Assembly (NCBI GenBank): GCA_965279075.1
Contig: CBDIHI010000009.1
Span: 217,275 to 281,274 of the forward strand
Reading direction: 5' to 3'
DNA: 64,000 nt
Source of the DNA: Burkholderiales bacterium
GTDB lineage: Bacteria > Pseudomonadota > Gammaproteobacteria > Burkholderiales > SG8-39
In this document: positions 1-64,000 of the stretch, one piece after another
How positions within the stretch are numbered: the stretch's first letter is position 1
How the letters are laid out: every line of letters starts with the position of its first letter
The notes under the pieces: generated by a model
Seen by the model: the letters and a program-made list of their open reading frames with translations, nothing else
The model's database searches: none
What the model was told of the DNA's origin: nothing
Position numbers and translations under genes: made by a program

Positions 1-490
1 CACGCACCACATGGCGGCGGAACTCTTCAAGACCATGACCGGCACTTTCATCACCCATATCCCGTATCGCGGCGCCGGCCCGATGATGCTCGACCTGCTC
101 GCCGGCCAGGTCGACCTGGCGTTCGATGGCATGGGGACCTCGTCCTCGCAGATCAAGGGCGGCAAGCTGCGCGGCCTGGCCGTGACCAGCGCGCAACGCA
201 ACCCGGTCCTGCCCGATGTGCCGACGGTGATCGAGGCCGGGGTGCCGGGCTACGAAGTGCGCACCTGGTACGGCATCTGGGTGCTGAAGGGCACGCCGGC
301 GGACATCAAGAACAAGCTGTATGCGGAAACGGTGAAGGCCATGGACCACCCCGACCTGAAGAAGATCTGGGCGGACCAGGGCGCCACGGCGGGCGGCATG
401 CCGCCTGCGGAAATGGAAAAGCTCGTGCGCACCGAAATCGTGAAGTGGGCCAAGGTAGTCAAGGACGCAGGCGCCAAGGTGGACAACTGA
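1..490 (+). CDS. Bug/TctC-family periplasmic solute receptor (tripartite tricarboxylate transporter type), C-terminal part; 5' end lies outside the window
   Basis: The ORF is open to the window edge. The translation ([25 protein letters not shown]...[25 protein letters not shown]) matches the conserved C-terminal half of Bug/TctC receptors. Confidence 0.8.
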
Positions 491-514
491 TCGCAGCCTT
501 GCCTGCGCCGCGCG

Positions 515-550
515 AAAAGAGGCCGCCGAACTTCGCGGCCTTTTTTCTTC
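515..550 (+). terminator. Rho-independent terminator after the Bug-family gene
   Basis: AAAAGAGGCCGC-CGAACTTC-GCGGCCTTTTTTCTT: GC stem at 521-526/535-540 followed by a T6 run, 25 nt after the stop codon. Confidence 0.65.
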
Positions 551-557
551 CCGTCCG

Positions 558-1277
558 GTGACGCGGGCGGACTCCCCGGGACGCGGGGCTTACTTCCAGG
601 GACTGCGGCACGCTACTGGCGTCCCGGCCCTGGTCCTCGCCGCCGGATACATCGGCTTCGGGGCACTCGCCGCGGGGCACGGCCTCTCGCTCGCGGGCAC
701 GCTGCTCTCCACCCTCTTGATCTGGGCGCTGCCCGGGCAGTTGATCCTCGTCGAGATGCACACGCTGGGTGCTCCATTCTTCGCGGTGTTGCTGACGGCG
801 GTCTTGTCGGCGACCCGGTTCCTGCCGATGACCGTGATCCTGATGCCGCTGCTGCGAGAGGCGAGGAGCAGCAACGGCTACTACTACGCGGCGGCGCACT
901 TCGTCTCAATGTCGGGATGGGCCTGGGCGATGGCACGCTTTCCGGCCATGCCTGCGGAGCGCAGGCTGGGCTATTTCCTCGGGTTCACCAGCGTGCTGAT
1001 GGCCTCGGCTTGCACGTCCACCCTGCTCGGCTACCTCGCCGGCGACCTGCTGCCGCCGATGGCTAAGCTCGCCTTCGTATTCATGAGTCCGATGTACTTC
1101 CTGCTGCTGCTCGCCGGCGGGCCGAACGATGCGCGCGGTTACCTTGCGATCGTGCTCGGCGCGATCGCCGGACCGCTGCTGCACCTCGTCGCACCGCAGT
1201 GGAGCGTGCTGGCCGCCGGGTTCGTCGGCGGTACCCTCGCCTACGCCGCCCGGCGGGCCTGGCGCACCCGCCGATGA
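558..1277 (+). CDS. azlC: AzlC-family branched-chain amino acid exporter, large subunit
   Basis: 239-aa polytopic membrane protein with an AzlC-like sequence. Its stop overlaps the next start (ATGA), the classic azlC-azlD pairing. The GTG start at 558 is uncertain. Confidence 0.75.
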   Translation: MTRADSPGRGAYFQGLRHATGVPALVLAAGYIGFGALAAGHGLSLAGTLLSTLLIWALPGQLILVEMHTLGAPFFAVLLTAVLSATRFLPMTVILMPLLREARSSNGYYYAAAHFVSMSGWAWAMARFPAMPAERRLGYFLGFTSVLMASACTSTLLGYLAGDLLPPMAKLAFVFMSPMYFLLLLAGGPNDARGYLAIVLGAIAGPLLHLVAPQWSVLAAGFVGGTLAYAARRAWRTRR

Positions 1278-1600
1278 CCGAATTCACGCTGCTGTCGATC
1301 GCCTGCGGACTCGGGACCTACCTCTGGCGAGGCCTGGGTGTCGCGATCTCCGCGCGCATCCGGCCCGAGAGCGAACTGTTCGCATGGATCGGCTGCGTTG
1401 CGTACGCGATGCTCGCCGGCCTCATCAGCCGCGTGATCCTGATGCCCTCGGGCGCGCTCGAGCATACGGCACTGTGGCAGCGGCTGGCGGCCACGGGGAT
1501 CGCGCTGCTCGCCTACCTGCTGCTGACGAGGAAGAACCTCTTTGCCGGAGTCATGGCCAGCGCGGCGGCCATGTACGCGATCCTGCTGTTGTCGACCTAG
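1274..1600 (+). CDS. azlD: AzlD-family branched-chain amino acid transport protein, small subunit
   Basis: 108-aa hydrophobic protein. Its ATG at 1274 overlaps the azlC TGA (ATGA). The longer 1199 start gives an Arg-rich, non-protein-like extension. Confidence 0.75.
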   Translation: MTEFTLLSIACGLGTYLWRGLGVAISARIRPESELFAWIGCVAYAMLAGLISRVILMPSGALEHTALWQRLAATGIALLAYLLLTRKNLFAGVMASAAAMYAILLLST

Positions 1601-1675
1601 ATGCGGTCGACCTGGATGCGGTCGACCTGGATGCGGTCGACCTGGATGCGGTCGGCCTGGATGCGGTCGGCCTAG
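1586..1675. repeat. 15-bp tandem repeat, 6 units (consensus ATGCGGTCGACCTGG)
   Basis: Five full units occupy 1601-1675; the last two carry GTCGGCC. A degenerate unit 0 (1586-1600, 11/15 identity) forms the azlD 3' end. The array fills the whole azlD/CoA-transferase intergenic gap. Confidence 0.95.
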
Positions 1676-2895
1676 AGGATCCCGCCGGAGCGCAGCGCCG
1701 CGATCTCGGCTTCGTTCTTGCCCAGCAGCGCTTTGAGGATTTCTTCGGTGTGCTGGCCGACGAGCGGCGGCGGCAGCTTGTACTCCACCGGCGTGGCCGA
1801 GAAGCGCATCGGGCTGGCCACCGTCGAGAGCGTGCCCGCCACGGGGTGGTCCATCTCGACGCGGATGCCGCGCGCCTTCACCTGCGGTTCCTCGTACACC
1901 TGCGCCAGAGTGTTGATCGGCCCGTTGGGCACGCCTGCGGCCTCCAGCACTTCGACCCACTCGCGCGTGGTGCGCTTCGAGAAGACCTCCTGCAGCAGGC
2001 GGGTCAGTTCGACGCGGTTCTCGACGCGCTTGCCGTTGGCGGCAAAGCGCGGATCGTCGACGTACTGCGGGCACCCGGCCGCGTCGCAGAACTTGCGGTA
2101 CAGGTTGTCGTTGCCGCAGGCGAGGATCACGTCGCCATCGGACGTCTTGAACGGCTGGTAGGGCACGATGTTCGGGTGCAGGTTGCCGATGCGCTTCGGC
2201 GGCACGCCGGTCGAGAAGTAGTTGGTGTTCTGGTAGGCGAGCAGCGCGATCTGGGAGTCGAGCAGGGCGAGGTCGAGGTGCTGGCCGACGCCGGTCTCGG
2301 CGCGATGCGCGAGGGCCGCGCAGATCGCGATCGACGCGTACATTCCGGTGATGATGTCCGCCACCGGCACACCCGCGCGCTGCGGCCCGCCGCCCGGCGC
2401 GCCGTCGGGCTCGCCCGTGACGCTCATCATGCCGCCCATGCCCTGCACCATGAAGTCGTAGCCCGGGTGTTCGCGGTACGGCCCGGTCTGGCCAAAGCCG
2501 GTGACCGAGCAGTAGATCAGGCGCGGGTTCACGGCCTTGAGGTCCTCGTAGCCGAGGCCGTAGCGCGCAAGGTCACCGAACTTGTAGTTTTCGATCAGCA
2601 CGTCGCTGACCTTCGCCAGTTCCCGGACGATGGCCTGGCCCTCGGGCTTGGAGAGGTTCAAGGAAACCGACTTCTTGCCGCGGTTCGCGGCGGTGAAATA
2701 CGCCGAGTCACGCGTCTCCTTGCCGTCCTTGTCCTTGACCCAGGGCGGGCCGAACGCACGCGAGTCGTCGCCGATCTTCGGCCGCTCGACCTTGATGACT
2801 TCCGCGCCGAGGTCGGCCATGTTCTGCCCGGCCCAGGGCCCGGCGAGCACGCGGGACAGGTCGAGTACGCGGATATGGGAAAGGGGTCCGGCCAT
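1672..2895 (-). CDS. Family III CoA-transferase (CaiB/BaiF type)
   Basis: 407 aa. The N-terminus HIRVLDLSRVLAGPWAGQNMADLGAEVIKVERP is the hallmark of CaiB/BaiF/formyl-CoA-transferase family members. Confidence 0.85.
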   Translation of the reverse strand: MAGPLSHIRVLDLSRVLAGPWAGQNMADLGAEVIKVERPKIGDDSRAFGPPWVKDKDGKETRDSAYFTAANRGKKSVSLNLSKPEGQAIVRELAKVSDVLIENYKFGDLARYGLGYEDLKAVNPRLIYCSVTGFGQTGPYREHPGYDFMVQGMGGMMSVTGEPDGAPGGGPQRAGVPVADIITGMYASIAICAALAHRAETGVGQHLDLALLDSQIALLAYQNTNYFSTGVPPKRIGNLHPNIVPYQPFKTSDGDVILACGNDNLYRKFCDAAGCPQYVDDPRFAANGKRVENRVELTRLLQEVFSKRTTREWVEVLEAAGVPNGPINTLAQVYEEPQVKARGIRVEMDHPVAGTLSTVASPMRFSATPVEYKLPPPLVGQHTEEILKALLGKNEAEIAALRSGGIL

Positions 2896-2971
2896 GGGAT
2901 ACGAGTCCTTGCTTTGTTCTGGTCAGGCCGGGATTATCCGCGAAATCCGCCGCGCGGGGCCGCGGACGGGC

Positions 2972-4258
2972 TCAGGATTTCGCGCTCGCCGGCGGCCTGG
3001 CGCGCAGCAGGTTGCGAACCTGGCGGGAGGCAGCGATCTCGCCGTTGTGGGCGAAGTCCTCGTGGTTCTTCTCGATGTCGTCGAGGTCGTACAGGTAGTT
3101 GACCATGAACCCCGCCGCCTCGCGCAGGCCCTTGGGGGAGACATCCCCGAGCCAGTTGACACGCTCAAGCCGCGCCCCGTTGTTCAGGTGGAAGCGGGAC
3201 ACCGGGTCACGCGGCTTGCCGGACGAATGCTTGGCCGAAAGCAGGTAAGCCCCGATCGCGCGCATGAGCGCCGGCTGCACTGCCTTGCAGGCCTCGGGGG
3301 AGCGGTGCCAATCCGGCTGCGCCAACGCCTTGAGGGAATCGACCTCCGCAGCGACGAGGGCGGACTTCGCATCGCGCTGCAGCCACTGCCCGAATCCCGG
3401 GACCGGCGACAACGTGACGAAGGTCTTGAGGTGGGGCAGGTCGCGCCGCAGCTCGTCGACCACCTGCTTGATGAGGAAATTCCCGAACGAGACGCCCTGC
3501 AGGCCCGCCTGGCAGTTGGAGATTGAATAGAAGACCGCAGTGGTCGCGCGCTCCGGATCGATCGGTGAACGCGACGAGGCAAGCAGCGGCGCGATTGCCT
3601 CCGGGATGCCGCGGGTAAGGGCCACCTCGACGAAGATCAGCGGCTCGTCCGCCAGCGCCGGGTGGAAGAAGGCGAAGCACTTGCGGTCGGGTGGGTCGAG
3701 CCGCGCCCGCAGCTCGGTCCACCCGTTGATCTCGTGCACGGCCTCGTACTGGATGATCTTTTCGAGGATCGCCGCGGGCGTCGACCAGTCGATGTGGCGC
3801 ACGACGAGGAAGCCCCGGTTGAACCAGGACACGAACAGGTGCCGGAAGTCCGCGTCGATGAGCTTCAGTTCCGGGTGCCGGGCAAGGTTCTCCAGCACGT
3901 CCTCGCGCATCCGCACCAGCACGGCGGTCCCGCCCGGGGCCAGGTTCAGCCGTCGCAGGAACTCCTGCAGTCGAGGCTCAGCGGCCTCGTGAAGCTGGCG
4001 TGCGAGGTCCGGGCCGGGGTCGGCGACATACTTGCGGATCGCCTGGTCGATCTTCTTCGGGTCCGGGCCGAAACGCTGCGCCAGCAACTGCAGGAACTGC
4101 AACTTCACTTCAGGCGTCGCGGCGGCGTATGCGCCCAGCACCTCACGCGCAAGCGCGACGCCGGACGCCTCGCCACGCTCCGAAAGCAGGGCTTCCGCCA
4201 GCGCGCCGAGCTCGTCCTTGCGTGAGGAAAACAGGGTGCGCAGGAATCGCGGGGCCAT
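2972..4258 (-). CDS. Malonyl-CoA decarboxylase
   Basis: 428 aa. The C-terminal region (SPVPGF...FHLNNGARLERVNWLGDVSPKGLREAAGFMVNYLY) is characteristic of the MCD family. Confidence 0.8.
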   Translation of the reverse strand: MAPRFLRTLFSSRKDELGALAEALLSERGEASGVALAREVLGAYAAATPEVKLQFLQLLAQRFGPDPKKIDQAIRKYVADPGPDLARQLHEAAEPRLQEFLRRLNLAPGGTAVLVRMREDVLENLARHPELKLIDADFRHLFVSWFNRGFLVVRHIDWSTPAAILEKIIQYEAVHEINGWTELRARLDPPDRKCFAFFHPALADEPLIFVEVALTRGIPEAIAPLLASSRSPIDPERATTAVFYSISNCQAGLQGVSFGNFLIKQVVDELRRDLPHLKTFVTLSPVPGFGQWLQRDAKSALVAAEVDSLKALAQPDWHRSPEACKAVQPALMRAIGAYLLSAKHSSGKPRDPVSRFHLNNGARLERVNWLGDVSPKGLREAAGFMVNYLYDLDDIEKNHEDFAHNGEIAASRQVRNLLRARPPASAKS

Positions 4259-4309
4259 CCCGCTAATCTACCTCAGCCTCGCGCGGAATGCGCCGGTCCG
4301 GCGCGGACT

Positions 4310-4771
4310 TTATTTGACCTTGAGGTCGTTCTGCACCTGCCGGACGCCCGATACGGCCCCCGCGATCTTGCCTGCGGTCTCGGCCTGCGCCTTGCCGTCG
4401 ACGAAGCCGGACAGTTGCACCCGGCCCTCGTAGGTCTCCACCGAGATCGCGGTCGAAGGAATGCCCTTGGCGATGAGGAGCTCGCCTTTCACCTTGGTGG
4501 TGATGACGCTGTCGGCAGCGACCCGCTTGTCGTTGTCCTGCATCGCCTTCAGGTACTCCGCCTCGGAAAGCTTGCCGTCCTTGTTCGCGTCGAATTTCGC
4601 GAATCGCTTGGCGAGTTCCTTCTCCCCGGCCGCTTCGTCGCGGCCGATCCCGCCGTCCGAATTCTTGTCGAGGGCTGCGAAGGCCTGGTTCTTCTCGTCC
4701 TTGGCAATGGCCGGCTGGGCGGTCATCGCACACACGGAAAGCACTGCCAGGACTGCGAGGGTTGCGCGCAT
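4310..4771 (-). CDS. Secreted EF-hand pair + BON domain protein
   Basis: ATG at 4771 is preceded by AAGGAG. Signal peptide MRATLAVLAVLSVCAMTAQPAIA. Two canonical EF loops (DKNSDGGIGRDE, DANKDGKLSEAE). C-terminal BON-like segment (VKGELL...VETYEGRVQLSGFVD...VRQVQNDLKV). Confidence 0.75.
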   Translation of the reverse strand: MRATLAVLAVLSVCAMTAQPAIAKDEKNQAFAALDKNSDGGIGRDEAAGEKELAKRFAKFDANKDGKLSEAEYLKAMQDNDKRVAADSVITTKVKGELLIAKGIPSTAISVETYEGRVQLSGFVDGKAQAETAGKIAGAVSGVRQVQNDLKVK

Positions 4772-4883
4772 GTCGATCTCCTTGGTACTTGTATCAGCGA
4801 GATTGAAGCCTATGGCCTGGCCCGCCGGCGCGGTAAGGAAAGAATTCACGCCGGTAACGGGCGAAACTGTCGCCGCAGCCCGA

Positions 4884-5642
4884 CTACAGGTGGTACCAAT
4901 GCAGCACGCGGCGCTCGATCGCAAGGAAGCCGCGGTTCAACCCGTAGCCGAGCGCGGCAAGCAGGAAGATCGCGGCATACATGTCGCCCGCCCGCATGGC
5001 GTATTGCATTGTCATGATGTAGTAGCCGATACCGGACGAGCCGGCGATCATCTCTGCGACCACGGTGACGATCAGCGCGAGGGCAAGGCTCACGCGCATG
5101 CCGGCGAGGATGTAGGGCATGCTCGCCGGCAACACCACGCGCAACGCCGTGCGCATCCTGCCGACGCGAAAAGTGCGGGCGGCGTCGAGGGTCACGTGGT
5201 CCACCGCGCGCACGCCGGCGATCGTATTGACGAGCACCGGGAAGAAAGCAGAAAACGCCACAATGAAGATCTTCATGGCGTCGTCCACCCCCAGCAACAG
5301 GATGAGCGGCGGGATGATCGCGGGGACCGGGATCGGACGCAGCAATTCGACCATCGGTTCCAGCGCGGCGTGCACTACACGCACGCTGGCCATGAGCAAC
5401 CCGATGACAAGGGCCGCGCCCACGCCGAGCGCATAGCCCGAAAGCATGCGATAGAGGCTCGAACCGAACACTTCGGGGAGTTCGCCGGAGGCGAGTCCGG
5501 CAACAAGCGCCCGGGCGATCTGCGTGACCGGCGGCCAGTTGGGGCTCGTCACCCAGTAGTACGCCGAGTACTGCCACAGGCCCAGGAGCAGCACGATCAG
5601 GAAGGCGCCGCTCGCCCGCGTGCCTGAGAGCCGCCCGAGCAC
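4884..5642 (-). CDS. ABC transporter permease (NitT/TauT family), second permease of the operon
   Basis: Binding-protein-dependent permease signature with the EAA-type loop (LDAARTFRVGRMRTALRVVLPASMPYILAGMRV). The GTG at 5642 sits just after the upstream stop. The part of the ORF upstream of 5642 overlaps the amidohydrolase gene and looks non-coding. Confidence 0.8.
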   Translation of the reverse strand: MLGRLSGTRASGAFLIVLLLGLWQYSAYYWVTSPNWPPVTQIARALVAGLASGELPEVFGSSLYRMLSGYALGVGAALVIGLLMASVRVVHAALEPMVELLRPIPVPAIIPPLILLLGVDDAMKIFIVAFSAFFPVLVNTIAGVRAVDHVTLDAARTFRVGRMRTALRVVLPASMPYILAGMRVSLALALIVTVVAEMIAGSSGIGYYIMTMQYAMRAGDMYAAIFLLAALGYGLNRGFLAIERRVLHWYHL

Positions 5643-5643
5643 G

Positions 5644-7269
5644 TCAGCCGCCGTGCACCAGCGCGCCGCCGACTGCGGTAGCCTGCACGCCCGCCTCGCG
5701 CAGCGCCTCCGCGTCGCACTCGACCGGATCGACCGACAGTGCCGTCCAGTCGCCGAGCAGGCCCGGGCGCAGCACCCCGCGCTCGTGCTCACTGAAGCTG
5801 ACGTAGGCGGCGTCGCGCGTGTACATCGCGAGGGCTTCAGCGCCGCTCACCGCCTGCTCGCGCCCCAACGGCTCCTCCGCGCCCGCGATGTGCCGGGTGC
5901 GCGCCTGCCACAGGCCAAGGAGAGGCGGGAAGGGCGTGATCGGTGAATCGGAGCCGCCGCCAACCGTCACGCCACCGTCCAACCAGCCGCGCACCGGTGT
6001 CGCCATCGACATCAGCACGGCGCCGAAACGCTTCAGCAGCACCGGGCCGAACGAATACTGCATAGAGGGCTGGGTTGCGACCACGACCCCGAGCCTCGCG
6101 GCGCGCGCGATGTTCTCCCGGCTCGGCCAGAGATAGGCGTGGATGAGGCAGAAGCGCAGGCCTCGAATCGGATGTTCACGGTCGATCTCGGCGAACACCT
6201 CGAGTGCGATGTCGATCGCCTTGCCGCCGACGACGTGCACACCCATCGACCAGCCCCGTTGCGCGCAGAGGCGGGCGATCCGCCGGAACGATTCGGTGGG
6301 CGTCACCTGGATCCCGCAGTTGCATTTTTCGTCGGGGAAAGGCTCTCGCATCAGCGCAGTGCCGAACGTTGCCGCGCCGTCGAAGAAGACTTTTACCCCC
6401 CCCAGCTTCAGGCGGGCGTCGCCGAATCCGGTTCGCGCCGGGCTCGAAGCAATCCCGTCGAGCACGTCCTCGAGAGGGCGGCTCGAATCCGCAAGCGGCA
6501 TGACTACCGACCGCATGCTGAGTTCGCCCGCCGACCAAAGCGCCTGGTAGATGCCGATGACCTCGGGAGTGAGGCCCGGGTCCATGATCCCGGTCAGGCC
6601 GGCGGCATGGTAGAGCTTCTGCACTTCGCGCAGCGACTGCCGCTGGTCTGCCTCGGAGGACGCCGGCACGTGGCGCCCGACGAGCTCGAACGCGGGAGGC
6701 TCGAGAAGCACGCCATTCGGCTCCCCGGAGGCATCGCGCTCGATTCTTCCGCCCTCAGGATCAGGTGTGCCGCGCGTGACTCCCGCACGTGCGAGTGCGA
6801 GGGAATTCACTGCGGCGGAATGACCGCCGCGGGGCAGGTATACGGGCCGGTCCGCACAAGCGCCATCGAGCTCCTCGCGGGTCGGGTGCCGGCCTTCCTG
6901 GAGGTTGGATACGTGCCATCCAGTCCCGCACACGATCCATTCCGCCTCCGGATTGCGCCCGGCATAGGCGCGAACCTCCGCAAGGATCCCGGCGATGCTT
7001 TTGCACCGGGTGAGGTCGACGAGACGCTGCTGCATCCCCGTCCAGAACATGTGGTTGTGCGTGTCGATGAGGCCAGGCACGATCGCGCCGCCGTCAAACC
7101 CGATTTCGCGCGCGGCGGGGCCTGCGGCCGCGCGCGCCTCGGCCACGCTGCCGACCGCGACGATGCGCCCGGCGCGGATGGCCATCGCTTCCGCGCGCGG
7201 GCGTTTCGGGTCCATCGTAACGATGTTCCCGCGCACCAGCTGGTCCCCGCCGGAGGCAGGTGCCGTCAC
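5644..7269 (-). CDS. Amidohydrolase-3 (YtcJ-like) metal-dependent hydrolase
   Basis: 541 aa. N-terminal VPGLIDTHNHMFWTG metal-binding motif with a C-terminal GSDSP region. The GTG start overlaps the SBP stop (GTGA). Confidence 0.8.
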   Translation of the reverse strand: MTAPASGGDQLVRGNIVTMDPKRPRAEAMAIRAGRIVAVGSVAEARAAAGPAAREIGFDGGAIVPGLIDTHNHMFWTGMQQRLVDLTRCKSIAGILAEVRAYAGRNPEAEWIVCGTGWHVSNLQEGRHPTREELDGACADRPVYLPRGGHSAAVNSLALARAGVTRGTPDPEGGRIERDASGEPNGVLLEPPAFELVGRHVPASSEADQRQSLREVQKLYHAAGLTGIMDPGLTPEVIGIYQALWSAGELSMRSVVMPLADSSRPLEDVLDGIASSPARTGFGDARLKLGGVKVFFDGAATFGTALMREPFPDEKCNCGIQVTPTESFRRIARLCAQRGWSMGVHVVGGKAIDIALEVFAEIDREHPIRGLRFCLIHAYLWPSRENIARAARLGVVVATQPSMQYSFGPVLLKRFGAVLMSMATPVRGWLDGGVTVGGGSDSPITPFPPLLGLWQARTRHIAGAEEPLGREQAVSGAEALAMYTRDAAYVSFSEHERGVLRPGLLGDWTALSVDPVECDAEALREAGVQATAVGGALVHGG

Positions 7270-8243
7270 TTCGGGACCTGGGTCGCCGTCGTGTAGAACA
7301 GGGCTTTCGAATCGAACGGCCCTTCGATCATCTTATGCTTGCGCATCAGCTCGACCACGAGGTCGACGCGTGCCGGATCGACGGTTTTCTCGAAGAGTGG
7401 CAGGTTGAGGTCCTTCAGCATCTCCGGCCTCATCCTCGTATAGCCGGAGATGATCTTGAGCCACTCCTCGGATCCCTTGTTCTGGTTGATCCAGTCGACA
7501 CCCTTGTTGTAACCGCGCGTGAAGCGCTCGGCGACACCAGGGTTCGCCTTCATGTAGCTGCTCGTCATCGCATACATTCCCACCGGGATGTTCTTTTGCA
7601 CGGCGTTGTAGGGCCAGCCGATCACCTGCGCGGCGCCGGAACTGACCCCCCCGGAGAGGAAGGGCTCGACGACGAAGGCCGCGTCGACGCGGTCGCCGCG
7701 CAGCGCGTCGGTCATCTGCGGGAACGGCACCTCGAGGTAGGTGACCTTGTCCGGGTCACCGCCGGTCGCCTGCACCCAGGCGCGCGCGTAAAGCCAGATT
7801 ATGTTGTTGCGGGTGTTCACCGCGATGCGTTTTCCCTCCAGGTCCTTGCCGGTCTTGAATGCGCTGCCGGGCTTGGCCATCATCGCCGCCAGGTCGGGCG
7901 TCGTCCCCGAGGTACCGCTGCCGGCGGCGATGACCTCGAAACCGAGGCCCTGCTTTGCACCGAGCACGATCGAAATGATGTTGCTGAAGGTGACTTGCAC
8001 CTGACCTGCTGCCAGCGCAGGCAGGCCGGCCGCGCCGCCGGCGGTCGGGGTCGTGTCTACCTCCAGGCCCTGCTCGGCGAAAAATCCCTTGGCGATCGCC
8101 GCCTGCATCGGCGCAGTGTCGATGATCGGGATCGTGCTGACGCGCAGCTTGAGTGTCTGGGCATTCACCGCAGGCGTGGCAAGCACCAGCGCCGCTGCCC
8201 CGAGTGTCGCAAGGTGAAGGACTCTCCGGATCGAAAGCATCAT
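7266..8243 (-). CDS. ABC transporter periplasmic substrate-binding protein (NMT1/THI5-like, NitT/TauT family)
   Basis: 325 aa with signal peptide (ATLGAAALVLATPAVNAQT). Resembles aliphatic sulfonate / nitrate / HMP-type binding proteins. Confidence 0.8.
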   Translation of the reverse strand: MMLSIRRVLHLATLGAAALVLATPAVNAQTLKLRVSTIPIIDTAPMQAAIAKGFFAEQGLEVDTTPTAGGAAGLPALAAGQVQVTFSNIISIVLGAKQGLGFEVIAAGSGTSGTTPDLAAMMAKPGSAFKTGKDLEGKRIAVNTRNNIIWLYARAWVQATGGDPDKVTYLEVPFPQMTDALRGDRVDAAFVVEPFLSGGVSSGAAQVIGWPYNAVQKNIPVGMYAMTSSYMKANPGVAERFTRGYNKGVDWINQNKGSEEWLKIISGYTRMRPEMLKDLNLPLFEKTVDPARVDLVVELMRKHKMIEGPFDSKALFYTTATQVPK

Positions 8244-8278
8244 GGTGGATCTCTCCTTGGGTTGATTCAGGTTGGATT

Positions 8279-9058
8279 TCAGTCGGGCCGGGCAAGCGCC
8301 CAGTGGATGACGCGTTTCTCGATGACCAGGAACACCGCGTTCAGTGCGTAGCCGAGGACCGCGAGGATCACGATCCAGGCGTACATGTCGCGCACCCGGA
8401 AGCTGCGCTGCATGTCGATGATCAGGTAGCCCAGGCCGCCGGTCCCGGCCAGCATTTCGGCGATGACCACCAGGATCAGGCCGAGGCCCAGGGCGACGCG
8501 CATGCCGGCGAAGATGAGCGGCATCGCGGCGGGTAGCACGATCTTGAGCAGCAGTGCGAGCCGCCCGCAGCGGAAGGTGCGGCCTGTGTTGACCAGTACG
8601 GGGTCCACGCCGCGCACGCCCTGCACGGCGTTGATGAGGACGGGAAAGAATACGCCCAGGCCGACCACCGTGAGCTTCATCGGATCGCCCAGGCCGAGGA
8701 ACAGGATGAGCGGCGGAAGCAGCGCCGGCTTGGGCAGCGGACGCAGCGCTTCCACGAGCGGTTCGAGCAGGTTGTACAGCACGCGGTAGCGGCCCATCAG
8801 GAGGCCGACCAGGACGGCCGCCGCGCTGGCCGCGAAATAGGCTGCGAAGAGCAGGTAGAGGGTTGCGCCTAGGGGCGGGAACAGTTCGCCGCTCGCGACG
8901 ATCGCGGCGACGCGCCGAGCAACAGCGGTAGGCGCGGGAATGAGCGCCGCGTTTAACAGCCCGCTGCGCACGGCAAGTTCCACCGCGGCGAGCGCCAGCA
9001 GGATCACGCCTACGCCGAGGGTGCGCTCCGGCCAGCGCTGGGCGGCGGCGTCAGCCAT
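8279..9058 (-). CDS. ABC transporter permease (NitT/TauT family), first permease
   Basis: Paralogous to the 4884-5642 permease (shared LEPLVEALRPLPKPALLPPLILFLG and MQRSFRVRDMYAWIVILAVLGY motifs). The ATG at 9058 overlaps the ATPase stop by 8 nt. Confidence 0.8.
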   Translation of the reverse strand: MADAAAQRWPERTLGVGVILLALAAVELAVRSGLLNAALIPAPTAVARRVAAIVASGELFPPLGATLYLLFAAYFAASAAAVLVGLLMGRYRVLYNLLEPLVEALRPLPKPALLPPLILFLGLGDPMKLTVVGLGVFFPVLINAVQGVRGVDPVLVNTGRTFRCGRLALLLKIVLPAAMPLIFAGMRVALGLGLILVVIAEMLAGTGGLGYLIIDMQRSFRVRDMYAWIVILAVLGYALNAVFLVIEKRVIHWALARPD

Positions 9059-9833
9059 TCGGCTTTTTGAGCAGCATGGCGAGCAGCTCGTGGCGCAGCG
9101 CAAGGAACCGCGAATCCTCGCGCGTGGCGATGTTGTCGCGCGGTCGGGGCAGCCCGATGGGGATGCTGCGCACTACCGTGGAAGGACGCCCGGAAAGCAC
9201 CACGATCCGGTCGGCAAGGAACACCGCCTCGTCCACGTCATGCGTCACGAGCACCGCCGTGAAGCGTTGCTTGTCCCGCAGGTCCTGCACCAGCGCATGC
9301 AGCTCGAGGCGAGTGAGCGCGTCAACCGAGCTGAACGGCTCGTCCATGAGGAGCACGCGCGGTTCGGCGGCGAGGGCGCGGGCAATGGCGACGCGCTGCT
9401 GCATGCCGCCGGAGAGCTGCCACGGGTAGCGGTCGCCGAAATCGGCGAGGCTCACCATTTCCAGAAACCGGCGGCCGTGCGCCCGCGCCGCTGTGCGCGT
9501 CATGCCCGGGCGATGCTCGACGGCAAAGGCGACGTTGTCCTCCACGGTGCGCCAGGCAAACAATGACTTGGCGTACTGCTGGAAGAGGTACACCATGCTC
9601 GGCGGAGGCGCGCTGATCGCCACGCCATCCAGCCGGACCACGCCGCCGCTCGGCGCGATCAGGGCCGCGGCGATCTGCAGGAGCGTGGACTTGCCGCAGC
9701 CCGAGGGGCCGACCACGGCGAGAAACTCCCCCTCCTCCACCTCGAGGGAGACATCGTCGATCGCGCGCGTCTCGGCGGCGCCGCCCACGCCAAAGGACTT
9801 GCTGACGTTCTCGAGGCGAAGGTAGGCTGCCAA
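9051..9833 (-). CDS. ABC transporter ATP-binding protein (NitT/TauT family)
   Basis: Walker A GPSGCGKST, signature LSGGMQQRVAIARAL, Walker B LLMDEPF. The only available start is TTG at 9833, directly after an in-frame TAG, with AAGGAG 11 nt upstream. Confidence 0.85.
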   Translation of the reverse strand: MAAYLRLENVSKSFGVGGAAETRAIDDVSLEVEEGEFLAVVGPSGCGKSTLLQIAAALIAPSGGVVRLDGVAISAPPPSMVYLFQQYAKSLFAWRTVEDNVAFAVEHRPGMTRTAARAHGRRFLEMVSLADFGDRYPWQLSGGMQQRVAIARALAAEPRVLLMDEPFSSVDALTRLELHALVQDLRDKQRFTAVLVTHDVDEAVFLADRIVVLSGRPSTVVRSIPIGLPRPRDNIATREDSRFLALRHELLAMLLKKPNG

Positions 9834-9949
9834 TTGCTACGCCGCTCCTTGGGCGAAGGCTGGGGACTGGGTCGCTTTCATGGCGTTTCTCGCTTCCATT
9901 GAAGAATGCGCGATGATTCGCACCTACTTTAGACTAAAACGGAGACTGG

Positions 9950-10864
9950 ATGAGCACTTGGACCGTCGGTCCGGTCAGCGTGACTCGAATAGAGGAACAG
10001 CTGGGCTTCGGCAGCTTCCCGCCGGAACAATATTTCTCGGGCTTCGAAAGGGAGGTACTCGACCGCAATCTGGGCTGGCTGGTCCCCCATCACTACGTAC
10101 CCGCGGAAAACGCGCTGATCACCAGCGTGCATTCCTGGCTGATCCGCACACCGCGGCATACGATCCTGCTCGACTGTTGCGCGGGCAACCACAAGGACCG
10201 TCCCTGGTGGCCCCGGTTCCATAAGCTGGAGACGCCCTTCCTCGAGCGGTTGCGCGCGGCGGGGGCACGGCCCGAAGACATCGACATCGTGCTCTGCACC
10301 CACCTTCACGCCGACCATATCGGTTGGAACACGGTACTCAGGGACGGCCGCTGGGTGCCCACCTTCCCCAACGCCAGGTACCTCTTCTCACGCATCGAAA
10401 ACGACTTCTGGGACCCGCGCGCCAACCCCGGGCTGGCCGAGGATCCGGCCCGCAAGATCGCCTACCGCGACAGCGTGCTGCCGGTAGTCGAGGCCGGACA
10501 GGTGCAGCTCGTCGACGGCAGCCATGCCATTGACGACACACTGCTCGTCGAGCCGGCGCCGGGCCACACCCCGGGGCATGTGCTGCTCAAGCTGCGGGCG
10601 GGCGACGAAGGCGGCGTGTTCTGCGGCGACGTGCTCCACCATCCGCTGCAGATTTATGCGCCGCACTGGAACAGCCAGTTCTGCCTGCTGCCCGAAGAGG
10701 CGCGTGCCACGCGGCGCCGGGTACTCGAGCACTGCGCGGAACACGGTGCGCTCCTGTTCCCCACCCACTTCGGCGCGCCGCACGTAGCCGCGATCGGATC
10801 CGCGGGCGGCGGGTTCTCGGCCCGATTTGTCGAAGGTGCGCCGGGTCGCGCATCCCCGGGATGA
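9950..10864 (+). CDS. MBL-fold metallo-hydrolase
   Basis: 304 aa with the HLHADHIGW (HxHxDH) motif and a downstream GHTPGH metal ligand region. Confidence 0.8.
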   Translation: MSTWTVGPVSVTRIEEQLGFGSFPPEQYFSGFEREVLDRNLGWLVPHHYVPAENALITSVHSWLIRTPRHTILLDCCAGNHKDRPWWPRFHKLETPFLERLRAAGARPEDIDIVLCTHLHADHIGWNTVLRDGRWVPTFPNARYLFSRIENDFWDPRANPGLAEDPARKIAYRDSVLPVVEAGQVQLVDGSHAIDDTLLVEPAPGHTPGHVLLKLRAGDEGGVFCGDVLHHPLQIYAPHWNSQFCLLPEEARATRRRVLEHCAEHGALLFPTHFGAPHVAAIGSAGGGFSARFVEGAPGRASPG

Positions 10865-10884
10865 TCGCTAGCTGCTGCTGAGGT

Positions 10885-11691
10885 TCACCACAGCCTGGCG
10901 ATCATCCGTGCCGCAATGACGTACAGCGTCAGCGCAAACACCATCCGCAGTTGCTTCACGGGCATGCGATGCGAAAGACCCGCACCGAGCGGTGCGGTGA
11001 GCATGCTGGGTGCCACGATCATCGCGAGCGCGGGGAGGTAGATGAAGCCCAGGCTGTAGCGTGGCAACGGTCCCGCCTGGAGCCCTGCATAGACATAGCC
11101 TGCGCTAGCGACCAGCCCGAGCGGGAACCCGATCGCCGCCGCCGTCCCGACCGCCCGCTTGAGTGGAACGTTGCACCAGGCCATGAACGGGATTGTCAGG
11201 AAGGCCGCCCCCGCCGCAAGGAAGGTGGACAGGAACGAAACCACGGCGCCGACGAAGCCCAGGCCCAGCCACCCCGGCAGCGCCCGCGTGCCCTTGGGTT
11301 TGAGGTCGAAGAACATGCTCGTCGCCGCATAGAAGATGAAACCGGCAAAGAAGATCGCCAACGGGCGGCCGGGCACTTTTCCGGCCACGACGGTGGCAAA
11401 CACGGCGCCCAGCGCAATGCCCGGGAGCATGCCCCGCACGATCTCCCAGCTGATGCCGCCCCGCGCGTGGTGCGCCCCCACGCTGGATGCCGTGGTGAAC
11501 GGGATCGTGGCCATGGCCGTGGCCAGCGCCATGTGAACGAGGTGATCGGGGGGGAACCCGGCCTCGGGACCCTGGAGCCCGAATATGTACAGCATGATGG
11601 GCACGAGCACCATGCCACCGCCTATGCCGAGCAGGCCCGACATGAAACCGATCACCGTGCCGACCAGGAGATACACCCACCACAGGTCCAT
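10885..11691 (-). CDS. TSUP (TauE/SafE) family anion exporter
   Basis: 268-aa polytopic membrane protein with duplicated 4-TM halves and GIGGG motifs typical of TauE/SafE. Confidence 0.8.
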   Translation of the reverse strand: MDLWWVYLLVGTVIGFMSGLLGIGGGMVLVPIMLYIFGLQGPEAGFPPDHLVHMALATAMATIPFTTASSVGAHHARGGISWEIVRGMLPGIALGAVFATVVAGKVPGRPLAIFFAGFIFYAATSMFFDLKPKGTRALPGWLGLGFVGAVVSFLSTFLAAGAAFLTIPFMAWCNVPLKRAVGTAAAIGFPLGLVASAGYVYAGLQAGPLPRYSLGFIYLPALAMIVAPSMLTAPLGAGLSHRMPVKQLRMVFALTLYVIAARMIARLW

Positions 11692-11694
11692 CGC

Positions 11695-12477
11695 TCAGCG
11701 ACCCAGCAGGTGGGTGACGAGTTCGGAAAATCCCGACCCCGCTTCCCCGCAAGTGATGAAGCCGGGCGGGGTTGCGAGCAGGGCTTCGTACCGGCGCACA
11801 TTCGCCACGCCTACTGAATTTCGGAAGAAGGCGAACATGGGCGCGTCGTTCGGCGAATCCCCGGCAAATGCGAACGCATTGCCGGACCGGTCCAGGTCGA
11901 TCCCCAGGCGTTCGCGCGCGAAGGTCCGCGTCATGCCGAGCTTGTCGTAATCGCCGAACCAGCCGTTCACGTGGATCGAGCTGATCTTCGCCGTCATGCC
12001 GGCGTCTCGCATCAGCCCGGCGATACGCTGCGCACCCTCCAGCCCGAGCGGCGCCACGTCCTCGCAAAAGTCGATCGCCAGGTCCGCTTCGCGGTAGAGC
12101 TGGTCGGAAGCAAGGGCACAACCGCGTACTTCGGCAAGGATGCGCTCCCGGACCGCCGTCATGCGGGCGCGGTTGGCGGCGCGCGTCGCCTCGTCGAACA
12201 GGAAGCGCTTCTCCAGCGCACGGGCGACCGGGTCGTAGCGGAAATAAAAGGCCCCGTTCTCTCCCACCACCCCGTCCACCGGCCACATGCGCGCGATATG
12301 GTCGCACCATCCCGCAGGACGGCCGGTGATGGGCACCGCGATGTGGCCCGCGGCTTTCCAGCGCTCAAGCGCCGTATAGGCCTGCGCGGTCAGCCGGCCC
12401 TCCGTGGTCAGCGTGTCGTCGATGTCGAAAAACAGGCCGCGAATCCCCGCCGGGTCCAGCTCCGCGAGCGGGCGCAT
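11695..12477 (-). CDS. HAD-IIB family phosphatase
   Basis: The ATG at 12477 overlaps the glpD stop (ATGA). Motif I FFDIDDTLT and C-terminal GDSPNDAPMF. The upstream part of the 374-aa ORF is Arg/Pro-rich off-frame sequence inside glpD. Confidence 0.75.
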   Translation of the reverse strand: MRPLAELDPAGIRGLFFDIDDTLTTEGRLTAQAYTALERWKAAGHIAVPITGRPAGWCDHIARMWPVDGVVGENGAFYFRYDPVARALEKRFLFDEATRAANRARMTAVRERILAEVRGCALASDQLYREADLAIDFCEDVAPLGLEGAQRIAGLMRDAGMTAKISSIHVNGWFGDYDKLGMTRTFARERLGIDLDRSGNAFAFAGDSPNDAPMFAFFRNSVGVANVRRYEALLATPPGFITCGEAGSGFSELVTHLLGR

Positions 12478-13961
12478 CAGCGCGCCGCCAGCCACGCGGC
12501 CACGCGGTCGCGTTGCGTGGCGGAAAGGTGCAGCCCGACCTTGGTTCGCCGCCAGAGGATATCCTCGGCGCTCCGCGCCCATTCGTGATCCACGAGATAG
12601 GCAACCTCCCGCGCATGGAGCCCGGCGCCGAAGTTTTCGCCCAGGGCGTCTTGGTCCTTCGCGTCTCCGAGGACTTCCCGGGCAAGTGTGCCGTGGCGGC
12701 GGAAGATTCCGGCCAGTACGTCTGCAGGAATGCCCGGGTACGCGGCACGCAGTTGTTCGTACGCCGCCGCCGGGGACAGCCCCGGCGCGCTCCCCGGAAG
12801 CGCGACGGACTGCGTCCACGCCGGCTTCATGGCGGGGAAATAGGGGGCGAGTTTCTCCAGCGCATGTTCCGCAAGGCGCCGGTACGTGGTGATTTTGCCG
12901 CCGAATACGGACAGCACCGCTGCCGCGCCCTGATCGTCGTCGACGCGCAGCGTGTAGTCGCGCGTCACGGCCGAAGGATCGTTGGTACCGTCATCGTACA
13001 AAGGGCGGATGCCGGAGTATTTCCATACGGCATCCGCCGGCGTGACGGGCTTTGCGAGGTACCGGTTCACGGCCCTGCAAAGATAAGCGACTTCCTCGTC
13101 GCTGGCCTCGGGCTTGCCCGGCCCACCCTTGACGACGATGTCGGTGGTGCCGACCAGCGTATAGCGGCCCTCGTAGGGAATCATGAACACTACGCGCTTG
13201 TCGTCGTTCTGCAGGATGAACGCATGCTCGCCCTCATAGAGCTTCGGCACCACGATGTGGCTGCCCTTGACGAGACGCACGTTGTCCCGGCTGGGCTGGT
13301 GAAGGTGGCCGTTCAGTACTTCCTTCACCCACGGCCCGGCCGCGTTGACGATGGCGCGGGCAGACACTCCGGTCGTCTTTCCGTCGGGACCCTTCAGCTC
13401 CGCGGCCCAGACGCCGTCCTTGCGGTGGGCGCTGACACATGCGGTGCGCGTAAGGATGGTTGCACCGAGGCGCTTCGCGTCGAGCGCATTCGCCACCACC
13501 AGGCGCGCGTCGTCGACACGACAATCGGAGTAGATGAACCCGTTGCGCAACGACGCCTTGAGGCCCGAGTTGTATGGAGGGGCGACGAGGCTGACGCCGT
13601 GGGACCCGGGCAAAGTGGCGCGCCGGCCGAGATGGTCGTACAGGAACAGGCCCATGCGGATCATCCACCGCGGCCTAAGCTCAGGCACGTGTGGCATCAC
13701 GAAGCGCATCGGAGAGACCAGGTGCCAGGCGATCCCAAGCAGAACTTCGCGCTCGGCCAGCGACTCCGCCACCAGGCGGAACTCATACTGCTCGAGGTAC
13801 CGCAGGCCGCCGTGGATCAGCTTGGAGGACCACGACGAGGTGTGCGAGGCGAGGTCGTCCTTTTCGACGACGAGCACCGACAGCCCGCGGCCCGCGGCGT
13901 CCCGGGCGATGCCGATGCCGTTGATGCCGCCTCCTATGACGAGAAGGTCGTAGGCCTGCAT
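12477..13961 (-). CDS. glpD: FAD-dependent glycerol-3-phosphate dehydrogenase
   Basis: 494 aa. N-terminal dinucleotide fold DLLVIGGGINGIGIARDAAGRG and the SSWSSKLIHGGLRYLE motif typical of GlpD. Confidence 0.85.
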   Translation of the reverse strand: MQAYDLLVIGGGINGIGIARDAAGRGLSVLVVEKDDLASHTSSWSSKLIHGGLRYLEQYEFRLVAESLAEREVLLGIAWHLVSPMRFVMPHVPELRPRWMIRMGLFLYDHLGRRATLPGSHGVSLVAPPYNSGLKASLRNGFIYSDCRVDDARLVVANALDAKRLGATILTRTACVSAHRKDGVWAAELKGPDGKTTGVSARAIVNAAGPWVKEVLNGHLHQPSRDNVRLVKGSHIVVPKLYEGEHAFILQNDDKRVVFMIPYEGRYTLVGTTDIVVKGGPGKPEASDEEVAYLCRAVNRYLAKPVTPADAVWKYSGIRPLYDDGTNDPSAVTRDYTLRVDDDQGAAAVLSVFGGKITTYRRLAEHALEKLAPYFPAMKPAWTQSVALPGSAPGLSPAAAYEQLRAAYPGIPADVLAGIFRRHGTLAREVLGDAKDQDALGENFGAGLHAREVAYLVDHEWARSAEDILWRRTKVGLHLSATQRDRVAAWLAAR

Positions 13962-15133
13962 CAGCGCGCCCGAAGCGCATCCATCGTGTGTCTCGCGATG
14001 ATTCGCGCCTCGTCAGTGGCGATCACCCAGGCTGATATCCGACTCGACTCGCTGCTGATGCGCGGACCGCCTGATGCGTTCGCCTCCATGTCGAGCTCGA
14101 CGCCCAGCCACGCCGCCGCCGCGCCGACCCCGGCGCGGATCGCCGGGTGGTGCTGCCCGATTCCCGCCGTGAACACCAGCGCGTCCAGGCCACCCAGGGC
14201 CGCGGCCATCGACCCGATCTCGCGGCCGATGCGGTAGACATACAGGTCGATGGCCTGCCTTGCCGAAGTCTGGTCGCTCGCCATGAGCACGCGCATGTCA
14301 TCGGAAACGCCGGAGATGCCTGCAAGGCCGGACTCGTGGTACAGCACCTGCTCGACCTGACGCACGCTCATGCCCAGGTGTTCCATCATGTAAAGGACGA
14401 CGCCCGGGTCAAGGCTGCCACAGCGCGTTCCCATGGGGACCCCGTCGAGCGCCGTAAACCCCATCGTAGTGGCGATGCTGCGGCCTGCCGAAAGCGCGCA
14501 GAGGCTGGAGCCGGCACCCAGGTGCGCGACTATGGTCTTGCCGGTTGCGGCACGCGCATCGAGTTCGGGCAGGACGGACGCCACGTACTCGTAGGACAAC
14601 CCGTGGAACCCGTAGCGCTGCACTCCCCGAGACGTGATTGAAGCCGGCAGCGCAAACGCCTGCGCGACCGGCGGCTGGGAGCGGTGGAACGAGGTGTCGA
14701 AGCACGCAACCTGCGGGAGCGATGCGTCGAGATTCGAGATGGCGCGCATGGCCGCGAGGCTATGGGGCTGGTGAAGCGGCGCGAGCGACACCAGCTTGTC
14801 CAACTTGACGAGGACTTGGGGGTCGACGAGGACGGGACCCGCGTAATCGCGACCCCCGTGCACGACCCGGTGACCGACCGCGGCCAACTTGTCGTAAGCC
14901 GCGGCGCCCGGCAGGAAGTCGAGCAGGAATGCCAGTGCTTCGGTGTGGCCGAGCGGCTCATCCCAGCGCTTTTCGTCGATGGTCGTGTCGCGGCTGTCGC
15001 GGGCGAGGAAATGCGCGGACGCGCCGATATGCTCGATCTCGCCGTGCAGGCGGACGTCGAGCGAACCCGCCGCAAACAGCGAGAACTTCAGGCTCGAGGA
15101 GCCCGCGTTCAGCACCAGCAGCGCATCGGCCAT
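13961..15133 (-). CDS. ackA: Acetate/propionate kinase
   Basis: ATG at 15133 with GGAGG 6 nt upstream. N-terminus MADALLVLNAGSSSLKFSLF plus FHGLSYEYV and VAHLGAGSS motifs. Its stop overlaps the glpD ATG (ATGA). Confidence 0.85.
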   Translation of the reverse strand: MADALLVLNAGSSSLKFSLFAAGSLDVRLHGEIEHIGASAHFLARDSRDTTIDEKRWDEPLGHTEALAFLLDFLPGAAAYDKLAAVGHRVVHGGRDYAGPVLVDPQVLVKLDKLVSLAPLHQPHSLAAMRAISNLDASLPQVACFDTSFHRSQPPVAQAFALPASITSRGVQRYGFHGLSYEYVASVLPELDARAATGKTIVAHLGAGSSLCALSAGRSIATTMGFTALDGVPMGTRCGSLDPGVVLYMMEHLGMSVRQVEQVLYHESGLAGISGVSDDMRVLMASDQTSARQAIDLYVYRIGREIGSMAAALGGLDALVFTAGIGQHHPAIRAGVGAAAAWLGVELDMEANASGGPRISSESSRISAWVIATDEARIIARHTMDALRAR

Positions 15134-15144
15134 TGCCGTCCTCC

Positions 15145-15176
15145 AAAAAGAAAAGGGGCAGTCAGCGCTGCCCCCC
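15145..15176 (-). terminator. Rho-independent terminator of the atp operon
   Basis: On the minus strand: GGGGCAG-CGCTGA-CTGCCCC followed by TTTTCTTTTT, starting about 20 nt after the atpC stop. The U-tract runs directly into the ackA Shine-Dalgarno sequence. Confidence 0.75.
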
Positions 15177-15194
15177 TCATTAAGCGCGGAACCG

Positions 15195-15616
15195 CTACCT
15201 CTTCTGGCGCAGTTTCCGGATCGCAGCGATCTGCGCCGCCGCTTCGGCAAGCTCTGCGGCCGCCTTGGCGTACTCCATCTTTCCAGTACGGTCCTGCATA
15301 GCTTCCTGCGCGCGCTTCTGCGCCTCGATCGCCTTGGCCTCGTCAAGGTCGTGGCCGCGGATGGCGGTGTCTGCGAGCACCGTCACCACTTTCGGCTGGA
15401 CCTCGAGCATCCCGCCGGCGACGAATATCAGCTCCTCCGCACCACCACCTTCAGGCTTTATCCGAACGGTGCCCGGCTTGATGCGGGTGATCAGCGGCGT
15501 GTGCCGGGGGTAAATGCCCAACTCGCCCGCCTCGCCCGGCAGGACCACGAACTCGGCCTCGCCGGAGTAGATCTGCTCCTCGGCGCTGACGACGTCGACG
15601 TGTATGGTGTGTGCCA

Positions 15617-15617
<1 letters not shown>
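15195..15617 (-). CDS. atpC: F1 ATP synthase epsilon subunit
   Basis: 140 aa with typical epsilon sequence ([30 protein letters not shown]). Last gene of the atp operon. Confidence 0.95.
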
Positions 15618-17014
<1,397 letters not shown>

Positions 17015-17028
17015 TCAGATCAGATTCG

Positions 17029-17892
17029 TTAAACGGCCGCGGCCCCGCCGACGATCTCCGAGAGTTCCTTGGTGATCGCCGCCTGGCGCGACTTGTTGTA
17101 GATCAGTTGCAGTTCGCCGATCACGTTGCCGGCGTTGTCGCTCGCGGCCTTCATCGCGACCATGCGGGCGCTCTGCTCGGAGGCGATGTTCTCGGACACG
17201 GCCTGATAGATAAGCGCCTCGATGTAGCGCGTGAGGACCTGGTCAATCACCGCCTTGGCGTCGGGTTCGTAGATGTAGTCCCACAGGCCTTCGGGGGCGC
17301 CCATCTTCTCGCCGGACAACGGCAGGAGCTGCTCCATCACCGGCTCCTGCTTCATCGTGTTCAGGAACTTGGTGTAGAAAATGACCAGCCGGTCGAAGCG
17401 GTCCGCCGTGTAGCCGTCGAGCATGACCTTCACTGCGCCGACGAGCTTGTCCATGTGCGGGGTGTCGCCCAGCCCGACCACGTGCGAGACGATGTTGGCC
17501 TTGAGGCGCTGCATGAAGCCCAGGCCCTTGTTGCCGATTGCGCAGACCTCGAACTCCTCGCCCTGACCCTCCCACTCGCGCATCTTGGCGAGCGCCATGC
17601 GAAGCACGTTGGTGTTCAGGCCGCCGCAAAGGCCCTTGTCCGAGGTGACGACGATGATGCCGACCCTCTTGACCGAGTCGCGCGCGACGAGGAACGGGTG
17701 GCGGTACTCCGGGTTGGCATGGCTCATGTGCGCCGCGACGTTGCGGATCTTTTCCGCATAGGGGCGCGCGGCGCGCATGCGCTGCTGCGCCTTCCTCATC
17801 TTCGAGGCGGCGACCATCTCCATGGCCTTGGTGATCTTGCGCGTGTTTTGCACGCTCTTGATCTTGGTGCGTATTTCCTTGCTGCCGGGCAT
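17029..17892 (-). CDS. atpG: F1 ATP synthase gamma subunit
   Basis: 287 aa. N-terminus [32 protein letters not shown] and C-terminus [15 protein letters not shown]. Confidence 0.96.
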
Positions 17893-17927
17893 GGCCTGAG
17901 AGCCTCTAATTAGTACGAGCCGGGGTC

Positions 17928-19472
17928 TTAATAAGACCCGTTTTTCTTGAAGTCCTTCACTGCCGCATGCAGCTCGACTTCGTCTTCCTTGGACAGGTCC
18001 GCGGTCTTCTCGATCCGGTCGATCAGGGCGCCGAACTTGTCCTTGATGTAGGCCTGCATGGCCTTCTCGCAGGCCAGCGCCTTCTTCACATCGACGTCAT
18101 CGAAGTAACCGTTGTTGACGCCGAACAGCACCAAGGCCATCTGCCAGACCTGCAGCGGCTCGTACTGCGGCTGCTTCATCAGTTCGGTGACGAGGCGCCC
18201 ACGCTCGAGCTGCTTCCTGGTGGCTTCATCGAGGTCCGACGCGAATTGCGCAAAGGCCGCCAGTTCGCGGTACTGCGCAAGGGCGAGGCGCACGCCGCCG
18301 CCGAGCTTCTTGACGACCTTGGTCTGCGCGGCGCCGCCGACTCGCGACACCGAGATGCCGGCGTTGATCGCGGGACGGATACCAGCGTTGAACAGGTCGG
18401 TCTCGAGGAAGATCTGGCCGTCGGTGATCGAGATCACGTTGGTCGGCACGAACGCGGTCACGTCGCCGGCCTGCGTTTCGATGATGGGGAGCGCTGTCAG
18501 CGAGCCGGTCTTGCCTTTGACCGCGCCCTTGGTGAACTTCTCGACGTACTCGGGATTTACCCGCGCGGCGCGTTCGAGCAGGCGCGAGTGCAGGTAGAAC
18601 ACGTCGCCGGGGTAGGCTTCACGCCCCGGCGGGCGGCGCAGCAGCAACGACACCTGGCGGTAGGCCCACGCCTGCTTGGTCAGGTCGTCATAAATGATCA
18701 GCGCGTCCTGCCCGCGGTCGCGGAAGTATTCGCCCATGGTGCAACCGGAGTAGGGCGCGATGAACTGCATCGCGGCGGACTCGGACGCCGTGGCGGCGAC
18801 GACGATGGTGTAGGCCATCGCGCCGTGCTCTTCGAGCTTGCGCACCACGTTGACGATGGACGAAGCCTTCTGCCCGATCGCTACGTAGATGCAGATGAGG
18901 TCCTTGCCCTTCTGGTTGATGATCGCGTCGATCGCCACCGCGGTCTTGCCGGTCTGGCGGTCACCGATGATCAGCTCACGCTGGCCGCGACCGACCGGCA
19001 CCATCGAGTCGATCGACTTGAGGCCGGTCTGCACGGGCTGCGAAACCGACTGGCGGTCGATCACGCCCGGCGCGACCTTTTCGATCACGTCAGTCATCTT
19101 TGCGTTGACCGGGCCCTTGCCGTCGATCGGCTGGCCGAGAGAGTTGACCACGCGACCGATGAGTTCGGGGCCGACGGGCACGTCCAGGATCCGGCCGGTG
19201 CACTTCACCGTGTCGCCCTCGGAGATGTGCTCGTATTCGCCCAGGATCACCGCGCCGACAGAGTCGCGCTCAAGGTTCAGCGCGAGGCCGAACGTATTGT
19301 TGGGGAATTCGAGCATCTCGCCGGCCATCGCGTCGGACAGGCCGTGGACACGGCAGATGCCGTCGGTCACGGAGATGACGGTGCCCTGGGTGCGAACGTC
19401 CGACGAGAGCGCGAGGCCCTGGATCCTCGCGCGGATCAATTCGCTGATTTCGGAGGGTTTCAGCTGTTGCAT
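17928..19472 (-). CDS. atpA: F1 ATP synthase alpha subunit
   Basis: 514 aa. [10 protein letters not shown]-loop and conserved alpha-subunit sequence throughout. Confidence 0.98.
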
Positions 19473-19524
19473 GGCGATTCCGATTTGGTAAGTGTGTGTT
19501 CTATGGGTGGGCGCTGGCGCAAAC

Positions 19525-20061
19525 TCAGCTGCCCATCAGTCCGGCATTCATTGCTTGGAGCTTGCCGCGCACGGTGCCGTCGATGACCTGGTCGCCGACG
19601 CTGACCTTCGCGCCGCCGATGAGTTCCTTCACGACGCTTACCTGCGGGCGGATCTTGCGCTTGAAGCGACGCTCGAGGTCCGCCACCAGCGCCGAAAGCT
19701 CCGCGCCCTCGAGCGGGAAAGCCGACTCGATGGTCGCGTCGATCGCGCCTTCGCGCTCGGCCTTCAGCTCTTCGAACATGTCGCGCACCGCGGGCAGGGC
19801 CTCGAGGCGCTTGTTCTCGGTGAGCACCTGGAGGAGGCTTTTCGCCTCGGCCGGCATGGTCCCGGCCACGGCCGAGAACAGGTCCACGAACTGGGCGCTG
19901 GTCACCTTGGGATTGCCGTACAGCTGGCTCATCTCCGGGGCTTGCGCAACACCGGCAAGGCGGCCAAGCGTCTCGGACCACTGCGCAAGCGATCCGCCCT
20001 TGTCGGCCAGGGCGAACACCGCCTCGGCGTAGGGCCTCGCAATCGTGGTGATTTCGGCCAT
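19525..20061 (-). CDS. atpH: F1 ATP synthase delta subunit
   Basis: 178 aa. N-terminus [13 protein letters not shown] typical of delta/OSCP, with the expected operon position. Confidence 0.9.
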
Positions 20062-20067
20062 CGCTGG

Positions 20068-20538
20068 TCAGAGCTCTTTCTTGAGTTGCGTAAGCAGGTC
20101 GGCGTGCGCCTGTGCGTTCACTTCGCGCAGCAGGATCTTCTCGGCACCGGCGACGGCGAGCGAAGCGACCTGCTCGCGCAGCGTTTCGCGCGCACGGGAC
20201 ACGTCCTGCTCGATCTCCGCCTTGGCGGCGGCCTTCTCGCGGCCGCTCTCCTCTTTCGCAGCGTTCTTGGCGGCCTCGATCATTTGGGAGGCGCGCTTCT
20301 CGGCCTGGGCGATGATCTCGCCGGCCCGGTCGCGCGCCGCCTGGATCTCATCCGCAGCCTGCTTTGCCGAGGTCTCGAGCGACTTGCGACCCTGGTCGGC
20401 GGCGGCGAGTCCGTCGGCGATGGTCTTCTGCCGGGTCTCGATCGCCTTCAGCATCGGCGGCCAGACGAACTTGATCGTGAAGCCGATGAACGCCAGGAAT
20501 ACGGCGGCCTGGGCGAACAGCGTAAGGTTGATGTTCAT
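20068..20538 (-). CDS. atpF: F0 ATP synthase subunit b
   Basis: 156 aa. Single N-terminal TM followed by a long charged helix, with the expected operon position. Confidence 0.9.
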
Positions 20539-20572
20539 GCGTCCCCCTAGCGGGAAAAACCGGCCGCGAGGC

Positions 20573-22064
<1,492 letters not shown>

Positions 22065-22100
22065 CGCTGCCGGTTCGCATCGACGAATCTTGGTTCGAGC

Positions 22101-22130
22101 AAACCCGTTGATTGTAATTGTCTTAGGTGT
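22101..22130 (-). promoter_or_regulatory. Candidate sigma70 promoter of the atp operon
   Basis: On the minus strand: TTGACG (22130-22125), 18-nt spacer, TACAAT (22106-22101), about 35 nt upstream of the atpI ATG. Confidence 0.45.
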
Positions 22131-22197
22131 TTTCCGTCAATGTGACGCGGCGATGCAGCAATGAAACTGCGTCCCGTTCCCCGTCTGCGTCCGCCTT

Positions 22198-23049
22198 TCA
22201 TCTACCGCCCAGTTTGGCCAGCAGTTCGTCGAGGTGCTCGAAACTGGAGTAATGCAGGACCAGCTTGCCGGTCCCCTTCCGGCCCGCCTTGATCTCGACA
22301 GTAGTGCCTATCTTCCCGGAGACGTCTTCTTCCAGCCGGGCGATGTCGCGGTCCACTTTCTTGCTGCGGCGCGGCGCCTTGGCGCCTTTAAGCATCTGCT
22401 GGGCGAGCGCTTCTGTCTCCCGTACCGACATCCCGCGGGCGGCGGCGCGATTGGCCGCCTCCACCTGGTGTGCCCCGTCCAGCGCCAGCAGGGCCCGGGC
22501 ATGGCCCATCTCCAGCACCCCCTCCATGACCATGGCCTGCACGGGCTTGGCGAGGTTGAGCAGCCGGAGCAGGTTGCTCGCTGCGCTGCGCGAGCGTCCG
22601 ACCGCGTCGGCCGCCTGCTGGTGGGTCATCTTGAACTCCTGCACGAGTCGCTGCAGGCCGGCCGCCTCCTCCATCGCGTTGAGGTTCTCGCGCTGGATGT
22701 TCTCGATCAGCGACATCGCCGCCGCAGACTCGTCCGGCACCTCGCGCACGAGCGCGGGCACTTCGTCCAGGCCGGCCATCTGCGCCGCCCGCCAGCGCCG
22801 CTCGCCTGCGATGAGTTCGTAGCGGTCGCGCTCCACCGGGCGCACAAGCACCGGCTGCATCAGGCCCTGGGTCTTGATCGAGGCAGCCAGTTCGGCCAGC
22901 GCCTCCTGGTCCATCTTCGTGCGCGGCTGGTACTTGCCCGGCCGGATCCTGTTGACGGCCAGCGTCATCAGCGCGTCCTTGCGCGACGACGTTTCGTCAC
23001 CGCCAAGCAGCGCATCCAGCCCGCGTCCCAATCCTTTCGGTTTGATCAT
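22198..23049 (-). CDS. parB: Chromosome partitioning protein ParB (Spo0J)
   Basis: 283 aa. GLGRGLDALL N-terminus, the ParB box LIENIQRENLN, and an HTH region. Confidence 0.93.
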   Translation of the reverse strand: MIKPKGLGRGLDALLGGDETSSRKDALMTLAVNRIRPGKYQPRTKMDQEALAELAASIKTQGLMQPVLVRPVERDRYELIAGERRWRAAQMAGLDEVPALVREVPDESAAAMSLIENIQRENLNAMEEAAGLQRLVQEFKMTHQQAADAVGRSRSAASNLLRLLNLAKPVQAMVMEGVLEMGHARALLALDGAHQVEAANRAAARGMSVRETEALAQQMLKGAKAPRRSKKVDRDIARLEEDVSGKIGTTVEIKAGRKGTGKLVLHYSSFEHLDELLAKLGGR

Positions 23050-23065
23050 CGTCCTTTCCAGTTCC

Positions 23066-23836
23066 TCATGCGGCCGCGGAGCCGGCCAGCAGTTCGTCGG
23101 CCAGCGCGAAGTAGGCCAGCGCGCCCTTGGACCCGCGGTCCCAACACACCGCCGGCGTGCCGTAGCTGGGCGCCTCGGCGAGCCGGACGTTGCGCGGCAC
23201 GAGCGTCTTGAACACCTTGTCGCCGAAGTGCTGCTCGAGCTGAGCCGAGACCTGCTGGGAGAGCGTATTGCGCGGGTCGTACATGGTGCGCAGCAACCCG
23301 CCGATCTCGAGCGAAGGGTTTAGGTTGGAACGTACGCGCTTCACCGTCCCCACCAGGTCGGAGAGTCCCTCCAGCGCGTAGTACTCGCACTGCATGGGGA
23401 TCAGCACTTCGCGCGCGGCCACGAGCCCGTTGATCGTGAGCAGCGACAGCGAGGGTGGGCAGTCGATCAGGATGTAGTCGTACTCGCTTTCGACGAGCGC
23501 CAGCGCAGCCTTGAGGCGCCCTTCGCGGTTGGGGAGATCGACGAGTTCGATCTCCGCCCCGGCGAGTTCACGGTTGGCGGCCAGCAGGTCGTACCTGCCG
23601 GTAACGGAGCTGACGCGGATGGAGACGGCTTCCCCCAGCCCCAGCAGCACCTGGTACACCGTCCGCGAGATTGACTTCTTGTCGATCCCGCTGCCGGTGG
23701 TGGCGTTGCCCTGCGGATCAAGGTCGACGAGCAGCACGCGCTTGCCTCGCTCGACAAGGCTCGCTGCGAGATTGACTGAGGTGGTCGTCTTGCCGACGCC
23801 GCCCTTCTGGTTCACGACCGCTATGATCCGCGCCAT
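23066..23836 (-). CDS. parA: Chromosome partitioning ATPase ParA (Soj)
   Basis: 256 aa. Deviant Walker A NQKGGVGKTT. Confidence 0.93.
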   Translation of the reverse strand: MARIIAVVNQKGGVGKTTTSVNLAASLVERGKRVLLVDLDPQGNATTGSGIDKKSISRTVYQVLLGLGEAVSIRVSSVTGRYDLLAANRELAGAEIELVDLPNREGRLKAALALVESEYDYILIDCPPSLSLLTINGLVAAREVLIPMQCEYYALEGLSDLVGTVKRVRSNLNPSLEIGGLLRTMYDPRNTLSQQVSAQLEQHFGDKVFKTLVPRNVRLAEAPSYGTPAVCWDRGSKGALAYFALADELLAGSAAA

Positions 23837-24463
23837 CTAGGCCCCCAGCCTGCAGAGCACCAGGTGACGGTCGCCGTCGACCAGGGGCACGGCGAGCCTG
23901 ACCGGCTCCGCGCAGCCCACGCCAGCCGGCACCTTGGCGATTTCCTCGTGCGGATAGACACCTTTCATCGCGGCGAAGAACCCGCCTGGCCTCACGAGGT
24001 GCCGGCAGGACGCGATGAAGTCGGCGATCTCCGCGAACGCCCGGGAGATCGCGCCATCGAAACGCGTTTCGGGACGCCAGTCCTCGGCGCGTCCGACATG
24101 AACCTCGACGTTTCCCAATCCCAGTTCGATGACCGCCTGCTGCATGAACGCGCCTTTTTTGTGGTTGCTGTCGTTCAGGGTCACGCGCCGCCGGGGTTGC
24201 GCGATCGCGATCGGGATGCCCGGCAATCCACCGCCGGCGCCGATGTCTACAAGGGCGCCTTCCGGTAAATGGGGCAGCACCGACAGCGAGTCGATCAGGT
24301 GGTGGCTCACCATGCGCTCGGGTTCGCGGATGGCAGTGAGGTTGTACGTGCGGTTCCACTTGGCCAGCAATTCGACATAGGCGAGCAACTGCCGCTGTGC
24401 CTGCCCCGGGAGTTGGAGACCCAGGCCTTCGAGGCCGAGCGCCAGCGTCGCGGCCGGCGTCAT
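23837..24463 (-). CDS. rsmG: 16S rRNA (guanine527-N7)-methyltransferase RsmG (GidB)
   Basis: 208 aa. [18 protein letters not shown] motif, with the conserved position downstream of mnmG. Confidence 0.92.
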
Positions 24464-26352
24464 GCGGACTTCTTCTGGGTGACGAACCCGCGCTTGAGGT
24501 GCACGAGCAGCAGTGAAACCGCAGCCGGCGTGACACCCTGCATCCGCGCCGCCTGGCCGACGGTTTCCGGCTTGAAGCGGTTGAGCTTCTGTTGGACCTC
24601 GCGCGACAAACCTCGAACTTCGGCGTAGTCGAGGTCGGCAGGCAGCTTCAGGGAGCCCTGCGCTTCGCGCCGCTCGACCTCGTCCTGCTGTCGCGTGATG
24701 TACCCGGAGTATTTGGCCTGTACCTCGATCTGCTCGGCGATTTCGGCGTCGACGACACCCGGGCCTGCGTTCGGCAAGGACATCAGGGCGGCATACGACA
24801 CGTCTGGCCTGCGAAGTAGATCTGAAAGCGTGTACTCACGTTCAATGCCTTTGCCAAGCACGCGCTCAGCGTCTTCCCGAGCGAGCGTGCGCGGATTGAC
24901 CCACACCGATTTCAGTCGCTCCTGCTCGGTCGCGATGGCATCGCGCTTGCGGTTGAACGCGTCCCAGCGAGCGTCGTTAACGATCCCGAGACGGCGACCG
25001 GTCTCAGTCAGGCGCAGGTCGGCGTTGTCCTCGCGCAGCATCAGCCGGTACTCCGCCCGGCTGGTGAACATCCGGTAGGGCTCGGAAACGCCCCGAGTGA
25101 TCAGGTCGTCCACGAGCACACCCAGGTAGGCCTCGTCCCTGCGGGGGCACCATGCTTCGTGCCCATGGGCCAGGAGGGCAGCATTCAGGCCCGCCAGCAG
25201 GCCCTGGGCGCCCGCCTCCTCGTACCCGGTCGTCCCGTTGATCTGGCCCGCGAAGAACAGCCCGGCGATCGATTTGGTTTCAAGAGAGGACTTCAGGTTG
25301 CGCGGGTCGAAATAGTCGTACTCGATGGCGTAGCCCGGCCGAAGGATATGGGCGTTCTCCAATCCCCGGATGCTGTGGACCGCCTCCAGCTGCACGTCGA
25401 AAGGAAGGCTGGTCGAGATCCCGTTGGGGTAGTACTCGTGCGTGGTCAGGCCTTCCGGCTCCAGGAAGATCTGGTGGCTCGATTTGCCGGCAAACCGGTG
25501 GATCTTGTCCTCGATCGAGGGGCAGTACCGCGGGCCGACCCCCTGGATCACGCCGGTGAACATGGGGGAGCGGTCCAGCCCTCCACGGATGATCTCGTGG
25601 GTACGCTCGTTCGTATGGGTAATCCAGCAAGGCAGCTGCTGCGGGTGCATGTCCCGCCGGCCGATGAAGGAAAACACCGGCTCCGGTGTGTCGCCCGGCT
25701 GCTCCTGCATGACGGAAAAGTCGATCGTCCTCCCGTCGATACGGGGCGGTGTCCCGGTCTTAAGGCGCCCGACCGGGAGGTTCATCTCGCGCAACCTGGC
25801 GGCCAGCGTGACCGAGGCTGGATCCCCTGCCCGGCCGCCCTGGTGCTTTTCCAGCCCCACGTGGATCAGCCCGGCCAGAAATGTACCGGTGGTCAGGACC
25901 ACGGCTGGGGCCCGGAATTCGATCCCGACCTGTGTGCGGATCCCCGCCACCCGATCGCCTTCTAGGATGATGTCGTCGACCGCCTGCTGGAAAAGCGTGA
26001 GGTTGGGCTGGTTTTCCACCCTGGTCCGGATCGCCTGGCGATAAAGGACCCGGTCGGCCTGCGCCCGGGTAGCCCGCACTGCGGGGCCCTTGGAGGAGTT
26101 CAACGTGCGGAACTGGATACCGGCCTCGTCCGTCGCGAGAGCCATTACGCCGCCCAGCGCGTCGATCTCCCGCACGAGGTGGCCCTTGCCGATCCCCCCG
26201 ATGGAGGGATTGCAGGACATTTGCCCAAGCGTCTCTATGCTGTGGGTCAGCAACAATGTGTCACAGCCCGCCCGGGCGGCCGCAAGCGCAGCTTCGCTGC
26301 CGGCATGACCGCCGCCGACCACAATGACGTCGAATTCCTTGGGGAAACGCAT
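24460..26352 (-). CDS. mnmG: tRNA uridine-5-carboxymethylaminomethyl modification enzyme MnmG (GidA)
   Basis: 630 aa. [24 protein letters not shown] fold and conserved GidA sequence throughout. Confidence 0.97.
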
Positions 26353-26411
26353 GCCTGTGCCGCTGTTCTACCGCTGGGGGCCGACTTCGGGGAGGCGCAA
26401 TGATACGTGAT

Positions 26412-26427
26412 TGTTCCACGTGAAACT
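26412..26427. promoter_or_regulatory. parS centromere-like site (15/16 match to TGTTNCACGTGAAACA)
   Basis: TGTTCCACGTGAAACT; only the last base differs from the widely conserved chromosomal parS consensus. Confidence 0.8.
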
Positions 26428-26459
26428 AGGCGACCGGGACCCCGACGCCAAGGCCCTGA

Positions 26460-26475
26460 TGTTCCACGTGGAACA
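26460..26475. promoter_or_regulatory. parS centromere-like site (perfect 16-bp palindrome)
   Basis: TGTTCCACGTGGAACA: 15/16 to the parS consensus and perfectly palindromic. Lies 48 bp centre-to-centre from the first site. Confidence 0.85.
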
Positions 26476-26595
26476 GCCTCGGCATCACGCCCGGACGGCC
26501 CACCCTCCCGGTCGGGCGAAATCGCTCTGGCATGCCCGGGCGATCTCGTCGATCATGCGCGTCTGCCCAAACCACCCTCATCCGGAGTCCATGCA

Positions 26596-27735
26596 ATGAA
26601 GATCGTCGATGTCATCACCCACCAGCTCTCGTGCGATGTCGAGAAGCCTTTCACCTCCTCGCGCGGCTGGTGGTACAAAACCAAGGGGGCGCTGGTGGTC
26701 GAGGTGGTCACCGACGAAGGGATCATCGGATGGGGCGACTGCTACGGCCCCTCGGCGGTCGCCAAAAGCGTTGTGGACTCCCTGCTAAAGCCATCAGTAA
26801 TCGGACGCGACCCGTTCGACGTCGAGGTCATCTGGGAGACCCTTTACAACAAGGTGAAGGATTACGGCCTGACCGGGATGACCATCTCCGGGATCAGCGG
26901 GATAGACATCGCCCTTTGGGACATCATCGGCAAGGCCACCGGGAAGCCGATCCACAAGCTGATCGGCGGTGCATTCCGTACCGACCTCACGGCCTACGCT
27001 ACGGGCCTGTACTTCACCGACATGAACCGGCTGACCGAGACGGCGGTAGAGGAGGCCATTGGGTACAAAGAGCAGGGGTTCCCGGCCGTGAAGATGAAGA
27101 TCGGGCTCGGCTCAATGAAGAAGGACCTCGACCGGATCGCCGCGGTTCGCGACGCCATCGGCCCGGACATGCTGCTGATGGTCGACGCCAACCACTGCTA
27201 CAACGTGCCCCAGGCCATCCAGATCGGTCGGGAGATGGAAAAACTGGGCATCCACTGGTTCGAGGAACCCGTGTCCCCCGAGGACCTGGACGGGTACGCC
27301 GAGGTCTCCCAAGCGCTCGACATGCAGGTCGCCGGCGGGGAGAACGAATTCACCAAGTTCAGCTTCCGCGAGATCATCAACCGCCGCGCAATGGACATCG
27401 TCCAGCCCGACGTCTGCGCGGCCGGCGGCATTACCGAGTGCAAGAAGATCGCCACCCTGGCCCAGGCGCACTGGGTCCAATGCGTGCCGCACGCTTGGGG
27501 AACGGCCATTGGCCTCACTGCGACGATGCACTTTCTGGCCTCGCTGCCGGAGTGCCCGCCCTGCCTCGTTCCGCAGCCCCCCATGCTCGAGTACGAGCAG
27601 ACCTACAACCCGTTCCGCGAAGAACTCGGCGGCGACGTGTTCAGCCACAAGAACGGTATCGTGAAGGTGCCGGGCGGGCCCGGCCTCGGGATCGAGATCA
27701 ACCGCGACATCCTGAAGCGCTACAAGGTCGCCTGA
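26596..27735 (+). CDS. Enolase-superfamily enzyme (mandelate racemase / muconate lactonizing enzyme family; acid-sugar dehydratase-like)
   Basis: ATG at 26596 with GGAG 9 nt upstream. MR/MLE motifs VKMKIG, MVDANHCY, FEEP, AGGE, HAWG. The upstream 63 codons of the 442-aa ORF cover the parS region and look non-coding. Confidence 0.85.
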   Translation: MKIVDVITHQLSCDVEKPFTSSRGWWYKTKGALVVEVVTDEGIIGWGDCYGPSAVAKSVVDSLLKPSVIGRDPFDVEVIWETLYNKVKDYGLTGMTISGISGIDIALWDIIGKATGKPIHKLIGGAFRTDLTAYATGLYFTDMNRLTETAVEEAIGYKEQGFPAVKMKIGLGSMKKDLDRIAAVRDAIGPDMLLMVDANHCYNVPQAIQIGREMEKLGIHWFEEPVSPEDLDGYAEVSQALDMQVAGGENEFTKFSFREIINRRAMDIVQPDVCAAGGITECKKIATLAQAHWVQCVPHAWGTAIGLTATMHFLASLPECPPCLVPQPPMLEYEQTYNPFREELGGDVFSHKNGIVKVPGGPGLGIEINRDILKRYKVA

Positions 27736-27762
27736 GTATTGCTCGGGCAGTGAATGCACATG

Positions 27763-27788
27763 CCAAAAACGGAAATAACATTTCCGTT
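27763..27788 (-). terminator. Candidate Rho-independent terminator downstream of the kinase gene
   Basis: 9-bp stem AACGGAAAT/ATTTCCGTT (27768-27788) with a 3-nt loop. On the minus strand it runs into TTTTTGG. The surrounding patch is AT-rich. Confidence 0.45.
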
Positions 27789-27865
27789 AGCGCGGCTTCA
27801 GGAGCCGACTTTCCTAAACTAAAGATTGACTTTGTTGCGCGGGCCGGCCGGCCTGCGCGACCGGC

Positions 27866-30406
27866 TCAGCGCTGCCGCGCCCGCTCGACCTTGACCCCGT
27901 TCTTTTCGGCGAGCGTGTAGTAGCGCAGAGACTCGCCGTAGTCCTTCGGCACGTCGCCCTTGCCCTCGACGTATATGTCGCCAAGCGCCTTGGCGGCCTC
28001 GAAATTGCCGTCCCTGATTGCGCGCGAGTAAAGCCGCACGGCGAGCTTGATGTTTCCGGCGGCCTCCGCCGCCCTCGCCTGCTCGAAATTCGACGGCGCG
28101 GCCGCCACTGCGGTCGGTGCGGCGGAAGCAACCTGTGTATTGCCCCCGGCGGTACTGGCCCCGGGTGCGGGTGCGACTGTGGCCGCCTGCGCAGGCGCTT
28201 CGGCAGGTGCACCTGACTTGGCGGCCCGCTCCCTCTCCAGCCGGTCAGCCCGCTCGGCCAACGTCTCCGTCTTGCGGTCGACCTTCGCGGCCGGCGCAGG
28301 TGCGGGTGCAGGCGCCGCCTTCGGTGCAGCAGCGACAGGTGCGGCAGCGGCAGCCTTGGCTTGGCGATCGGCTTCGGCTTTCTCGGCAGCAACGCGGTCA
28401 GCCTCCGCCTTGGCGCTCGCGTTCCTTTCAGCAGCGGATTTGTCGGCAGCGGCCTTCTCGGCGGCGACTTTGTCGGCAGCCGCCTTCTCCGCATCAGCCT
28501 TCTTCTGCGCGTCAGTCTTTTCCTTGGCCTTTTCGGCCGCGTTCTTCTTGTCTTCCGCGGCCTTCAGGGCGGCCTTGGATTCAGCATCGCGCTGCTTGAC
28601 CAGATCGGCCTGTTTGGCGAGCTCGGCCTCCTTCTTCGCGGTCTCTTCCGCGAGGCGCTTCTGCTCGGCTATGTCGCCACGGGCCTTCGCGGCCTCTTCC
28701 GCCGCCTTCGCATCAGCCACCGCCTTCTGCGCCTGAACCTCGGCTTCACGGGCCTGGTTCAACGCCTCGTTGGCCTTCTTGGCTTGGTCGAGGGCGGCCA
28801 TGAGTTCCTTCATCTCCGGCGCCGGTGCCGGCTTGAAGATGTACCAGCCGCCGAGTCCGAGCGCGACGACCAGCAAGCCAATGCCCGCAGGAACCAGAGG
28901 GGATCCCTTTTTCTTGCGGATCTCCTTGGTCAGATAATCGGTTTCCGCAGCTTTCTTGGCGAGGGCCTCCTCGTTCTTCTTGAGCTCTTCCTCCTGCTTC
29001 TTCAGCTGGACCTGAAGGTCGGCCTCGCGCTTGGCGAGCTTGGCCTCGAACTCGGCTTTCTCCTTGGCTTCCTGTTCGGCGCGGACCTTCGCCTCGGCCT
29101 GGCGCTGGGCCTCGATTTCGGCCGTGCGCTTCTTGTACTCTTCCTCGCGCTTGACGAGTTCAGCCTCGAGCTTGGCCTTCTCCTCGGCGAGCTTGGCCTT
29201 GACCTCGGCCTCGCGGCGGGCAGCTTCCTCGAGTTCGCGCTTCTCCTGCTCGGCGGCCTGGAGCCCCTTGCTGGTGGTCTCCTCACTGGCGACCCCGCGC
29301 AGCTTGGCGCTCTTCCTCTTTGCCAGGGCGGCATAAATGCCGTCCGGGAATTGCTTCACGTAGAGGTCGAAGTCGTCGGCGTCGTTCCCATCCTTGATCG
29401 AACGCCAGAATTCGAGCTCGACTTCCTGGGTTCCCATGGCGCCCGACTGGGAGCCCGTCCCTGCGGCGGGGGCTGCGGCGATGGCCGCAGGCGGCAGCGG
29501 CGCGTCAAACCGGAGCGAGCCCACCACCGTCTTCTCGGTGTCGTCGCCGGGCGCCTTGCCTTCGAGCGCGTTCTTGAGGTCGGTGCCGAGATCCCGCGCG
29601 CTTTGGTACCGCGCGTTCATGTTCTTCGCGAGCGCCTTGGCGATCACCGCGTCGAAAATGGGGGAGATGTTCGTATTGAGCTTGGACGGCATCACCGGCT
29701 CGTCCTGGAGGATCTTCTTTGCGATCGTCCAGGTGCTTGTGCCGGTGAACGGCTTCTCGCCGGTAAGGAACTGGTAAAGGATGATGCCAGCCGAGAAAAT
29801 GTCCGTGCGGCGGTCGATTTCCCCGCCCTCGATCTGCTCGGGCGACATGTAGGCCGGGGTGCCGACGATCGCGCCGGCCTGGGTCTTTTCCGAGGCGGAG
29901 CGGTCAGCATCGGTGATCCGCGCCACACCGAAGTCGGCCAGCTTCACACGGCCCTTGTTGTCGATCATCACGTTCGCGGGCTTGATGTCCCGGTGGATGA
30001 TCCCCGCTTCGTGCGCGAAGTGGAGTGCCTCGCACAACTCGCCCATGATGTGGACGGCTTCCTTGATGTCGAAGCGCTCGTTCGCGTCGAAGAAGTCCTT
30101 GAGCTCCTTGCCCTGGATGAACTCCATCACGATGTACGCGACGTCACCCTCGGCGCCGAAGTCGTACACCTGCACGATGTTGGGATGGTTCAGCCGCGCG
30201 ACCGCCTGGGCCTCGCGGTCGAAGCGCATCGTGTATTCCTTGGCAGTATCCTCATCCAGGGCGCTCTTGAGAATCGTCTTGATCGCGACCTTGCGGTGCA
30301 ACCGCGGGTCCATGCCCGCATAGACGACACCCATGGCGCCCTTGCCCAGGACACTCACGATGTCGTAGCGCCCGAGGCGCTTTATGTCAGATCCGGCTGT
30401 CGACAT
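27866..30406 (-). CDS. Membrane-spanning Hanks-type Ser/Thr protein kinase with coiled-coil, low-complexity and C-terminal Sel1-like repeat regions
   Basis: 846 aa. Kinase motifs GKGAMGVV, VAIK, HRDIKPAN, DFG, TPAYMSPE (residues ~14-280). One TM at ~503-524 (LVPAGIGLLVVALGLGGWYIF). Lys/Ala/Glu-rich segments on both sides of the TM. C-terminal Sel1-type repeat (AAKALGDIYVEGKGDVPKDYGESLRYYTLAEKNG). Confidence 0.85.
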   Translation of the reverse strand: MSTAGSDIKRLGRYDIVSVLGKGAMGVVYAGMDPRLHRKVAIKTILKSALDEDTAKEYTMRFDREAQAVARLNHPNIVQVYDFGAEGDVAYIVMEFIQGKELKDFFDANERFDIKEAVHIMGELCEALHFAHEAGIIHRDIKPANVMIDNKGRVKLADFGVARITDADRSASEKTQAGAIVGTPAYMSPEQIEGGEIDRRTDIFSAGIILYQFLTGEKPFTGTSTWTIAKKILQDEPVMPSKLNTNISPIFDAVIAKALAKNMNARYQSARDLGTDLKNALEGKAPGDDTEKTVVGSLRFDAPLPPAAIAAAPAAGTGSQSGAMGTQEVELEFWRSIKDGNDADDFDLYVKQFPDGIYAALAKRKSAKLRGVASEETTSKGLQAAEQEKRELEEAARREAEVKAKLAEEKAKLEAELVKREEEYKKRTAEIEAQRQAEAKVRAEQEAKEKAEFEAKLAKREADLQVQLKKQEEELKKNEEALAKKAAETDYLTKEIRKKKGSPLVPAGIGLLVVALGLGGWYIFKPAPAPEMKELMAALDQAKKANEALNQAREAEVQAQKAVADAKAAEEAAKARGDIAEQKRLAEETAKKEAELAKQADLVKQRDAESKAALKAAEDKKNAAEKAKEKTDAQKKADAEKAAADKVAAEKAAADKSAAERNASAKAEADRVAAEKAEADRQAKAAAAAPVAAAPKAAPAPAPAPAAKVDRKTETLAERADRLERERAAKSGAPAEAPAQAATVAPAPGASTAGGNTQVASAAPTAVAAAPSNFEQARAAEAAGNIKLAVRLYSRAIRDGNFEAAKALGDIYVEGKGDVPKDYGESLRYYTLAEKNGVKVERARQR

Positions 30407-30586
30407 TGAAGATTTCTGAAAGGCTTGTACGCCCGGAGGCTTGGTAGCGTAGAACCATTATGCCTTGTGCGCAAAAAAAATGCGCTTCCCTGCGCGGGCG
30501 CCCCTGACCCCCAATGATTCACCAGTTTGGCGATTTTTGCCACCCCGCCGAGGATTCCAGCCCCTGCCGCAGCGCGCCAGACCGCC

Positions 30587-31495
30587 TTATTCCGCTGCGG
30601 CGCGTTTCGCTGCCTCCCGCACCTCGATCGCCATGTGCCGCGCGAGCAGGCCCTCGGCCCGGGAAACCACCGGGAGGTCGATCATTTTCCGGTCCAGGGC
30701 GAACGAACCCCGCCCGACTGCGGCGGCCCTGACGCTCTCTTCCACGATCCGGCGGGCATAGGCGACTTCCTCGACGGCCGGCGAATACTCCTCGTTCACG
30801 ATCGGCACCTGCCCCGGATGGATACAGCCGGCGCCCATGAATCCGAACTGCCGGGAGCGCCGCACCATGGCCCGGAATGCCGCCCAGTCGCCGAAACCAG
30901 CCACGCTGGCGATGAAGCCCAGCGGCATCAGCCCGGCCGAGCAGGCCGCGAAGACCATTTGCTGCTTGGGCATCTGCAGCGCCTCTTCCGAGGGGGCCAT
31001 GCCGTTCTCAAGCGCAAAATCCTCGCCCCCGATATTCATCGCGGCAAGCCGCCCCACGGCACCTGCGATGTCCGCCATACGAAAAAAAGCAGCCGGGGTC
31101 TCGATCATCGCGATAAAGCGGGTATGGCCGGCAGGCAAGCCGCGCTTCAACTCGAGTTCCGCGACCAGTTCGTCTAGCAGGCGCAGGTGGTCGGCCCCTT
31201 GGACCTTGGTGACGGCGATGCCGTTCACGTCCGGGCCGATCGAAGCCTCGAGGTCCCGCACCGCCATCGACAGCGGGCGGTTGATGCGCACCACGACATC
31301 CGCCCCGCCTCGCCGAACGCGCGCCGCCACGGCGGGCACCAGCGTGCGGGCACGGTCCTTCTCGGCAGGGGATACGCTGTCCTCAAGGTCGACCTGGATG
31401 CAGTCGGCTCCGCGGGTATGGGCCTTGTCGACGTACTTCTCCACATTGACAGGGACGTACAGCAGCGAGCGCCATACAGGGAGGCCATCCTTCAT
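30587..31495 (-). CDS. HpcH/HpaI-CitE family acyl-CoA lyase (citryl/malyl/citramalyl-CoA lyase-like)
   Basis: 302 aa. N-terminus RSLLYVPVNVEKYVDKA...DCIQVDLEDSV and the GGEDF motif typical of CitE-like lyases. Its ATG overlaps the upstream CoA-transferase stop (ATGA). Confidence 0.8.
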   Translation of the reverse strand: MKDGLPVWRSLLYVPVNVEKYVDKAHTRGADCIQVDLEDSVSPAEKDRARTLVPAVAARVRRGGADVVVRINRPLSMAVRDLEASIGPDVNGIAVTKVQGADHLRLLDELVAELELKRGLPAGHTRFIAMIETPAAFFRMADIAGAVGRLAAMNIGGEDFALENGMAPSEEALQMPKQQMVFAACSAGLMPLGFIASVAGFGDWAAFRAMVRRSRQFGFMGAGCIHPGQVPIVNEEYSPAVEEVAYARRIVEESVRAAAVGRGSFALDRKMIDLPVVSRAEGLLARHMAIEVREAAKRAAAE

Positions 31496-32754
31496 CCGTC
31501 ACCTTCCTTTGAGTCGGGGCTGCCTTCATAGACCGCCCCCGAGGCGAGCAGCGAAGCGTAGCGCTCCGCATTCACGCCTATTCCGTCGAGCAGAGCCCGG
31601 TTGTGCTCGCCGAGCCCCGGTGCGGGGGTGCGCACTGCGCCTGGCGTGCCCGAAAGCCGTGGCACGACGTGATGCATCGGCAACGCGCCCATGTCGGGAT
31701 CGGGATAGTCGGCGACCAACCCACGTTCCAGCACGTGGGGGTCCTCGAGGATCTGGGCGATGTCGTAAATCGGCCCGATCGTGACTTCCGCCGCCTCGAA
31801 GAAAGCGACGTTCTCCGCCTGGGTCCTTGCGGCGATGAACGTGCCGATGATCGCATCGAGTTCGTTCCGGTGCTTCACGCGTTCGGCATTCGTGCCGTAG
31901 CGGGGATCGTCAATCAGGTCGGCGCGGCCGATCGAGCGGAACAGCCGCTCGGCCATCTTCTGCGTCGAAGCCGAAAGGCACACCCACAACCCGTCACTCG
32001 CACAGTAGGCGTTGCGCGGACCGGAATTGGTCGACCCGCTGCCGACGCGCGGCTTCACCTTGCCAGTGAGCCGGTAATTTGCCGCCTGCGGGCCGAGCAC
32101 AGCGAAGAGCGGATCCAGAAGTGGCAGGTCGATCACCTGCCCGGCGCCGCCGTTGGATTCGACCTCGCGCAGTGCGATCATGACCGCTGAGGCCCCGTAC
32201 AGCCCCGCAACGCTGTCCGCGAGGTACATCGGCGGCAATACAGGCTCCCGGTCGGGAAAGCCGTTCATCGAGGCGAAGCCGGACATCCCCTCCACCAGCG
32301 TGCCGAACCCAGGCCGGTTCCGGTAAGGCCCGTCCTGGCCCCAGCCCGAAATCCTCACGATCACGAGCTTCGGGTTCTTCGCGAGCAGGCGCTCGGGGCC
32401 GAGGCCCATCTTCTCGAGCGTGCCCGGCCGGAAGCTCTCCACCAGGATCGCGGCTGTCGGCACCAGTTCCAGCAGCAGGTCGCGTGCCTCGGGGTTCCTC
32501 AATTCGACGCAAAGGCTCTTCTTGTTCCTCGCGTAGACCTTCCAGTTCGTCGCCACGCCTTTCGTATTCCATGCGCGCAGCGTGTCGCCGGCCGGTGGCT
32601 CGACTTTGATGACTTCCGCGCCGAAATCGCCGAGGACCTGGGTCAAAGTATTCCCCGCGACGAGGCGCGACAGGTCAAGCACGCGTACGCCATCCAGGGG
32701 TCCCTTGGCCCCCGGATCGAAATCACGCGCAAAGGGTTTGGGTTTGCGTGCCAT
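31492..32754 (-). CDS. Family III CoA-transferase (CaiB/BaiF type)
   Basis: ATG at 32754. N-terminus GPLDGVRVLDLSRLVAGNTLTQVLGDFGAEVIKVEPP. The 30 upstream codons of the ORF are Arg/Ser-rich and unlikely to be coding. Confidence 0.85.
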   Translation of the reverse strand: MARKPKPFARDFDPGAKGPLDGVRVLDLSRLVAGNTLTQVLGDFGAEVIKVEPPAGDTLRAWNTKGVATNWKVYARNKKSLCVELRNPEARDLLLELVPTAAILVESFRPGTLEKMGLGPERLLAKNPKLVIVRISGWGQDGPYRNRPGFGTLVEGMSGFASMNGFPDREPVLPPMYLADSVAGLYGASAVMIALREVESNGGAGQVIDLPLLDPLFAVLGPQAANYRLTGKVKPRVGSGSTNSGPRNAYCASDGLWVCLSASTQKMAERLFRSIGRADLIDDPRYGTNAERVKHRNELDAIIGTFIAARTQAENVAFFEAAEVTIGPIYDIAQILEDPHVLERGLVADYPDPDMGALPMHHVVPRLSGTPGAVRTPAPGLGEHNRALLDGIGVNAERYASLLASGAVYEGSPDSKEGDG

Positions 32755-32865
32755 CCCGTCCGCCCTATTCCGGCTGCAAGTTGGCGTCGGCCACGATCTT
32801 GCGCGAGCGCGCAATCTCGCCGCGGACGACCGCCGACTCGGCACACGGCAGGATCAAAGAGGTGC

Positions 32866-33840
32866 TCACGGCTTCTCCGCGACGATAAGCGCGCTGACGA
32901 TCGCGAGGTCCTCGAGCGAATACTTCCGGAAGTCCGGGTGGAATCCGTTGCGGATCGCTTCGTTCATCGGGACCTTCTCTCCCGGTTCGACCTTGAGGAT
33001 CCTGAACCCGGACGCTTCGATCATCCCCGTGAAATCGGAGAGCCGCTTACGGTTCGTGTACATGTAGGCCCGCTCGCCGGCAAAGTTCTCGCGCCATGCC
33101 TTCTCGTCGACCGCAAGGAACGCGAGCGGCTTTGAGAAATCCGCATGGTCGCGCATGTCGAAATGGTGCGCGCTGATCCCGCCCTTGCGCAACACCTTCC
33201 AGAGTGCGGCGACCGTCTTCTCCGGGTCGGAAATATGCTCGAACACGGAATGGGAGAATGCAAAATCGAGCGAGCCCTCCGGAAGCGGGATGTCGTATGA
33301 CTGCCTCGGGTGAAGGTAGGCCATGCGATCCGGATTGAACACGACCCTGCCTTCGCGGATCGAATAGATCTCCGACGCTTTCAGCCTGACGCTCGCCGGC
33401 GCAGCGAGCTTCAGCAGTTCGTAGGCCGCGGCATAGCTGTGGACGTTGTAGAGCTCGGGATCCATGTAGAGATCGAGACCGGAATACCTTTTTGCCCCGG
33501 TCGCCACGAACAGCATGCCCTGCCCGAGGTTGGCGCCGGGGCCAAGTTCGAGGATCGACGGATCGGCGGCCCCATTGCCGTATTGCCTCCAGATCCCGGC
33601 GTAATAGTTGTAGATCCCGATGTTGTAGATCGCCGATCCATTCACCTGCTTGCCGGCGGCGAGCAACTCGAGCAGCGCCTTGTCGTGCCCCGACGGAAGG
33701 AACCCGAGCCGGTTGCCGATCGGCACGCTGGCTGTGATCGCGGATTCCGGCGCCGGGCGCCGGGTAAACAAGTGAAAGCCGATGGCAAGGCCGGTCACGA
33801 ACACCAGGACGCCCAGCAGGGCGAGGCGGGTGCGGGTCAT
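32866..33840 (-). CDS. Class I SAM-dependent methyltransferase with an N-terminal transmembrane anchor
   Basis: Only the last 324 codons of the 808-aa ORF look protein-like. ATG at 33840 overlaps the TRAP permease stop (ATGA). TM LALLGVLVFVTGLAIGFHLF. SAM motif I ILELGPGANLG, post-I SGLDL, plus GSLDFAFSHSVFEHI and LRKGGI. Confidence 0.75.
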   Translation of the reverse strand: MTRTRLALLGVLVFVTGLAIGFHLFTRRPAPESAITASVPIGNRLGFLPSGHDKALLELLAAGKQVNGSAIYNIGIYNYYAGIWRQYGNGAADPSILELGPGANLGQGMLFVATGAKRYSGLDLYMDPELYNVHSYAAAYELLKLAAPASVRLKASEIYSIREGRVVFNPDRMAYLHPRQSYDIPLPEGSLDFAFSHSVFEHISDPEKTVAALWKVLRKGGISAHHFDMRDHADFSKPLAFLAVDEKAWRENFAGERAYMYTNRKRLSDFTGMIEASGFRILKVEPGEKVPMNEAIRNGFHPDFRKYSLEDLAIVSALIVAEKP

Positions 33841-36416
33841 GCGACGGACAGTGCGGGCCGGACAAGGCGCCGCCTCTGCAAGAAAAACACCATCGCGACC
33901 AGGACCAGCGCCGGGACGTATACCCAATGCGGCGAAGGCCGGTTGGCGGGCACCTTTACGCCTGTGACTTTCCATCCCTGCTCGAAGCCGGACTTCTTTG
34001 CGCGGCTGCCGAACTTGACGTTGGCGATGCGCACCTCGCCGCCCAGCGCGCTCAGCATCAGGCCGGCCTCGTTCAGCCGCTGCGGGCCCTCGCCTTCCTT
34101 GCCGAGCTGGACGGCGACGGTCTTGCGGATGTCGTCGCCCTCGACGTTGGTGCCCTCGATCACCATCACCAGCGGCCGGTTGGCCGGCGTTTCCTTCGCG
34201 ATCGCGAGCACCTCCCTTCCGGGGCGGTCCTCGAAAGGCTGATACGCCCGGTCCATGAAGAAGTTCGGGCGAAATAGCATGAACGTGGCGAACAACAGGA
34301 CTCCTATCTCCCACCACTTGCAGCGCGTCTGGAACCAGCCCATCGTCGCGGCCGCAAAAGTCAGCGATGCCACTAGGCAAGCGCCAACGACCAGGACCAG
34401 TTCGAACGGGCCGTGGACGTCGATCAGCAGCAATTGCGGGTTGAAGATCCAGACGAACGGCAGCACGGCGGTGCGCATAATGTACAGCGCGCCCTGGATA
34501 CCCGTCGCAATCGGGTCTTCGCCCGAAATGGCCGCCGCCGCGAACGTAGCAAGGCCCACTGGCGGGGTTACGTCCCCCATGATGCCGTAGTAGAAAACGA
34601 ACAGGTGCACGGCGATCAGGGGAATCACCAGGCCCGACTGGGCCCCCAGCTCCACGATCACCGGCGCCATCAGCGTGGCCACCAGGATGTAGTTCGCCGT
34701 CGTGGGCACGCCAAGACCGAGCACCAGGCAGACGAACGCAGTGAAAAGCAGCATCACCATGACATTGCCGAAGGAAACGAACTCGACGAACTCGGTCATG
34801 CGCAGGCCCAGCCCCGTGAGGGTGATGCCGCCAACGATGATGCCCGCAGTACCGGTTGCGATTGCTATGCCGATCATGCTGCGGGCGCCTTCGTTCAGGC
34901 CGTAGACCACGTCCGCAATCCCGCGTCGGAGTTCGCCGGCCACGCCTTTCCCGCCGCGAAAAAACACCGTCAACGGCCTGTGGGTAGCCATCAGGCCTAC
35001 CAGCACCGCGGTTGCCCAGAATGCTGCCAGCGCTGGCGAGAGCTCCTCGATCATCAGGCACCAGATCAGCGTCCCGATCGGGATCATGAAGTGCAGGCCC
35101 GCCTTCACCGTAGGCCAGGTCTCGGGCTGTACCGGGTGGTCGACGTCGATATCCCGCGGCAGGTCGGGACAGGCCGCCGCCAGGTAAACCGTCCAGACGT
35201 AGAGCCCGGCAAGCAGCGCCGCGAGTAGCCATGGCGCCGCCGCACCGAACTGGCTCTTCGCCGCCTGTGCCACAAAATAGATCGCTCCGCATACGGCAAT
35301 CGTGCCCGACAGACCGAGCCCCCAGCCGACGGCCCGATCGCGCAAGGTCCTCGCGCGCCCAGCCACCATTGGCTCCATCCCAAGCTTCAGCGCCTCGAGG
35401 TGGACAATGTAAAACAGCGCTATGTACGACAGGGCCGCCGGCAGGAACGCGTGCTTGCAGATTTCGGGATACGGGATACCGACGTACTCAACCATCAGGA
35501 ATGCGGCCGCGCCCATTACCGGCGGCATGAGTTGCCCGTCGACCGAGGACATGGTCTCGATGGCGCCGGCCTTGACGCCGCCGTATCCCGCCTTCTTCAT
35601 CAGCGGGATCGTGAATATCCCCCCGGATACCACGTTGGACACCGACGATCCCGAAATCAGCCCGTTCAGGCCGGAAGACACCACTGACACCTTGGCGGGG
35701 CCCCCTCGCAGGTGTCCGAGCAAAGCGAACGACACCTGCATCATGTAGTTCCCGGCGCCGGCGCGATCAAGCATCGCGCCGAACAGGACGTAGATGAAGA
35801 TGAAGCTCGATGAGACACCCAGGGCCACCCCGAATACGCCTTCGGTGGTCAGCCATTGGTGGGACAGCATGCGCTCAAACGACGCCCCCTTGTGTGCCAG
35901 CACGTCCGGCAGGTGCTTGCCGAAGAGGATGTAACCGAGAAAGAACAACGCAAGGACCGCCATCGGGAGCCCCACCGCGCGCCGGGTCGCTTCGAGCAGC
36001 AGGACCACACCAATCGTGCCGGTGACGATGTCCAGGGTGGTGGGTTGGCCCGGGCGCGCGGCGAGGTCACTGTAGAAGAGGATCAGGTAGGCGCCGGCGA
36101 ACGCGGCGACAAGCGCAAGAATCACATCGAACGCCGGGATCCGGTCGCGCGGCGAATTCCTGAACGCGGGATAGGCGAGGAAGCCCAGGAACAACGCCAG
36201 GCCCAGGTGCAGGGAGCGTGCCTCGGTGTCGTTCAGGATGCCCATGCCGAAGGTGAACGGCAGCGGAGAGGCGTACCAGAACTGGAACAGCGACCACGCC
36301 ACCGCCACCGCGAATACCACCTTGCCAGGAAGGCCACCGAGCTTGCGCCCGCCGGTGTCCGATTCGGCCACGAGCTGCAGGAGGTCGGGATTGGCTGCCT
36401 TACCTTGTTCTGACAC
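33837..36416 (-). CDS. TAXI-type TRAP transporter fused permease (DctQ/DctM-like 4TM/12TM fusion with C-terminal DUF3394-like domain)
   Basis: 859-aa polytopic protein resembling TRAP 4TM/12TM fusion permeases. C-terminal soluble segment plus a final TM. GTG start at 36416 with AGGGGG upstream. Confidence 0.85.
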   Translation of the reverse strand: MSEQGKAANPDLLQLVAESDTGGRKLGGLPGKVVFAVAVAWSLFQFWYASPLPFTFGMGILNDTEARSLHLGLALFLGFLAYPAFRNSPRDRIPAFDVILALVAAFAGAYLILFYSDLAARPGQPTTLDIVTGTIGVVLLLEATRRAVGLPMAVLALFFLGYILFGKHLPDVLAHKGASFERMLSHQWLTTEGVFGVALGVSSSFIFIYVLFGAMLDRAGAGNYMMQVSFALLGHLRGGPAKVSVVSSGLNGLISGSSVSNVVSGGIFTIPLMKKAGYGGVKAGAIETMSSVDGQLMPPVMGAAAFLMVEYVGIPYPEICKHAFLPAALSYIALFYIVHLEALKLGMEPMVAGRARTLRDRAVGWGLGLSGTIAVCGAIYFVAQAAKSQFGAAAPWLLAALLAGLYVWTVYLAAACPDLPRDIDVDHPVQPETWPTVKAGLHFMIPIGTLIWCLMIEELSPALAAFWATAVLVGLMATHRPLTVFFRGGKGVAGELRRGIADVVYGLNEGARSMIGIAIATGTAGIIVGGITLTGLGLRMTEFVEFVSFGNVMVMLLFTAFVCLVLGLGVPTTANYILVATLMAPVIVELGAQSGLVIPLIAVHLFVFYYGIMGDVTPPVGLATFAAAAISGEDPIATGIQGALYIMRTAVLPFVWIFNPQLLLIDVHGPFELVLVVGACLVASLTFAAATMGWFQTRCKWWEIGVLLFATFMLFRPNFFMDRAYQPFEDRPGREVLAIAKETPANRPLVMVIEGTNVEGDDIRKTVAVQLGKEGEGPQRLNEAGLMLSALGGEVRIANVKFGSRAKKSGFEQGWKVTGVKVPANRPSPHWVYVPALVLVAMVFFLQRRRLVRPALSVA

Positions 36417-36429
36417 GTGGGGCCCCCTG

Positions 36430-36461
36430 AAACAAAAAGGGCGGAATCTTCATTCCGCCCC
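36430..36461 (-). terminator. Intra-operon terminator/attenuator hairpin between the TAXI binding-protein and permease genes
   Basis: On the minus strand: GGGCGGAAT-GAAG-ATTCCGCCC followed by TTTTTGTTT, then AGGGGG and the GTG of the permease. Confidence 0.6.
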
Positions 36462-36484
36462 TGAAAAACGTCCGGCGAGATGCT

Positions 36485-37459
36485 TTACTTCAGCCAGCCC
36501 TTTTCCTTGTAGTACTTGGCAGCACCGTCATGCAGCGGCGCGGACAAGCCATCGACGATCATGCGCTCGGGCTTGAGGATGGCCAGCGCGGGATGCAGCT
36601 TCTTGAACTCGTCGAAGTTGTCGAATACCGCCTTGACCACGGCGTAGACCGTTTCCGCCGGAACTTTCGACGATGACACGACCGAAGCCAGCACCCCGTA
36701 CGTCTTGGTATCGGCCGGGTTGTTCGGGTACAGCCCGCCGGGAATGGTGGCATATGCATAGTAGGGCTTGTCCTTCACCAGCTTGTCCACCGCGGGCCCG
36801 GTAACCGAAACGAGCTTCGCGGCACAAGTGGTGGTCGGGTCCTGGATGTTGGCCGAAGGATGCCCCACGCCATAGAAGAAACCGTCGATCTTGCCGTCGC
36901 AGAGCGCGGGACCGTGCTCGTCCGCCTTGAGCTCGGAGGCGAGCGCGAAATCGCCGAGCTTCCAGCCCATCGCGGCAAGCAGCTCCTCCATCGAGGCACG
37001 AGTGCCGGAACCGGGGTTGCCGACGTTGAACTTCTTGCCCTTGAAGTCGGCAAACGACCTGATGTTGGCCTCCTTGCGCGCAAGGACGGTAAACGGCTCC
37101 GGGTGAAGGCTGAACACCGACCGCAGCTCGCCGTAGGGCGCATCCTTGAACTGGGCCTGGCCCTTGAACGCGTTGTAGGACACGTCGGACTGGGACATTC
37201 CCATGTCGAGTTCGCCCGCCTTGATCGTGTTCACGTTGAACACCGATCCGCCGGTCGACTCGACTGAACAGCGGATCCCGTGGGATTTCCGGTCCTTGTT
37301 GACCAGGCGGCATATCGCACCACCCGCAGCGTAGTAGACGCCGGTGACGCCTCCCGTGCCGATGGTCACGTACTTCTGCTGCGCCTGCGCGGCGGGTGCC
37401 GAGAACATCAGTGTGCCGGCGGCGGCGAGCACTGCGGCCAAGGGTGCGACTTTTTTCAT
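36485..37459 (-). CDS. TAXI-family TRAP transporter solute-binding protein
   Basis: 324 aa with signal peptide ([21 protein letters not shown]). TAXI hallmark [19 protein letters not shown]. Confidence 0.85.
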
Positions 37460-37507
37460 CGGGAACTCCCGTCTGGTGTACGTCAGGGAAGCTTATCCAA
37501 GCGCGTC

Positions 37508-38851
37508 CTAGGCGGCAAGCGCTTCCGGCACGCCCAGCGTCGCAGACAGCGCAGCCGAAAATTTCGCCACCAGTTCGTCGAGCTGCGCCTCCTCTACGAT
37601 GAAAGGCGGCGCGAACAACACGTGATCCCCCTGCACGCCGTCAAGCGTCCCGCCCATCGGATAGCACATCAGACCGGATTCGAGCGCGGCCTTCTTCAGC
37701 CTGACATTCACCTTGAGAGCCGGGTCGAAGGGCTTCTTCGTCGCACGGTCTTCCACCAGCTCCACCGCCTGGAACAGCCCGCGGCCGCGGATGTCTCCTA
37801 CATGGGGATGTCGCCCGAACGCCGCCCTCAGCTTGCGATCGAGGGCCGCGCCTATCGAGCCGACACGTTCGAGCAAACCGTCCTCATTGAGCCTCTTCTG
37901 GACGGCGAGCGCGCCTGCGCATGCCGCCGCGTGGCCCAGGTACGTATGGCCGTGCTGGAAGAAGCCGCTGCCGGCGACGATGGCGTCGTAGACCTTGCTG
38001 CTCGCGATCACCGCACCGATCGGCTGGTAGCCGGCACCCAGTCCCTTGGCAATGCAGACGAGGTCGGGCACCACACCCTCCTGCTCGAACGTGAAGAGGG
38101 TCCCGCACCGGCCCATGCCGCACATCACCTCGTCGAGGATCAGCAGCACGCCGTACTTGTCGCAGATTTCCCTCACCCGCTTGAAATATCCGGGCACCGG
38201 CGTCACCGCGCCCAGCGTTGCGCCCACTACCGTCTCGGCGACGAACGCAATCACCTTGTCGGCGCCCAGGCGCAGGATCTCCGCTTCGAGTTCGGCCGCC
38301 AGCCGCGTGGCATAGGCGTCGTCGCCTTCGCCCGCCTCCTTGCCGCGATACTCGAAGCAGGGCGACACATGGGCGACGTCGATCAGCAACGGCTCGAACT
38401 GCTTGCGACGCCAGGCGTTTCCGCCGACCGCAAGCGCGCCGAGCGTGTTGCCGTGGTAACTGCCGCGTCGCGCGATGATGTGCTCGCGCTGCGGCTCGCC
38501 TTTCTCGACACAATACTGCCGCGCGAGCTTCAGCGCGGCTTCCACGGCCTCGGAGCCGCCCGAAACGAAGTAGACCCGGTCGAACTCCGATGGAGAACGG
38601 CGGATCAACTCGTCAGCGAGCGCTTCCATCGGCTCGTTGGAGAAAAACGAGGTGTGCGCGAAAGGCAGGCGGTCGAGCTGGGCCTTGATCGCGTCGATGA
38701 CGGCCCGGTCCGAATGCCCCAGACAGGAGACCGCGGCACCGCCCGAAGCGTCGAGGTATCGCTTTCCCTCGCGGTCTACCAGGTAGGCGCCGTCGCCGCG
38801 AACCGCGACGGGATAGTCGTTCTTCGGAGTGCGATGGAAGACGTGGCTCAT
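37508..38851 (-). CDS. Class III (omega) PLP-dependent aminotransferase
   Basis: ATG at 38851. Motifs LDASGGAAVSCLGH, YFVSGGSEAVEAALKLAR, LILDEVMCGMGRCG, and the CIAKGLGAGYQP lysine motif. Confidence 0.85.
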   Translation of the reverse strand: MSHVFHRTPKNDYPVAVRGDGAYLVDREGKRYLDASGGAAVSCLGHSDRAVIDAIKAQLDRLPFAHTSFFSNEPMEALADELIRRSPSEFDRVYFVSGGSEAVEAALKLARQYCVEKGEPQREHIIARRGSYHGNTLGALAVGGNAWRRKQFEPLLIDVAHVSPCFEYRGKEAGEGDDAYATRLAAELEAEILRLGADKVIAFVAETVVGATLGAVTPVPGYFKRVREICDKYGVLLILDEVMCGMGRCGTLFTFEQEGVVPDLVCIAKGLGAGYQPIGAVIASSKVYDAIVAGSGFFQHGHTYLGHAAACAGALAVQKRLNEDGLLERVGSIGAALDRKLRAAFGRHPHVGDIRGRGLFQAVELVEDRATKKPFDPALKVNVRLKKAALESGLMCYPMGGTLDGVQGDHVLFAPPFIVEEAQLDELVAKFSAALSATLGVPEALAA

Positions 38852-38867
38852 GCGGCCCTCGGGAAGG

Positions 38868-40697
38868 TCAGGCGGCGAGTTTCTCGTGCAGCAGAGTGCG
38901 GCGCGCCTCGAGCTCGACCGGCAGGTGGGCGCCGAGCTTGCCCAGGAGCTCATCGTGCGAATGCAGTTCTTCGGCCCAGGCGTCGTGCTTCACTTCGCTC
39001 AGCTCGGCGTACTGGTCACGCGAGAACTTCTCCAGCCCCGCCCAGGTCAGGTCCTCATAGGCCGGCATGATGCCCAGCGGGGTGGTCCTGCCCTTGGCGC
39101 CGCCTTCGCAGCGCTGCACGATCCACTGCAGCACGCGCATGTTCTCGCCGAACCCCGGCCAGATGAACTTGCCCGCCGCGTCGCGCCGGAACCAGTTCAC
39201 GCGGAAGATCTTCGGCGCCTTGGCGTGGGCCTTGCCGACCTTCAGCCAGTGTGCGAAATAGTCACCGATGTTGTAGCCGCAGAACGCAAGCATCGCCATC
39301 GGGTCGCGCCGCACCACGCCCACCTTGCCGGTGATCGCCGCCGTGGTCTCGGAGCCGAGCGTCGCCGCCATGTATACGCCGTCCTCCCAGCCCGGGGCCT
39401 CGACGACCAATGGCACAGTCGACGAGCGCCGGCCACCGAACAGGAAAGCCGAAATCGGCACGCCGGCGGGATCCTCCCACTTCGCGTCCATCGAAGGGCA
39501 TTGCGATGCGGGTACCGTGAAGCGCGAGTTTGCATGGGCTGCGAGGCGCCCGCAGCCGGGGGCCCATTCCTGGCCCTGCCAGTCGATCAGCTTCGCCGGC
39601 GGCACGTCGGTCATGCCCTCCCACCATACGTCTCCCTCGGGCGTCAGCGCGACGTTCGTGAAGATGACATTGGAGCGCAGCGTCTTCATCGCGTTCGGGT
39701 TGGTGGCATCCGAAGTTCCCGGCGCCACACCGAAGAATCCCGCCTCGGGGTTGATCGCGTAGAAGCGCCCGTCCTTGCCCGGCTTGATCCAGGCGATGTC
39801 CTCGCCCACCGTGGTGATCTTCCAGCCCGCGAAGCTCTTGGGCGGGATCATCATCGCGAAGTTGGTCTTGCCGCATGCCGAAGGGAAGGCGGCGGATACG
39901 TAGTGCTTCTCTCCCTTGGGCGACTCGACACCCAGGATCAGCATGTGCTCGGCGAGCCAGCCTTCGTCGCGCGCCATGATCGAGGCGATGCGCAGCGCCA
40001 GGCACTTCTTGCCGAGCAGGGCGTTGCCGCCGTAGCCCGAACCGAACGACCAGATCTCGCGCGACTCCGGGAAATGGACGATCCACTTCTCCTTGTCGTT
40101 GCACGGCCACGGCACGTCCTTCTGCCCGGCCGCCAGCGGCGCGCCGACGGAATGTACGCACGGGACGTACGCACCATTCTCCCCGAGGTGGTCGACCACC
40201 GCGCGTCCCATGCGCGTCATCATGCGCATGTTGACCACGACGTAGGCCGAGTCCGAGACCTCGACCCCGACCTGGGCGATATGGGAGCCGATCGGGCCCA
40301 TCGAGAACGGCACCACGTACATCGTGCGGCCGCGCATGCAACCGTCATAGAGGCGCTGGAGGGTGCCGCGCATCTCGGCCGGTTCCACCCAGTTGTTGGT
40401 CGGGCCGGCATCGTCCTTCTTCGTGCTGCAGATGAAGGTGCGGTCTTCCATGCGCGCGACGTCGGTAGGGTGCGAGCGCGCGAGGTAGCTGCCGGGGCGC
40501 AGCTTCTCGTTCAACTTGAGGAACGTGCCCGCAGCCACCAGCTCGCCACACAAGCGGGTATTTTCTTCCTCGGAACCGTCGCACCAGACGATGCGCTCCG
40601 GCTTGGTCAGCCGCGCAACCTTGGAGACCCACTCTCGCAGGGCGCGGTGGCGCACGTAATCCGGGGCATTGGAAATATCGGTGCGTGGGTCATTCAT
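38868..40697 (-). CDS. pckG: Phosphoenolpyruvate carboxykinase (GTP)
   Basis: 609 aa. GTP-PEPCK signatures FPSACGKTN and [11 protein letters not shown]. Confidence 0.95.
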
Positions 40698-40708
40698 GCG
40701 GTGGGCTC

Positions 40709-40741
40709 CAAAATGAAAACGGCCCTGGGCTGGCCGGGCCG
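40709..40741 (-). terminator. Terminator-like hairpin + U-tract immediately upstream of the pckG RBS
   Basis: On the minus strand: CGGCCC-(10 nt)-GGGCCG followed by TTTTCATTTT, then GGAG and the ATG. The stem is short and the loop is large, so this call is weak. Confidence 0.3.
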
Positions 40742-40866
40742 AAATTATTGATTTCTGATGCGGAATTGTAGCAGCGCGGCCTTGTCAGGGGCTAGCCACC
40801 ACCCTGCCACGAAGCGCAGCTATGCTGCGCAGCAACGCAGCGCCCTGCGTCAAACAACCTTTTGTA

Positions 40867-41928
40867 TCATCGCCGTTTTTTGATTTTCTCGGCGAGCGTA
40901 CGCGCCACCCTGAAAAGCGTGCCGATCCCGCTTACCAACACCAGTACCCGCATCACTTGTGCGGCCGTCACCAGGGGAACACCGAGTTGCAGCACCTTGG
41001 CCGTGATGCACATCTCCGCGATGCCGCCGGGGGCCGTCGCGAGGATTACGCTTGGAACCGGCAACCCGTACGCCCAGGCCAGCCCGGCGCCACCCGTTGC
41101 GGCAAGCCCGATGGCGAGCAGGATGCTCGCAAGCGTCGCCGCGACGAACCCGGGTACGCGATCGAGGAATCCACGCTCGAAGCGACTGCCAAGCGCGCAG
41201 CCGATCAGCAGCTGGCCGAGGTTGGATACGACGGGCGGCATGGCCGAGAAATGCACCTCGCCCACGGTGAGCGCGATCACGCTGAACAGCGCACCGAGCA
41301 TGAAGGCGTTCGGCATGCCCGCCGCGGAGAGAAGCCCGCCGCCCGCCGCCGCGATTGCCAGCAGCAGCGCGAGCTTTCCCCAGTCGAGCGCCGCGGAGGC
41401 CGGTGCATAGGTGTCGGCGCCGTGTACCCCGGAGTACGTCAGCGCAAACGGAACCACGATCACCACCGCAAGAATGCGCATCGATTGGGCTATCGCCACA
41501 CGATCCACCCTCCCTCCGAATCGCTCGGCCAGGATCGCCATCTCGGCCGCCCCACCCGGCACGCTCGCGAAGAACGCCGTGACCCCATCCGTGCCCGTCA
41601 CCCGGCTGATAAACCAGGCACATATGCAGGCGATCAGGATCGCGAGCAGCGCGGCCAGCAGAAGGAAGTGCCAGTACGACACGACCTGTTGCGCCACAGC
41701 GGGCGTGAAATACAGTCCCAGCGCCGTGCCTATCACCACCTGCCCGCCGGGGCGTGCGCCGACCGGCGCCCTGAGGCGCGCCCCCGAGAAATTGCACACG
41801 GCCATCAAGAGGAGCGGCCCGATCATCCAGGGCAACGGTGTACGCAGCCAGGAGAACAGCGCGCCTCCTGCGGCACACAGGGCGAGGCTCGTCACTGGGT
41901 TCAGGAACGTGTCGCGCGCAGCCTTCAC
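40867..41928 (-). CDS. AbrB-family (PF05145-type, putative ammonia monooxygenase-like) integral membrane protein
   Basis: 353-aa polytopic protein with internal duplication and the [14 protein letters not shown] / [13 protein letters not shown] pair typical of this family. The GTG start overlaps the mnmE stop (GTGA). Confidence 0.7.
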
Positions 41929-43274
41929 TTGCCGATGCAGAAGCGCGAGAAGATTTCCCCCAGCAGGTCGTCGGGGGTGAATTCACCCGTGATGGAGGAG
42001 AGCGCCTCCTGCGCGAGGCGCAACTCCTCTGCGAAGAACTCGGCACGGGCATGCTGCGCACACGCCGCTTCCAGCCCTTCGCCGGCAAGCGCAAGCGCGC
42101 GCAAGTGTCGCTCGCGCGCCACGAACGCGGATTCCCCGTCCCGCTCCCAGCCGGCGGCCTGCAGCAGAGCAAACCTCAGCAGGTCGATCCCGAGATCTTC
42201 CTTTGCTGAAAGGAACACCTCGCGGGCCTCTCCCTCCCGCACTTCGGGCTGAAGGCCGGCGAGGTCGATCTTGTTGAAGACGTGGATTCGCGCGATGCCC
42301 GCAGGAATGCGCGCGAGGATCTCGCGGTCGGCGGCGGTGACGCCGTCTTCGGCGTCGAACAGGATCACGACGACATCGGCGCGGTCGAGCTCCTTCCAGG
42401 TTCGCTCTATTCCGAGACGCTCGACTTCGTCGCCGGATTCACGCAGTCCCGCGGTGTCGACTATGTTGAGCGGCACGCCCTCGATGGAAATGGCTTCCCT
42501 GACCGTGTCCCGCGTCGTGCCCGGGATCGGCGTCACGATGGCCCGATCCACGCCGGCCAGGCGGTTCAGCAGGCTCGATTTTCCGACGTTGGGCCGTCCC
42601 GCCAGCACGATGCTGATGCCCGAGCGCAAGAGGCTGCCCTGGCGGCTCCTCGCCAGCACGCTCGCCAGCGCGGCTCTCGTCGCAGCCAGCCGCGCGCGCA
42701 GGTCTTCGCGGTGGACCTCGTCGATCTCCTCTTCGGGGAAGTCGAGGCCCGCCTCCGTCAAGGCGCGCAACTCGGTCAACCGTTCAACGAGCCCGTGGAT
42801 CGCCGCGGAGAACTCGCCCGATAGCGAGCGCATCGCGCCTCGTGCCGCCTCGGCGGTCGATGCCTCGATCAGGTCGGCAACGGCTTCGGCCTGGGCCAGG
42901 TCCAGCTTGCCGTTGAGGAACGCCCGCCGGGTGAACTCCCCCGGCTCGGCCAGCCGGGCACCGGCATCGATGCAGGCGGCGAGGACCGAAGCAAGAACGA
43001 CGGGACCGCCATGGCCCTGCAGTTCGAGGATGGCTTCTCCGGTGTAGGAGTTTGGGGCGGGAAAGTGGAGCGCCACGCCTTGGTCGAGGACGGCACCGTC
43101 TGCCGTTCGCATGGTGACCAGCGTTGCCTGGCGGGCGACGGGAAGTTTTCCGACGATCCTTGTCGCGACTTCCGGGGCCCCCGGCCCGGAAACCCGCACA
43201 ACGCCGATCCCGCCGCGGCCGGCGGGAGTGGCGATGGCCGCTATCGTGTCGCGGACCGGGTCAGCGCTTGGCAT
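41925..43274 (-). CDS. mnmE: tRNA modification GTPase MnmE (TrmE)
   Basis: 449 aa. [23 protein letters not shown]-terminus, G-domain [12 protein letters not shown] and DTAGLR, and the C-terminal CIGK. Confidence 0.96.
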
Positions 43275-44940
43275 GGGCAGGTTTGTCGCGCTCGAACATG
43301 CGCTGGATCTGCCATTGCTGTGCTATGGAAAGGATGTTGTTGACGAGCCAGTAGAGCACGAGGCCCGCCGGGAAGAAGAAGAAGAAGATGCTGAACACGA
43401 ACGGCATGAACATCATCACTTTCGCCTGCACCGGGTCCGGCGGGACCGGGTTCAGCTTGGTCTGGATCACCATCGTGACCGTCATCAGGACCGGCAGCAC
43501 GTAGAACGGGTCGAGCGCGGACAGGTCGTGGATCCAGAGCATGAAAGGCGCGTGGCGCAGCTCGATCGCCGCCAGCAGCACCCAGTACAGCGCGATGAAG
43601 ACGGGAATCTGCACGAGGATGGGGAAGCACCCGCCGAGCGGGTTGATCTTCTCGGTCTTGTACAACTCCATCATCGCCTGGTTCTGGCGCGCCCGGTCGT
43701 TGGCGTACATCTCGCGGATCTTGGTGAGGCGCGGCGTGACCAGCTTCATCTTCGCCATCGACTTGTAGCTTGCGGCCGACAGCGGGAAAAACACGAGCTT
43801 CAGCGTGACCGTCAGCAGGATGATCGCCACACCCCAGTTGCCTGCGAGGCTGTGGTACTTCTCCAGCAGCCAGAACAGGGGCCAGGCAATGATCGTCAGC
43901 CAGCCATAGTCGACGACCAGGTCGAATCCCGGTGCGACCTCCTTCAGCCGGCGCTGCTCCTGGGGGCCCGCATAAAGCGGCGCGGAGACCTTGGCAGTAG
44001 AGCCCGGCGCGATGGACGGGACCGGAAGCACTATACGACCGCTATAGACACCATCGGCGCGCTTTTCGACGACATAGTCGCGAGGGCCGGTCCCTGACGG
44101 AACCCAGGCCGAGACGAAATAGTGCTGGACGTAGGCCAGCCAGCCGTCGCTCGCCTGCTTGGCGTGATCGGCCTTGCCCTTGTCCACGTCCGAAAACTGC
44201 AGCTTCTCGAACTTCTTTTCGTTCGTGTACTGCGCGAACCCGTTGAAGCTCTGCGCACCGAACGATTGCGCCAGCGAGCTTCCGCCTGCGGGTTGCTTGC
44301 CGTCATGCGTGAGTTGGAAATAGGCGTGCGGTGCGACCGGTGCCGAGCCGCCGTTGCGCATTTCGAGGGCCACGTCGAATTCGTAGCTGTCGCGCTTGAA
44401 GGTATAGACCTTGTCTACCGACAAGCCGTCCTTGCCTTCCGCCGTAAGCCGGAGTTCCAGCGACGCCTTTCCGTCGGCAAGGACGCGCTCCCCGGCGGCC
44501 GCGCGCCAGGGCGTCCTGTGGTTCGGGCCGTCACCGGTCAGGCCGCTCTGCGCAAAATACTGGTGCTCCGGCCCGAGAAGGACCAGGTTCTTCGACTCGT
44601 CGTTGGTCTCCTTGTGCTTCAGCAACTCGACCCTGACCACGCTGCCGCCCAGCGTATCGACGTCAACTACGAGCAGGTCCGTCTTGACCTGGACGATCTC
44701 GCCCTTGAGGGCGGCGGGCGCCGCCGCCGGCACGGCCGACTGCGAGGCCGCAATGGAAACGGCCGGCGCAGCTGCAGTCGCTGGAGTGGGGACCTCCCCT
44801 GCTACCCCCTTGGGGACTTGCTGGACCGCCACCGCCGCGGGTTTGGGTCGGTGCTCTTTCTCCCACTCGGTCCAAAGCATGAGCAGGGAAAAGCTGAAAA
44901 CGAAGAACAGGATCAGTCTCTGGGTATCCATGGCTTTCAT
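43261..44940 (-). CDS. yidC: Membrane protein insertase YidC
   Basis: 559 aa. N-terminal TM, large periplasmic domain and a conserved C-terminal 5-TM core ([16 protein letters not shown]). Confidence 0.96.
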
Positions 44941-45164
44941 GTTGTCTTTGAGCGTCCCGGCACGGGGTCATAACCGCCCGCATGCCAGGGATGGCAGCAG
45001 GCGATGCGTTTGGCGGCCAGCCACGAACCCCGCGCGACGCCATGGCAGCGCAGGGACTCTTCCGCGTACTCGGAGCAGCTGGGATAAAAACGGCAGCTGG
45101 GCCCCAGCATGGGGCTCAGGAAATAGCGGTAGACGCGGATCAGCGCACGTAGCAGGGCATTCAC
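44937..45164 (-). CDS. yidD: Membrane protein insertion efficiency factor YidD
   Basis: 75 aa. [11 protein letters not shown] motif. Overlaps the yidC start (ATGA). Confidence 0.9.
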
Positions 45165-45174
45165 TGCAGGATCA

Positions 45175-45531
45175 TCACTTTGCTAGCCTCGCTAGGCTGG
45201 ATCGCAGCCTGTCTACAATGCCTGAGGACGCTTTCAGGCCGTATGGCGGCCTGACGAGCACGTCGAGCGCCCCCAGTTCCCCCTGCACCAGCCGGAACGC
45301 TTCCCGGATGCAGCGCTTTATCCGGTTGCGGTCCTTGGCCAGGGGCGCATGCTTGCGCGAGATCAGGATGCCGAGCCTGGCAGGACCTGCCGGGCGCGCG
45401 GAGAAAAAGAAGGTAAAGCCGTTCAGGTTACGCTTGGTGCCGCCACGCATCAGGGCCTCGAATTCGGCGCTGGTGCGAATGCGCTTGTCCTTGCCGAAGC
45501 CCGCCGCAGGCGTGGCACCGGAGCCGGTCAC
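45175..45531 (-). CDS. rnpA: Ribonuclease P protein component
   Basis: RnpA-like sequence ([14 protein letters not shown]...[12 protein letters not shown]). I prefer the GTG at 45531 (118 aa) because the ATG at 45597 would overlap rpmH by 41 nt. The start remains uncertain. Confidence 0.85.
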
Positions 45532-45556
45532 GCCTGACGAGCAGGATCCGGCGACC

Positions 45557-45691
45557 TCAGACCGCCAGTCGCGCGCGGCCGCGGGCGCGTCGCGCATTGA
45601 TCACCGCACGACCACCGGGAGTTTTCATGCGCGCGCGAAATCCGTGAGTCCGGGTACGACGCGTTTTTGAGGGTTGATAGGTACGCTTCAT
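45557..45691 (-). CDS. rpmH: 50S ribosomal protein L34
   Basis: Not in the ORF track (44 aa). Manual translation of the minus strand gives [44 protein letters not shown], with GAGG 6 nt upstream. Confidence 0.95.
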
Positions 45692-45719
45692 GACTGCCTC
45701 GGGCCGCAAAAAGGCGCGT

Positions 45720-45748
45720 ATTACACGCGTTACCTAACCCATTGTCAA
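45720..45748 (-). promoter_or_regulatory. Candidate sigma70 promoter of rpmH-rnpA
   Basis: On the minus strand: TTGACA (45748-45743), 17-nt spacer, TGTAAT (45725-45720), about 30 nt upstream of the rpmH ATG. Confidence 0.5.
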
Positions 45749-45773
45749 ATTTCCGGGATTTTTGTGCCGGGCC

Positions 45774-45782
45774 TGTGGATAA
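45774..45782. promoter_or_regulatory. Perfect DnaA box (TGTGGATAA = complement of TTATCCACA) in the rpmH-dnaA intergenic region
   Basis: Exact 9-mer match, about 100 nt upstream of the dnaA ATG. It overlaps a possible -35 element (TGGATA), which has TAGAAT 17 nt downstream (45799-45804). Confidence 0.7.
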
Positions 45783-45883
45783 CTCCTCTTGGACAGGGTA
45801 GAATTGCGGGCACGAAAAGCGGCCGTTCCCTGGCGGCGCAAGTGCCCCGAAAACCGCCCATCGAAGCACCGAAAATCACGTCA

Positions 45884-47224
45884 ATGCAGAACCTCTGGGA
45901 CGCCTGTTTGCGCCGCCTCGAACGCGAGCTCCCGGCCCAACAATTCAGCACCTGGATCCGCCCGCTGTTGCTGGATGAAAGCAGCGCCGAGCCTGGTTCG
46001 CTTACGCTCGCCGCGCCCAACCGGTTCGTGCTGGAACTGGTGCGTGAGCGCTTTTCCAGCCGGATCGAGAAGCTTTTTTCCGAGGAAGGCGCCGGGGTGG
46101 TCTCCCTGAAGCTTGTACTGGCCCGGGGAGCCGATGGCGCCGTCCGGGCCACACCCGCCGCAGCGGCCCAACCCATCCCCCCAAAAGTACCGCATACGCT
46201 TGAGCGGGCGCGCCTCAATCCAGCCTTCACTTTCGACAGCCTGGTCACCGGCAAGGCCAACCAGCTCGGCCGCGCGGCCGCCATCCAGGTGTCAGAGAAT
46301 CCCGGTATTTCCTACAACCCCCTCTTCGTATATGGAGGCGTTGGCCTCGGCAAGACCCACCTCGTCCAAGCCATAGGCAATTTCGTGGCTGCCCAGCGGC
46401 CGGACGCTAAGATCCGCTACATCCATGCCGAGCAGTACGTGACCGACGTGGTACGCGCGTACCAGCAAAAGTCTTTCGATGAGTTCAAGCGCTATTACCA
46501 TTCACTGGATCTGCTTCTGATCGACGACATCCAGTTTTTCTCCAACAAGGGCCGCACGCAGGAGGAGTTCTTCTACGCCTTCAACGCACTGGTCGAAGCC
46601 CACAAGCAGATCGTGATCACCTGCGACACCTACCCGAAAGAGATCTCGGGGATGGAGGAACGCCTCATTTCACGCTTCGGCTGGGGCCTGACGGTGGCCA
46701 TCGAGCCACCGGAACTCGAGATGCGCGTGGCCATCGTGCTGAAAAAGGCCGAGGCCGAGAACGTCGTCCTGTCCGAGGACATTGCCTTCTTCATCGCCAA
46801 GCACATCCGGTCGAACGTGCGCGAACTCGAAGGGGCCTTGAAGAAAGTACTTGCCTACTCGAGGTTCAACGGCCGGGAACTGTCGCTGGACCTGGCCAAG
46901 GATGCGCTACGCGACATCCTCAACGTAGCCAACCGCCAGATCACGGTCGAAAACATCCAGAAGACGGTCGCCGAGTTCTTCAAGTTGAAGATCTCCGACA
47001 TGCACTCGAAGAAAAGGAATCGCAACGTTGCACGTCCGCGCCAGGTCGCGATGGCGCTGGCCAAGGACCTTACCCAGATGAGCCTGCCGGAAATTGGCGA
47101 GGCGTTCGGCAATCGCGACCATACGACGGTACTGCATGCCTGCCGGACGATCGCGAGCCTGCGCAAGCAGGACACCGTGATGAACCGGGACTACCTGGTG
47201 CTGGAACAGGTGCTGAAAGGATGA
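45884..47224 (+). CDS. dnaA: Chromosomal replication initiator protein DnaA
   Basis: ATG at 45884 gives the canonical N-terminus [31 protein letters not shown]+ motifs [10 protein letters not shown] and LLIDDIQF, plus the C-terminal DNA-binding helix ([10 protein letters not shown]). Confidence 0.97.
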
Positions 47225-47438
47225 GCATCCGGCCCATGACAAGCTGTGTAGGACCTGCGTACGGATTGTGGGTAACTCCGCATTCCTCCGGCCTGCGGCA
47301 AGTTACCCAAAACTATGCACAGGCGGTGCACAGCCCCCGCCAGGCACTGAATGTCATGCAAGCAACTGTACGAAGAGGGTTTTCAAACTTATCCACACAA
47401 GTTATGCCCTCTATTAACTATTACCAAGGATATATAAG
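47225..47438. other. Candidate oriC / DnaA-box cluster in the dnaA-dnaN intergenic region
   Basis: Perfect TTATCCACA at 47389-47397. TGTGGGTAA at 47267-47275 (1 mismatch). CTATGCACA at 47313-47321 (1 mismatch to TTWTNCACA). TTACCCAAA at 47303-47311 (2 mismatches). These are followed by a ~41-bp stretch of about 32% GC (47398-47438). Confidence 0.4.
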
Positions 47439-50982
<3,544 letters not shown>

Positions 50983-50986
50983 CCAG

Positions 50987-51009
50987 GACGGGGGCGTATC
51001 AGCCCCGTC
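50987..51009. terminator. GC-rich hairpin between convergent gyrB and topB (possible bidirectional terminator; no U-tract)
   Basis: GACGGGG(GC)-GTATCA-(G)CCCCGTC, lying 5 nt after the gyrB stop and 12 nt before the topB stop. Confidence 0.35.
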
Positions 51010-51020
51010 GCGCGCTCCCG

Positions 51021-53675
51021 CTAGGCGGCGCGCTTCCTGGCCTTGGCCGGTGCCTTGGCCTTGGCAGCCGGTTTGCTGGTCGCTCGCGCCGGCTTCGTCT
51101 TTGCCGCCGCCTTCTTCAGCGGCACCACGGGAGTTTCTTCTTTCTTGGCCGCCTTCGTCTTCGCCGCTGCCCTCTTCTTCAACGGCACGACTTCGGCCTC
51201 TTCGCGGACCGCGCCGTCCTTTCCCGCCGGGGCACCGGGCTTCGCCGGGCGCGCCTGGAATTCGAAACCGATCTTGCCGCCGGGCGTCTTCACCAGGAAG
51301 GCCTTGAAAGGCCGGCCCTTCTTCGAGATGAAACGGTTCAGCAGGTCGGTCTTGCCGCTGGCCAGCAGCTTCTCCATCTGCTCTCGCTCGATCTGTTGCT
51401 GCAGGATGATCTTGCCGGAGCGGAAATCGCATGTGCGCGGCGATCCAACGGCTTTCTCGCAGACATAGGCCATACCCGAGTCGTAGACGCGCGATCCGCA
51501 CTTGGGGCAGGCGCCCAGCGGCTGCTGCGCGCTGAAGTCCGGCGCCTCGCCGCCCTCGTCCTCCGGACGAGCCTGGCCGAAATCGAATTCGATCCTCTGT
51601 TCGTCGTTGAGCTTCAGCACGGCGGCGAACGGCCGGCCCATGCGGCTCCTGAAGCCGGTCAGCGGGCCGATGGTGCGCTTGGTGATCAGCTCGGCGACCT
51701 CCTCGGCCGCCCACTCGCGGCCCGAGATCACCTTCCACAGGTTGAAGTCGCAGGCCTGGCACTGGAACTTTCGGTAGTTTTCCTGGATCACGCCGCCGCA
51801 TTTCGGGCAGGGTGCCTCCACCGTCGCGAATGCGGTATCGGGGATGTCGCCGTTCTTGATCCGCGCCACCATGTCGCGCGTCACGGACTCGATATGCTCC
51901 ATGAATTCATCGCGCTTGAGCTTGCCCTGCTCCATCTGCTTGAGCTTGAATTCCCAGTCGCCGGTAAGCTCCGGGGAGGTTATCTCGGAAACCGCGAAGT
52001 GCTTGAGTGCGAACAGCAGCGAGAACGCCTTTGGCGTGGGCACCAGCTCGCGGGCGTTCCGGTGCAAGTACTCTTCCCTCAACAGGCCCTCGATCACCGC
52101 GGCACGGGTAGCCGGCGTGCCGAGGCCCTTCTGGCCCATGGCCTCGCGCAGGTCGTCGTCCTCGAGCAACTTGCCGGCCCCCTCCATCGCGGAGAGCAGC
52201 GTCGCCTCGCTGTAGCGCGCCGGGGGCCTGGTCTGGTTGGCGACTGCCTGGACTTCAAGCGCCTTCACCTTCTCGTCGGGCGCGACTGCGGGCAGGTTCT
52301 CGTTTTCCTCCTGCGTGGCCTTGCCGTAGACGGTCAGCCAACCGGGGCTCTTGAGGATACGGCCCTCGGTCTTGAACTTGTGGCCGGACACGTCGGTGAT
52401 GCGGGTGGTTTGCAGGTGTTCGGCCGGCGGATAGAACACCGCGAGGAAGCGCCGCACCACCAGGTCATAGAGTTTCTGCTCGGGCTCCGACAGGCTCTTG
52501 GGCGCCTGCAGCGTCGGGATGATCGCGAAGTGGTCCGAGATCTTGCTGTTGTCGAAGATGCGCTTGTTCGGCTTGACCCAGCCGCTTTTGAGGATCTGGG
52601 CGGCATACGTGACGTATGAGCCCTCCTTCAGCATGTCGAGCGTCTTCTTCACCGTCGGGACATAGTCTTCGGGCAACGCGCGCGCGTCGGTACGCGGGTA
52701 GGTCAGGACCTTGTGCTTCTCATACAGGGCCTGAGCGAGACCCAGCGTGTTCTTGGCCGAGAAGCCGAAGCGGCCGTTGGCCTCGCGTTGCAGGCTCGTG
52801 AGGTCGAAGAGCAGCGGGGACATCTGTGTCGAAGGCTTGGTTTCCTCGGTGACCGTGCCGGTCCCGCCTTCGCAGGCTGCGCGGATTGCCTCGGCCTTCG
52901 CCGCCTCCCAGAGGCGCTCGGCCTTCTTCTCGCCGTCTTCCTGTTTCTTCCAGTCGGTATCGAACCAGCGGCCGGAATACTCGCCCGCAGCCGCGCCGAA
53001 GCGGGCATGCACCTCCCAGTAGTCGCGCGGCCTGAAGGCGCGGATCTTTTCTTCGCGCTCTACGAGGATCGCCAGCGTAGGCGTCTGCACACGGCCGACG
53101 GTCGTCAGGTAGAAGCCGCCTTCCTTCGAGTTGAACGCGGTCATCGCGCGCGTGCCGTTGATGCCCACGAGCCAGTCGGCCTCCGACCTCGATTTGGCGG
53201 CATCGGCCAGCGCGAGCATGTCGCGGTCCGCGCGCAGCTTCTCGAAGCCTTCGCGGATCGCCGTCTGCGTCATCGACTGCAGCCACAGGCGTTCGATCGG
53301 CTTCTTGGTCTTCGCGTGCTGAACGATGTAGCGGAAAATCAGCTCGCCCTCACGGCCCGCGTCGCAGGCGTTCACCAACGCGTCCACGTCCTTGCGCTTG
53401 ATCAGCTTTAGCAGGACGTTCAGCCGGGGTTCGCTGCGCTCGATCGGCCGCAGGTCGAAATGCGGCGGGATGACGGGCAGGTTGGTAAACGACCACTTGC
53501 CCTTCTTGACGTCGTGCGACTCAGGCAGCGTGAGTTCCAGCAGGTGGCCGACCGCGGACGAGATGACCAACTCGTCGCTCTCGAACCAGTCGCTGTGCTT
53601 CGTGAAGCCGCCGAGCGCTTTTGCGATGTCGGATGCGACCGAAGGTTTCTCGGCAATGATGAGCTTCTTGCCCAC
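51021..53675 (-). CDS. topB: Type IA DNA topoisomerase, topoisomerase III-like, with C-terminal zinc ribbons and a Lys/Ala-rich tail
   Basis: IIAEKPSVA, GHLLEL and the active-site region LTYPRTDARALPEDY resemble Topo III. CPKCGG...CQAC and CPKCGS...C...C zinc-ribbon motifs. The GTG at 53675 gives MGKKLIIAEKPS; the ATG at 53741 is the alternative start. Confidence 0.85.
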   Translation of the reverse strand: MGKKLIIAEKPSVASDIAKALGGFTKHSDWFESDELVISSAVGHLLELTLPESHDVKKGKWSFTNLPVIPPHFDLRPIERSEPRLNVLLKLIKRKDVDALVNACDAGREGELIFRYIVQHAKTKKPIERLWLQSMTQTAIREGFEKLRADRDMLALADAAKSRSEADWLVGINGTRAMTAFNSKEGGFYLTTVGRVQTPTLAILVEREEKIRAFRPRDYWEVHARFGAAAGEYSGRWFDTDWKKQEDGEKKAERLWEAAKAEAIRAACEGGTGTVTEETKPSTQMSPLLFDLTSLQREANGRFGFSAKNTLGLAQALYEKHKVLTYPRTDARALPEDYVPTVKKTLDMLKEGSYVTYAAQILKSGWVKPNKRIFDNSKISDHFAIIPTLQAPKSLSEPEQKLYDLVVRRFLAVFYPPAEHLQTTRITDVSGHKFKTEGRILKSPGWLTVYGKATQEENENLPAVAPDEKVKALEVQAVANQTRPPARYSEATLLSAMEGAGKLLEDDDLREAMGQKGLGTPATRAAVIEGLLREEYLHRNARELVPTPKAFSLLFALKHFAVSEITSPELTGDWEFKLKQMEQGKLKRDEFMEHIESVTRDMVARIKNGDIPDTAFATVEAPCPKCGGVIQENYRKFQCQACDFNLWKVISGREWAAEEVAELITKRTIGPLTGFRSRMGRPFAAVLKLNDEQRIEFDFGQARPEDEGGEAPDFSAQQPLGACPKCGSRVYDSGMAYVCEKAVGSPRTCDFRSGKIILQQQIEREQMEKLLASGKTDLLNRFISKKGRPFKAFLVKTPGGKIGFEFQARPAKPGAPAGKDGAVREEAEVVPLKKRAAAKTKAAKKEETPVVPLKKAAAKTKPARATSKPAAKAKAPAKARKRAA

Positions 53676-53776
53676 GGGGATCGTCGGGTGCCTGCCTTGG
53701 AAAGGGGGCAGATGATAAGCGCAACGGCGGCCGGATGACAACCAACCGCGTCACGCGGCGCCCCCCGCGGGTGGAA

Positions 53777-54235
53777 TCAGTTCGGCAGGCGACCCTCGCC
53801 GGAGGAGAGCAACTCCTCCGCAATCAAGCGGCTGGCGGGCGTCTCAAGGTTCCACAGCACCATCAGGACGATCAGCTTCAGCTGGTCGAGCGAGAGCGCG
53901 CGCCCGGAGGCCGCCATCGCCCGGTCGATCACGAGCTCGCGCAAAACGGGATCCAGCACGCCGATGTTCTCCAGGTGCATCACGAGGCCCAGGCACCCGG
54001 CGTCGAGCTTCGCGAGTTCCTTTGGCGCGTATGCGCGCGTTGCGCGGGAGGCGGCGGGCAGCGGCTCGAGGATCCGGTGCGGAGCGTGCAGCATCCCTGC
54101 AAGCCAGGAGAGCGCCTCGCTGATGTCCGATTCCTCGAATCCCGCGGCGGTGAGCCGTTTCGCTATCAGTTCGTTGTCGTCGGCCAGGTCGGCGCGGTGG
54201 CAGTTTTCGAACAGGTAGACAAAGATGTCGTACAT
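53777..54235 (-). CDS. smg: Smg protein (DUF494)
   Basis: 152 aa. N-terminus MYDIFVYLFENCH...DISEALSWL, typical of Smg, with the conserved position after dprA. Confidence 0.9.
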   Translation of the reverse strand: MYDIFVYLFENCHRADLADDNELIAKRLTAAGFEESDISEALSWLAGMLHAPHRILEPLPAASRATRAYAPKELAKLDAGCLGLVMHLENIGVLDPVLRELVIDRAMAASGRALSLDQLKLIVLMVLWNLETPASRLIAEELLSSGEGRLPN

Positions 54236-54250
54236 GGCGTTTTTTTCTTC

Positions 54251-55324
54251 TCAGGACAACCGTTGAAAGCGCCCGCCGGGCAGTGTCGCCACCAGTCCCT
54301 CGAGCTCCAGGCGAAGCAGTTCGGCCGCGACCGCTTCGGCCGGCAGGCCGGCGCGCTCGCACAGCGCGTCGATGTCCACCGGGTCGTACCCCATGTGCGC
54401 GAGCAGCCCGTCCGCTGGCGCTTCGGCTGCCGGCACCGTGGTGGCATGCCGCCAGTTGCCGAACTCGGAAAGGACGTCTTCGGCGGCGTCCACCAGCTTG
54501 GCGCCCTGCTTGATGAGCGAATGGCAACCGCGGGAAAGCGGCGAGTGGATCGAACCGGGAATCGCGAACACTTCGCGACCCTGTTCTGCCGCCATCCGGG
54601 CGGTGATGAGGGAGCCGCTGCCGAGGGCCGCTTCGACGACCAGGCACCCGCGCGAGAGCCCACTGATCAGGCGGTTGCGGCGTGGGAAATTGTGCGCGAT
54701 CGAGGGCGTGCCGACCGGGTACTCGCTCAGCAGCAGGCCGCGCGCGGCGATGTCGGCGAACAATGCGGCGTTGCTCTTCGGGTAGATGACGTCGATGCCG
54801 GTACCGAGCACCGCAATGGTGGATCCTTCCCCTGCGAGGCCGCCGCGGTGGGCCGCCGCATCGATGCCGAGTGCGAGGCCGCTTACGATGGTCAGGCCTC
54901 CTTCGCTGAAGGCCTTTGCGAATGCTTCGGCGTTTCGAAGCCCCTGTGCCGTGCCGTTGCGGCTGCCGACTACGGCGAGTGCGGGCCGGGCGAGGAGTTC
55001 GACGTTCCCGTGGGCGTAGAACAACGGAGGGGGGTCGGGGATCTCCAGCAGCAGGCGCGGATAGGCGGTATCCGCGAGGGTGACGACATGGTTGTGCGGC
55101 TGCGACGACCAAGCGAGGGTCCGCGCGACTTGTTCACGGGTACTTTCGGACTGGAGCGCCGCAGCGGCCTGCGCACCGAGCGCGCGGACGAGGGAGGCAG
55201 TGCCGGAGGAGACGATGTTCCCGGGCAGCCCGTACTCCTGCAGGAGCTTGCGGATCGTTGCGGCGCCGAGGCCCGGCGTGAGGCAGAGGGTTAACCACGC
55301 TGCGAGCCCCGGGTCGCTTGTCAT
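54251..55324 (-). CDS. dprA: DNA-processing protein DprA (Smf)
   Basis: 357 aa. VVGSRNGTAQG, SGLALGIDAAAHRG and FPRRNRLISGLS motifs. Confidence 0.92.
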   Translation of the reverse strand: MTSDPGLAAWLTLCLTPGLGAATIRKLLQEYGLPGNIVSSGTASLVRALGAQAAAALQSESTREQVARTLAWSSQPHNHVVTLADTAYPRLLLEIPDPPPLFYAHGNVELLARPALAVVGSRNGTAQGLRNAEAFAKAFSEGGLTIVSGLALGIDAAAHRGGLAGEGSTIAVLGTGIDVIYPKSNAALFADIAARGLLLSEYPVGTPSIAHNFPRRNRLISGLSRGCLVVEAALGSGSLITARMAAEQGREVFAIPGSIHSPLSRGCHSLIKQGAKLVDAAEDVLSEFGNWRHATTVPAAEAPADGLLAHMGYDPVDIDALCERAGLPAEAVAAELLRLELEGLVATLPGGRFQRLS

Positions 55325-55384
55325 GCGGGGGGGCGGTAGGGCGACGCCGGTCCGCTGGGCGGCCGGCGAGGGGGGATGGGGTCG

Positions 55385-56452
55385 CTAGGGATTCTGTACG
55401 ACATCCAGCGGTTTGACCGGTCTCGAAACGTTCATCACGAGCGCATACGATACACGATCGAAGACCCGGAAGACGAATACGAGGCCGTAGCGTTCGTCCG
55501 GGACCTTCATTCCGGCAGGGCCCGGCGCGGCCGAGCCGTATTGCATGGCGCCGCGCGTATCGACCGCGGCGCCGAGGCGCAGCAGCGCGAGCACATGACC
55601 GACCTCGACCCCGTCGGCCTTGCCGCGGTTGAGCGTGATCACGGAGTTCCGGCTGCCTTCGCCGACGGTACCGACGCCGCCGTAGATCGACATGACCCGG
55701 CCGTTCACTTTTCCGGCAGGCGCGTGCGGGGCGTAATTTGGCACCTGCGGAGCTCCCGCCGCGACCAGCTTGTCACCGCGGCTGATTTCCTGGCCCGCGG
55801 CGATGATCTCGATGGTTGCCGGCTCGCCTTGCTTTTTGACCCGTGCCGTACCGAGGAAGGTCGCTTCATAGCCAACAGTGGACTTGCTGTCGGGATCGAC
55901 GAGCGCCTTGCCGCGGCGGTAGATGTGCCAGGTCTCTTCCTTGGAGTTCGACAGGCCCGTCGCATAGGCCGTGTTGCCTGCACCGAGGATGACGCGGTTC
56001 TCCTGCGTGGCGACGATCGTCGGCGCATTGTCGAGCCCGTCCGCCTCAATGACCAGCGGCCGGGTCAGGTAGGGCTCGATCAGGGAAGGCGGAATGCTGG
56101 GGATGGCCCCGCCGGTGGCGCGCTCGGACCGGACCTTGGGAGAAAGCTTCACGGTATCGGACACGGCGAGCTGGCCCTTGGCCCGATCCAGCACCAGCAC
56201 GTTGCCCGGATAGATCCGGTGCGGGTTGCTGACGCTGTCCTTGTTCATGTTCCACAACTCGGGCCAGCGTTGCGGGGCCGTGAGGAATCGCTCGGCGATC
56301 GACCACAACGTATCGCCCGGGACTACGACGTAGCGGTCCGGCGCGTTCTCCTTCAGTTCTGCCGGCGCGACCTGCGCGGAGGCGCTGGCGGCGAGGCTGG
56401 AACCAAGGACAAAAACGAGCGTTGTGATAGACTTACGCAGCTGATATCGCAT
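55385..56452 (-). CDS. Secreted LysM peptidoglycan-binding domain protein
   Basis: ATG at 56452 with signal peptide (ITTLVFVLGSSLAASASAQ). LysM motif YVVVPGDTLWSIAERFL. Occupies the conserved position divergent from def. Confidence 0.8.
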   Translation of the reverse strand: MRYQLRKSITTLVFVLGSSLAASASAQVAPAELKENAPDRYVVVPGDTLWSIAERFLTAPQRWPELWNMNKDSVSNPHRIYPGNVLVLDRAKGQLAVSDTVKLSPKVRSERATGGAIPSIPPSLIEPYLTRPLVIEADGLDNAPTIVATQENRVILGAGNTAYATGLSNSKEETWHIYRRGKALVDPDSKSTVGYEATFLGTARVKKQGEPATIEIIAAGQEISRGDKLVAAGAPQVPNYAPHAPAGKVNGRVMSIYGGVGTVGEGSRNSVITLNRGKADGVEVGHVLALLRLGAAVDTRGAMQYGSAAPGPAGMKVPDERYGLVFVFRVFDRVSYALVMNVSRPVKPLDVVQNP

Positions 56453-56597
56453 GGAGCCCCCGAAGTCCGGTCGGCTTGTAAGACCCGCTTGAAAAACTGC
56501 TTTGCCGCCCAAATTTAGCATAAAGCCCAGACAATTTACACACCGCTTGAGATTGTGTAGGTAAATTGCTCAGTCAGCAAGCTTATTTCCACTTCAC

Positions 56598-57101
56598 ATG
56601 TCCATTCTGAACATCCTCCGCTATCCCGACGCCCGACTCCACAAAGTGGCGGCGCCGATTACCGTCTTCGATGCGTCCCTCCGGAAACTGGCGGACGACC
56701 TGGCGGAGACCATGTATGCAGCGCCCGGCGTCGGCCTGGCGGCCTCCCAGGTGGACGTGCACAAGCAGGTCATCGTGGTCGATGTCTCGGAGCGTCGCGA
56801 CTCATTGATTACGCTGGTAAATCCTGAAATCATCGAGGGCTATGGTGAATCCGATATCGAGGAGGGTTGCCTGTCCGTACCCGGCATTTATGACACCGTG
56901 CCCCGCGCTGAACGGGTCAAGGTCCGGGCCTGGGACGCGAACGGCAAGTCCTTCATCCTCGAGGCCCAGGGCCTGCTCGCGGTTTGCATCCAGCATGAGA
57001 TGGATCACCTGAAGGGCAAGGTCTTCGTCGAATACCTGTCCCAGCTCAAGCAGACGCGCGTCCGCGCGCGCCTCGCCAAGCAACTCCGCAAGAGCGCCTG
57101 A
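56598..57101 (+). CDS. def: Peptide deformylase
   Basis: 167 aa. [17 protein letters not shown] and QHEMDHL motifs. Confidence 0.96.
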
Positions 57102-57174
57102 GGCCCGCCGGGAGCTTCGCCTCCCGTCCCGGGTCCAGCGCTAACCCCGTCGCGCCCACGCCCGGACTCCCAGG

Positions 57175-58107
57175 ATGCGCATCGTTTTCGCAGGCACGCC
57201 GCAGTTCGCCGAACGGGCCCTGGCCGCGATCCTGGCCGCCGGCCACGAAATTTTGCTAGTACTTACTCAGCCCGACAGGCAAGCCGGACGGGGCATGAAG
57301 CTGAACATGAGCCCGGTGAAGCAGCTTGCGTTGCGACACGGCCTGCCGGTATACCAGCCGTCGAACCTGCGCGGGCCGGAGTCGCTCGAACGCTTGCGCG
57401 CCGCATCACCCGAGGTCATGGTCGTGGCGGCCTACGGTCTCATCCTGCCCCTGGCGGTGCTCCAAGTCGCACCAAGGGGCGCCCTCAACATCCACGCATC
57501 CCTGCTGCCCCGCTGGCGTGGCGCGGCGCCCATCCAGCGTGCGATCCTTGCGGGGGACGCCGAAACGGGCATCACGATCATGCAGATGGACGCGGGCCTG
57601 GACACCGGCGCGATGCTTGCCCGACAGGCTGTCCCCATCACACCGGTCGACAATGCGGCCACGTTGCACGACAAGCTCGCCGAACTCGGCGCCGGGATGA
57701 TCGTAGCCACGCTGCACGAACTCGGCCCCGGTGCGCCGGCCGCGGCACCACAACCCGTCGATGGCGTCACCTATGCTCACAAGATAGAAAAAAGCGAGGC
57801 CGTGCTCGACTGGCGCAAGTCCGGCGCGGAACTTGACCGCGAGGTGCGAGCCTTCAACTCCTTTCCCGGCGCGAACGGCATGCAGGCGGGCGTGAGCGTC
57901 AAGGTCTGGCGCGCCCGTCCCCTGGAAGGCTCGGGCGCTCCGGGCGAGGTGATCGCCTGCGGCGACGACGGTGTCGTCGTCGCGTGCGGGCACGGCGCGC
58001 TGGCGCTGACCGAGTTGCAGCGCGCCGGTGGCAAGCGCCTGCGCGCGCGCGAGTTCCTGCTCGGTCACCGGCTCGAACCGGGCGCACGTTTCGACGTGCC
58101 GGCCTGA
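57175..58107 (+). CDS. fmt: Methionyl-tRNA formyltransferase
   Basis: 310 aa. MRIVFAGTPQFA N-terminus and the NIHASLLPRWRGAAPIQRAI motif. Confidence 0.96.
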   Translation: MRIVFAGTPQFAERALAAILAAGHEILLVLTQPDRQAGRGMKLNMSPVKQLALRHGLPVYQPSNLRGPESLERLRAASPEVMVVAAYGLILPLAVLQVAPRGALNIHASLLPRWRGAAPIQRAILAGDAETGITIMQMDAGLDTGAMLARQAVPITPVDNAATLHDKLAELGAGMIVATLHELGPGAPAAAPQPVDGVTYAHKIEKSEAVLDWRKSGAELDREVRAFNSFPGANGMQAGVSVKVWRARPLEGSGAPGEVIACGDDGVVVACGHGALALTELQRAGGKRLRAREFLLGHRLEPGARFDVPA

Positions 58108-59373
58108 TTGGGCGCCGCCCCGGAACTGCAATCGGTCTTCGCTGCTGCGAGTCCGATCGTCGCGGGCGTCGTGGCCGGGCACAGCCTCGCCGCCGATACC
58201 AAGGCGTTCGGCGAGGATCCCGCGATGCGGGGCGCGACCATGGACATGGCCTTTGGCACGCTGCGACGCTACGGCCGCGGCGATGCGCTTGTCGACGCCC
58301 TCGCGCATCGCGGCACGCCGGATCCCGGCATACGCGCGTTGCTCCTCTGCGCCCTGTACGCGATCGAGTCCTCGAGCTACGCGGGCCACGTGGCCGTCGA
58401 CCAGGCGGTGCGTGCCTGTGCCTTGCTGGGCAAGCCTGCCGCGAAGGGATTCGTCAACGCGCTCCTGCGCCGGTTCCTGCGCGAACATGAATCGCTCGAC
58501 CGGCTCGTGGCACAAAAGGACGCGGCCCGCTGGATGTACCCCGAGTGGTGGGTCAAAGTCGTCCGCGAGGCCTATCCGGACGAGTGGGAAAGCGTGCTCG
58601 CCGAGGGCAACCTTCACCCGCCCATGGGCCTGCGCGTGAACCGCCGTCGCGCGACGGCCGCCGAATACCTGGCTCGCCTCGAGGCCGGGGGGATGCGGGC
58701 AAACGTCGCGGGCGAGCATGCGTTGGTGCTCGAACGCCCCGTGCGCGTCGATCGGCTGCCCGGATTTTCGGACGGGGACGTCTCGGTCCAGGACCCGGGC
58801 GCGCAACAGGCCGCGCCCCTCCTCGACCTGGCTGCAGGGCAGCGCGTGCTGGACGCGTGCGCCGCCCCGGGAGGCAAGGCCTGCCACATCCTCGAGCTCG
58901 CGGAGGTGGAATTGCTTGCGCTCGATTCGGACGCTTCGCGGTGCGATCGAATCCGGCAGAACCTGGATCGGCTCGCGCTTACCGCCGAAGTGCGCGCGGC
59001 AGATTGCGCGCAGACCGACGCATGGTGGGACGGACGGCCCTTCGACCGCATCCTTGCCGATGTCCCCTGCACCGCCTCCGGCATCGTCCGGCGGCATCCC
59101 GACATCAAGTGGCTGCGCCGCGCGGCGGATCCTGCGCGCTTCGCCTCAGGCCAGGCGAGGATCCTCGAAGCCCTGTGGCGGGTGCTCGCGCGCGATGGTA
59201 AATTGCTTTATGTGACGTGCTCGGTGTTCCCCGAGGAGAATGCTGCGGTGGTGGATGCGTTCTGCGCGCGACATCCGGAAGCCCGGCGGCTCGAACTTCC
59301 GGCAGGTGCCCCGGCGCAGCTCCTGCCCGGCCCCGGCCACGACGGATTCTTTTTCGCACTCCTTCAAAAATAG
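58108..59373 (+). CDS. rsmB: 16S rRNA (cytosine967-C5)-methyltransferase RsmB
   Basis: 421 aa. NusB-like N-terminal domain, SAM motif DACAAPGGKA, and catalytic DVPCTASGIVRRHPDIKW and TCS motifs. TTG start directly after the fmt stop. Confidence 0.9.
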   Translation: MGAAPELQSVFAAASPIVAGVVAGHSLAADTKAFGEDPAMRGATMDMAFGTLRRYGRGDALVDALAHRGTPDPGIRALLLCALYAIESSSYAGHVAVDQAVRACALLGKPAAKGFVNALLRRFLREHESLDRLVAQKDAARWMYPEWWVKVVREAYPDEWESVLAEGNLHPPMGLRVNRRRATAAEYLARLEAGGMRANVAGEHALVLERPVRVDRLPGFSDGDVSVQDPGAQQAAPLLDLAAGQRVLDACAAPGGKACHILELAEVELLALDSDASRCDRIRQNLDRLALTAEVRAADCAQTDAWWDGRPFDRILADVPCTASGIVRRHPDIKWLRRAADPARFASGQARILEALWRVLARDGKLLYVTCSVFPEENAAVVDAFCARHPEARRLELPAGAPAQLLPGPGHDGFFFALLQK

Positions 59374-59387
59374 CCCCGACCAGCGCG

Positions 59388-60014
59388 ATGCGCGGCACCC
59401 TCTCGAAACTGGTGGTAGTGCTTGCCGCAACGCTTGCGATGCTTCTCGGCGCACGCGCCGCGTTCGCCGACGAGATCGAGATCCGCGACGCGCGGCTGGA
59501 ACAGACCGAGGACGGCCTTGCACTTAGCGCCGACTTCGCGTTCGACTTCAATTCCAGGCTGGAGCAGGCCGTCACCAACGGCGTCCCGCTGTACTTCGTG
59601 CTCGAGTTCGAGCTGACGCAACCCCGTTGGTACTGGTTCGACGAGAAGACGGCCTCGCGCCGCCAGCAGACGCGCCTTTCCTACCACGCCCTGTCGCGGC
59701 ACTTCCGGCTGTCCACCGGGCTGCTGCAGCAGAACTACGCTTCGCTTGCCGAGGCGCTGGCCGTGCTGCGGCGGGTCCGGGGCTGGCAGGTGATGGACAA
59801 GGGCGCGGCGCTCGCGGACGCCCCCTACCAGGCAGCGGTCCGCCTGCGCCTCGACCTCGCGCTGCTGCCCAAGCCCTTCCAGGTCAACGCGCTTACCAGC
59901 CGCGAGTGGCATCTGGAATCGGACTGGAAGAGGTTCACCTGGCGTCCGGCCCCGCCAGCCCCGCCGGCGCCAGCAGCGCCACCGGAGAAGCGCGATGGGG
60001 GCGAGCCAAAATGA
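59388..60014 (+). CDS. DUF4390-like secreted protein
   Basis: ATG at 59388 with signal peptide (LVVVLAATLAMLLGARAAFA). Resembles the DUF4390 proteins usually found between rsmB and ntrY. The C-terminus is Pro/Ala-rich. Its stop overlaps the ntrY ATG (ATGA). Confidence 0.7.
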   Translation: MRGTLSKLVVVLAATLAMLLGARAAFADEIEIRDARLEQTEDGLALSADFAFDFNSRLEQAVTNGVPLYFVLEFELTQPRWYWFDEKTASRRQQTRLSYHALSRHFRLSTGLLQQNYASLAEALAVLRRVRGWQVMDKGAALADAPYQAAVRLRLDLALLPKPFQVNALTSREWHLESDWKRFTWRPAPPAPPAPAAPPEKRDGGEPK

Positions 60015-62131
60015 AGACTCTCCTCATCCTCGGCGCCTCGCTCGCGGGCGTCCTGCTCTTCCTGCTGGCCACGGCCAGCGCGAACACTTCGCTCTTCGCC
60101 CAGCACTATTCCCTGCTCCTCGGCCTGAACGCGGCGCTGGCCGTTGCGTTGCTGGCGCTGGTCGGCTACCAGCTCGCCTCGCTGCGGCGGCGCCTGAAGG
60201 CCCGCGTGTTCGGTTCCCGCCTCACGCTGCGCTTCCTTGTGCTGTTCGCAGCGATCGCAGTGGTGCCCGGCGTGCTTGTCTACACCGTGTCCGTGCAATT
60301 CCTCTCCAAAAGCATCGAGTCCTGGTTCGACGTAAGCGTCGACAGCGCGCTGGAGGGCGGCATCAAGCTCGGCCAGGCCGCGATCGACCAGATGCTCGGC
60401 GAGCTCAACGTCAAGGCGCGAGCGATGGCGGTGGAACTGGCCGACCGGTCGGACAGCCAGCAGGTCGTTGCCCTCAACCGCCTGCGGCAGCAGGCCGGCG
60501 TGGAGGATGCGGTGGTGGTCGCCTCCAACGGTCGCCTGATCGCCAGCGCGAGCGACAACCTTTCCCAGCTGGTGCCCGAGCTTCCCGGTCCCGTGCAATT
60601 GCGCCATGCGCGCAGCAACCGCGGCCTGACCTCCATCGACTCGCTGCCCGGAAAGCCGCTCGGGCTGCGCGCGATCGTCCCGATCTCGGGCTCGGCCTTT
60701 TCCGAGGAGATGCGCTACCTCCAGCTGCGCCATCCCGTGCCGGAGACCCTCGCGAAGAGCGCGGAATCGGTCGAGGCGGTGTATGGCGACTACAAGAAGC
60801 TCGCGCTGTCGCGCCAGGGCCTGAAGCGCAGCTATATCGTCACGCTGACGCTCGCGCTGCTGATGGCGTTGTTCTCGGCCGTGGCGCTCGCGTTCATCCT
60901 GTCGGACCGGATGTCCGCGCCGTTGTCCGAGCTCGCGCAGGCCACCCAGGCGGTCGCGCGCGGCGACTTCTCCAAGCGCATGCCGGTGACCAGCCGCGAC
61001 GAACTCGGCGTTCTGCTCGAGTCCTTCAACAGCATGACGCGCCAGCTCGGCGAGGCGCGGGAGGTGGTCGAATCGAACCGCCTCCAGCTGGAGACCGCCA
61101 AGGCGCGCCTTGAGAACATCCTCGCCAACCTCTCGGCCGGCGTGCTGGTGTTCGATCCCGAGCTGAGGCTCACGATCTCCAACCACGGCGCCGCGGCGAT
61201 CCTCGGCGGCGAACTGGGCGGGCTGACCGGCAAGCCGCTCGAAGCGTGGCAGGGATTCGAGGCCTTCGCCGCGCCCGTGCGCGAGGCGTTCGGGGCGCAC
61301 GGCGAGAAGGGCTGGCAGCTCGAACTGGTCCTCGCGGGCACGGGCAAGACGCTGCTTGCCCGCGGCACACCGCTGCCGTCGGGTTACGTGCTGGTATTCG
61401 ACGACGTAACCCAGCTCATCCAGGCGCAGCGCGCGACGGCGTGGGCCGAGGTCGCCCGGCGCCTTGCGCACGAGATCAAGAACCCGCTCACCCCGATCCA
61501 GCTGTCGGCCGAGCGTATGGAGATGAAGCTGGCCGACAAGCTCGGTGCCGCCGACGCGGATGTGCTGAAGCGCGGCACGCAGACGATCGTGAACCAGGTG
61601 GCCGCGCTGAAGGCGATGGTCGACGACTTCCGCGACTACGCCAGGCTGCCCGCGCCTGTGTTCGCCCGGCTCGACCTGAATGCCCTTGTCACCGAGGTGC
61701 TGTCGATGTACGAAACCACGCCGATCCCGATCCGCCCGAAACTCATGCCCGGGGTCCCCGAGGTGTTCGCCGATTCCGGGCAGATCCGCCAGGTGCTGCA
61801 CAACCTCGTGCAGAACGCGCAGGATGCGCTGGGCGCGGCAAAGTCCCCTGATTCGGCCATCGAGGTGCGCACCGAGCTCGCGGGCGACCGGGTGCGGCTC
61901 GTGGTCAGCGACAACGGCGGTGGCTTCCCGGAGGAGCTCATGGCGCGGATCTTCGAGCCCTACGTGACGACCAAGCCCCGGGGCACGGGCCTTGGCCTCG
62001 CCATCGTGAAGAAGATCGTCGACGAGCACCACGGCGCCATCTCCATCGAGAACCGGCCGCGCAGCGGCGCGTCGGTCACCATCGCCCTGCCGGTGCCGGA
62101 CGGCGGCAACGCTTCGGCCCGGGCGGCCTGA
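60011..62131 (+). CDS. ntrY: NtrY-like sensor histidine kinase (TM-HAMP-PAS-HisKA-HATPase)
   Basis: ATG at 60011 (706 aa). N-terminal TM helices. H-box LAHEIKNPLTPIQLSAERM, characteristic of NtrY. N, G1 and G2 boxes (QVLHNLVQNA, DNGGGF, GTGLGLAIV). Confidence 0.85.
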   Translation: MKTLLILGASLAGVLLFLLATASANTSLFAQHYSLLLGLNAALAVALLALVGYQLASLRRRLKARVFGSRLTLRFLVLFAAIAVVPGVLVYTVSVQFLSKSIESWFDVSVDSALEGGIKLGQAAIDQMLGELNVKARAMAVELADRSDSQQVVALNRLRQQAGVEDAVVVASNGRLIASASDNLSQLVPELPGPVQLRHARSNRGLTSIDSLPGKPLGLRAIVPISGSAFSEEMRYLQLRHPVPETLAKSAESVEAVYGDYKKLALSRQGLKRSYIVTLTLALLMALFSAVALAFILSDRMSAPLSELAQATQAVARGDFSKRMPVTSRDELGVLLESFNSMTRQLGEAREVVESNRLQLETAKARLENILANLSAGVLVFDPELRLTISNHGAAAILGGELGGLTGKPLEAWQGFEAFAAPVREAFGAHGEKGWQLELVLAGTGKTLLARGTPLPSGYVLVFDDVTQLIQAQRATAWAEVARRLAHEIKNPLTPIQLSAERMEMKLADKLGAADADVLKRGTQTIVNQVAALKAMVDDFRDYARLPAPVFARLDLNALVTEVLSMYETTPIPIRPKLMPGVPEVFADSGQIRQVLHNLVQNAQDALGAAKSPDSAIEVRTELAGDRVRLVVSDNGGGFPEELMARIFEPYVTTKPRGTGLGLAIVKKIVDEHHGAISIENRPRSGASVTIALPVPDGGNASARAA

Positions 62132-62138
62132 GGATCCC

Positions 62139-63389
62139 ATGGCGCAGATCCTTGTCGTCGACGACGAAATCGGCATCCGCGAACTCCTGTCGGAGATCCT
62201 CGCCGACGAAGGCCACCAGGTGCTGCTGGCCGAGAATGCGGGCGCCGCGCGCAGGCTGCGGCTCGCGCAGCGGCCCGACCTCGTGCTGCTCGACATCTGG
62301 ATGCCCGACACCGACGGCATCACGCTGCTGAAGGAATGGGCCGCGAACGGACAGCTGACGATGCCCGTGGTCATGATGTCCGGCCACGGGACCATCGAAA
62401 CCGCGGTCGAGGCCACGCGCATCGGGGCGCTCGACTACCTCGAGAAGCCCATCGCATTGCAGCGGCTCCTCGCTACGGTGAAGCGCGCGTTGCGCAACCA
62501 GGACGCGCCCCTCCCCAAGCGCCTGTCCCTTGCCGCGCTGGGCCGGTCGGCGGCGCTCTCGGACCTCAAGAAGCGCCTCGCGCAGCTGGCGCAGGTCGGT
62601 ACGCCGCTGATGCTGAGAGGGGAGCGTGGCATGCAGGCCGAGATGTTCGTGCGCCACCTCCTCGCGGCGGGCGCGCCTTTCGTGACCGGTCTAGAGGCAC
62701 TGAACGAGCCGCCTTCCGACGTGCTCACGCGCGCCGCGGGAGGGATCCTGTTCGTGTCTGACCTCGCGCACCTGTCGCGCAGCGAGCAGAAGAACCTCGA
62801 GTTCCTGCTGGCGCGAGTCGAGAAGCACAAGGCGCGCGTGGTGTCCTTCTCACTGGTCGAGCCGCAGCGCCTCGTTGCCGAGCACGAGTTCGACGCGGAC
62901 CTCGCGATGCGCCTTTCCGAGCTCGTCGTCGCGCTGCCGGCAGTGCGCGAATTCGCCGAGGAGGTGCCCGACATCGCAGCGCTGGCGCTTGCCCAGCTGG
63001 TGGAAGGGCGCGTGTGCCCGCCCCGACGGTTCTCCACCGGCGCCCTGAACGCACTGCGCCTGCATGCCTGGCCGGGCAACCTCGCGCAGCTCGACGCCGT
63101 AGTGAAGAGCGCCGCGCTGACCGCGCTCGAAGAGGAAATCCAGCTGGCCGACGTCGAGCGCGTGCTTTCAGCGCACTCTGCCCCCTCGTCCTCCGTCGGC
63201 GACCTGCCGCTGGACCAGCCTTACCGCGAGACGCGAGACGCCTTCGAGCGGTTGTATTTCGAGTACCAGCTCGCGCGCGAGAACGGCAGCATGTCGAAGG
63301 TCGCCGAGAAGACCGGCCTGGAACGCACGCACCTCTATCGCAAGCTGAAGGCGCTCGGCCTGCCGGTGGGCCGGCGCGAGGAAAGCTGA
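62139..63389 (+). CDS. ntrX: NtrX-like response regulator (REC + degenerate AAA+ core + Fis-type HTH)
   Basis: REC domain (ILVVDDE...LVLLDIWMPDTDG...EKP). The central domain is homologous to sigma54 activators but has no Walker A lysine (GERGMQAE), has Walker B as FVSDL, and has the GAFTGA region deleted. C-terminal HTH SMSKVAEKTGLERTHLYRKLKALG. Confidence 0.8.
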   Translation: MAQILVVDDEIGIRELLSEILADEGHQVLLAENAGAARRLRLAQRPDLVLLDIWMPDTDGITLLKEWAANGQLTMPVVMMSGHGTIETAVEATRIGALDYLEKPIALQRLLATVKRALRNQDAPLPKRLSLAALGRSAALSDLKKRLAQLAQVGTPLMLRGERGMQAEMFVRHLLAAGAPFVTGLEALNEPPSDVLTRAAGGILFVSDLAHLSRSEQKNLEFLLARVEKHKARVVSFSLVEPQRLVAEHEFDADLAMRLSELVVALPAVREFAEEVPDIAALALAQLVEGRVCPPRRFSTGALNALRLHAWPGNLAQLDAVVKSAALTALEEEIQLADVERVLSAHSAPSSSVGDLPLDQPYRETRDAFERLYFEYQLARENGSMSKVAEKTGLERTHLYRKLKALGLPVGRREES

Positions 63390-63396
63390 GGCGCGC

Positions 63397-63777
63397 GTGG
63401 GGGCGCGCATCCCCGTACACGTCGTGACCGGCCCGCGCGGCTCCGGCAAGACAGCGTTGATCGCGCGGTTCTGTGCTGGGCGCGACGACTGGCTCGGGCT
63501 GGTGGATGCGCTCCCGGACGAACCTCCCGCCGGCCTGAGGGCCTTCTCCGCCGGTTGCCCGTGCTGCACGGGCAAGGTCGTGCTGCAGGTTTCGCTGGCG
63601 CGCGGCCTGCGCGAGAGCCGCGCCACGCGCGCCTTTGTCGAGCTGCGCGATCCGGCGCACCGGGCGACGCTGGAAAGGCTGCTCGCCGAGTTGCCGCTCA
63701 GCCTGTCGGTCGTGCCGGGCCGCCCGATCGAGTTGCCCGCCGACGCGTCGCTCCAGGCGGCCACGCTGGAGGGGTAG
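63397..63777 (+). CDS. Miniature COG0523/CobW-like P-loop protein (126 aa) with a CxCC motif
   Basis: GTG at 63397 with GAGG 6 nt upstream. Third-position GC is high throughout. P-loop GPRGSGKT, GCPCCTGK (compare the GCICC metal motif of COG0523) and FVELRDPAH (compare IETTGLADP). There is no NKxD motif and no CobW C-terminal domain. Confidence 0.6.
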   Translation: MGARIPVHVVTGPRGSGKTALIARFCAGRDDWLGLVDALPDEPPAGLRAFSAGCPCCTGKVVLQVSLARGLRESRATRAFVELRDPAHRATLERLLAELPLSLSVVPGRPIELPADASLQAATLEG

Positions 63778-63844
63778 CGCCGAGGGCGTTGGCAGCCGGA
63801 GCGACGCTCGCTATCATTGCTGCGTCCGCGAAGAACCCCGAACC

Positions 63845-64000
63845 ATGCTGCTCCAGTTCGTCATCCTCTACCTGATCGTGTCGGTCGGCATCGGCCTGTA
63901 CGCCGCGACCAAGGTCAAGAACTCCGCCGACTTCGTGGTGGCTGGCCGCCATCTGCCGCTGCCCTTCATCGTCGCCACGGTGTTCGCCACCTGGTTCGGC
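63845..64000 (+). CDS. Sodium:solute symporter (SSS) family transporter, N-terminal fragment (runs off the window)
   Basis: ATG at 63845. MLLQFVILYLIVSVGIGLYAATKVKNSADFVVAGRHLPLPFIVATVFATWFG is a typical SSS N-terminus. Confidence 0.7.
   Translation, partial: MLLQFVILYLIVSVGIGLYAATKVKNSADFVVAGRHLPLPFIVATVFATWFG

Follow-up and report, generated by a model that had tools for sequence, protein, structure and literature searches.

What placed a 15-bp tandem array exactly in the space between two convergent genes, azlD and a CoA-transferase gene, with a palindromic CTAG at each of its edges? An earlier note had described six head-to-tail units at 1586–1675, the first of them (unit 0) being 11/15 identical. 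Our reading of the sequence from 1200 to 2100 bore this out: the 90 nt are made up of the degenerate coding unit 0 and five 15-bp units. Below, the window is the whole 64-kb stretch of DNA that was analysed.

Array structure and flanking genes

The junction and its surroundings contain the following features.

558–1277, plus strand: azlC (PF03591), whose stop overlaps the azlD start (ATGA coupling)
1274–1600, plus strand: azlD (PF05437), 108 aa, ending L-S-T-TAG; exact match to P0001
1586–1600, plus strand: unit 0, CTGTTGTCGACCTAG, 11/15 identity to the consensus; the azlD 3' coding end, L-S-T-stop
1597–1600, no strand assigned: left CTAG cap, in which TAG at 1598–1600 is the azlD stop
1601–1675, no strand assigned: five full 15-bp units forming a 75-nt block, absent from all sampled relatives
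1601–1645: three copies of ATGCGGTCGACCTGG
1646–1660: one copy of ATGCGGTCGGCCTGG
1661–1675: one copy of ATGCGGTCGGCCTAG
1672–1675, no strand assigned: right CTAG cap, in which CTA at 1672–1674 is the CoA-transferase stop on the minus strand
1672–2895, minus strand: CaiB/BaiF family-III CoA-transferase gene (PF02515), 407 aa
2972–4258, minus strand: malonyl-CoA decarboxylase gene

The gap between azlD and the CoA-transferase gene (1601–1671) is 71 nt long and all of it is array, so the claim that the array fills this gap exactly was borne out. The sequence likewise confirmed a CTAG at both edges, in frame with the stop of the opposite gene, a consequence of the 75-nt block being 25 × 3 nt long. 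The final 10 nt of unit 0 (GTCGACCTAG) are in register with the array, and the placement of the 75-nt block is ambiguous by rotation (e.g., 1594–1668). Along the six units the variants are ordered A,A,A,A,G,G, and the stop codon position reads TAG, four times TGG, then TAG. A 15-nt periodicity that reached weakly to 1563 (62%) was put down to overlapping register.

Tandem Repeats Finder placed the array at 1591–1673 (period 15, 5.5 copies, 97% matches). Its score of 145 was the highest in the 64-kb window, where the second-best array scored 72. By this program and by direct reading, the units are head-to-tail, near-identical and of a length within the ~10–100 bp of minisatellites. We then looked for the 15-mer elsewhere in the window. 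At up to two mismatches we observed only the array and one chance match with two mismatches at 38667. At up to three mismatches there were 11 matches compared to 3.6 expected, a number reached in 0/100 shuffles. Searches of the window with up to three mismatches and with all rotations of the 15-mer added a single rotated copy, at 31387, to the array itself.

Public data were searched with a pattern of 1.5 units, GGTCGRCCT(G/R)GATGCGGTCGRCC. This gave 10 isolated single matches in 185,579 species-representative genomes, none at the azlD locus. The JGI metagenome contigs held 9 isolated matches and the viral contigs (IMG/VR) a single one, again none at the azlD locus. The matches sit in unrelated contexts, mostly coding sequence. 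By these searches the array is not a dispersed generic repeat: it is not dispersed in the 64-kb window, and no such array was found in the genome, metagenome and viral collections. Rfam 15 gave no match over the array; its sole match in positions 1–6000 was a weak Leu_leader (E 0.97) at 461–546, which is a terminator hairpin. We also observed a small in-frame duplication of the same 15-mer in a SCO1/SenC-like gene of an unrelated MAG (L021).

We considered whether the array, or its copy number, could be an assembly artefact of a contig that looks metagenome-assembled, and judged this improbable. The source occurs once, on a single contig with no independent assembly (in the protein collection, the exact AzlD and the exact CoA-transferase were each on a single 431,925-bp contig), and the three identical units extend over 45 nt, where copy number could be misjudged at small k. 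Against an artefact, the whole 90-nt array is shorter than a typical read, the variant pattern of unit types and stop codon positions provides unique anchors, and both flanking genes are intact and collinear with those of relatives.

The junction in related lineages

The loci of relatives were fetched via related proteins, seven lineages by AzlD (77–90% identity) and two by the CoA-transferase (94%). The tetramers at their azlD/CoA-transferase junctions were as follows.

L001–6, AzlD 90% identity: CTAG
L007–10, AzlD 89% identity: CTAA
L011–14, AzlD 84% identity: TTAG
L041 and L042, AzlD 80% identity: CTAA
L043, AzlD 77% identity: CTAG, plus one locus recorded without DNA
L034 and L035, CoA-transferase 94% identity: CTAG

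We observed that azlD and the CoA-transferase gene overlapped by exactly 4 nt in 21 loci of the nine sampled related lineages. All nine share the gene order tctC, azlC, azlD, followed on the opposite strand by the CoA-transferase and malonyl-CoA decarboxylase genes. It is known that convergent genes commonly overlap by 4 nt at CTAG, CTAA, TTAG or TTAA, and that CTAG, at 28% of convergent overlaps, is the most frequent type (bioRxiv 10.64898/2026.09.10.750558; PMC2174442). In alignment A1, a 75-column block was exclusive to the window, and the window's right cap aligned with the lone stop tetramer of the relatives. AzlD orthologues ended at the same position, within one residue. In the relatives, then, the two genes overlap and no spacer is seen; the window carries 75 additional nucleotides, in tandem units, and both of its proteins keep their native ends. 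Presence in one lineage at an otherwise conserved locus (21 loci, nine lineages) is typical of a minisatellite.

More distant relatives carry a short non-repetitive spacer at the junction. It is 63 nt long in one of them (L036) and 24 nt in another (L038), where it contains a canonical terminator (GGGGTCAGACCCCGTTTTT). The junction is thus plastic over long times, but in the clade nearest the window the 4-nt overlap is ancestral and the array is a derived insertion.

We regard it as likely that the array is a lineage-specific minisatellite of 75 nt (5 × 15) that arose at the ancestral 4-nt stop overlap of azlD and the CoA-transferase gene, and that it probably has no dedicated function. Its probable neutrality we infer from absence of evidence. 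The exact filling of the gap and the stop at each edge follow because an in-frame insertion of 75 nt at a shared stop leaves both proteins native, and a period of 15 preserves every frame. Judged from the sequence, gap filling, palindromic stop caps and frame preservation would all result simply from an insertion, in a multiple of three nucleotides, at a CTAG stop that two genes share. The features that look designed, namely the palindromic stop caps, the exact gap filling and the open frames, would then follow automatically. The locus offers a worked example of how an in-frame tandem insertion can separate two convergent genes that share a CTAG stop and leave both proteins untouched. It calls for no new element class, and no phenotype is expected.

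The earlier note had also stressed that the array stays open in the frames of both genes. This is true, but it is not special to these two frames or to this unit. The repeat unit is open in all six frames, and when random 15-mers from the window were made periodic, 86% were open in the two gene frames and 60% in all six (n = 20,000; 65% G+C). The note had inferred that gain or loss of units would resize the C-terminal tails of the proteins. This idea of a tail switch found no support: gain or loss of units alters neither protein because stops cap both ends. With stops at both ends and neither protein altered by unit number, the array is not a contingency-type switch.

Homologues of both proteins were checked for pentapeptide-repeat tails, as the note had proposed, and none was found. 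A C-terminal repeat tail was present in 0/22 AzlD homologue sequences read, among which the longer ones were extended at the N-terminus. AzlD was 106–118 aa long in all 120 matches listed. The CoA-transferase was 407 aa long in 118/120 of the closest clusters and 412 aa in 2/120, and the C-terminus was G-[IAV]-L in all full-length members of the query's own cluster. The 24-codon ORF reported at 1601–1675, abutting the azlD stop, is present. Its 24-aa product had no Pfam match, and we read no Shine-Dalgarno-like purine run upstream of 1601.

These data bear on the reading of the array as an evolvability or coding device, either a reservoir of C-terminal pentapeptide tails reached by mutation of a cap or a 24-aa micro-ORF, (MRSTW)n, whose translation is coupled to the stop of azlD. 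We consider this very improbable. The frames are open and in phase, an ATG directly adjoins the azlD stop, the shared third-codon positions of the unit are G or C in 5/5 cases, and one possible history of the array (below) implies that AzlD once had such a tail. Against this, such tails are missing from the AzlD and CoA-transferase homologues checked, both proteins stay the same whatever the number of units between the capping stops, and six open frames occur in 60% of random units. The ORF has neither a ribosome-binding motif nor a family match, and the array differs from contingency loci in that its period is a multiple of 3 and it lies outside both ORFs.

Candidate origin of the repeat unit

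The junction itself supplies only 10/15 nt of the unit (GTCGRCCTAG), and the linker ATGCG is not derivable from it. A derivation of the linker from internal deletions of the azlD 3' end was dropped, as it needed two ad hoc deletions. The rotated copy of the unit found in the window is a candidate donor of the first unit.

30587–31495, minus strand: citE-like HpcH/HpaI lyase gene, which contains the candidate donor
31387–31408, plus strand: candidate donor GGTCGACCTGGATGCAGTCGGC, with 21/22 identity to array positions 1635–1656, same strand

The candidate donor segment encodes the conserved A-D-C-I-Q-V-D and lies 29.8 kb from the array. At the protein level, the motif GADCIQ[VLI]DLED was present in 114/120 of the closest citE-like homologues, with near variants in the other 6. 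As the motif is widely conserved, the candidate donor site predates the private array. Decoys, which were random 15-mers from the window made periodic, reached at least 21/22 in 10/20,000 and 3/4,000 trials. The nominal p for the donor match is ~0.002 after allowing for the 45 distinct 22-mers of the array, three times the number in the decoys. The match was found post hoc and may have arisen by chance.

The proposed history starts from a seed, a 15-nt templated copy of ACCTGGATGCAGTCG from the A-D-C-I-Q-V-D segment of the citE-like gene. The seed would have entered the junction between TTGTCG and GCCTAGAGG through the microhomologies GTCG and GTCGGC. The putative donor-type intermediate is TTGTCGACCTGGATGC(A/G)GTCGGCCTAG, in which AzlD would be extended by 5 aa, and seeding would have given 1.7 periods of the 15-nt repeat. 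Slipped-strand mispairing may then have amplified the repeat, aided by hairpins between the GGTCGACC palindromes. Selection on both proteins would keep a stop at each native position. The left stop would have been recreated by a TGG-to-TAG change at the first possible codon, restoring the native AzlD end, and the interior units, being unconstrained, would read CCTGG. Overall, such a history would call for two substitutions, A to G in the linker and TGG to TAG in the first unit, and for a small number of duplications by slippage.

AzlD ends in Thr (ACC) in the window compared to Ala (GCC) in its nearest 108-aa relatives. A templated copy of the donor segment would explain this terminal Thr, together with the ATGCG linker, the interior CCTGG and the A-then-G order of the units. 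We found no intermediate, neither a single unit nor an AzlD extended by 5 aa.

The alternative for this origin step is that the seed arose purely locally, when the junction (GTCGGCCTAG and 5 nt of flank) was duplicated in tandem and its CTAG directly with it. The linker and the interior CTAG would have diverged later, possibly through a VSP-like repair bias from CTAGG to CCAGG, before the mutated unit was amplified, and the citE-like match would be due to chance. Local slippage is the commonest source of tandem repeats, and GTCGRCCTAG is common to both caps. CTAG is rare in the window (20 observed compared to 47 expected, ratio 0.42), which fits with interior CTAG not being favoured; CCAG and CTGG are enriched (1.14 and 1.17). 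CTAG is likewise depleted in many bacteria (PMC5337935). The loss of CTAG in enterobacteria is attributed to very short patch repair (PMC5337935, citing Bhagwat and McClelland 1992), which would also favour a local origin. The post hoc nature of the donor match speaks on the same side.

Against local duplication, at least three linker substitutions (AGGAT or CTGTT to ATGCG) would be required in addition to TAG to TGG and G to A. These substitutions, at least five in all, must precede the recent amplification that left three identical units. The 21/22 donor match (10/20,000 decoys) is also left unexplained. We therefore lean slightly towards a templated seed from the citE-like gene, and hold a local duplication to be a possible but less probable seed. 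The nature of the element is the same under either origin. If the donor match is real, the locus would document a minisatellite whose seed was copied, as a short templated insert, from a coding motif far away.

Hairpins and comparison with known elements

The units are rich in palindromes, which let all six fold as a nested hairpin on either strand.

1605–1642, no strand assigned: perfect 8-bp palindromes GGTCGACC at 1605, 1620 and 1635, one per A-type unit
1590: imperfect palindrome TGTCGACC
1650 and 1665: imperfect palindromes GGTCGGCC

As RNA, the plus strand had a folding energy of −62.2 kcal/mol (z −2.1; 6/200 shuffles as stable) and the minus strand one of −57.5 kcal/mol (z −3.25; 0/200 shuffles as stable). 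For the array alone as RNA, z was −1.9 and −3.4. Single-stranded DNA of 1586–1680 reached −23.9 kcal/mol (z −4.5; 0/200 shuffles as stable). To us the main significance of the hairpin is that it would promote amplification by slipped-strand mispairing.

The promoter and terminator scan gave 0 terminator-like sites in 1000–2300. Of the two parts of an intrinsic terminator, the array has the G+C-rich hairpin and lacks a T run directly 3' of the stem. There is no T-run on either side, the flanks being AGAGGATCCC and, on the minus strand, GTCGACAACAGC. Canonical terminators with a hairpin and a T-run occur in the window at 505–550 (after tctC) and near 27770. At another convergent junction in the window, 50982–51021, we observed a G+C-rich hairpin without a T-run.

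Could the array have been gained and kept as a functional two-way RNA hairpin that separates the formerly overlapping convergent genes? Such a hairpin could stop transcription arriving from either side, or make it pause, or it could shield both mRNA 3' ends from exonucleases, like REP-type stem-loops. The nested hairpins on both strands, their z values with and without flanks, the G+C-rich hairpin at another convergent junction of the window and the distant orthologous junctions, one with a terminator (L038) and one with a 63-nt spacer (L036), are consistent with a role of this kind. Several observations stand against it: the missing T-run and terminator-like sites, the canonical hairpin-plus-T-run terminators in the same genome, and the nine related lineages that have a 4-nt overlap and no spacer. 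The hairpin is also automatic from an 8-bp palindrome inside a repeated unit, and the array has no homologues for covariation. We consider a retained hairpin function unlikely. No likelier is the fuller version, in which a selected, stop-capped two-way RNA hairpin un-overlapped the two genes and came from a copied coding-motif fragment 30 kb away. If that reading were true, a new 3'-end or insulator element would have formed from scratch by templated insertion and slippage, by way of an AzlD with a repeat-encoded tail.

Least probable of all, in our judgement, is a mobile origin, in which a small non-autonomous element resembling a MITE or MIRU, 71 nt long, inserted at CTAG and left this tetramer duplicated as its target site (4 bp). 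Some IS families typically target sites of the CTAG type, which counts in its favour. So does the comparison of filled and empty sites, which shows a CTAG direct repeat flanking the insert, a signature as in MIRUs (PMC3184786). But the insert consists of tandem units and nothing else: it has no unique core, its ends bear no inverted repeats apart from the palindrome within the unit, and the flanking similarity is 10 nt (GTCGRCCTAG) rather than 4. No other copy was found in the 64 kb, nor did the genome, metagenome or viral collections yield one. Of the features of a MITE, the insert has the flanking CTAG and lacks terminal inverted repeats (other than the palindrome of the unit itself) and further copies in these searches.

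REP/BIME, MIRU and MITE were all set aside as classes, since their defining features are absent and a single-locus minisatellite fits. Nor does the array resemble a contingency locus, where a repeat within an ORF or promoter switches frame or expression as units are gained or lost: it lies between the stops, outside both ORFs, with a period divisible by 3, and the scan gave no promoter-like site.

MIRUs lie between genes as tandem units with open frames, have their ends at the stop codons of the neighbouring genes, and show a tetranucleotide direct repeat when a filled site is compared with an empty one (PMC3184786). The array shares the open-frame tandem units, the ends at flanking stops and the tetranucleotide direct repeat. 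MIRU units are 40–100 bp long, occur at about 40–50 loci per genome and lie between co-directional operon genes, whereas the array has a 15-bp unit, occupies one locus and lies between convergent genes. In a MIRU an ORF bridges the upstream stop and the downstream start; here the ORF at 1601–1675 abuts the azlD stop and there is no downstream start. The dispersal of MIRUs is also absent, with no further copy in 64 kb and no array elsewhere in the collections.

REPs and BIMEs have G+C-rich palindromic cores 3' of stop codons, often between convergent genes, that form stem-loops on either transcript, and in this the array is like them. REPs are dispersed in tens to hundreds of copies, with alternating orientation within BIMEs. 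The array differs in consisting of direct repeats at a single locus with all units in the same orientation; it has the palindromic stem-loops and lacks the dispersed alternating copies.

Compared to the 4-nt convergent stop-stop overlap, which is the ancestral junction state, present in the nine sampled related lineages, the window has the overlap undone, with the tetramer present twice, 75 nt apart, one per gene. The proposed seeding resembles microhomology-mediated template switching or short-patch ectopic conversion in its 15-nt copy from 29.8 kb away, bounded by GTCG and GTCGGC. Here that process is suggested by one 21/22 match, with no intermediate observed. The closest likeness is to the bacterial minisatellites, or VNTRs, used in MLVA typing, whose hallmark is a copy number that differs between strains. 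The array shares their head-to-tail units of 10–100 bp at a single intergenic locus and their occurrence in one lineage but not in its relatives, and could plausibly have been amplified by slippage. It differs in sitting exactly at a former convergent stop-stop overlap, a position that is unusual and has no evident mechanistic role.

Origin of the repeat unit

We observed a stretch in a citE-like gene that matched the array at the junction of units 3 and 4 (identity, 21/22):
31387-31408, inside the CDS at 30587-31495 (minus strand): 22-nt stretch found by sequence match to the array

This stretch encodes A-D-C-I-Q-V-D, a conserved motif of the citE-like HpcH/HpaI lyase, and may be the donor from which the first unit of the array was copied. 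The 15-mer of the array's G-type unit, GCGGTCGGCCTGGAT, was also present in identical form in L021, a locus from an unrelated uncultured bacterium. There it forms 2.5 tandem copies (L021 1300-1345), in frame within a SCO1/SenC-like gene (...DRIQADRIQADRV...). These copies are probably a small duplication of independent origin.

CTAG was strongly depleted across the whole window (20 observed vs 47 expected; ratio, 0.42), and CCAG and CTGG were slightly enriched. The array caps account for 2 of the 20 CTAG sites.

The azlD/CoA-transferase junction and other convergent junctions

At the more distant orthologous junctions, L038 and L036, the two genes do not overlap, and each junction contains a spacer:
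L038 2822-2845: 24-nt spacer with the terminator GGGGTCAGACCCCGTTTTT
L036 2828-2890: 63-nt non-repetitive spacer

The azlD/CoA-transferase junction has undergone several changes of state. Two other convergent junctions in the window carry ordinary hairpins:
27735-27866: a pair of strong stem-loops (z −5.3), of which one has a minus-strand T-run
50982-51021: G+C-rich 7-bp stem without a T-run

The tctC-azlC spacer

Upstream of the array, we identified a canonical terminator:
505-550, between tctC and azlC: intrinsic terminator, GAGGCCGCC-GAACTTC-GCGGCC followed by TTTTTTCTT

A weak Rfam Leu_leader match at 461-546 (E = 0.97) simply reflects this terminator hairpin. At 555-608, where azlC begins, there is a weak tandem repeat with a 21-bp unit (2.5 copies; matches, 79%; score, 55). 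Among the related loci whose azlD and CoA-transferase genes overlap by 4 nt, the terminator-bearing spacer is missing in L001 and L034, and different hairpins occupy this position in L007 and L011.

Follow-up and report, generated by a model that had tools for sequence, protein, structure and literature searches.

An ori-proximal gene array in a Burkholderiales bacterium: a recurrent aminotransferase-TAXI transporter unit among gene sets that were probably accreted

Several described systems resemble parts of the locus analyzed here. In the itaconate modules of Pseudomonas aeruginosa (Ict-Ich-Ccl) and Yersinia (RipABC), a CoA-transferase and a CitE-like C-C lyase lead to acetyl-CoA and a 2-oxo acid. 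Within Burkholderiales, orphan genes for Bug/TctC receptors lie beside genes for enzymes acting on the receptor's ligand. Among class-III aminotransferases, use of the glutamate/2-oxoglutarate pair is common, and one enzyme of this class, the acyl-CoA beta-transaminase Kat, is paired in lysine fermentation with Kce of the BKACE family. The BKACE reaction is the cleavage of a beta-keto acid, as in the deoxyribonate cleavage enzyme (bioRxiv 10.1101/205583). For uptake, VcGluP (VC0430) and GluQM (VC0429) of Vibrio cholerae constitute a glutamate-specific TAXI-TRAP transporter (PDB 8S4J, 9IBO; PMC11574862, PMC12718363).

Layout of the array

The window, a stretch of 64,000 nucleotides, carries an array of seven ORFs, which an ORF and codon check places entirely on the minus strand with GC3 values of 0.81-0.88. 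They are listed here with the elements between them and the flanking kinase gene.

38868-40697, minus: pckG, GTP-dependent PEP carboxykinase, the array's first gene
37508-38851, minus: class-III (omega-type) PLP aminotransferase, NF005685/PRK07483 family
36485-37459, minus: TAXI-family TRAP solute-binding protein with signal peptide
36437-36462, minus: terminator/attenuator-like hairpin in the binding-protein/permease gap (11-pair stem, 4-nt loop, T-run)
33837-36416, minus: fused TAXI-TRAP membrane component (Q-M fusion) with C-terminal DUF3394 "claw" domain
32866-33840, minus: TM-anchored class-I SAM methyltransferase (Methyltransf_11)
32765-32818, minus: relic of a tctC 3' end (Bug-family tricarboxylate-type receptor)
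31492-32754, minus: family-III (CaiB/BaiF) CoA-transferase
30587-31495, minus: HpcH/CitE-like acyl-CoA (beta-hydroxyacyl-CoA) lyase
27866-30406, minus: flanking Ser/Thr protein kinase (Pkinase E = 3e-59)

Pfam and NCBIfam profile matches agree with the families first named for all seven ORFs, and re-reading of the sequence returned the junction lengths of the preliminary description: 16 nt between pckG and the aminotransferase, 48 nt between the aminotransferase and the TAXI binding protein, 68 nt with a terminator-like hairpin between the binding protein and the permease, an ATGA overlap (-4 nt, 33840-33837) between permease and methyltransferase, 111 nt containing TTGCGCGCTCGCGCAA at 32799-32814 between methyltransferase and CoA-transferase, and a second ATGA overlap (-4 nt, 31495-31492) between CoA-transferase and lyase. 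As had been described, the array stretch holds neither a hydratase nor a regulator gene. A terminator-like site lies at 40736-40720 between pckG and the upstream abrB-like gene, and a terminator scan of the window found no intrinsic terminator between the permease and CitE. In all 11 comparable clade loci, which are MAGs throughout, the order aminotransferase-TAXI-(methyltransferase)-(tctC)-CaiB-CitE is co-directional and tightly spaced, with junctions of 4-5 nt from the methyltransferase through CaiB in locus L168. Given this order and the lack of a detected terminator after the permease, the array is probably co-transcribed, and some physiological coupling within the lineage is likely.

The aminotransferase-TAXI unit

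The aminotransferase matches NF005685 with 766.7 bits (cutoff 485) and PF00202 with E = 2.6e-95, and its best solved relative, 3i4j, is a structure without assigned function. Among the best 80 metagenomic aminotransferase loci (62-80% identity to the window's enzyme), a TAXI system adjoins the gene in 27-29, a count that, like the other neighborhood counts given here, covers the top 80 hits per scan as read by a home-made ORF caller and not complete genomes. Where at least 4 kb of flank is available on both sides, TAXI genes are adjacent in 12 of 25 loci. Gene order varies (same-strand, divergent, or permease-first), the loci span GC contents of 0.46-0.73, and the adjacency is also found in Photobacterium and on plasmids of Alpha- and Gammaproteobacteria; Haematobacter massiliensis has a complete RpiR-aminotransferase-BKACE-binding protein-permease operon, and gene coordinates suggest a similar adjacency in Rhizobium sullae and a Paracoccaceae isolate. 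Because the adjacency recurs so far outside the lineage and in differing orders, the earlier proposal of a functional link between the two holds. The aminotransferase and its transporter (binding protein, conserved hairpin, and fused permease) are, as judged from comparative genomics, a real module, and their linkage is consistent with an amino(di)carboxylate being imported and then transaminated. This pair, as yet uncharacterized, is the only widely conserved unit in the array.

The binding protein (TIGR02122, 332.8 bits; cutoff 84) is 80% identical to PDB 9OZ4, its nearest solved structure, and 55% identical to VcGluP (8S4J/9IBO). When compared with the ligand-site residues of VcGluP taken from PMC11574862, it keeps every direct glutamate contact (Y45, S75, Q93, E125, and Y200). 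Also retained are H123 and Y46, which coordinate water, and the cysteines in the alignment, whereas positions 40, 157, and 201 are G, T, and G instead of S, D, and M. Across 33 aminotransferase-linked binding proteins, each at least 48% identical to that of the window, Y45, S75, Q93, H123, and E125 are kept in 33/33, G40 is present in all, and position 157 is never D. By comparison, S40, D157, and M201 occur in VcGluP and in a V. campbellii TAXI protein without a neighboring aminotransferase, the contrast being drawn with these two GluP-type references only. The permease (TIGR02123, 710 bits, cutoff 321; both PF06808 and PF11874 matched) has the same fused Q-M architecture with C-terminal DUF3394 claw as VcGluQM (PMC11574862), and in both systems the binding-protein gene lies upstream of the permease gene. 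The V. cholerae gluPQM genes differ in their neighbors, which are argR, mdh, and uspA, with no aminotransferase at the locus.

The hairpin between the two transporter genes, AGGGGCGGAAT-gaag-ATTCCGCCCTT followed by a T-run at 36462-36437, is identical in sequence in loci L001 and L006-L015, and distant TAXI loci have different, equally strong hairpins at the matching position. The clade thus shares its sequence, and more distant loci share its position; from its place 3' of the binding-protein gene it would keep the binding protein well in excess of the permease. The periplasmic TAXI protein would bind a close amino-acid relative of L-glutamate and pass it to the fused permease with its DUF3394 claw for import driven by an ion gradient, after which the PLP aminotransferase would move the amino group onto a 2-oxo-acid acceptor.

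A possible fate of the resulting oxo acid is indicated by other genomes. BKACE genes occur in 14-18 of the 80 aminotransferase loci and RpiR genes in about 15, and many genomes show translational coupling of the orthologous aminotransferase gene to BKACE (PF05853) and TAXI genes. The logic would be that of BKACE pathways, from amino acid to beta-keto acid, with the adjacent BKACE, under the RpiR regulator, splitting the latter into acyl-CoA and acetoacetate. A literature search found no described pathway joining TAXI, an NF005685-type aminotransferase, and BKACE. The locus described here differs in that BKACE is absent from the 64-kb window and from every clade locus; the unit here has no RpiR gene either and has been placed behind pckG.

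The CoA-transferase-lyase pair and the methyltransferase

The CoA-transferase (PF02515, 388.7 bits) falls below all NCBIfam equivalog cutoffs, the best being succinate-glutarate CoA-transferase (257 bits against a cutoff of 750), and its best PDB match is human SUGCT (9BR6, 199 bits). The lyase matches PF03328 with 97.9 bits and PF15617 just under threshold (28.3 against 28.4 bits), scores below the citE, RipC/Ccl, and malyl-CoA lyase equivalog cutoffs, and belongs to a highly conserved orthologue group (65-88% identity among the best 80 species). The best solved relatives of the two enzymes, human SUGCT and CLYBL (PDB 5VXC, 93 bits), both act on C5-C6 (hydroxy)dicarboxylates. The similarity is distant, however, and in the PDB comparison the lyase is about as far from CLYBL as from malyl-CoA lyase and RipC, so substrate identity is not transferable to the window pair. 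Like the itaconate modules, the window combines a CoA-transferase with a CitE-like C-C lyase, and distant orthologues of the pair sit with a MaoC-like dehydratase, a PrpD-family protein, and a second CaiB. It differs from them in lacking a hydratase, in a transferase that reaches no equivalog cutoff, in a lyase that scores 127 bits against a cutoff of 375 for RipC_Ccl (NF038242), and in its uptake partner, a TctC receptor in place of the transport genes found there. The overlapping ATGA translationally couples the CoA-transferase to the lyase.

The preliminary description had read the genes from the aminotransferase to the lyase as a single catabolic module feeding PEPCK, and had proposed looking across genomes for the set of methyltransferase, TAXI, CaiB, CitE, and aminotransferase. 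This set is not co-conserved in related genomes, and of the module only the aminotransferase-TAXI link stands, whereas membership of pckG, the methyltransferase, the CoA-transferase, and the lyase is not supported. Outside the clade, 53 of 64 loci have CaiB immediately upstream of CitE, as a pair alone with unrelated flanks. None of the 70 CitE loci outside the clade has a match to TAXI, aminotransferase, pckG, or methyltransferase, and CaiB-CitE is near the aminotransferase in none of the 80 metagenomic aminotransferase loci. Outside the clade a TctC gene often precedes the pair, whose wider surroundings include IclR, TctC, MaoC-like dehydratase, PrpD, and a second CaiB. As far as gene neighborhoods can tell, CaiB-CitE forms a module of its own, associated with a TctC receptor.

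A remnant of that receptor gene is present in the window itself. The 16-bp palindrome noted earlier in the 111-nt spacer (32799-32814) does exist, but it lacks conservation and falls within the remains of a pseudogene. The relic reads in frame as GEIARSRKIVADANLQPE against SEIARWQKVARDAGIQSD of the intact TctC of L168, each followed by a stop, with 36/54 nt identical to L168 tctC; no other ungapped match in the window, on either strand, is as good, and similar C-termini occur in 14 other loci. At the matching position, tctC is intact in L168, a frameshifted pseudogene in L006 (E = 3e-26), and an internally deleted pseudogene copy in L011 (E = 1e-15), while only its last 18 codons survive in the window. 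By this alignment the spacer holds the decayed 3' end of tctC, and with so few codons left the window's pair is without a dedicated receptor. The order tctC-caiB-citE, with overlapping or very short junctions in L168 and the 14 other loci, resembles Bug/TctC-associated gene pairs, from which the window differs in retaining the remnant only. In such a module the transferase would convert a C4-C6 (hydroxy)dicarboxylate to its CoA thioester, the donor probably being succinyl-CoA, and the Mg-dependent lyase would cleave the thioester to acetyl-CoA and an oxo acid or aldehyde acid, the dedicated TctC receptor having been lost in the window's lineage.

The methyltransferase (PF08241; GC3 of 0.83, like its neighbors) is modeled by AF2 at a pLDDT of 88, residues 3-26 forming a TM helix, with a methyltransferase domain of the Rossmann type; a Foldseek search returned generic methyltransferases only (TM about 0.4). 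The family is rare (48 hits), occupies 3 of 11 comparable junctions, and has homologues, at up to 60% identity, in glycosyltransferase and glycan clusters. This distribution indicates a sporadic insertion where two units meet, probably lineage restricted, with relatives that would modify glycans and no catabolic role to be expected.

A variable slot next to oriC

The gene order mnmE, abrB-like gene, pckG ... gidA, gidB, parA, parB is syntenic across the clade, and what lies between varies. In sister lineages L086, L092, and L093, an MFS gene and then gidA come after the permease, and in L099 gidA comes directly after the aminotransferase; none of these four has CaiB or CitE. The identity of pckG is clear (NF003253, 991 bits, cutoff 504; both PEPCK Pfam domains), and it would serve as a gluconeogenic PEP carboxykinase. 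Its adjacency to the aminotransferase is found in the nearest lineages only and is lineage specific. We consider it fairly likely that the array consists of four separately inherited sets, namely, pckG, the aminotransferase-TAXI unit, the methyltransferase, and the tctC relic with CaiB-CitE, which were accreted beside oriC in a variable slot bounded by mnmE/pckG and gidA, and that it is not one pathway.

A single pathway, in which TAXI import, transamination, CoA activation, and lyase cleavage of an amino-dicarboxylate would feed PEPCK with the methyltransferase as an accessory, can be drawn chemically: the oxo-dicarboxylate from the aminotransferase, reduced to a 3-hydroxy-dicarboxylate, would suit a SUGCT-like transferase and an HMG- or citramalyl-CoA-type lyase. 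The co-directional genes with tight or overlapping junctions, the missing terminator signal after the permease, and the order held in 11 clade loci, L168 included, agree with it. The reductase or hydratase needed to join the halves is absent, though, the halves never meet in the 70 CitE and 80 aminotransferase loci outside the clade, and sister lineages carry pckG-aminotransferase-TAXI without CaiB-CitE. The pair's own TctC receptor, of which it still brings a remnant, moreover implies a separate substrate, and the methyltransferase occupies only 3 of 11 junctions, so that we regard a single pathway as quite improbable. The reverse proposal, that conserved ori-proximal synteny left all these adjacencies, that of aminotransferase and TAXI included, as neutral by-products, draws on the clade-wide order from mnmE to parB. 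It is contradicted by the recurrence statistics, namely, the aminotransferase-TAXI adjacency in unrelated contexts, orientations, plasmids, and GC contents and the 53 of 64 CaiB-CitE adjacencies with unrelated flanks, and has very little probability.

It could also be supposed that the transporter is a plain GluPQM orthologue and that the aminotransferase uses L-glutamate as a general amino donor, making with pckG an operon for growth on glutamate by uptake, conversion to 2-oxoglutarate, and gluconeogenic exit, with no unusual substrate. The 55% identity to VcGluP with all direct L-glutamate-contacting side chains conserved, the shared DUF3394 architecture, pckG 16 nt upstream, and the customary glutamate/2-oxoglutarate pair of class-III aminotransferases all speak for such an operon. 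We nevertheless think it unlikely, as positions 40, 157, and 201 set all aminotransferase-linked TAXI proteins apart from the two GluP-type proteins, V. cholerae gluPQM has no adjacent aminotransferase, and only one lineage shows the linkage to pckG. The frequent BKACE partner, furthermore, indicates that the product is a beta-keto acid (bioRxiv 10.1101/205583), and 2-oxoglutarate does not belong to that class.

The flanking kinase gene lies downstream of CitE in the clade, L168 included, and is absent from sister lineages L086, L092, L093, and L099. The encoded protein combines a kinase domain, a coiled region, a TM segment, and a Sel1 repeat; it shares the variable slot with the tctC-caiB-citE block and is no pathway member.

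The array and its chromosomal setting

Seven genes, all on the minus strand and of even GC3 (0.81-0.88), occupy positions 30587-40697. We think it probable that this array arose by the accretion of four units: pckG, an aminotransferase with a TAXI-TRAP transporter, a methyltransferase, and a tctC relic followed by a CoA-transferase (CaiB) and a CitE-like lyase. Its main interest lies in the aminotransferase-TAXI(-BKACE-RpiR) module, which is conserved and uncharacterised (BKACE standing for an enzyme that cleaves beta-keto acids, PF05853), together with the binding-site signature of that module. TAXI-TRAP transporters occur widely but are little understood (Davies et al. 2024), and those with a known ligand are very few; the module itself is a known kind of system and not a new kind. 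For every gene, Pfam and NCBIfam agree on the family named in the preliminary description, which had been made from the sequence alone.

Features of the array and its surroundings
Minus strand, first of the seven: pckG, GTP-PEPCK; equivalog match of 990.9 bits against a cutoff of 504, both domains present
Minus strand: class-III (omega) aminotransferase (AT) of the NF005685/PRK07483 group; 766.7 bits against a cutoff of 485, model positions 1-439
Minus strand: TAXI solute-binding protein (SBP); TIGR02122, 332.8 bits against a cutoff of 84.35; PF16868, E = 5e-89
Minus strand, 68 nt downstream of the SBP gene: fused Q-M permease with DUF3394; TIGR02123, 710 bits against a cutoff of 320.65
Minus strand: methyltransferase (MT), 324 aa; N-terminal transmembrane helix and Methyltransf_11 domain
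Minus strand: family-III CoA-transferase (CaiB/BaiF); PF02515, 388.7 bits, 1-366 of 366 profile positions
Minus strand: CitE-like lyase; PF03328, 97.9 bits against a cutoff of 25; PF15617, 28.3 against 28.4, just under
27866-30406, minus strand: Ser/Thr kinase, 846 aa; very long Ala/Lys/Glu-rich coiled region, transmembrane segment, C-terminal Sel1 repeat
45674-50982, plus strand: dnaA, dnaN, gyrB
41925-44940, minus strand: yidC, mnmE
22198-26352, minus strand: gidA, gidB, parA, parB
About 15617-22064, minus strand: atp operon

On re-reading, the junctions are as first described, with gaps of 16, 48 and 68 nt, an ATGA overlap, a 111-nt spacer and a second ATGA overlap. The 68-nt spacer holds a strong hairpin with a T-run, and the 111-nt spacer contains the palindrome noted earlier, TTGCGCGCTCGCGCAA. 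A promoter and terminator scan of 27.5-41.2 kb gave counts at or below shuffle expectation, the credible sites being just the hairpin 3' of the SBP gene and a site upstream of pckG, and the whole window gave no match to Rfam and no tRNA. As no terminator was predicted 3' of the permease, this lineage probably transcribes the four units together.

The window covers the part of a high-GC, betaproteobacterial-type chromosome that lies near the origin. One flank holds dnaA-dnaN-gyrB, with rnpA-yidC-mnmE-abrB-like immediately before pckG; the other, after the array, holds the Ser/Thr kinase, a divergent MR_MLE enzyme, gidA-gidB-parA-parB and the atp operon (names in the origin region come from N-terminal sequences and synteny with L001, a compared locus annotated by Pfam). 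Because the array is origin-proximal, synteny among close relatives is expected whatever the function of the genes, and the origin neighbourhood accounts for much of the synteny around the array across its clade, that is, the close relatives sharing the order AT-TAXI-(MT)-(tctC)-CaiB-CitE. The kinase is restricted to the clade with the tctC-caiB-citE insertion, sister lineages being without it.

The aminotransferase-TAXI module and its binding pocket

The link between aminotransferase and transporter, one part of the single undescribed catabolic module first proposed, is borne out by its recurrence in varied orders and in cultured bacteria. An aminotransferase-anchored metagenome scan (best 80 loci, 62-80% identity) places the TAXI SBP and permease next to the aminotransferase in 27-29 of 80 loci, and a TAXI system adjoins it in 12 of the 25 loci that have at least 4 kb on each side. 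The orders seen are AT>SBP>permease, AT>BKACE>SBP>permease, SBP>permease>AT>BKACE and divergent arrangements, over a GC range of 0.46 to 0.73. The translated aminotransferase contains CIAKGLG, which we take to be the PLP-lysine motif, the lysine being assigned from knowledge of the fold. Adjacency of pckG is confined to the four nearest of the 80 loci (L086, L092, L093 and L099), where either an MFS gene and gidA come after the permease, or gidA stands directly behind the aminotransferase. Since sister lineages fill it differently, the permease-gidA segment is a variable slot, which in the clade under study is occupied by tctC-caiB-citE, the kinase and MR_MLE.

The fullest form of the module is a compact RpiR-AT-BKACE-TAXI SBP-permease operon on plasmid pOT1-4 of Haematobacter massiliensis OT1 (L172, 6104-13070); the window carries its AT-TAXI core, BKACE and RpiR being absent from the window and the clade loci. 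The aminotransferase also adjoins a TAXI system in Photobacterium sp. DA100, and, by coordinates, the matches to aminotransferase and SBP lie 0.3-1.2 kb apart in Rhizobium sullae and in a Paracoccaceae isolate. Sinorhizobium meliloti pSymB encodes RpiR-AT with a divergent BKACE, and a TAXI system of 78% identity some 14 kb off; it was ruled out as a clean model, as the two are not adjacent. A literature search for aminotransferase, BKACE and TAXI/TRAP together found no relevant paper. The hairpin 3' of the SBP gene is kept in sequence within the clade, and distant TAXI loci have other, equally strong hairpins at the same position, as expected of an element that would raise SBP expression relative to the permease. 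In L098, L110 and L120 the place of TAXI is taken by an amino-acid ABC transporter (SBP_bac_3, permease, ATPase), encoded upstream of the aminotransferase along with RpiR and a C45/AAT-family acyltransferase-like protein; DAO-type and dimethylglycine-dehydrogenase-like oxidoreductases are sometimes near.

The SBP shares 80% identity with PDB entry 9OZ4, for which a literature search found no publication, and 55% with Vibrio cholerae GluP (VcGluP, VC0430; 8S4J, 9IBO), which binds L-glutamate specifically (PMC11574862). In the alignment to 8S4J, all five direct L-glutamate contacts of VcGluP (Y45, S75, Q93, E125 and Y200) are identical, and H123, Y46, G156 and G203 are likewise conserved. In VcGluP, S40 and D157 each coordinate a ligand-bound water, and M201 makes a main-chain contact to the amino group (PMC11574862). 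These three residues are G, T and G in the window SBP, in 9OZ4 and in the clade, a departure from the GluP type. Positions 40/157/201 read G/T/G, G/Q/T or G/T/L in every one of the 33 aminotransferase-linked SBPs whose identity to the window SBP is 48% or more, and a Vibrio campbellii plasmid TAXI with no aminotransferase nearby retains S/D/M. A G/Q/T-type TAXI without an adjoining aminotransferase does occur on an Aliiroseovarius crassostreae plasmid (L174, 2671-9966), so that the signature is not strictly bound to the enzyme; its neighbours are a Cache-domain two-component system and UspA, with aldehyde dehydrogenase and acyl-CoA dehydrogenase upstream. A TAXI subfamily thereby presents itself for de-orphanisation, with a structure (9OZ4), a diagnostic pocket signature, an uncharacterised aminotransferase family and BKACE as conserved partners, and cultured hosts in H. 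massiliensis, Photobacterium sp. DA100 and S. meliloti.

From the pocket residues we infer a ligand near glutamate but not necessarily glutamate, and E125, through its contact with the amino group, favours an amino acid. The frequency of BKACE as a partner points to a beta-keto acid as what the aminotransferase makes in those genomes. BKACEs convert a beta-keto acid and acetyl-CoA to an acyl-CoA and acetoacetate (bioRxiv 10.1101/205583), and the partnership makes beta-amino acids, such as beta-glutamate, attractive candidate ligands. It is conceivable, if unlikely, that the RpiR-AT-BKACE-TAXI operon, which is widely distributed, encodes a pathway not yet described that acts on a beta-amino dicarboxylate (beta-glutamate, for example), with the window carrying a reduced AT-TAXI version and the clade a CaiB-CitE exit. 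Uptake would then proceed through the GluP-like TAXI system with its pocket altered at 40, 157 and 201, transamination would yield 3-oxoglutarate, and BKACE with acetyl-CoA would give malonyl-CoA and acetoacetate; the SUGCT-like transferase and the HMG-/citramalyl-CoA-type lyase accreted in the window's clade might offer a different way out, recruited to work through a 3-hydroxy-dicarboxylyl-CoA.

The CaiB-CitE pair and the tctC relic

Neither enzyme of the pair reaches an assigned function. All seven NCBIfam matches of the CoA-transferase to the succinate-glutarate, formyl-CoA, oxalate, mesaconate and carnitine equivalogs fall below cutoff (best 257 against 750 bits), and the lyase is below those for citrate lyase beta (148.8 against 443), RipC-Ccl (127.1 against 375) and malyl-CoA lyase (43.9 against 500). 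Human SUGCT is a distant solved relative of the transferase (199 bits), and the lyase is about equidistant from CLYBL, malyl-CoA lyase and RipC (approximately 85-93 bits). Plasmid matches to CaiB-CitE are all below 52% identity, and a literature search on the substrate of the pair found nothing relevant. By family membership, CaiB would move CoA onto a (hydroxy)dicarboxylate and the lyase would carry out retro-Claisen cleavage of a beta-hydroxyacyl-CoA to acetyl-CoA and an oxo acid or aldehyde acid; candidate substrates are C4-C6 hydroxy-dicarboxylates such as malate, citramalate and 3-hydroxy(-3-methyl)glutarate.

A CitE-anchored scan (one genome per species, best 80 loci, 65-88% identity, tblastn with all window proteins) returned loci that are nearly all MAGs labelled Burkholderiales or Betaproteobacteria. 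The nine with at least 78% CitE identity show the full pckG-AT-SBP-permease-CaiB-CitE order, or as much of it as the contig holds (that of L010 begins at the SBP). Among the 70 loci outside those nine, 53 of the 64 with room have CaiB immediately upstream of CitE, and a TctC (Bug-family) receptor gene typically precedes the pair. The enzyme pair of tctC-caiB-citE is uncharacterised, highly conserved, and common in uncultured Burkholderiales-type MAGs. The largest group has a long array (L038-L085, e.g., L048 7728-20888) of IclR-TctC-CaiB-CitE-TctC-(intradiol-dioxygenase-like or MmgE/PrpD)-MaoC-like dehydratase-second CaiB-TctC-Methyltransf_31/DOT1-like-...-3-hydroxyacyl-CoA dehydrogenase, with genes for a PEP-mutase/ICL-family protein and a 2-hydroxyacid dehydrogenase both running divergently from it. 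The logic of this distant array is itaconate-like, whereas the window is without such logic: no enoyl-CoA or MaoC-type hydratase lies between 27.8 and 41 kb, and only in distant genomes does one stand beside CaiB-CitE.

The 111-nt spacer upstream of caiB encodes, in frame, GEIARSRKIVADANLQPE-stop, the canonical C-terminus of TctC. Other loci have comparable termini such as NEITRWRQVAREANIQPE-stop, and that of L168, a metagenomic contig with the order AT-SBP-permease-MT-intact TctC (326 aa)-CaiB-CitE, reads SEIARWQKVARDAGIQSD-stop. Aligned to 32765-32818, the final 54 nt of the L168 tctC agree at 36 of 54 positions, and with both strands of the window counted (127,892 positions in all) nowhere else gives so good an ungapped match; the runners-up stand at 32/54, and at least one of them falls on the 3' end of the other tctC copy in the window. 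Upstream of caiB there is also a frameshifted tctC pseudogene in L006 (8200-8768; tblastn E = 3e-26), a copy with an internal deletion in L011 (8480-8760; E = 1e-15) and a shorter relic in L001 (4540-4643). It follows from the relic and these stages of decay that CaiB-CitE came in together with a receptor of its own, as a tctC-caiB-citE unit, and that this receptor was lost later; the loss was apparently repeated and independent in related species, with caiB-citE kept intact. An operator or terminator role for the palindrome was rejected, as it has no T-run and neither L001 nor L006 conserves it. What it matches instead are the codons I-A-R-W-Q-K of the L168 tctC, intact there and decayed here, and as a pseudogene remnant it is no evidence for a shared pathway.

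The methyltransferase and the case for accretion

The MT family is rare (48 clusters among 5.8 billion proteins), and the gene sits at the permease-tctC junction in 3 of 11 comparable loci (window, L001/L010 and L168). Homologues of 60% identity or less are found among glycosyltransferase, Wzy, GtrA, YfhO/PMT_2, radical-SAM and asparagine-synthase-like genes. In an AF2 model (pLDDT 88), a disordered linker lies between a transmembrane helix and a class-I SAM methyltransferase domain; in this domain motif I (GxGxG) is intact, an acidic residue follows strand 2, and G100, P101, G102 and D123 do not vary among 44 homologues. Foldseek returned many methyltransferases at probability 1.0, but only generic small-molecule ones, at TM of about 0.4, and all PDB sequence matches were at E = 4e-4 or weaker. 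Its GC3 gives a native codon composition and no indication of recent transfer. We read the MT as a sporadic insertion that would have no catabolic role, and its ATGA coupling to the permease is predicted to indicate the same transcript and nothing beyond. A methyltransferase-like gene recurring in distant CaiB clusters was considered as its kin and rejected as unrelated.

An integrated single pathway, assembled through lineage-specific recruitment, would fit the tight packing seen clade-wide, including junctions of 4-5 nt in L168. We nevertheless consider it very unlikely, since the AT-TAXI genes and CaiB-CitE do not travel together beyond one lineage: tblastn detects the TAXI proteins, the aminotransferase, pckG and the MT in 0 of the 70 CitE loci outside the clade, and CaiB, CitE, the MT and the kinase in 0 of the 80 aminotransferase-anchored loci. 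These key counts rest on tblastn because a GC3-based ORF caller missed some genes, such as the MT and CaiB in L012, L013 and L015. The single module first proposed holds for its AT-TAXI part and not for the inclusion of CaiB/CitE, the MT and pckG. Accretion together with gene decay can yield tight junctions and ATGA overlaps in one genome, which calls for caution when such packing is read as shared function.

Near the window edge, a second family-III CoA-transferase paralogue (1672-2895, minus strand; PF02515, 448 bits) adjoins a TctC fragment (11-490, plus strand), and Bug/CaiB paralogues appear plentiful in this genome, as is typical of Burkholderiales.

Follow-up and report, generated by a model that had tools for sequence, protein, structure and literature searches.

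The COG0523 chaperones are understood as GTP-driven machines whose CxCC motif is thought to be coupled both to the state of the nucleotide and to a C-terminal domain for the binding of clients. The G3E proteins are defined by a glutamate in Walker B together with an NKxD motif, and COG0523 by a CxCC motif and a P-loop GTPase domain (Haas et al. 2009, PMC2770081). In ZigA all three cysteines of CxCC are ligands of Zn(II), and the site, tetrahedral and of the S3(N/O) type, is unchanged with or without nucleotide (PMC11052692). Residue E113 of ZigA, which matches the metal ligand C127 of HypB in position, is predicted to be directed into the CxCC loop, and the variant E113A has a Zn affinity like the wild type (PMC11052692); this position therefore need not be a ligand. 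In the betaproteobacterium Cupriavidus metallidurans two COG0523 proteins belong to the Zur regulon (PMC11340326). A degenerate relative is also described: Rv0106 is repressed by Zur, misses both GTPase motifs and carries a CxSC variant of the cysteine motif (Haas et al. 2009, PMC2770081).

The second system which matters here is the PlrSR cluster of Bordetella with the gene order rsmB-plrP-plrS-plrR-trkA-trkH, an internal promoter in the 3' end of plrS, and PlrP as third component of PlrSR (PMC13001219). The genes trkAH follow plrSR in only about a quarter of the close homologs, and a gene of the type described below is not mentioned in that paper (PMC13001219).

Here we describe a gene for a 126-aa protein (mini gene and mini protein) in a 64-kb stretch of DNA from a Burkholderiales bacterium, in the following called the window. 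It stands at the 3' end of an ntrYX (plrSR-like) cluster and encodes a new, strongly reduced variant of COG0523. Its relatives have repeatedly lost parts of the GTPase and kept the cysteine motif, which suggests a GTP-independent metal-binding protein.

A short COG0523-derived gene behind ntrX

The features of the locus are collected in Table 1.

Table 1 Features of the mini gene and of its neighbours (positions counted from the first nucleotide of the window)
Feature	Position	Strand	Remarks
DUF4390/plrP-like gene	59388..60014	+	208 aa; first ATG consistent with orthologs
ntrY/plrS-like sensor histidine kinase gene	60011..62131	+	706 aa; from ortholog domains and synteny
ntrX/plrR-like response regulator gene	62139..63389	+	receiver, degenerate sigma-54 AAA+, Fis-type HTH (Pfam, NCBIfam); TGA at 63387-63389
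GAGG, Shine-Dalgarno-like	63388..63391	+	overlaps ntrX stop codon; 5 nt ahead of GTG
Mini gene, COG0523-derived	63397..63777	+	126 aa; GTG start at 63397, stop codon 63775-63777; predicted last cistron of ntrYX unit
Walker A/P-loop GPRGSGKT	63430..63453	+	residues 12-19; intact here, dispensable across the family
CPCC, CxCC metal-binding motif (C54-P55-C56-C57)	63556..63567	+	from alignments
Degenerate Walker B/switch II FVELRDPAH	63634..63660	+	residues 80-88; from alignments
Sigma-70-like promoter TTGGCA, 17 nt, TATCAT	63789..63817	+	for downstream SSF gene
Sodium:solute symporter (SSF) gene, 5' end	63845..64000	+	cut by window end

The sequence-only reading of this DNA had described an ORF behind the ntrX stop codon with a GAGG of its own and a coding-like third-position GC. 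Both observations stand. Only 7 nt lie between ntrX and the mini gene, and the GC content by codon position (0.75/0.57/0.91) matches the pattern of ntrX (0.75/0.43/0.89). In addition to the GAGG, a second GAGGA is found within the final ntrX codons (63378-63382). The junction with ntrX, GAGGAAGGCTGA, recurs in most of 12 orthologous loci, as does a start located two to three codons ahead of the RIPVH strand. Two long ORFs on the minus strand over the mini gene (62725..63660 and 63168..63764) were set aside as artefacts of the high GC content, as the homologs and the GC by codon position back the plus-strand frame. The predicted product has a mass of 13.2 kDa and a pI of 8.5, lacks transmembrane or hydrophobic segments, and contains four cysteines (26, 54, 56, 57) and two histidines (8, 88).

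A COG0523/CobW origin, also claimed in that reading, is supported by profile searches. The Pfam cobW profile (PF02492) scores 29.3 bits (gathering score 20.7, E=7.8e-7), with residues 6-82 aligned to profile positions 1-90 of 180. A profile of the mini family run against 1.8 billion proteins finds full-length COG0523 proteins (300-360 aa) at E=1e-13 to 1e-7, where about positions 2-113 of the profile align with about residues 5-128 of the targets. At the level of sequence, the motif string GPRGSGKT...CPCC...FVELRDPAH resembles COG0523 beyond chance, and its parts follow each other in the order which the reading had given. It was likewise right about the absence of NKxD and of the C-terminal domain, since full-length proteins align only up to about their residue 128 and the CobW_C domain (PF07683) has no match in the mini protein, and about the size of roughly one third (126 aa versus 300-390 aa in full-length members). 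Two further statements hold in part. Spacer segments were said to be missing, and about 11-16 residues of switch I are indeed absent in comparison to the nearest full-length relatives, the NEFG motif being replaced by a short variable segment; however, no shortening is seen from CxCC to Walker B. The Walker B/switch II-like motif retains the glutamate (E82) of the G3E proteins, but an aspartate (D85) stands where the G3 glycine would be, in place of the IEPTG of full-length relatives.

The first homolog search gave 59 proteins with 50-100 % identity, nearly all of them 120-136 aa long, and further searches enlarged the family to at least 170 different sequences with lengths of 78-136 aa. All carriers seen so far are metagenomes or metagenome-assembled genomes (MAGs) labelled Burkholderiales, Betaproteobacteria or similar. 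Relatives found by cluster look-up and in MAGs are annotated as 'hypothetical protein', 'GTP-binding protein' or 'G3E family GTPase' only. Within the window's clade the pairwise dN/dS is 0.14-0.33, and within each clade start, stop and length of the gene are constant. The mini gene is a real and conserved gene under purifying selection, although it evolves faster than its neighbours: in orthologous loci the mini protein is 60-67 % identical versus 83-89 % for NtrX.

With the family alignment AlphaFold2 predicts a compact alpha/beta domain for the 126-aa protein (pLDDT 92.2, pTM 0.88) with the element order beta1, alpha1, beta2, beta3, CPCC loop, alpha2, beta4, alpha3 and beta5. The lowest confidence (pLDDT 79) is found for residues 51-60, the block of the CPCC loop. 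For a 110-aa form without Walker A the predicted topology is the same (pLDDT 89.8, pTM 0.84). Foldseek searches of the PDB with both models return weak matches only (E>=5e-3, TM about 0.5), with UreG, YjiA, MeaB and IcmF among the top ones and G3E GTPases mingled with generic P-loop kinases and designed P-loop folds. For these models the result supports the fold class only. Run against PDB sequences, the family profile finds nothing significant, chance matches having E about 0.4 (TFIIH SSL1). NCBIfam holds no family for the mini protein, which reaches 13.5 bits with the profile for CobW proper (TIGR02475; cut-off 332), and Pfam gives nothing beyond partial cobW matches, also for the forms of 78-117 aa. 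No paper combining NtrYX and COG0523 was found, and none which describes the mini protein, for which a curated family or a solved structure was not found either, in line with the view that a protein of this kind has no described function.

Erosion of the GTPase and constraint on the cysteine loop

Measured against the published definitions (PMC2770081), the mini protein gives a mixed picture. The Walker A pattern GxxxxGK[ST] of the G3E proteins is present, ExxG and NKxD are absent; the CxCC of COG0523 is present, a complete GTPase domain and CobW_C are absent. As the definitions of both groups thus do not apply in full, the mini protein belongs to the family by descent but not as a working member. 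Compared to the nearest full-length proteins, which read ..WAVLVNEFG..GGCxCC..LFIEPTGLGHP..NKxD..CobW_C, every member of the mini family lacks the NEFG switch I, the G3 glycine and NKxD, and likewise the remainder of the G-domain as well as the domain at the C-terminus. Since switch I, the G3 glycine, NKxD, the second half of the G-domain and CobW_C are missing, a GTP-driven chaperone action is not to be expected.

The P-loop is part of this erosion. Walker A is present in 82 of 170 members and absent in the other 88, and on a rough neighbor-joining tree of the 170 members its gain and loss require at least 14 changes of state. Some members show a deletion of two residues in the P-loop, or the whole alpha1 is gone, and the remainder of the protein is kept. 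In the close homologs which form the window's own clade Walker A is intact more often (42/59), and therefore binding of a nucleotide or phosphate may still matter in the protein of the window.

Stop-to-stop translations and alignments reveal a series of reduction at one and the same slot, with forms of 204, 183, about 126, 110, 85 and 78 aa. The two longest follow trkH and consist of a G-domain only in which Walker A is kept and NKxD is degenerate; the 183-aa form is a populous family in its own right. The forms of about 110 aa have neither Walker A nor the beta3/switch I segment, and in those of about 80-88 aa the helix alpha1 is deleted. Forms of about 78-85 aa are found directly after ntrX. 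The forms of 78-88 aa, too, are intact ORFs with coupled starts. The full-length relatives examined are located elsewhere, beside Zur, near CbiM/MOSC or on a short contig. A split gene, with a partner encoding the missing half, was considered and rejected: neither the 64-kb window nor the adjacent genes in any locus contain another COG0523-like sequence.

What remains constant is the cysteine loop. CPCC is invariant in the family alignments A1, A3 and A4, the sole exception seen being GGPCC in the close homolog P0017. In the set of 170 members, which was filtered for C.CC, C54, C56 and C57 are conserved to 100 % and P55 to 99 %. Further residues are nearly as constant in these members: L67 and R72 (100 %), R69 (99 %), H88 and L96 (98 %), P100 (95 %) as well as W32, Q64 and R78 (92 % each). 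E82 (82 %) and D85 (77 %) follow at a distance. Common to the mini protein and its nearest full-length relatives are H8, W32, R69, R72, R78 and H88.

H88 deserves attention because of its position. In alignments its counterpart is the histidine of IEPTGLGHP among the nearest full-length relatives and the aspartate of TGMADP in YjiA, and its offset from the Walker B glutamate (E+6) is the same as that of E113 from E107 in ZigA (VIESTGISEP). In two loci (L080 and L081) an aspartate replaces it. By analogy, H88 is proposed as the fourth metal ligand, which would complete a Cys3-His site.

A link to zinc is given by one near full-length relative (P0352, ...IEPSGLGHP...), the only relative of full-length type examined for this context, which overlaps by 4 nt with a Fur-family gene whose best NCBIfam match is Zur (143 bits, below the cut-off of 167 bits).

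Chromosomal slot and candidate functions

A narrow-pattern scan of contigs gave seven loci and a wider scan of metagenomes 63. All copies examined stand in one slot with the order rsmB, DUF4390 (plrP), ntrY, ntrX, an optional trkA-trkH pair, the mini gene and an optional SSF gene, with the convergent DUF423, Thx and metH on the 3' side. In the window's clade (about 54-94 % identity among the loci examined) the order rsmB, DUF4390, ntrY, ntrX, mini gene, SSF gene and convergent DUF423 and metH is invariant. The ATG of ntrY overlaps the DUF4390 stop codon as ATGA, and the ntrY ortholog carries the domains NtrY_N, HAMP, PAS, HisKA and HATPase. The best NCBIfam match of the ntrX-like gene is NtrX; its 232.7 bits stay under the equivalog cut-off (600). 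Downstream of the mini gene the scan of the spacer to the SSF gene detected one promoter site versus 0.0 expected; the elements cgTTGGCA and TAT(G/C)AT are kept in 12/12 aligned intergenic regions and the spacer between them aligns without gaps. The beginning of the SSF protein is 94-100 % identical in orthologous loci, and a full ortholog matches PF00474 and TIGR00813. Because of this conserved promoter on its 3' side, the mini gene is taken to close the upstream unit as its last cistron. An intrinsic terminator-like site was not found after it. The protein is probably translated as the last ntrY-ntrX cistron from a ribosome-binding site on or beside the ntrX stop codon, and at this 3' end of the ntrYX(-trkAH) unit its expression would depend on translational coupling. 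A scan of the whole window with Rfam found nothing, and thus there is no riboswitch in it; cob genes are not present near the mini gene in the loci examined.

The gene directly upstream differs between loci. In a hand tally of the 59 loci with an identifiable upstream gene it is ntrX in 27 and trkH in 32. In the trkH type the GTG of the mini gene usually overlaps the trkH stop codon (GTGA), and ntrX and trkA lie further upstream. The window itself contains neither trkH nor trkAH. Wherever a locus extends far enough, ntrYX is present within 3.5 kb upstream. On the other side metH follows convergently in most loci which extend far enough, with a gap of only 1 nt in L017-L019. What is conserved is the chromosomal slot rather than the adjacency to ntrX.

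The sequence-only reading had suggested a functional mini protein, for instance a metal- or nucleotide-sensing accessory of NtrYX. Of this proposal the functional protein survives, on account of 59 close and at least 170 total relatives, the dN/dS values and the confidently predicted fold. The mini gene follows ntrX in 27 of the 59 metagenome loci, but as it follows trkH in the other 32, it is probably not a specific partner of ntrX, and the idea of an NtrYX accessory is weakened. The linkage to ntrYX may be historical, since the block from def to metH is a conserved synteny in these Betaproteobacteria. A full-length COG0523 gene at this slot, named there as counter-evidence, was not found; the longest forms are those of 183 and 204 aa, restricted to the G-domain and located after trkH. 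Nucleotide sensing fares worse: half of the family is without Walker A and all members are without G2, the G3 glycine and G4, and for the family as a whole it is unlikely, judged from the motifs. The metal option is the one which the conservation pattern favours.

Among the readings considered, the one to which we give about an even chance is that the mini protein is a nucleotide-independent, Cys3-His metal-binding relic of a COG0523 chaperone, the metal being probably zinc. It would be a small cytosolic protein whose ancestor was a zinc-type (CobW/ZigA-like) metallochaperone and of whose G-domain the N-terminal half is left. The GTPase cycle would have been lost, with a P-loop still intact in the copy of the window and decayed in about half of the family, and selection would maintain the CPCC loop, which is exposed, His88, with which the following helix begins, and the Arg-rich helix (R69, R72, R78). 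The three cysteines and His88 would form a tetrahedral site which binds its metal, most likely Zn(II), without nucleotide; Co, Ni or Cu could take its place. The protein may then act as a small module for holding and handing off metal, or as a metal-dependent interaction module.

The decay of a non-functional COG0523 remnant, which appears as an ORF only through high GC, would agree with the loss of motifs, the shrinking length across lineages and the faster evolution relative to the neighbours. However, the low dN/dS, the constant start, stop and length within each clade, the invariant core of residues in at least 170 sequences, the confident compact folds predicted for long and reduced forms alike and the coupled starts of the intact 78-88 aa ORFs all speak against it, and a dead remnant is effectively excluded. 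The intact P-loop of the window protein and of 42/59 close homologs, together with the G3E glutamate E82, could also be read as a small switch which binds GTP or ATP and regulates NtrX or NtrY, in accordance with the tight coupling of the gene to ntrX and with ntrYX upstream in every sufficiently long locus. Such a switch would have to work without G2 (NEFG), the G3 glycine and G4 (NKxD), which are missing from all members, and the 88 members without Walker A, some of them by deletion of the loop or of alpha1, keep the remaining protein. Moreover, trkH instead of ntrX precedes the gene in 32 of the 59 tallied loci. We regard a nucleotide switch as quite improbable.

NtrYX systems are linked to oxygen and redox sensing, and the invariant cysteines lie in a loop of lower model confidence within an NtrYX/PlrSR cluster. 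The CPCC motif could thus serve as a redox or thiol switch which senses oxidants or oxygen via a disulfide or via metal release and feeds into NtrYX/PlrSR or Trk. Metal binding as the primary chemistry is favoured by the near-invariant histidine, which stands where a metal ligand is known, by the metallochaperone ancestry and by the link of one full-length relative to Zur, and the redox or thiol switch appears unlikely. A Zn-thiolate redox switch is compatible with, and not exclusive of, the metal-binding explanation. Among the G3E relatives, MeaB and CobW assist B12 enzymes or the synthesis of B12, and metH, for a zinc- and B12-dependent enzyme, stands convergently downstream. A dedicated helper, either as metal chaperone of MetH or as cytosolic accessory of TrkAH, would fit the small distance to metH in L017-L019 and the overlap with the trkH stop in most trkH-type loci. 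The evidence from position is weakened by the fact that adjacency to metH or trk carries little information within a conserved synteny from def to metH. Furthermore, metH is on the opposite strand with a DUF423, Thx or SSF gene in between, and in the window's clade the mini gene persists without trkAH at the locus; a helper of this kind is rather unlikely.

One lineage has carried out a natural experiment at one slot, in which the C-terminal domain, the half responsible for base recognition, both switches and repeatedly also the P-loop were shed, and CxCC together with one histidine stayed under strong constraint. A confirmed metal site would make the mini protein the minimal autonomous metal-binding unit of the COG0523 family and a tractable model of 8-13 kDa for CxCC chemistry (the fourth ligand of ZigA is still unknown). 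The mini gene is also an unnoticed conserved member of the PlrSR/NtrYX cluster, which is important for the persistence of Bordetella, with relatives derived so far from metagenomes only. A bolder extension, to which we assign a slim chance, would combine both aspects: an unrecognised class of nucleotide-independent CxCC-His mini-metalloproteins, derived from a Zur-type COG0523 GTPase which was eroded in steps to as little as about 78 aa, might act alongside PlrP as cytosolic metal- or redox-sensing input of PlrSR/NtrYX(-TrkAH) and link the zinc or redox status to the activity of NtrX or Trk.

Comparison with known systems

The closest known proteins are the zinc metallochaperone GTPases of COG0523, such as ZigA, ZagA/YciC, YjiA, YeiR, Zng1 and CobW2/CobW3 of Cupriavidus. 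With them the mini protein shares beta1, the P-loop, alpha1, beta2, the CxCC loop, alpha2, the Walker B strand and alpha3, with CxCC at the same place and the G3E glutamate in Walker B. In contrast, the mini family has about one third of their length, lacks NEFG, the G3 glycine, NKxD and CobW_C, and its genes close the ntrYX(-trkAH) cluster on the 3' side instead of standing in a Zur-type context. A partial precedent for such a descendant is the Rv0106 type, which is without Walker A and thought to lack GTPase activity (PMC2770081). Compared by description only, the mini family differs from it by its size of 78-136 aa and by the intact CPCC.

The G3E nickel chaperones HypB and UreG share the fold class, a cysteine motif after beta3 and a ligand just after G3, and H88 of the mini protein occupies the position of this ligand in HypB (C127). 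However, both are complete GTPases which dimerise around the metal and work with the partners HypA/SlyD or UreE/F/H, whereas the mini protein has neither these partners nor their motifs (CH, CPH). Within the gene cluster the closest counterpart is PlrP, also a small non-kinase, non-regulator component encoded in the same rsmB-plrP-plrS-plrR(-trkAH) arrangement (PMC13001219). PlrP is periplasmic, its gene lies 5' of the kinase gene, and its co-occurrence with ntrY homologs is near-universal (PMC13001219). In contrast, the mini protein is predicted to be cytosolic, its gene lies at the 3' end, follows trkH as often as ntrX, and comes from metagenomes and MAGs only.

Reduced and full-length relatives

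A separate, populous COG0523-like family of about 183 aa (one member has 204 aa) consists of the G-domain alone, with an intact Walker A motif and a degenerate NKxD motif. For P0091 and P0118, the two members with an examined contig, the gene comes immediately 3' of trkH. These proteins look like intermediates of the series of reduced forms that leads to the mini protein. Nearest to the mini proteins is the IEPSGLGHP subfamily. One of its members, a COG0523 protein of 309 aa, carries CMGC, not CxCC; at the locus L087 its gene overlaps a Zur-like gene by 4 nt.

Location of the features in the window and in the compared loci
Feature	Location	Strand	Remarks
Antisense ORF, 311 aa	window 62725-63660	-	overlaps ntrX and mini gene
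Antisense ORF, 198 aa	window 63168-63764	-	overlaps ntrX and mini gene
ATGA overlap	window 60011-60014		ntrY ATG on stop of DUF4390 (plrP-like) gene
Sigma-70-like promoter	window 63789-63817		cgTTGGCA / 17 nt / TAT(G/C)AT; between mini gene and SSF symporter gene
Zur-like/309-aa COG0523 gene pair	L087 4679-6069		also L088, L089
G-domain-only family (~183 aa, 204 aa)	L084 253-804; L086 1570-2184		P0091, P0118, P0290-P0341
78-aa sub-lineage	L080 and L081, about 4953-5189		His88 -> Asp
Divergent branch, 126-132 aa	L075-L078, L082, about 4821-5330
TrkH-family tandem genes	L013 3-671 and 732-2189

Variants of the mini gene and its neighbours

After ntrX, a sub-lineage has Asp at the position of the nearly invariant His88 (PDRED vs PDREH). 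There is also a divergent branch with the sequence MTIVTLVHGGSGAAREAAIAAL...IAPGCPCCTGKLAMRVILNRTLRKNPDRIYLSLAHPDHL..., in which the upstream ntrYX pair is much more distant (ntrY 47% identical) and roughly 2 kb of other sequence lie between the mini gene and metH. In most of the loci where the mini gene follows trkH, the gene of the small ribosomal protein Thx stands between DUF423 and metH, giving a conserved convergent block beside the mini gene (downstream regions of L013 and L030-L069). Upstream of the mini gene in L013, a tandem pair of TrkH-family genes replaces trkA-trkH.

Both hexamers of the promoter downstream of the mini gene are kept in all of the 12 aligned loci and the flanking spacer is variable; the promoter lies in the window and in the intergenic regions of L005-L011, L020-L024 and L035. 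The two antisense frames were rejected as genes, being rich in Arg, Ala, Gly and Pro as is typical of such frames in high-GC DNA.

The ntrYX pair of the window

Against the NtrX equivalog, the NtrX-like regulator (62139-63389) reaches only 232.7 bits at a cut-off of 600, and its AAA+ domain is a degenerate Sigma54_activ_2. The overlap between the DUF4390 gene and ntrY is the same 4-bp overlap as that of plrP and plrS in Bordetella (PMC13001219).
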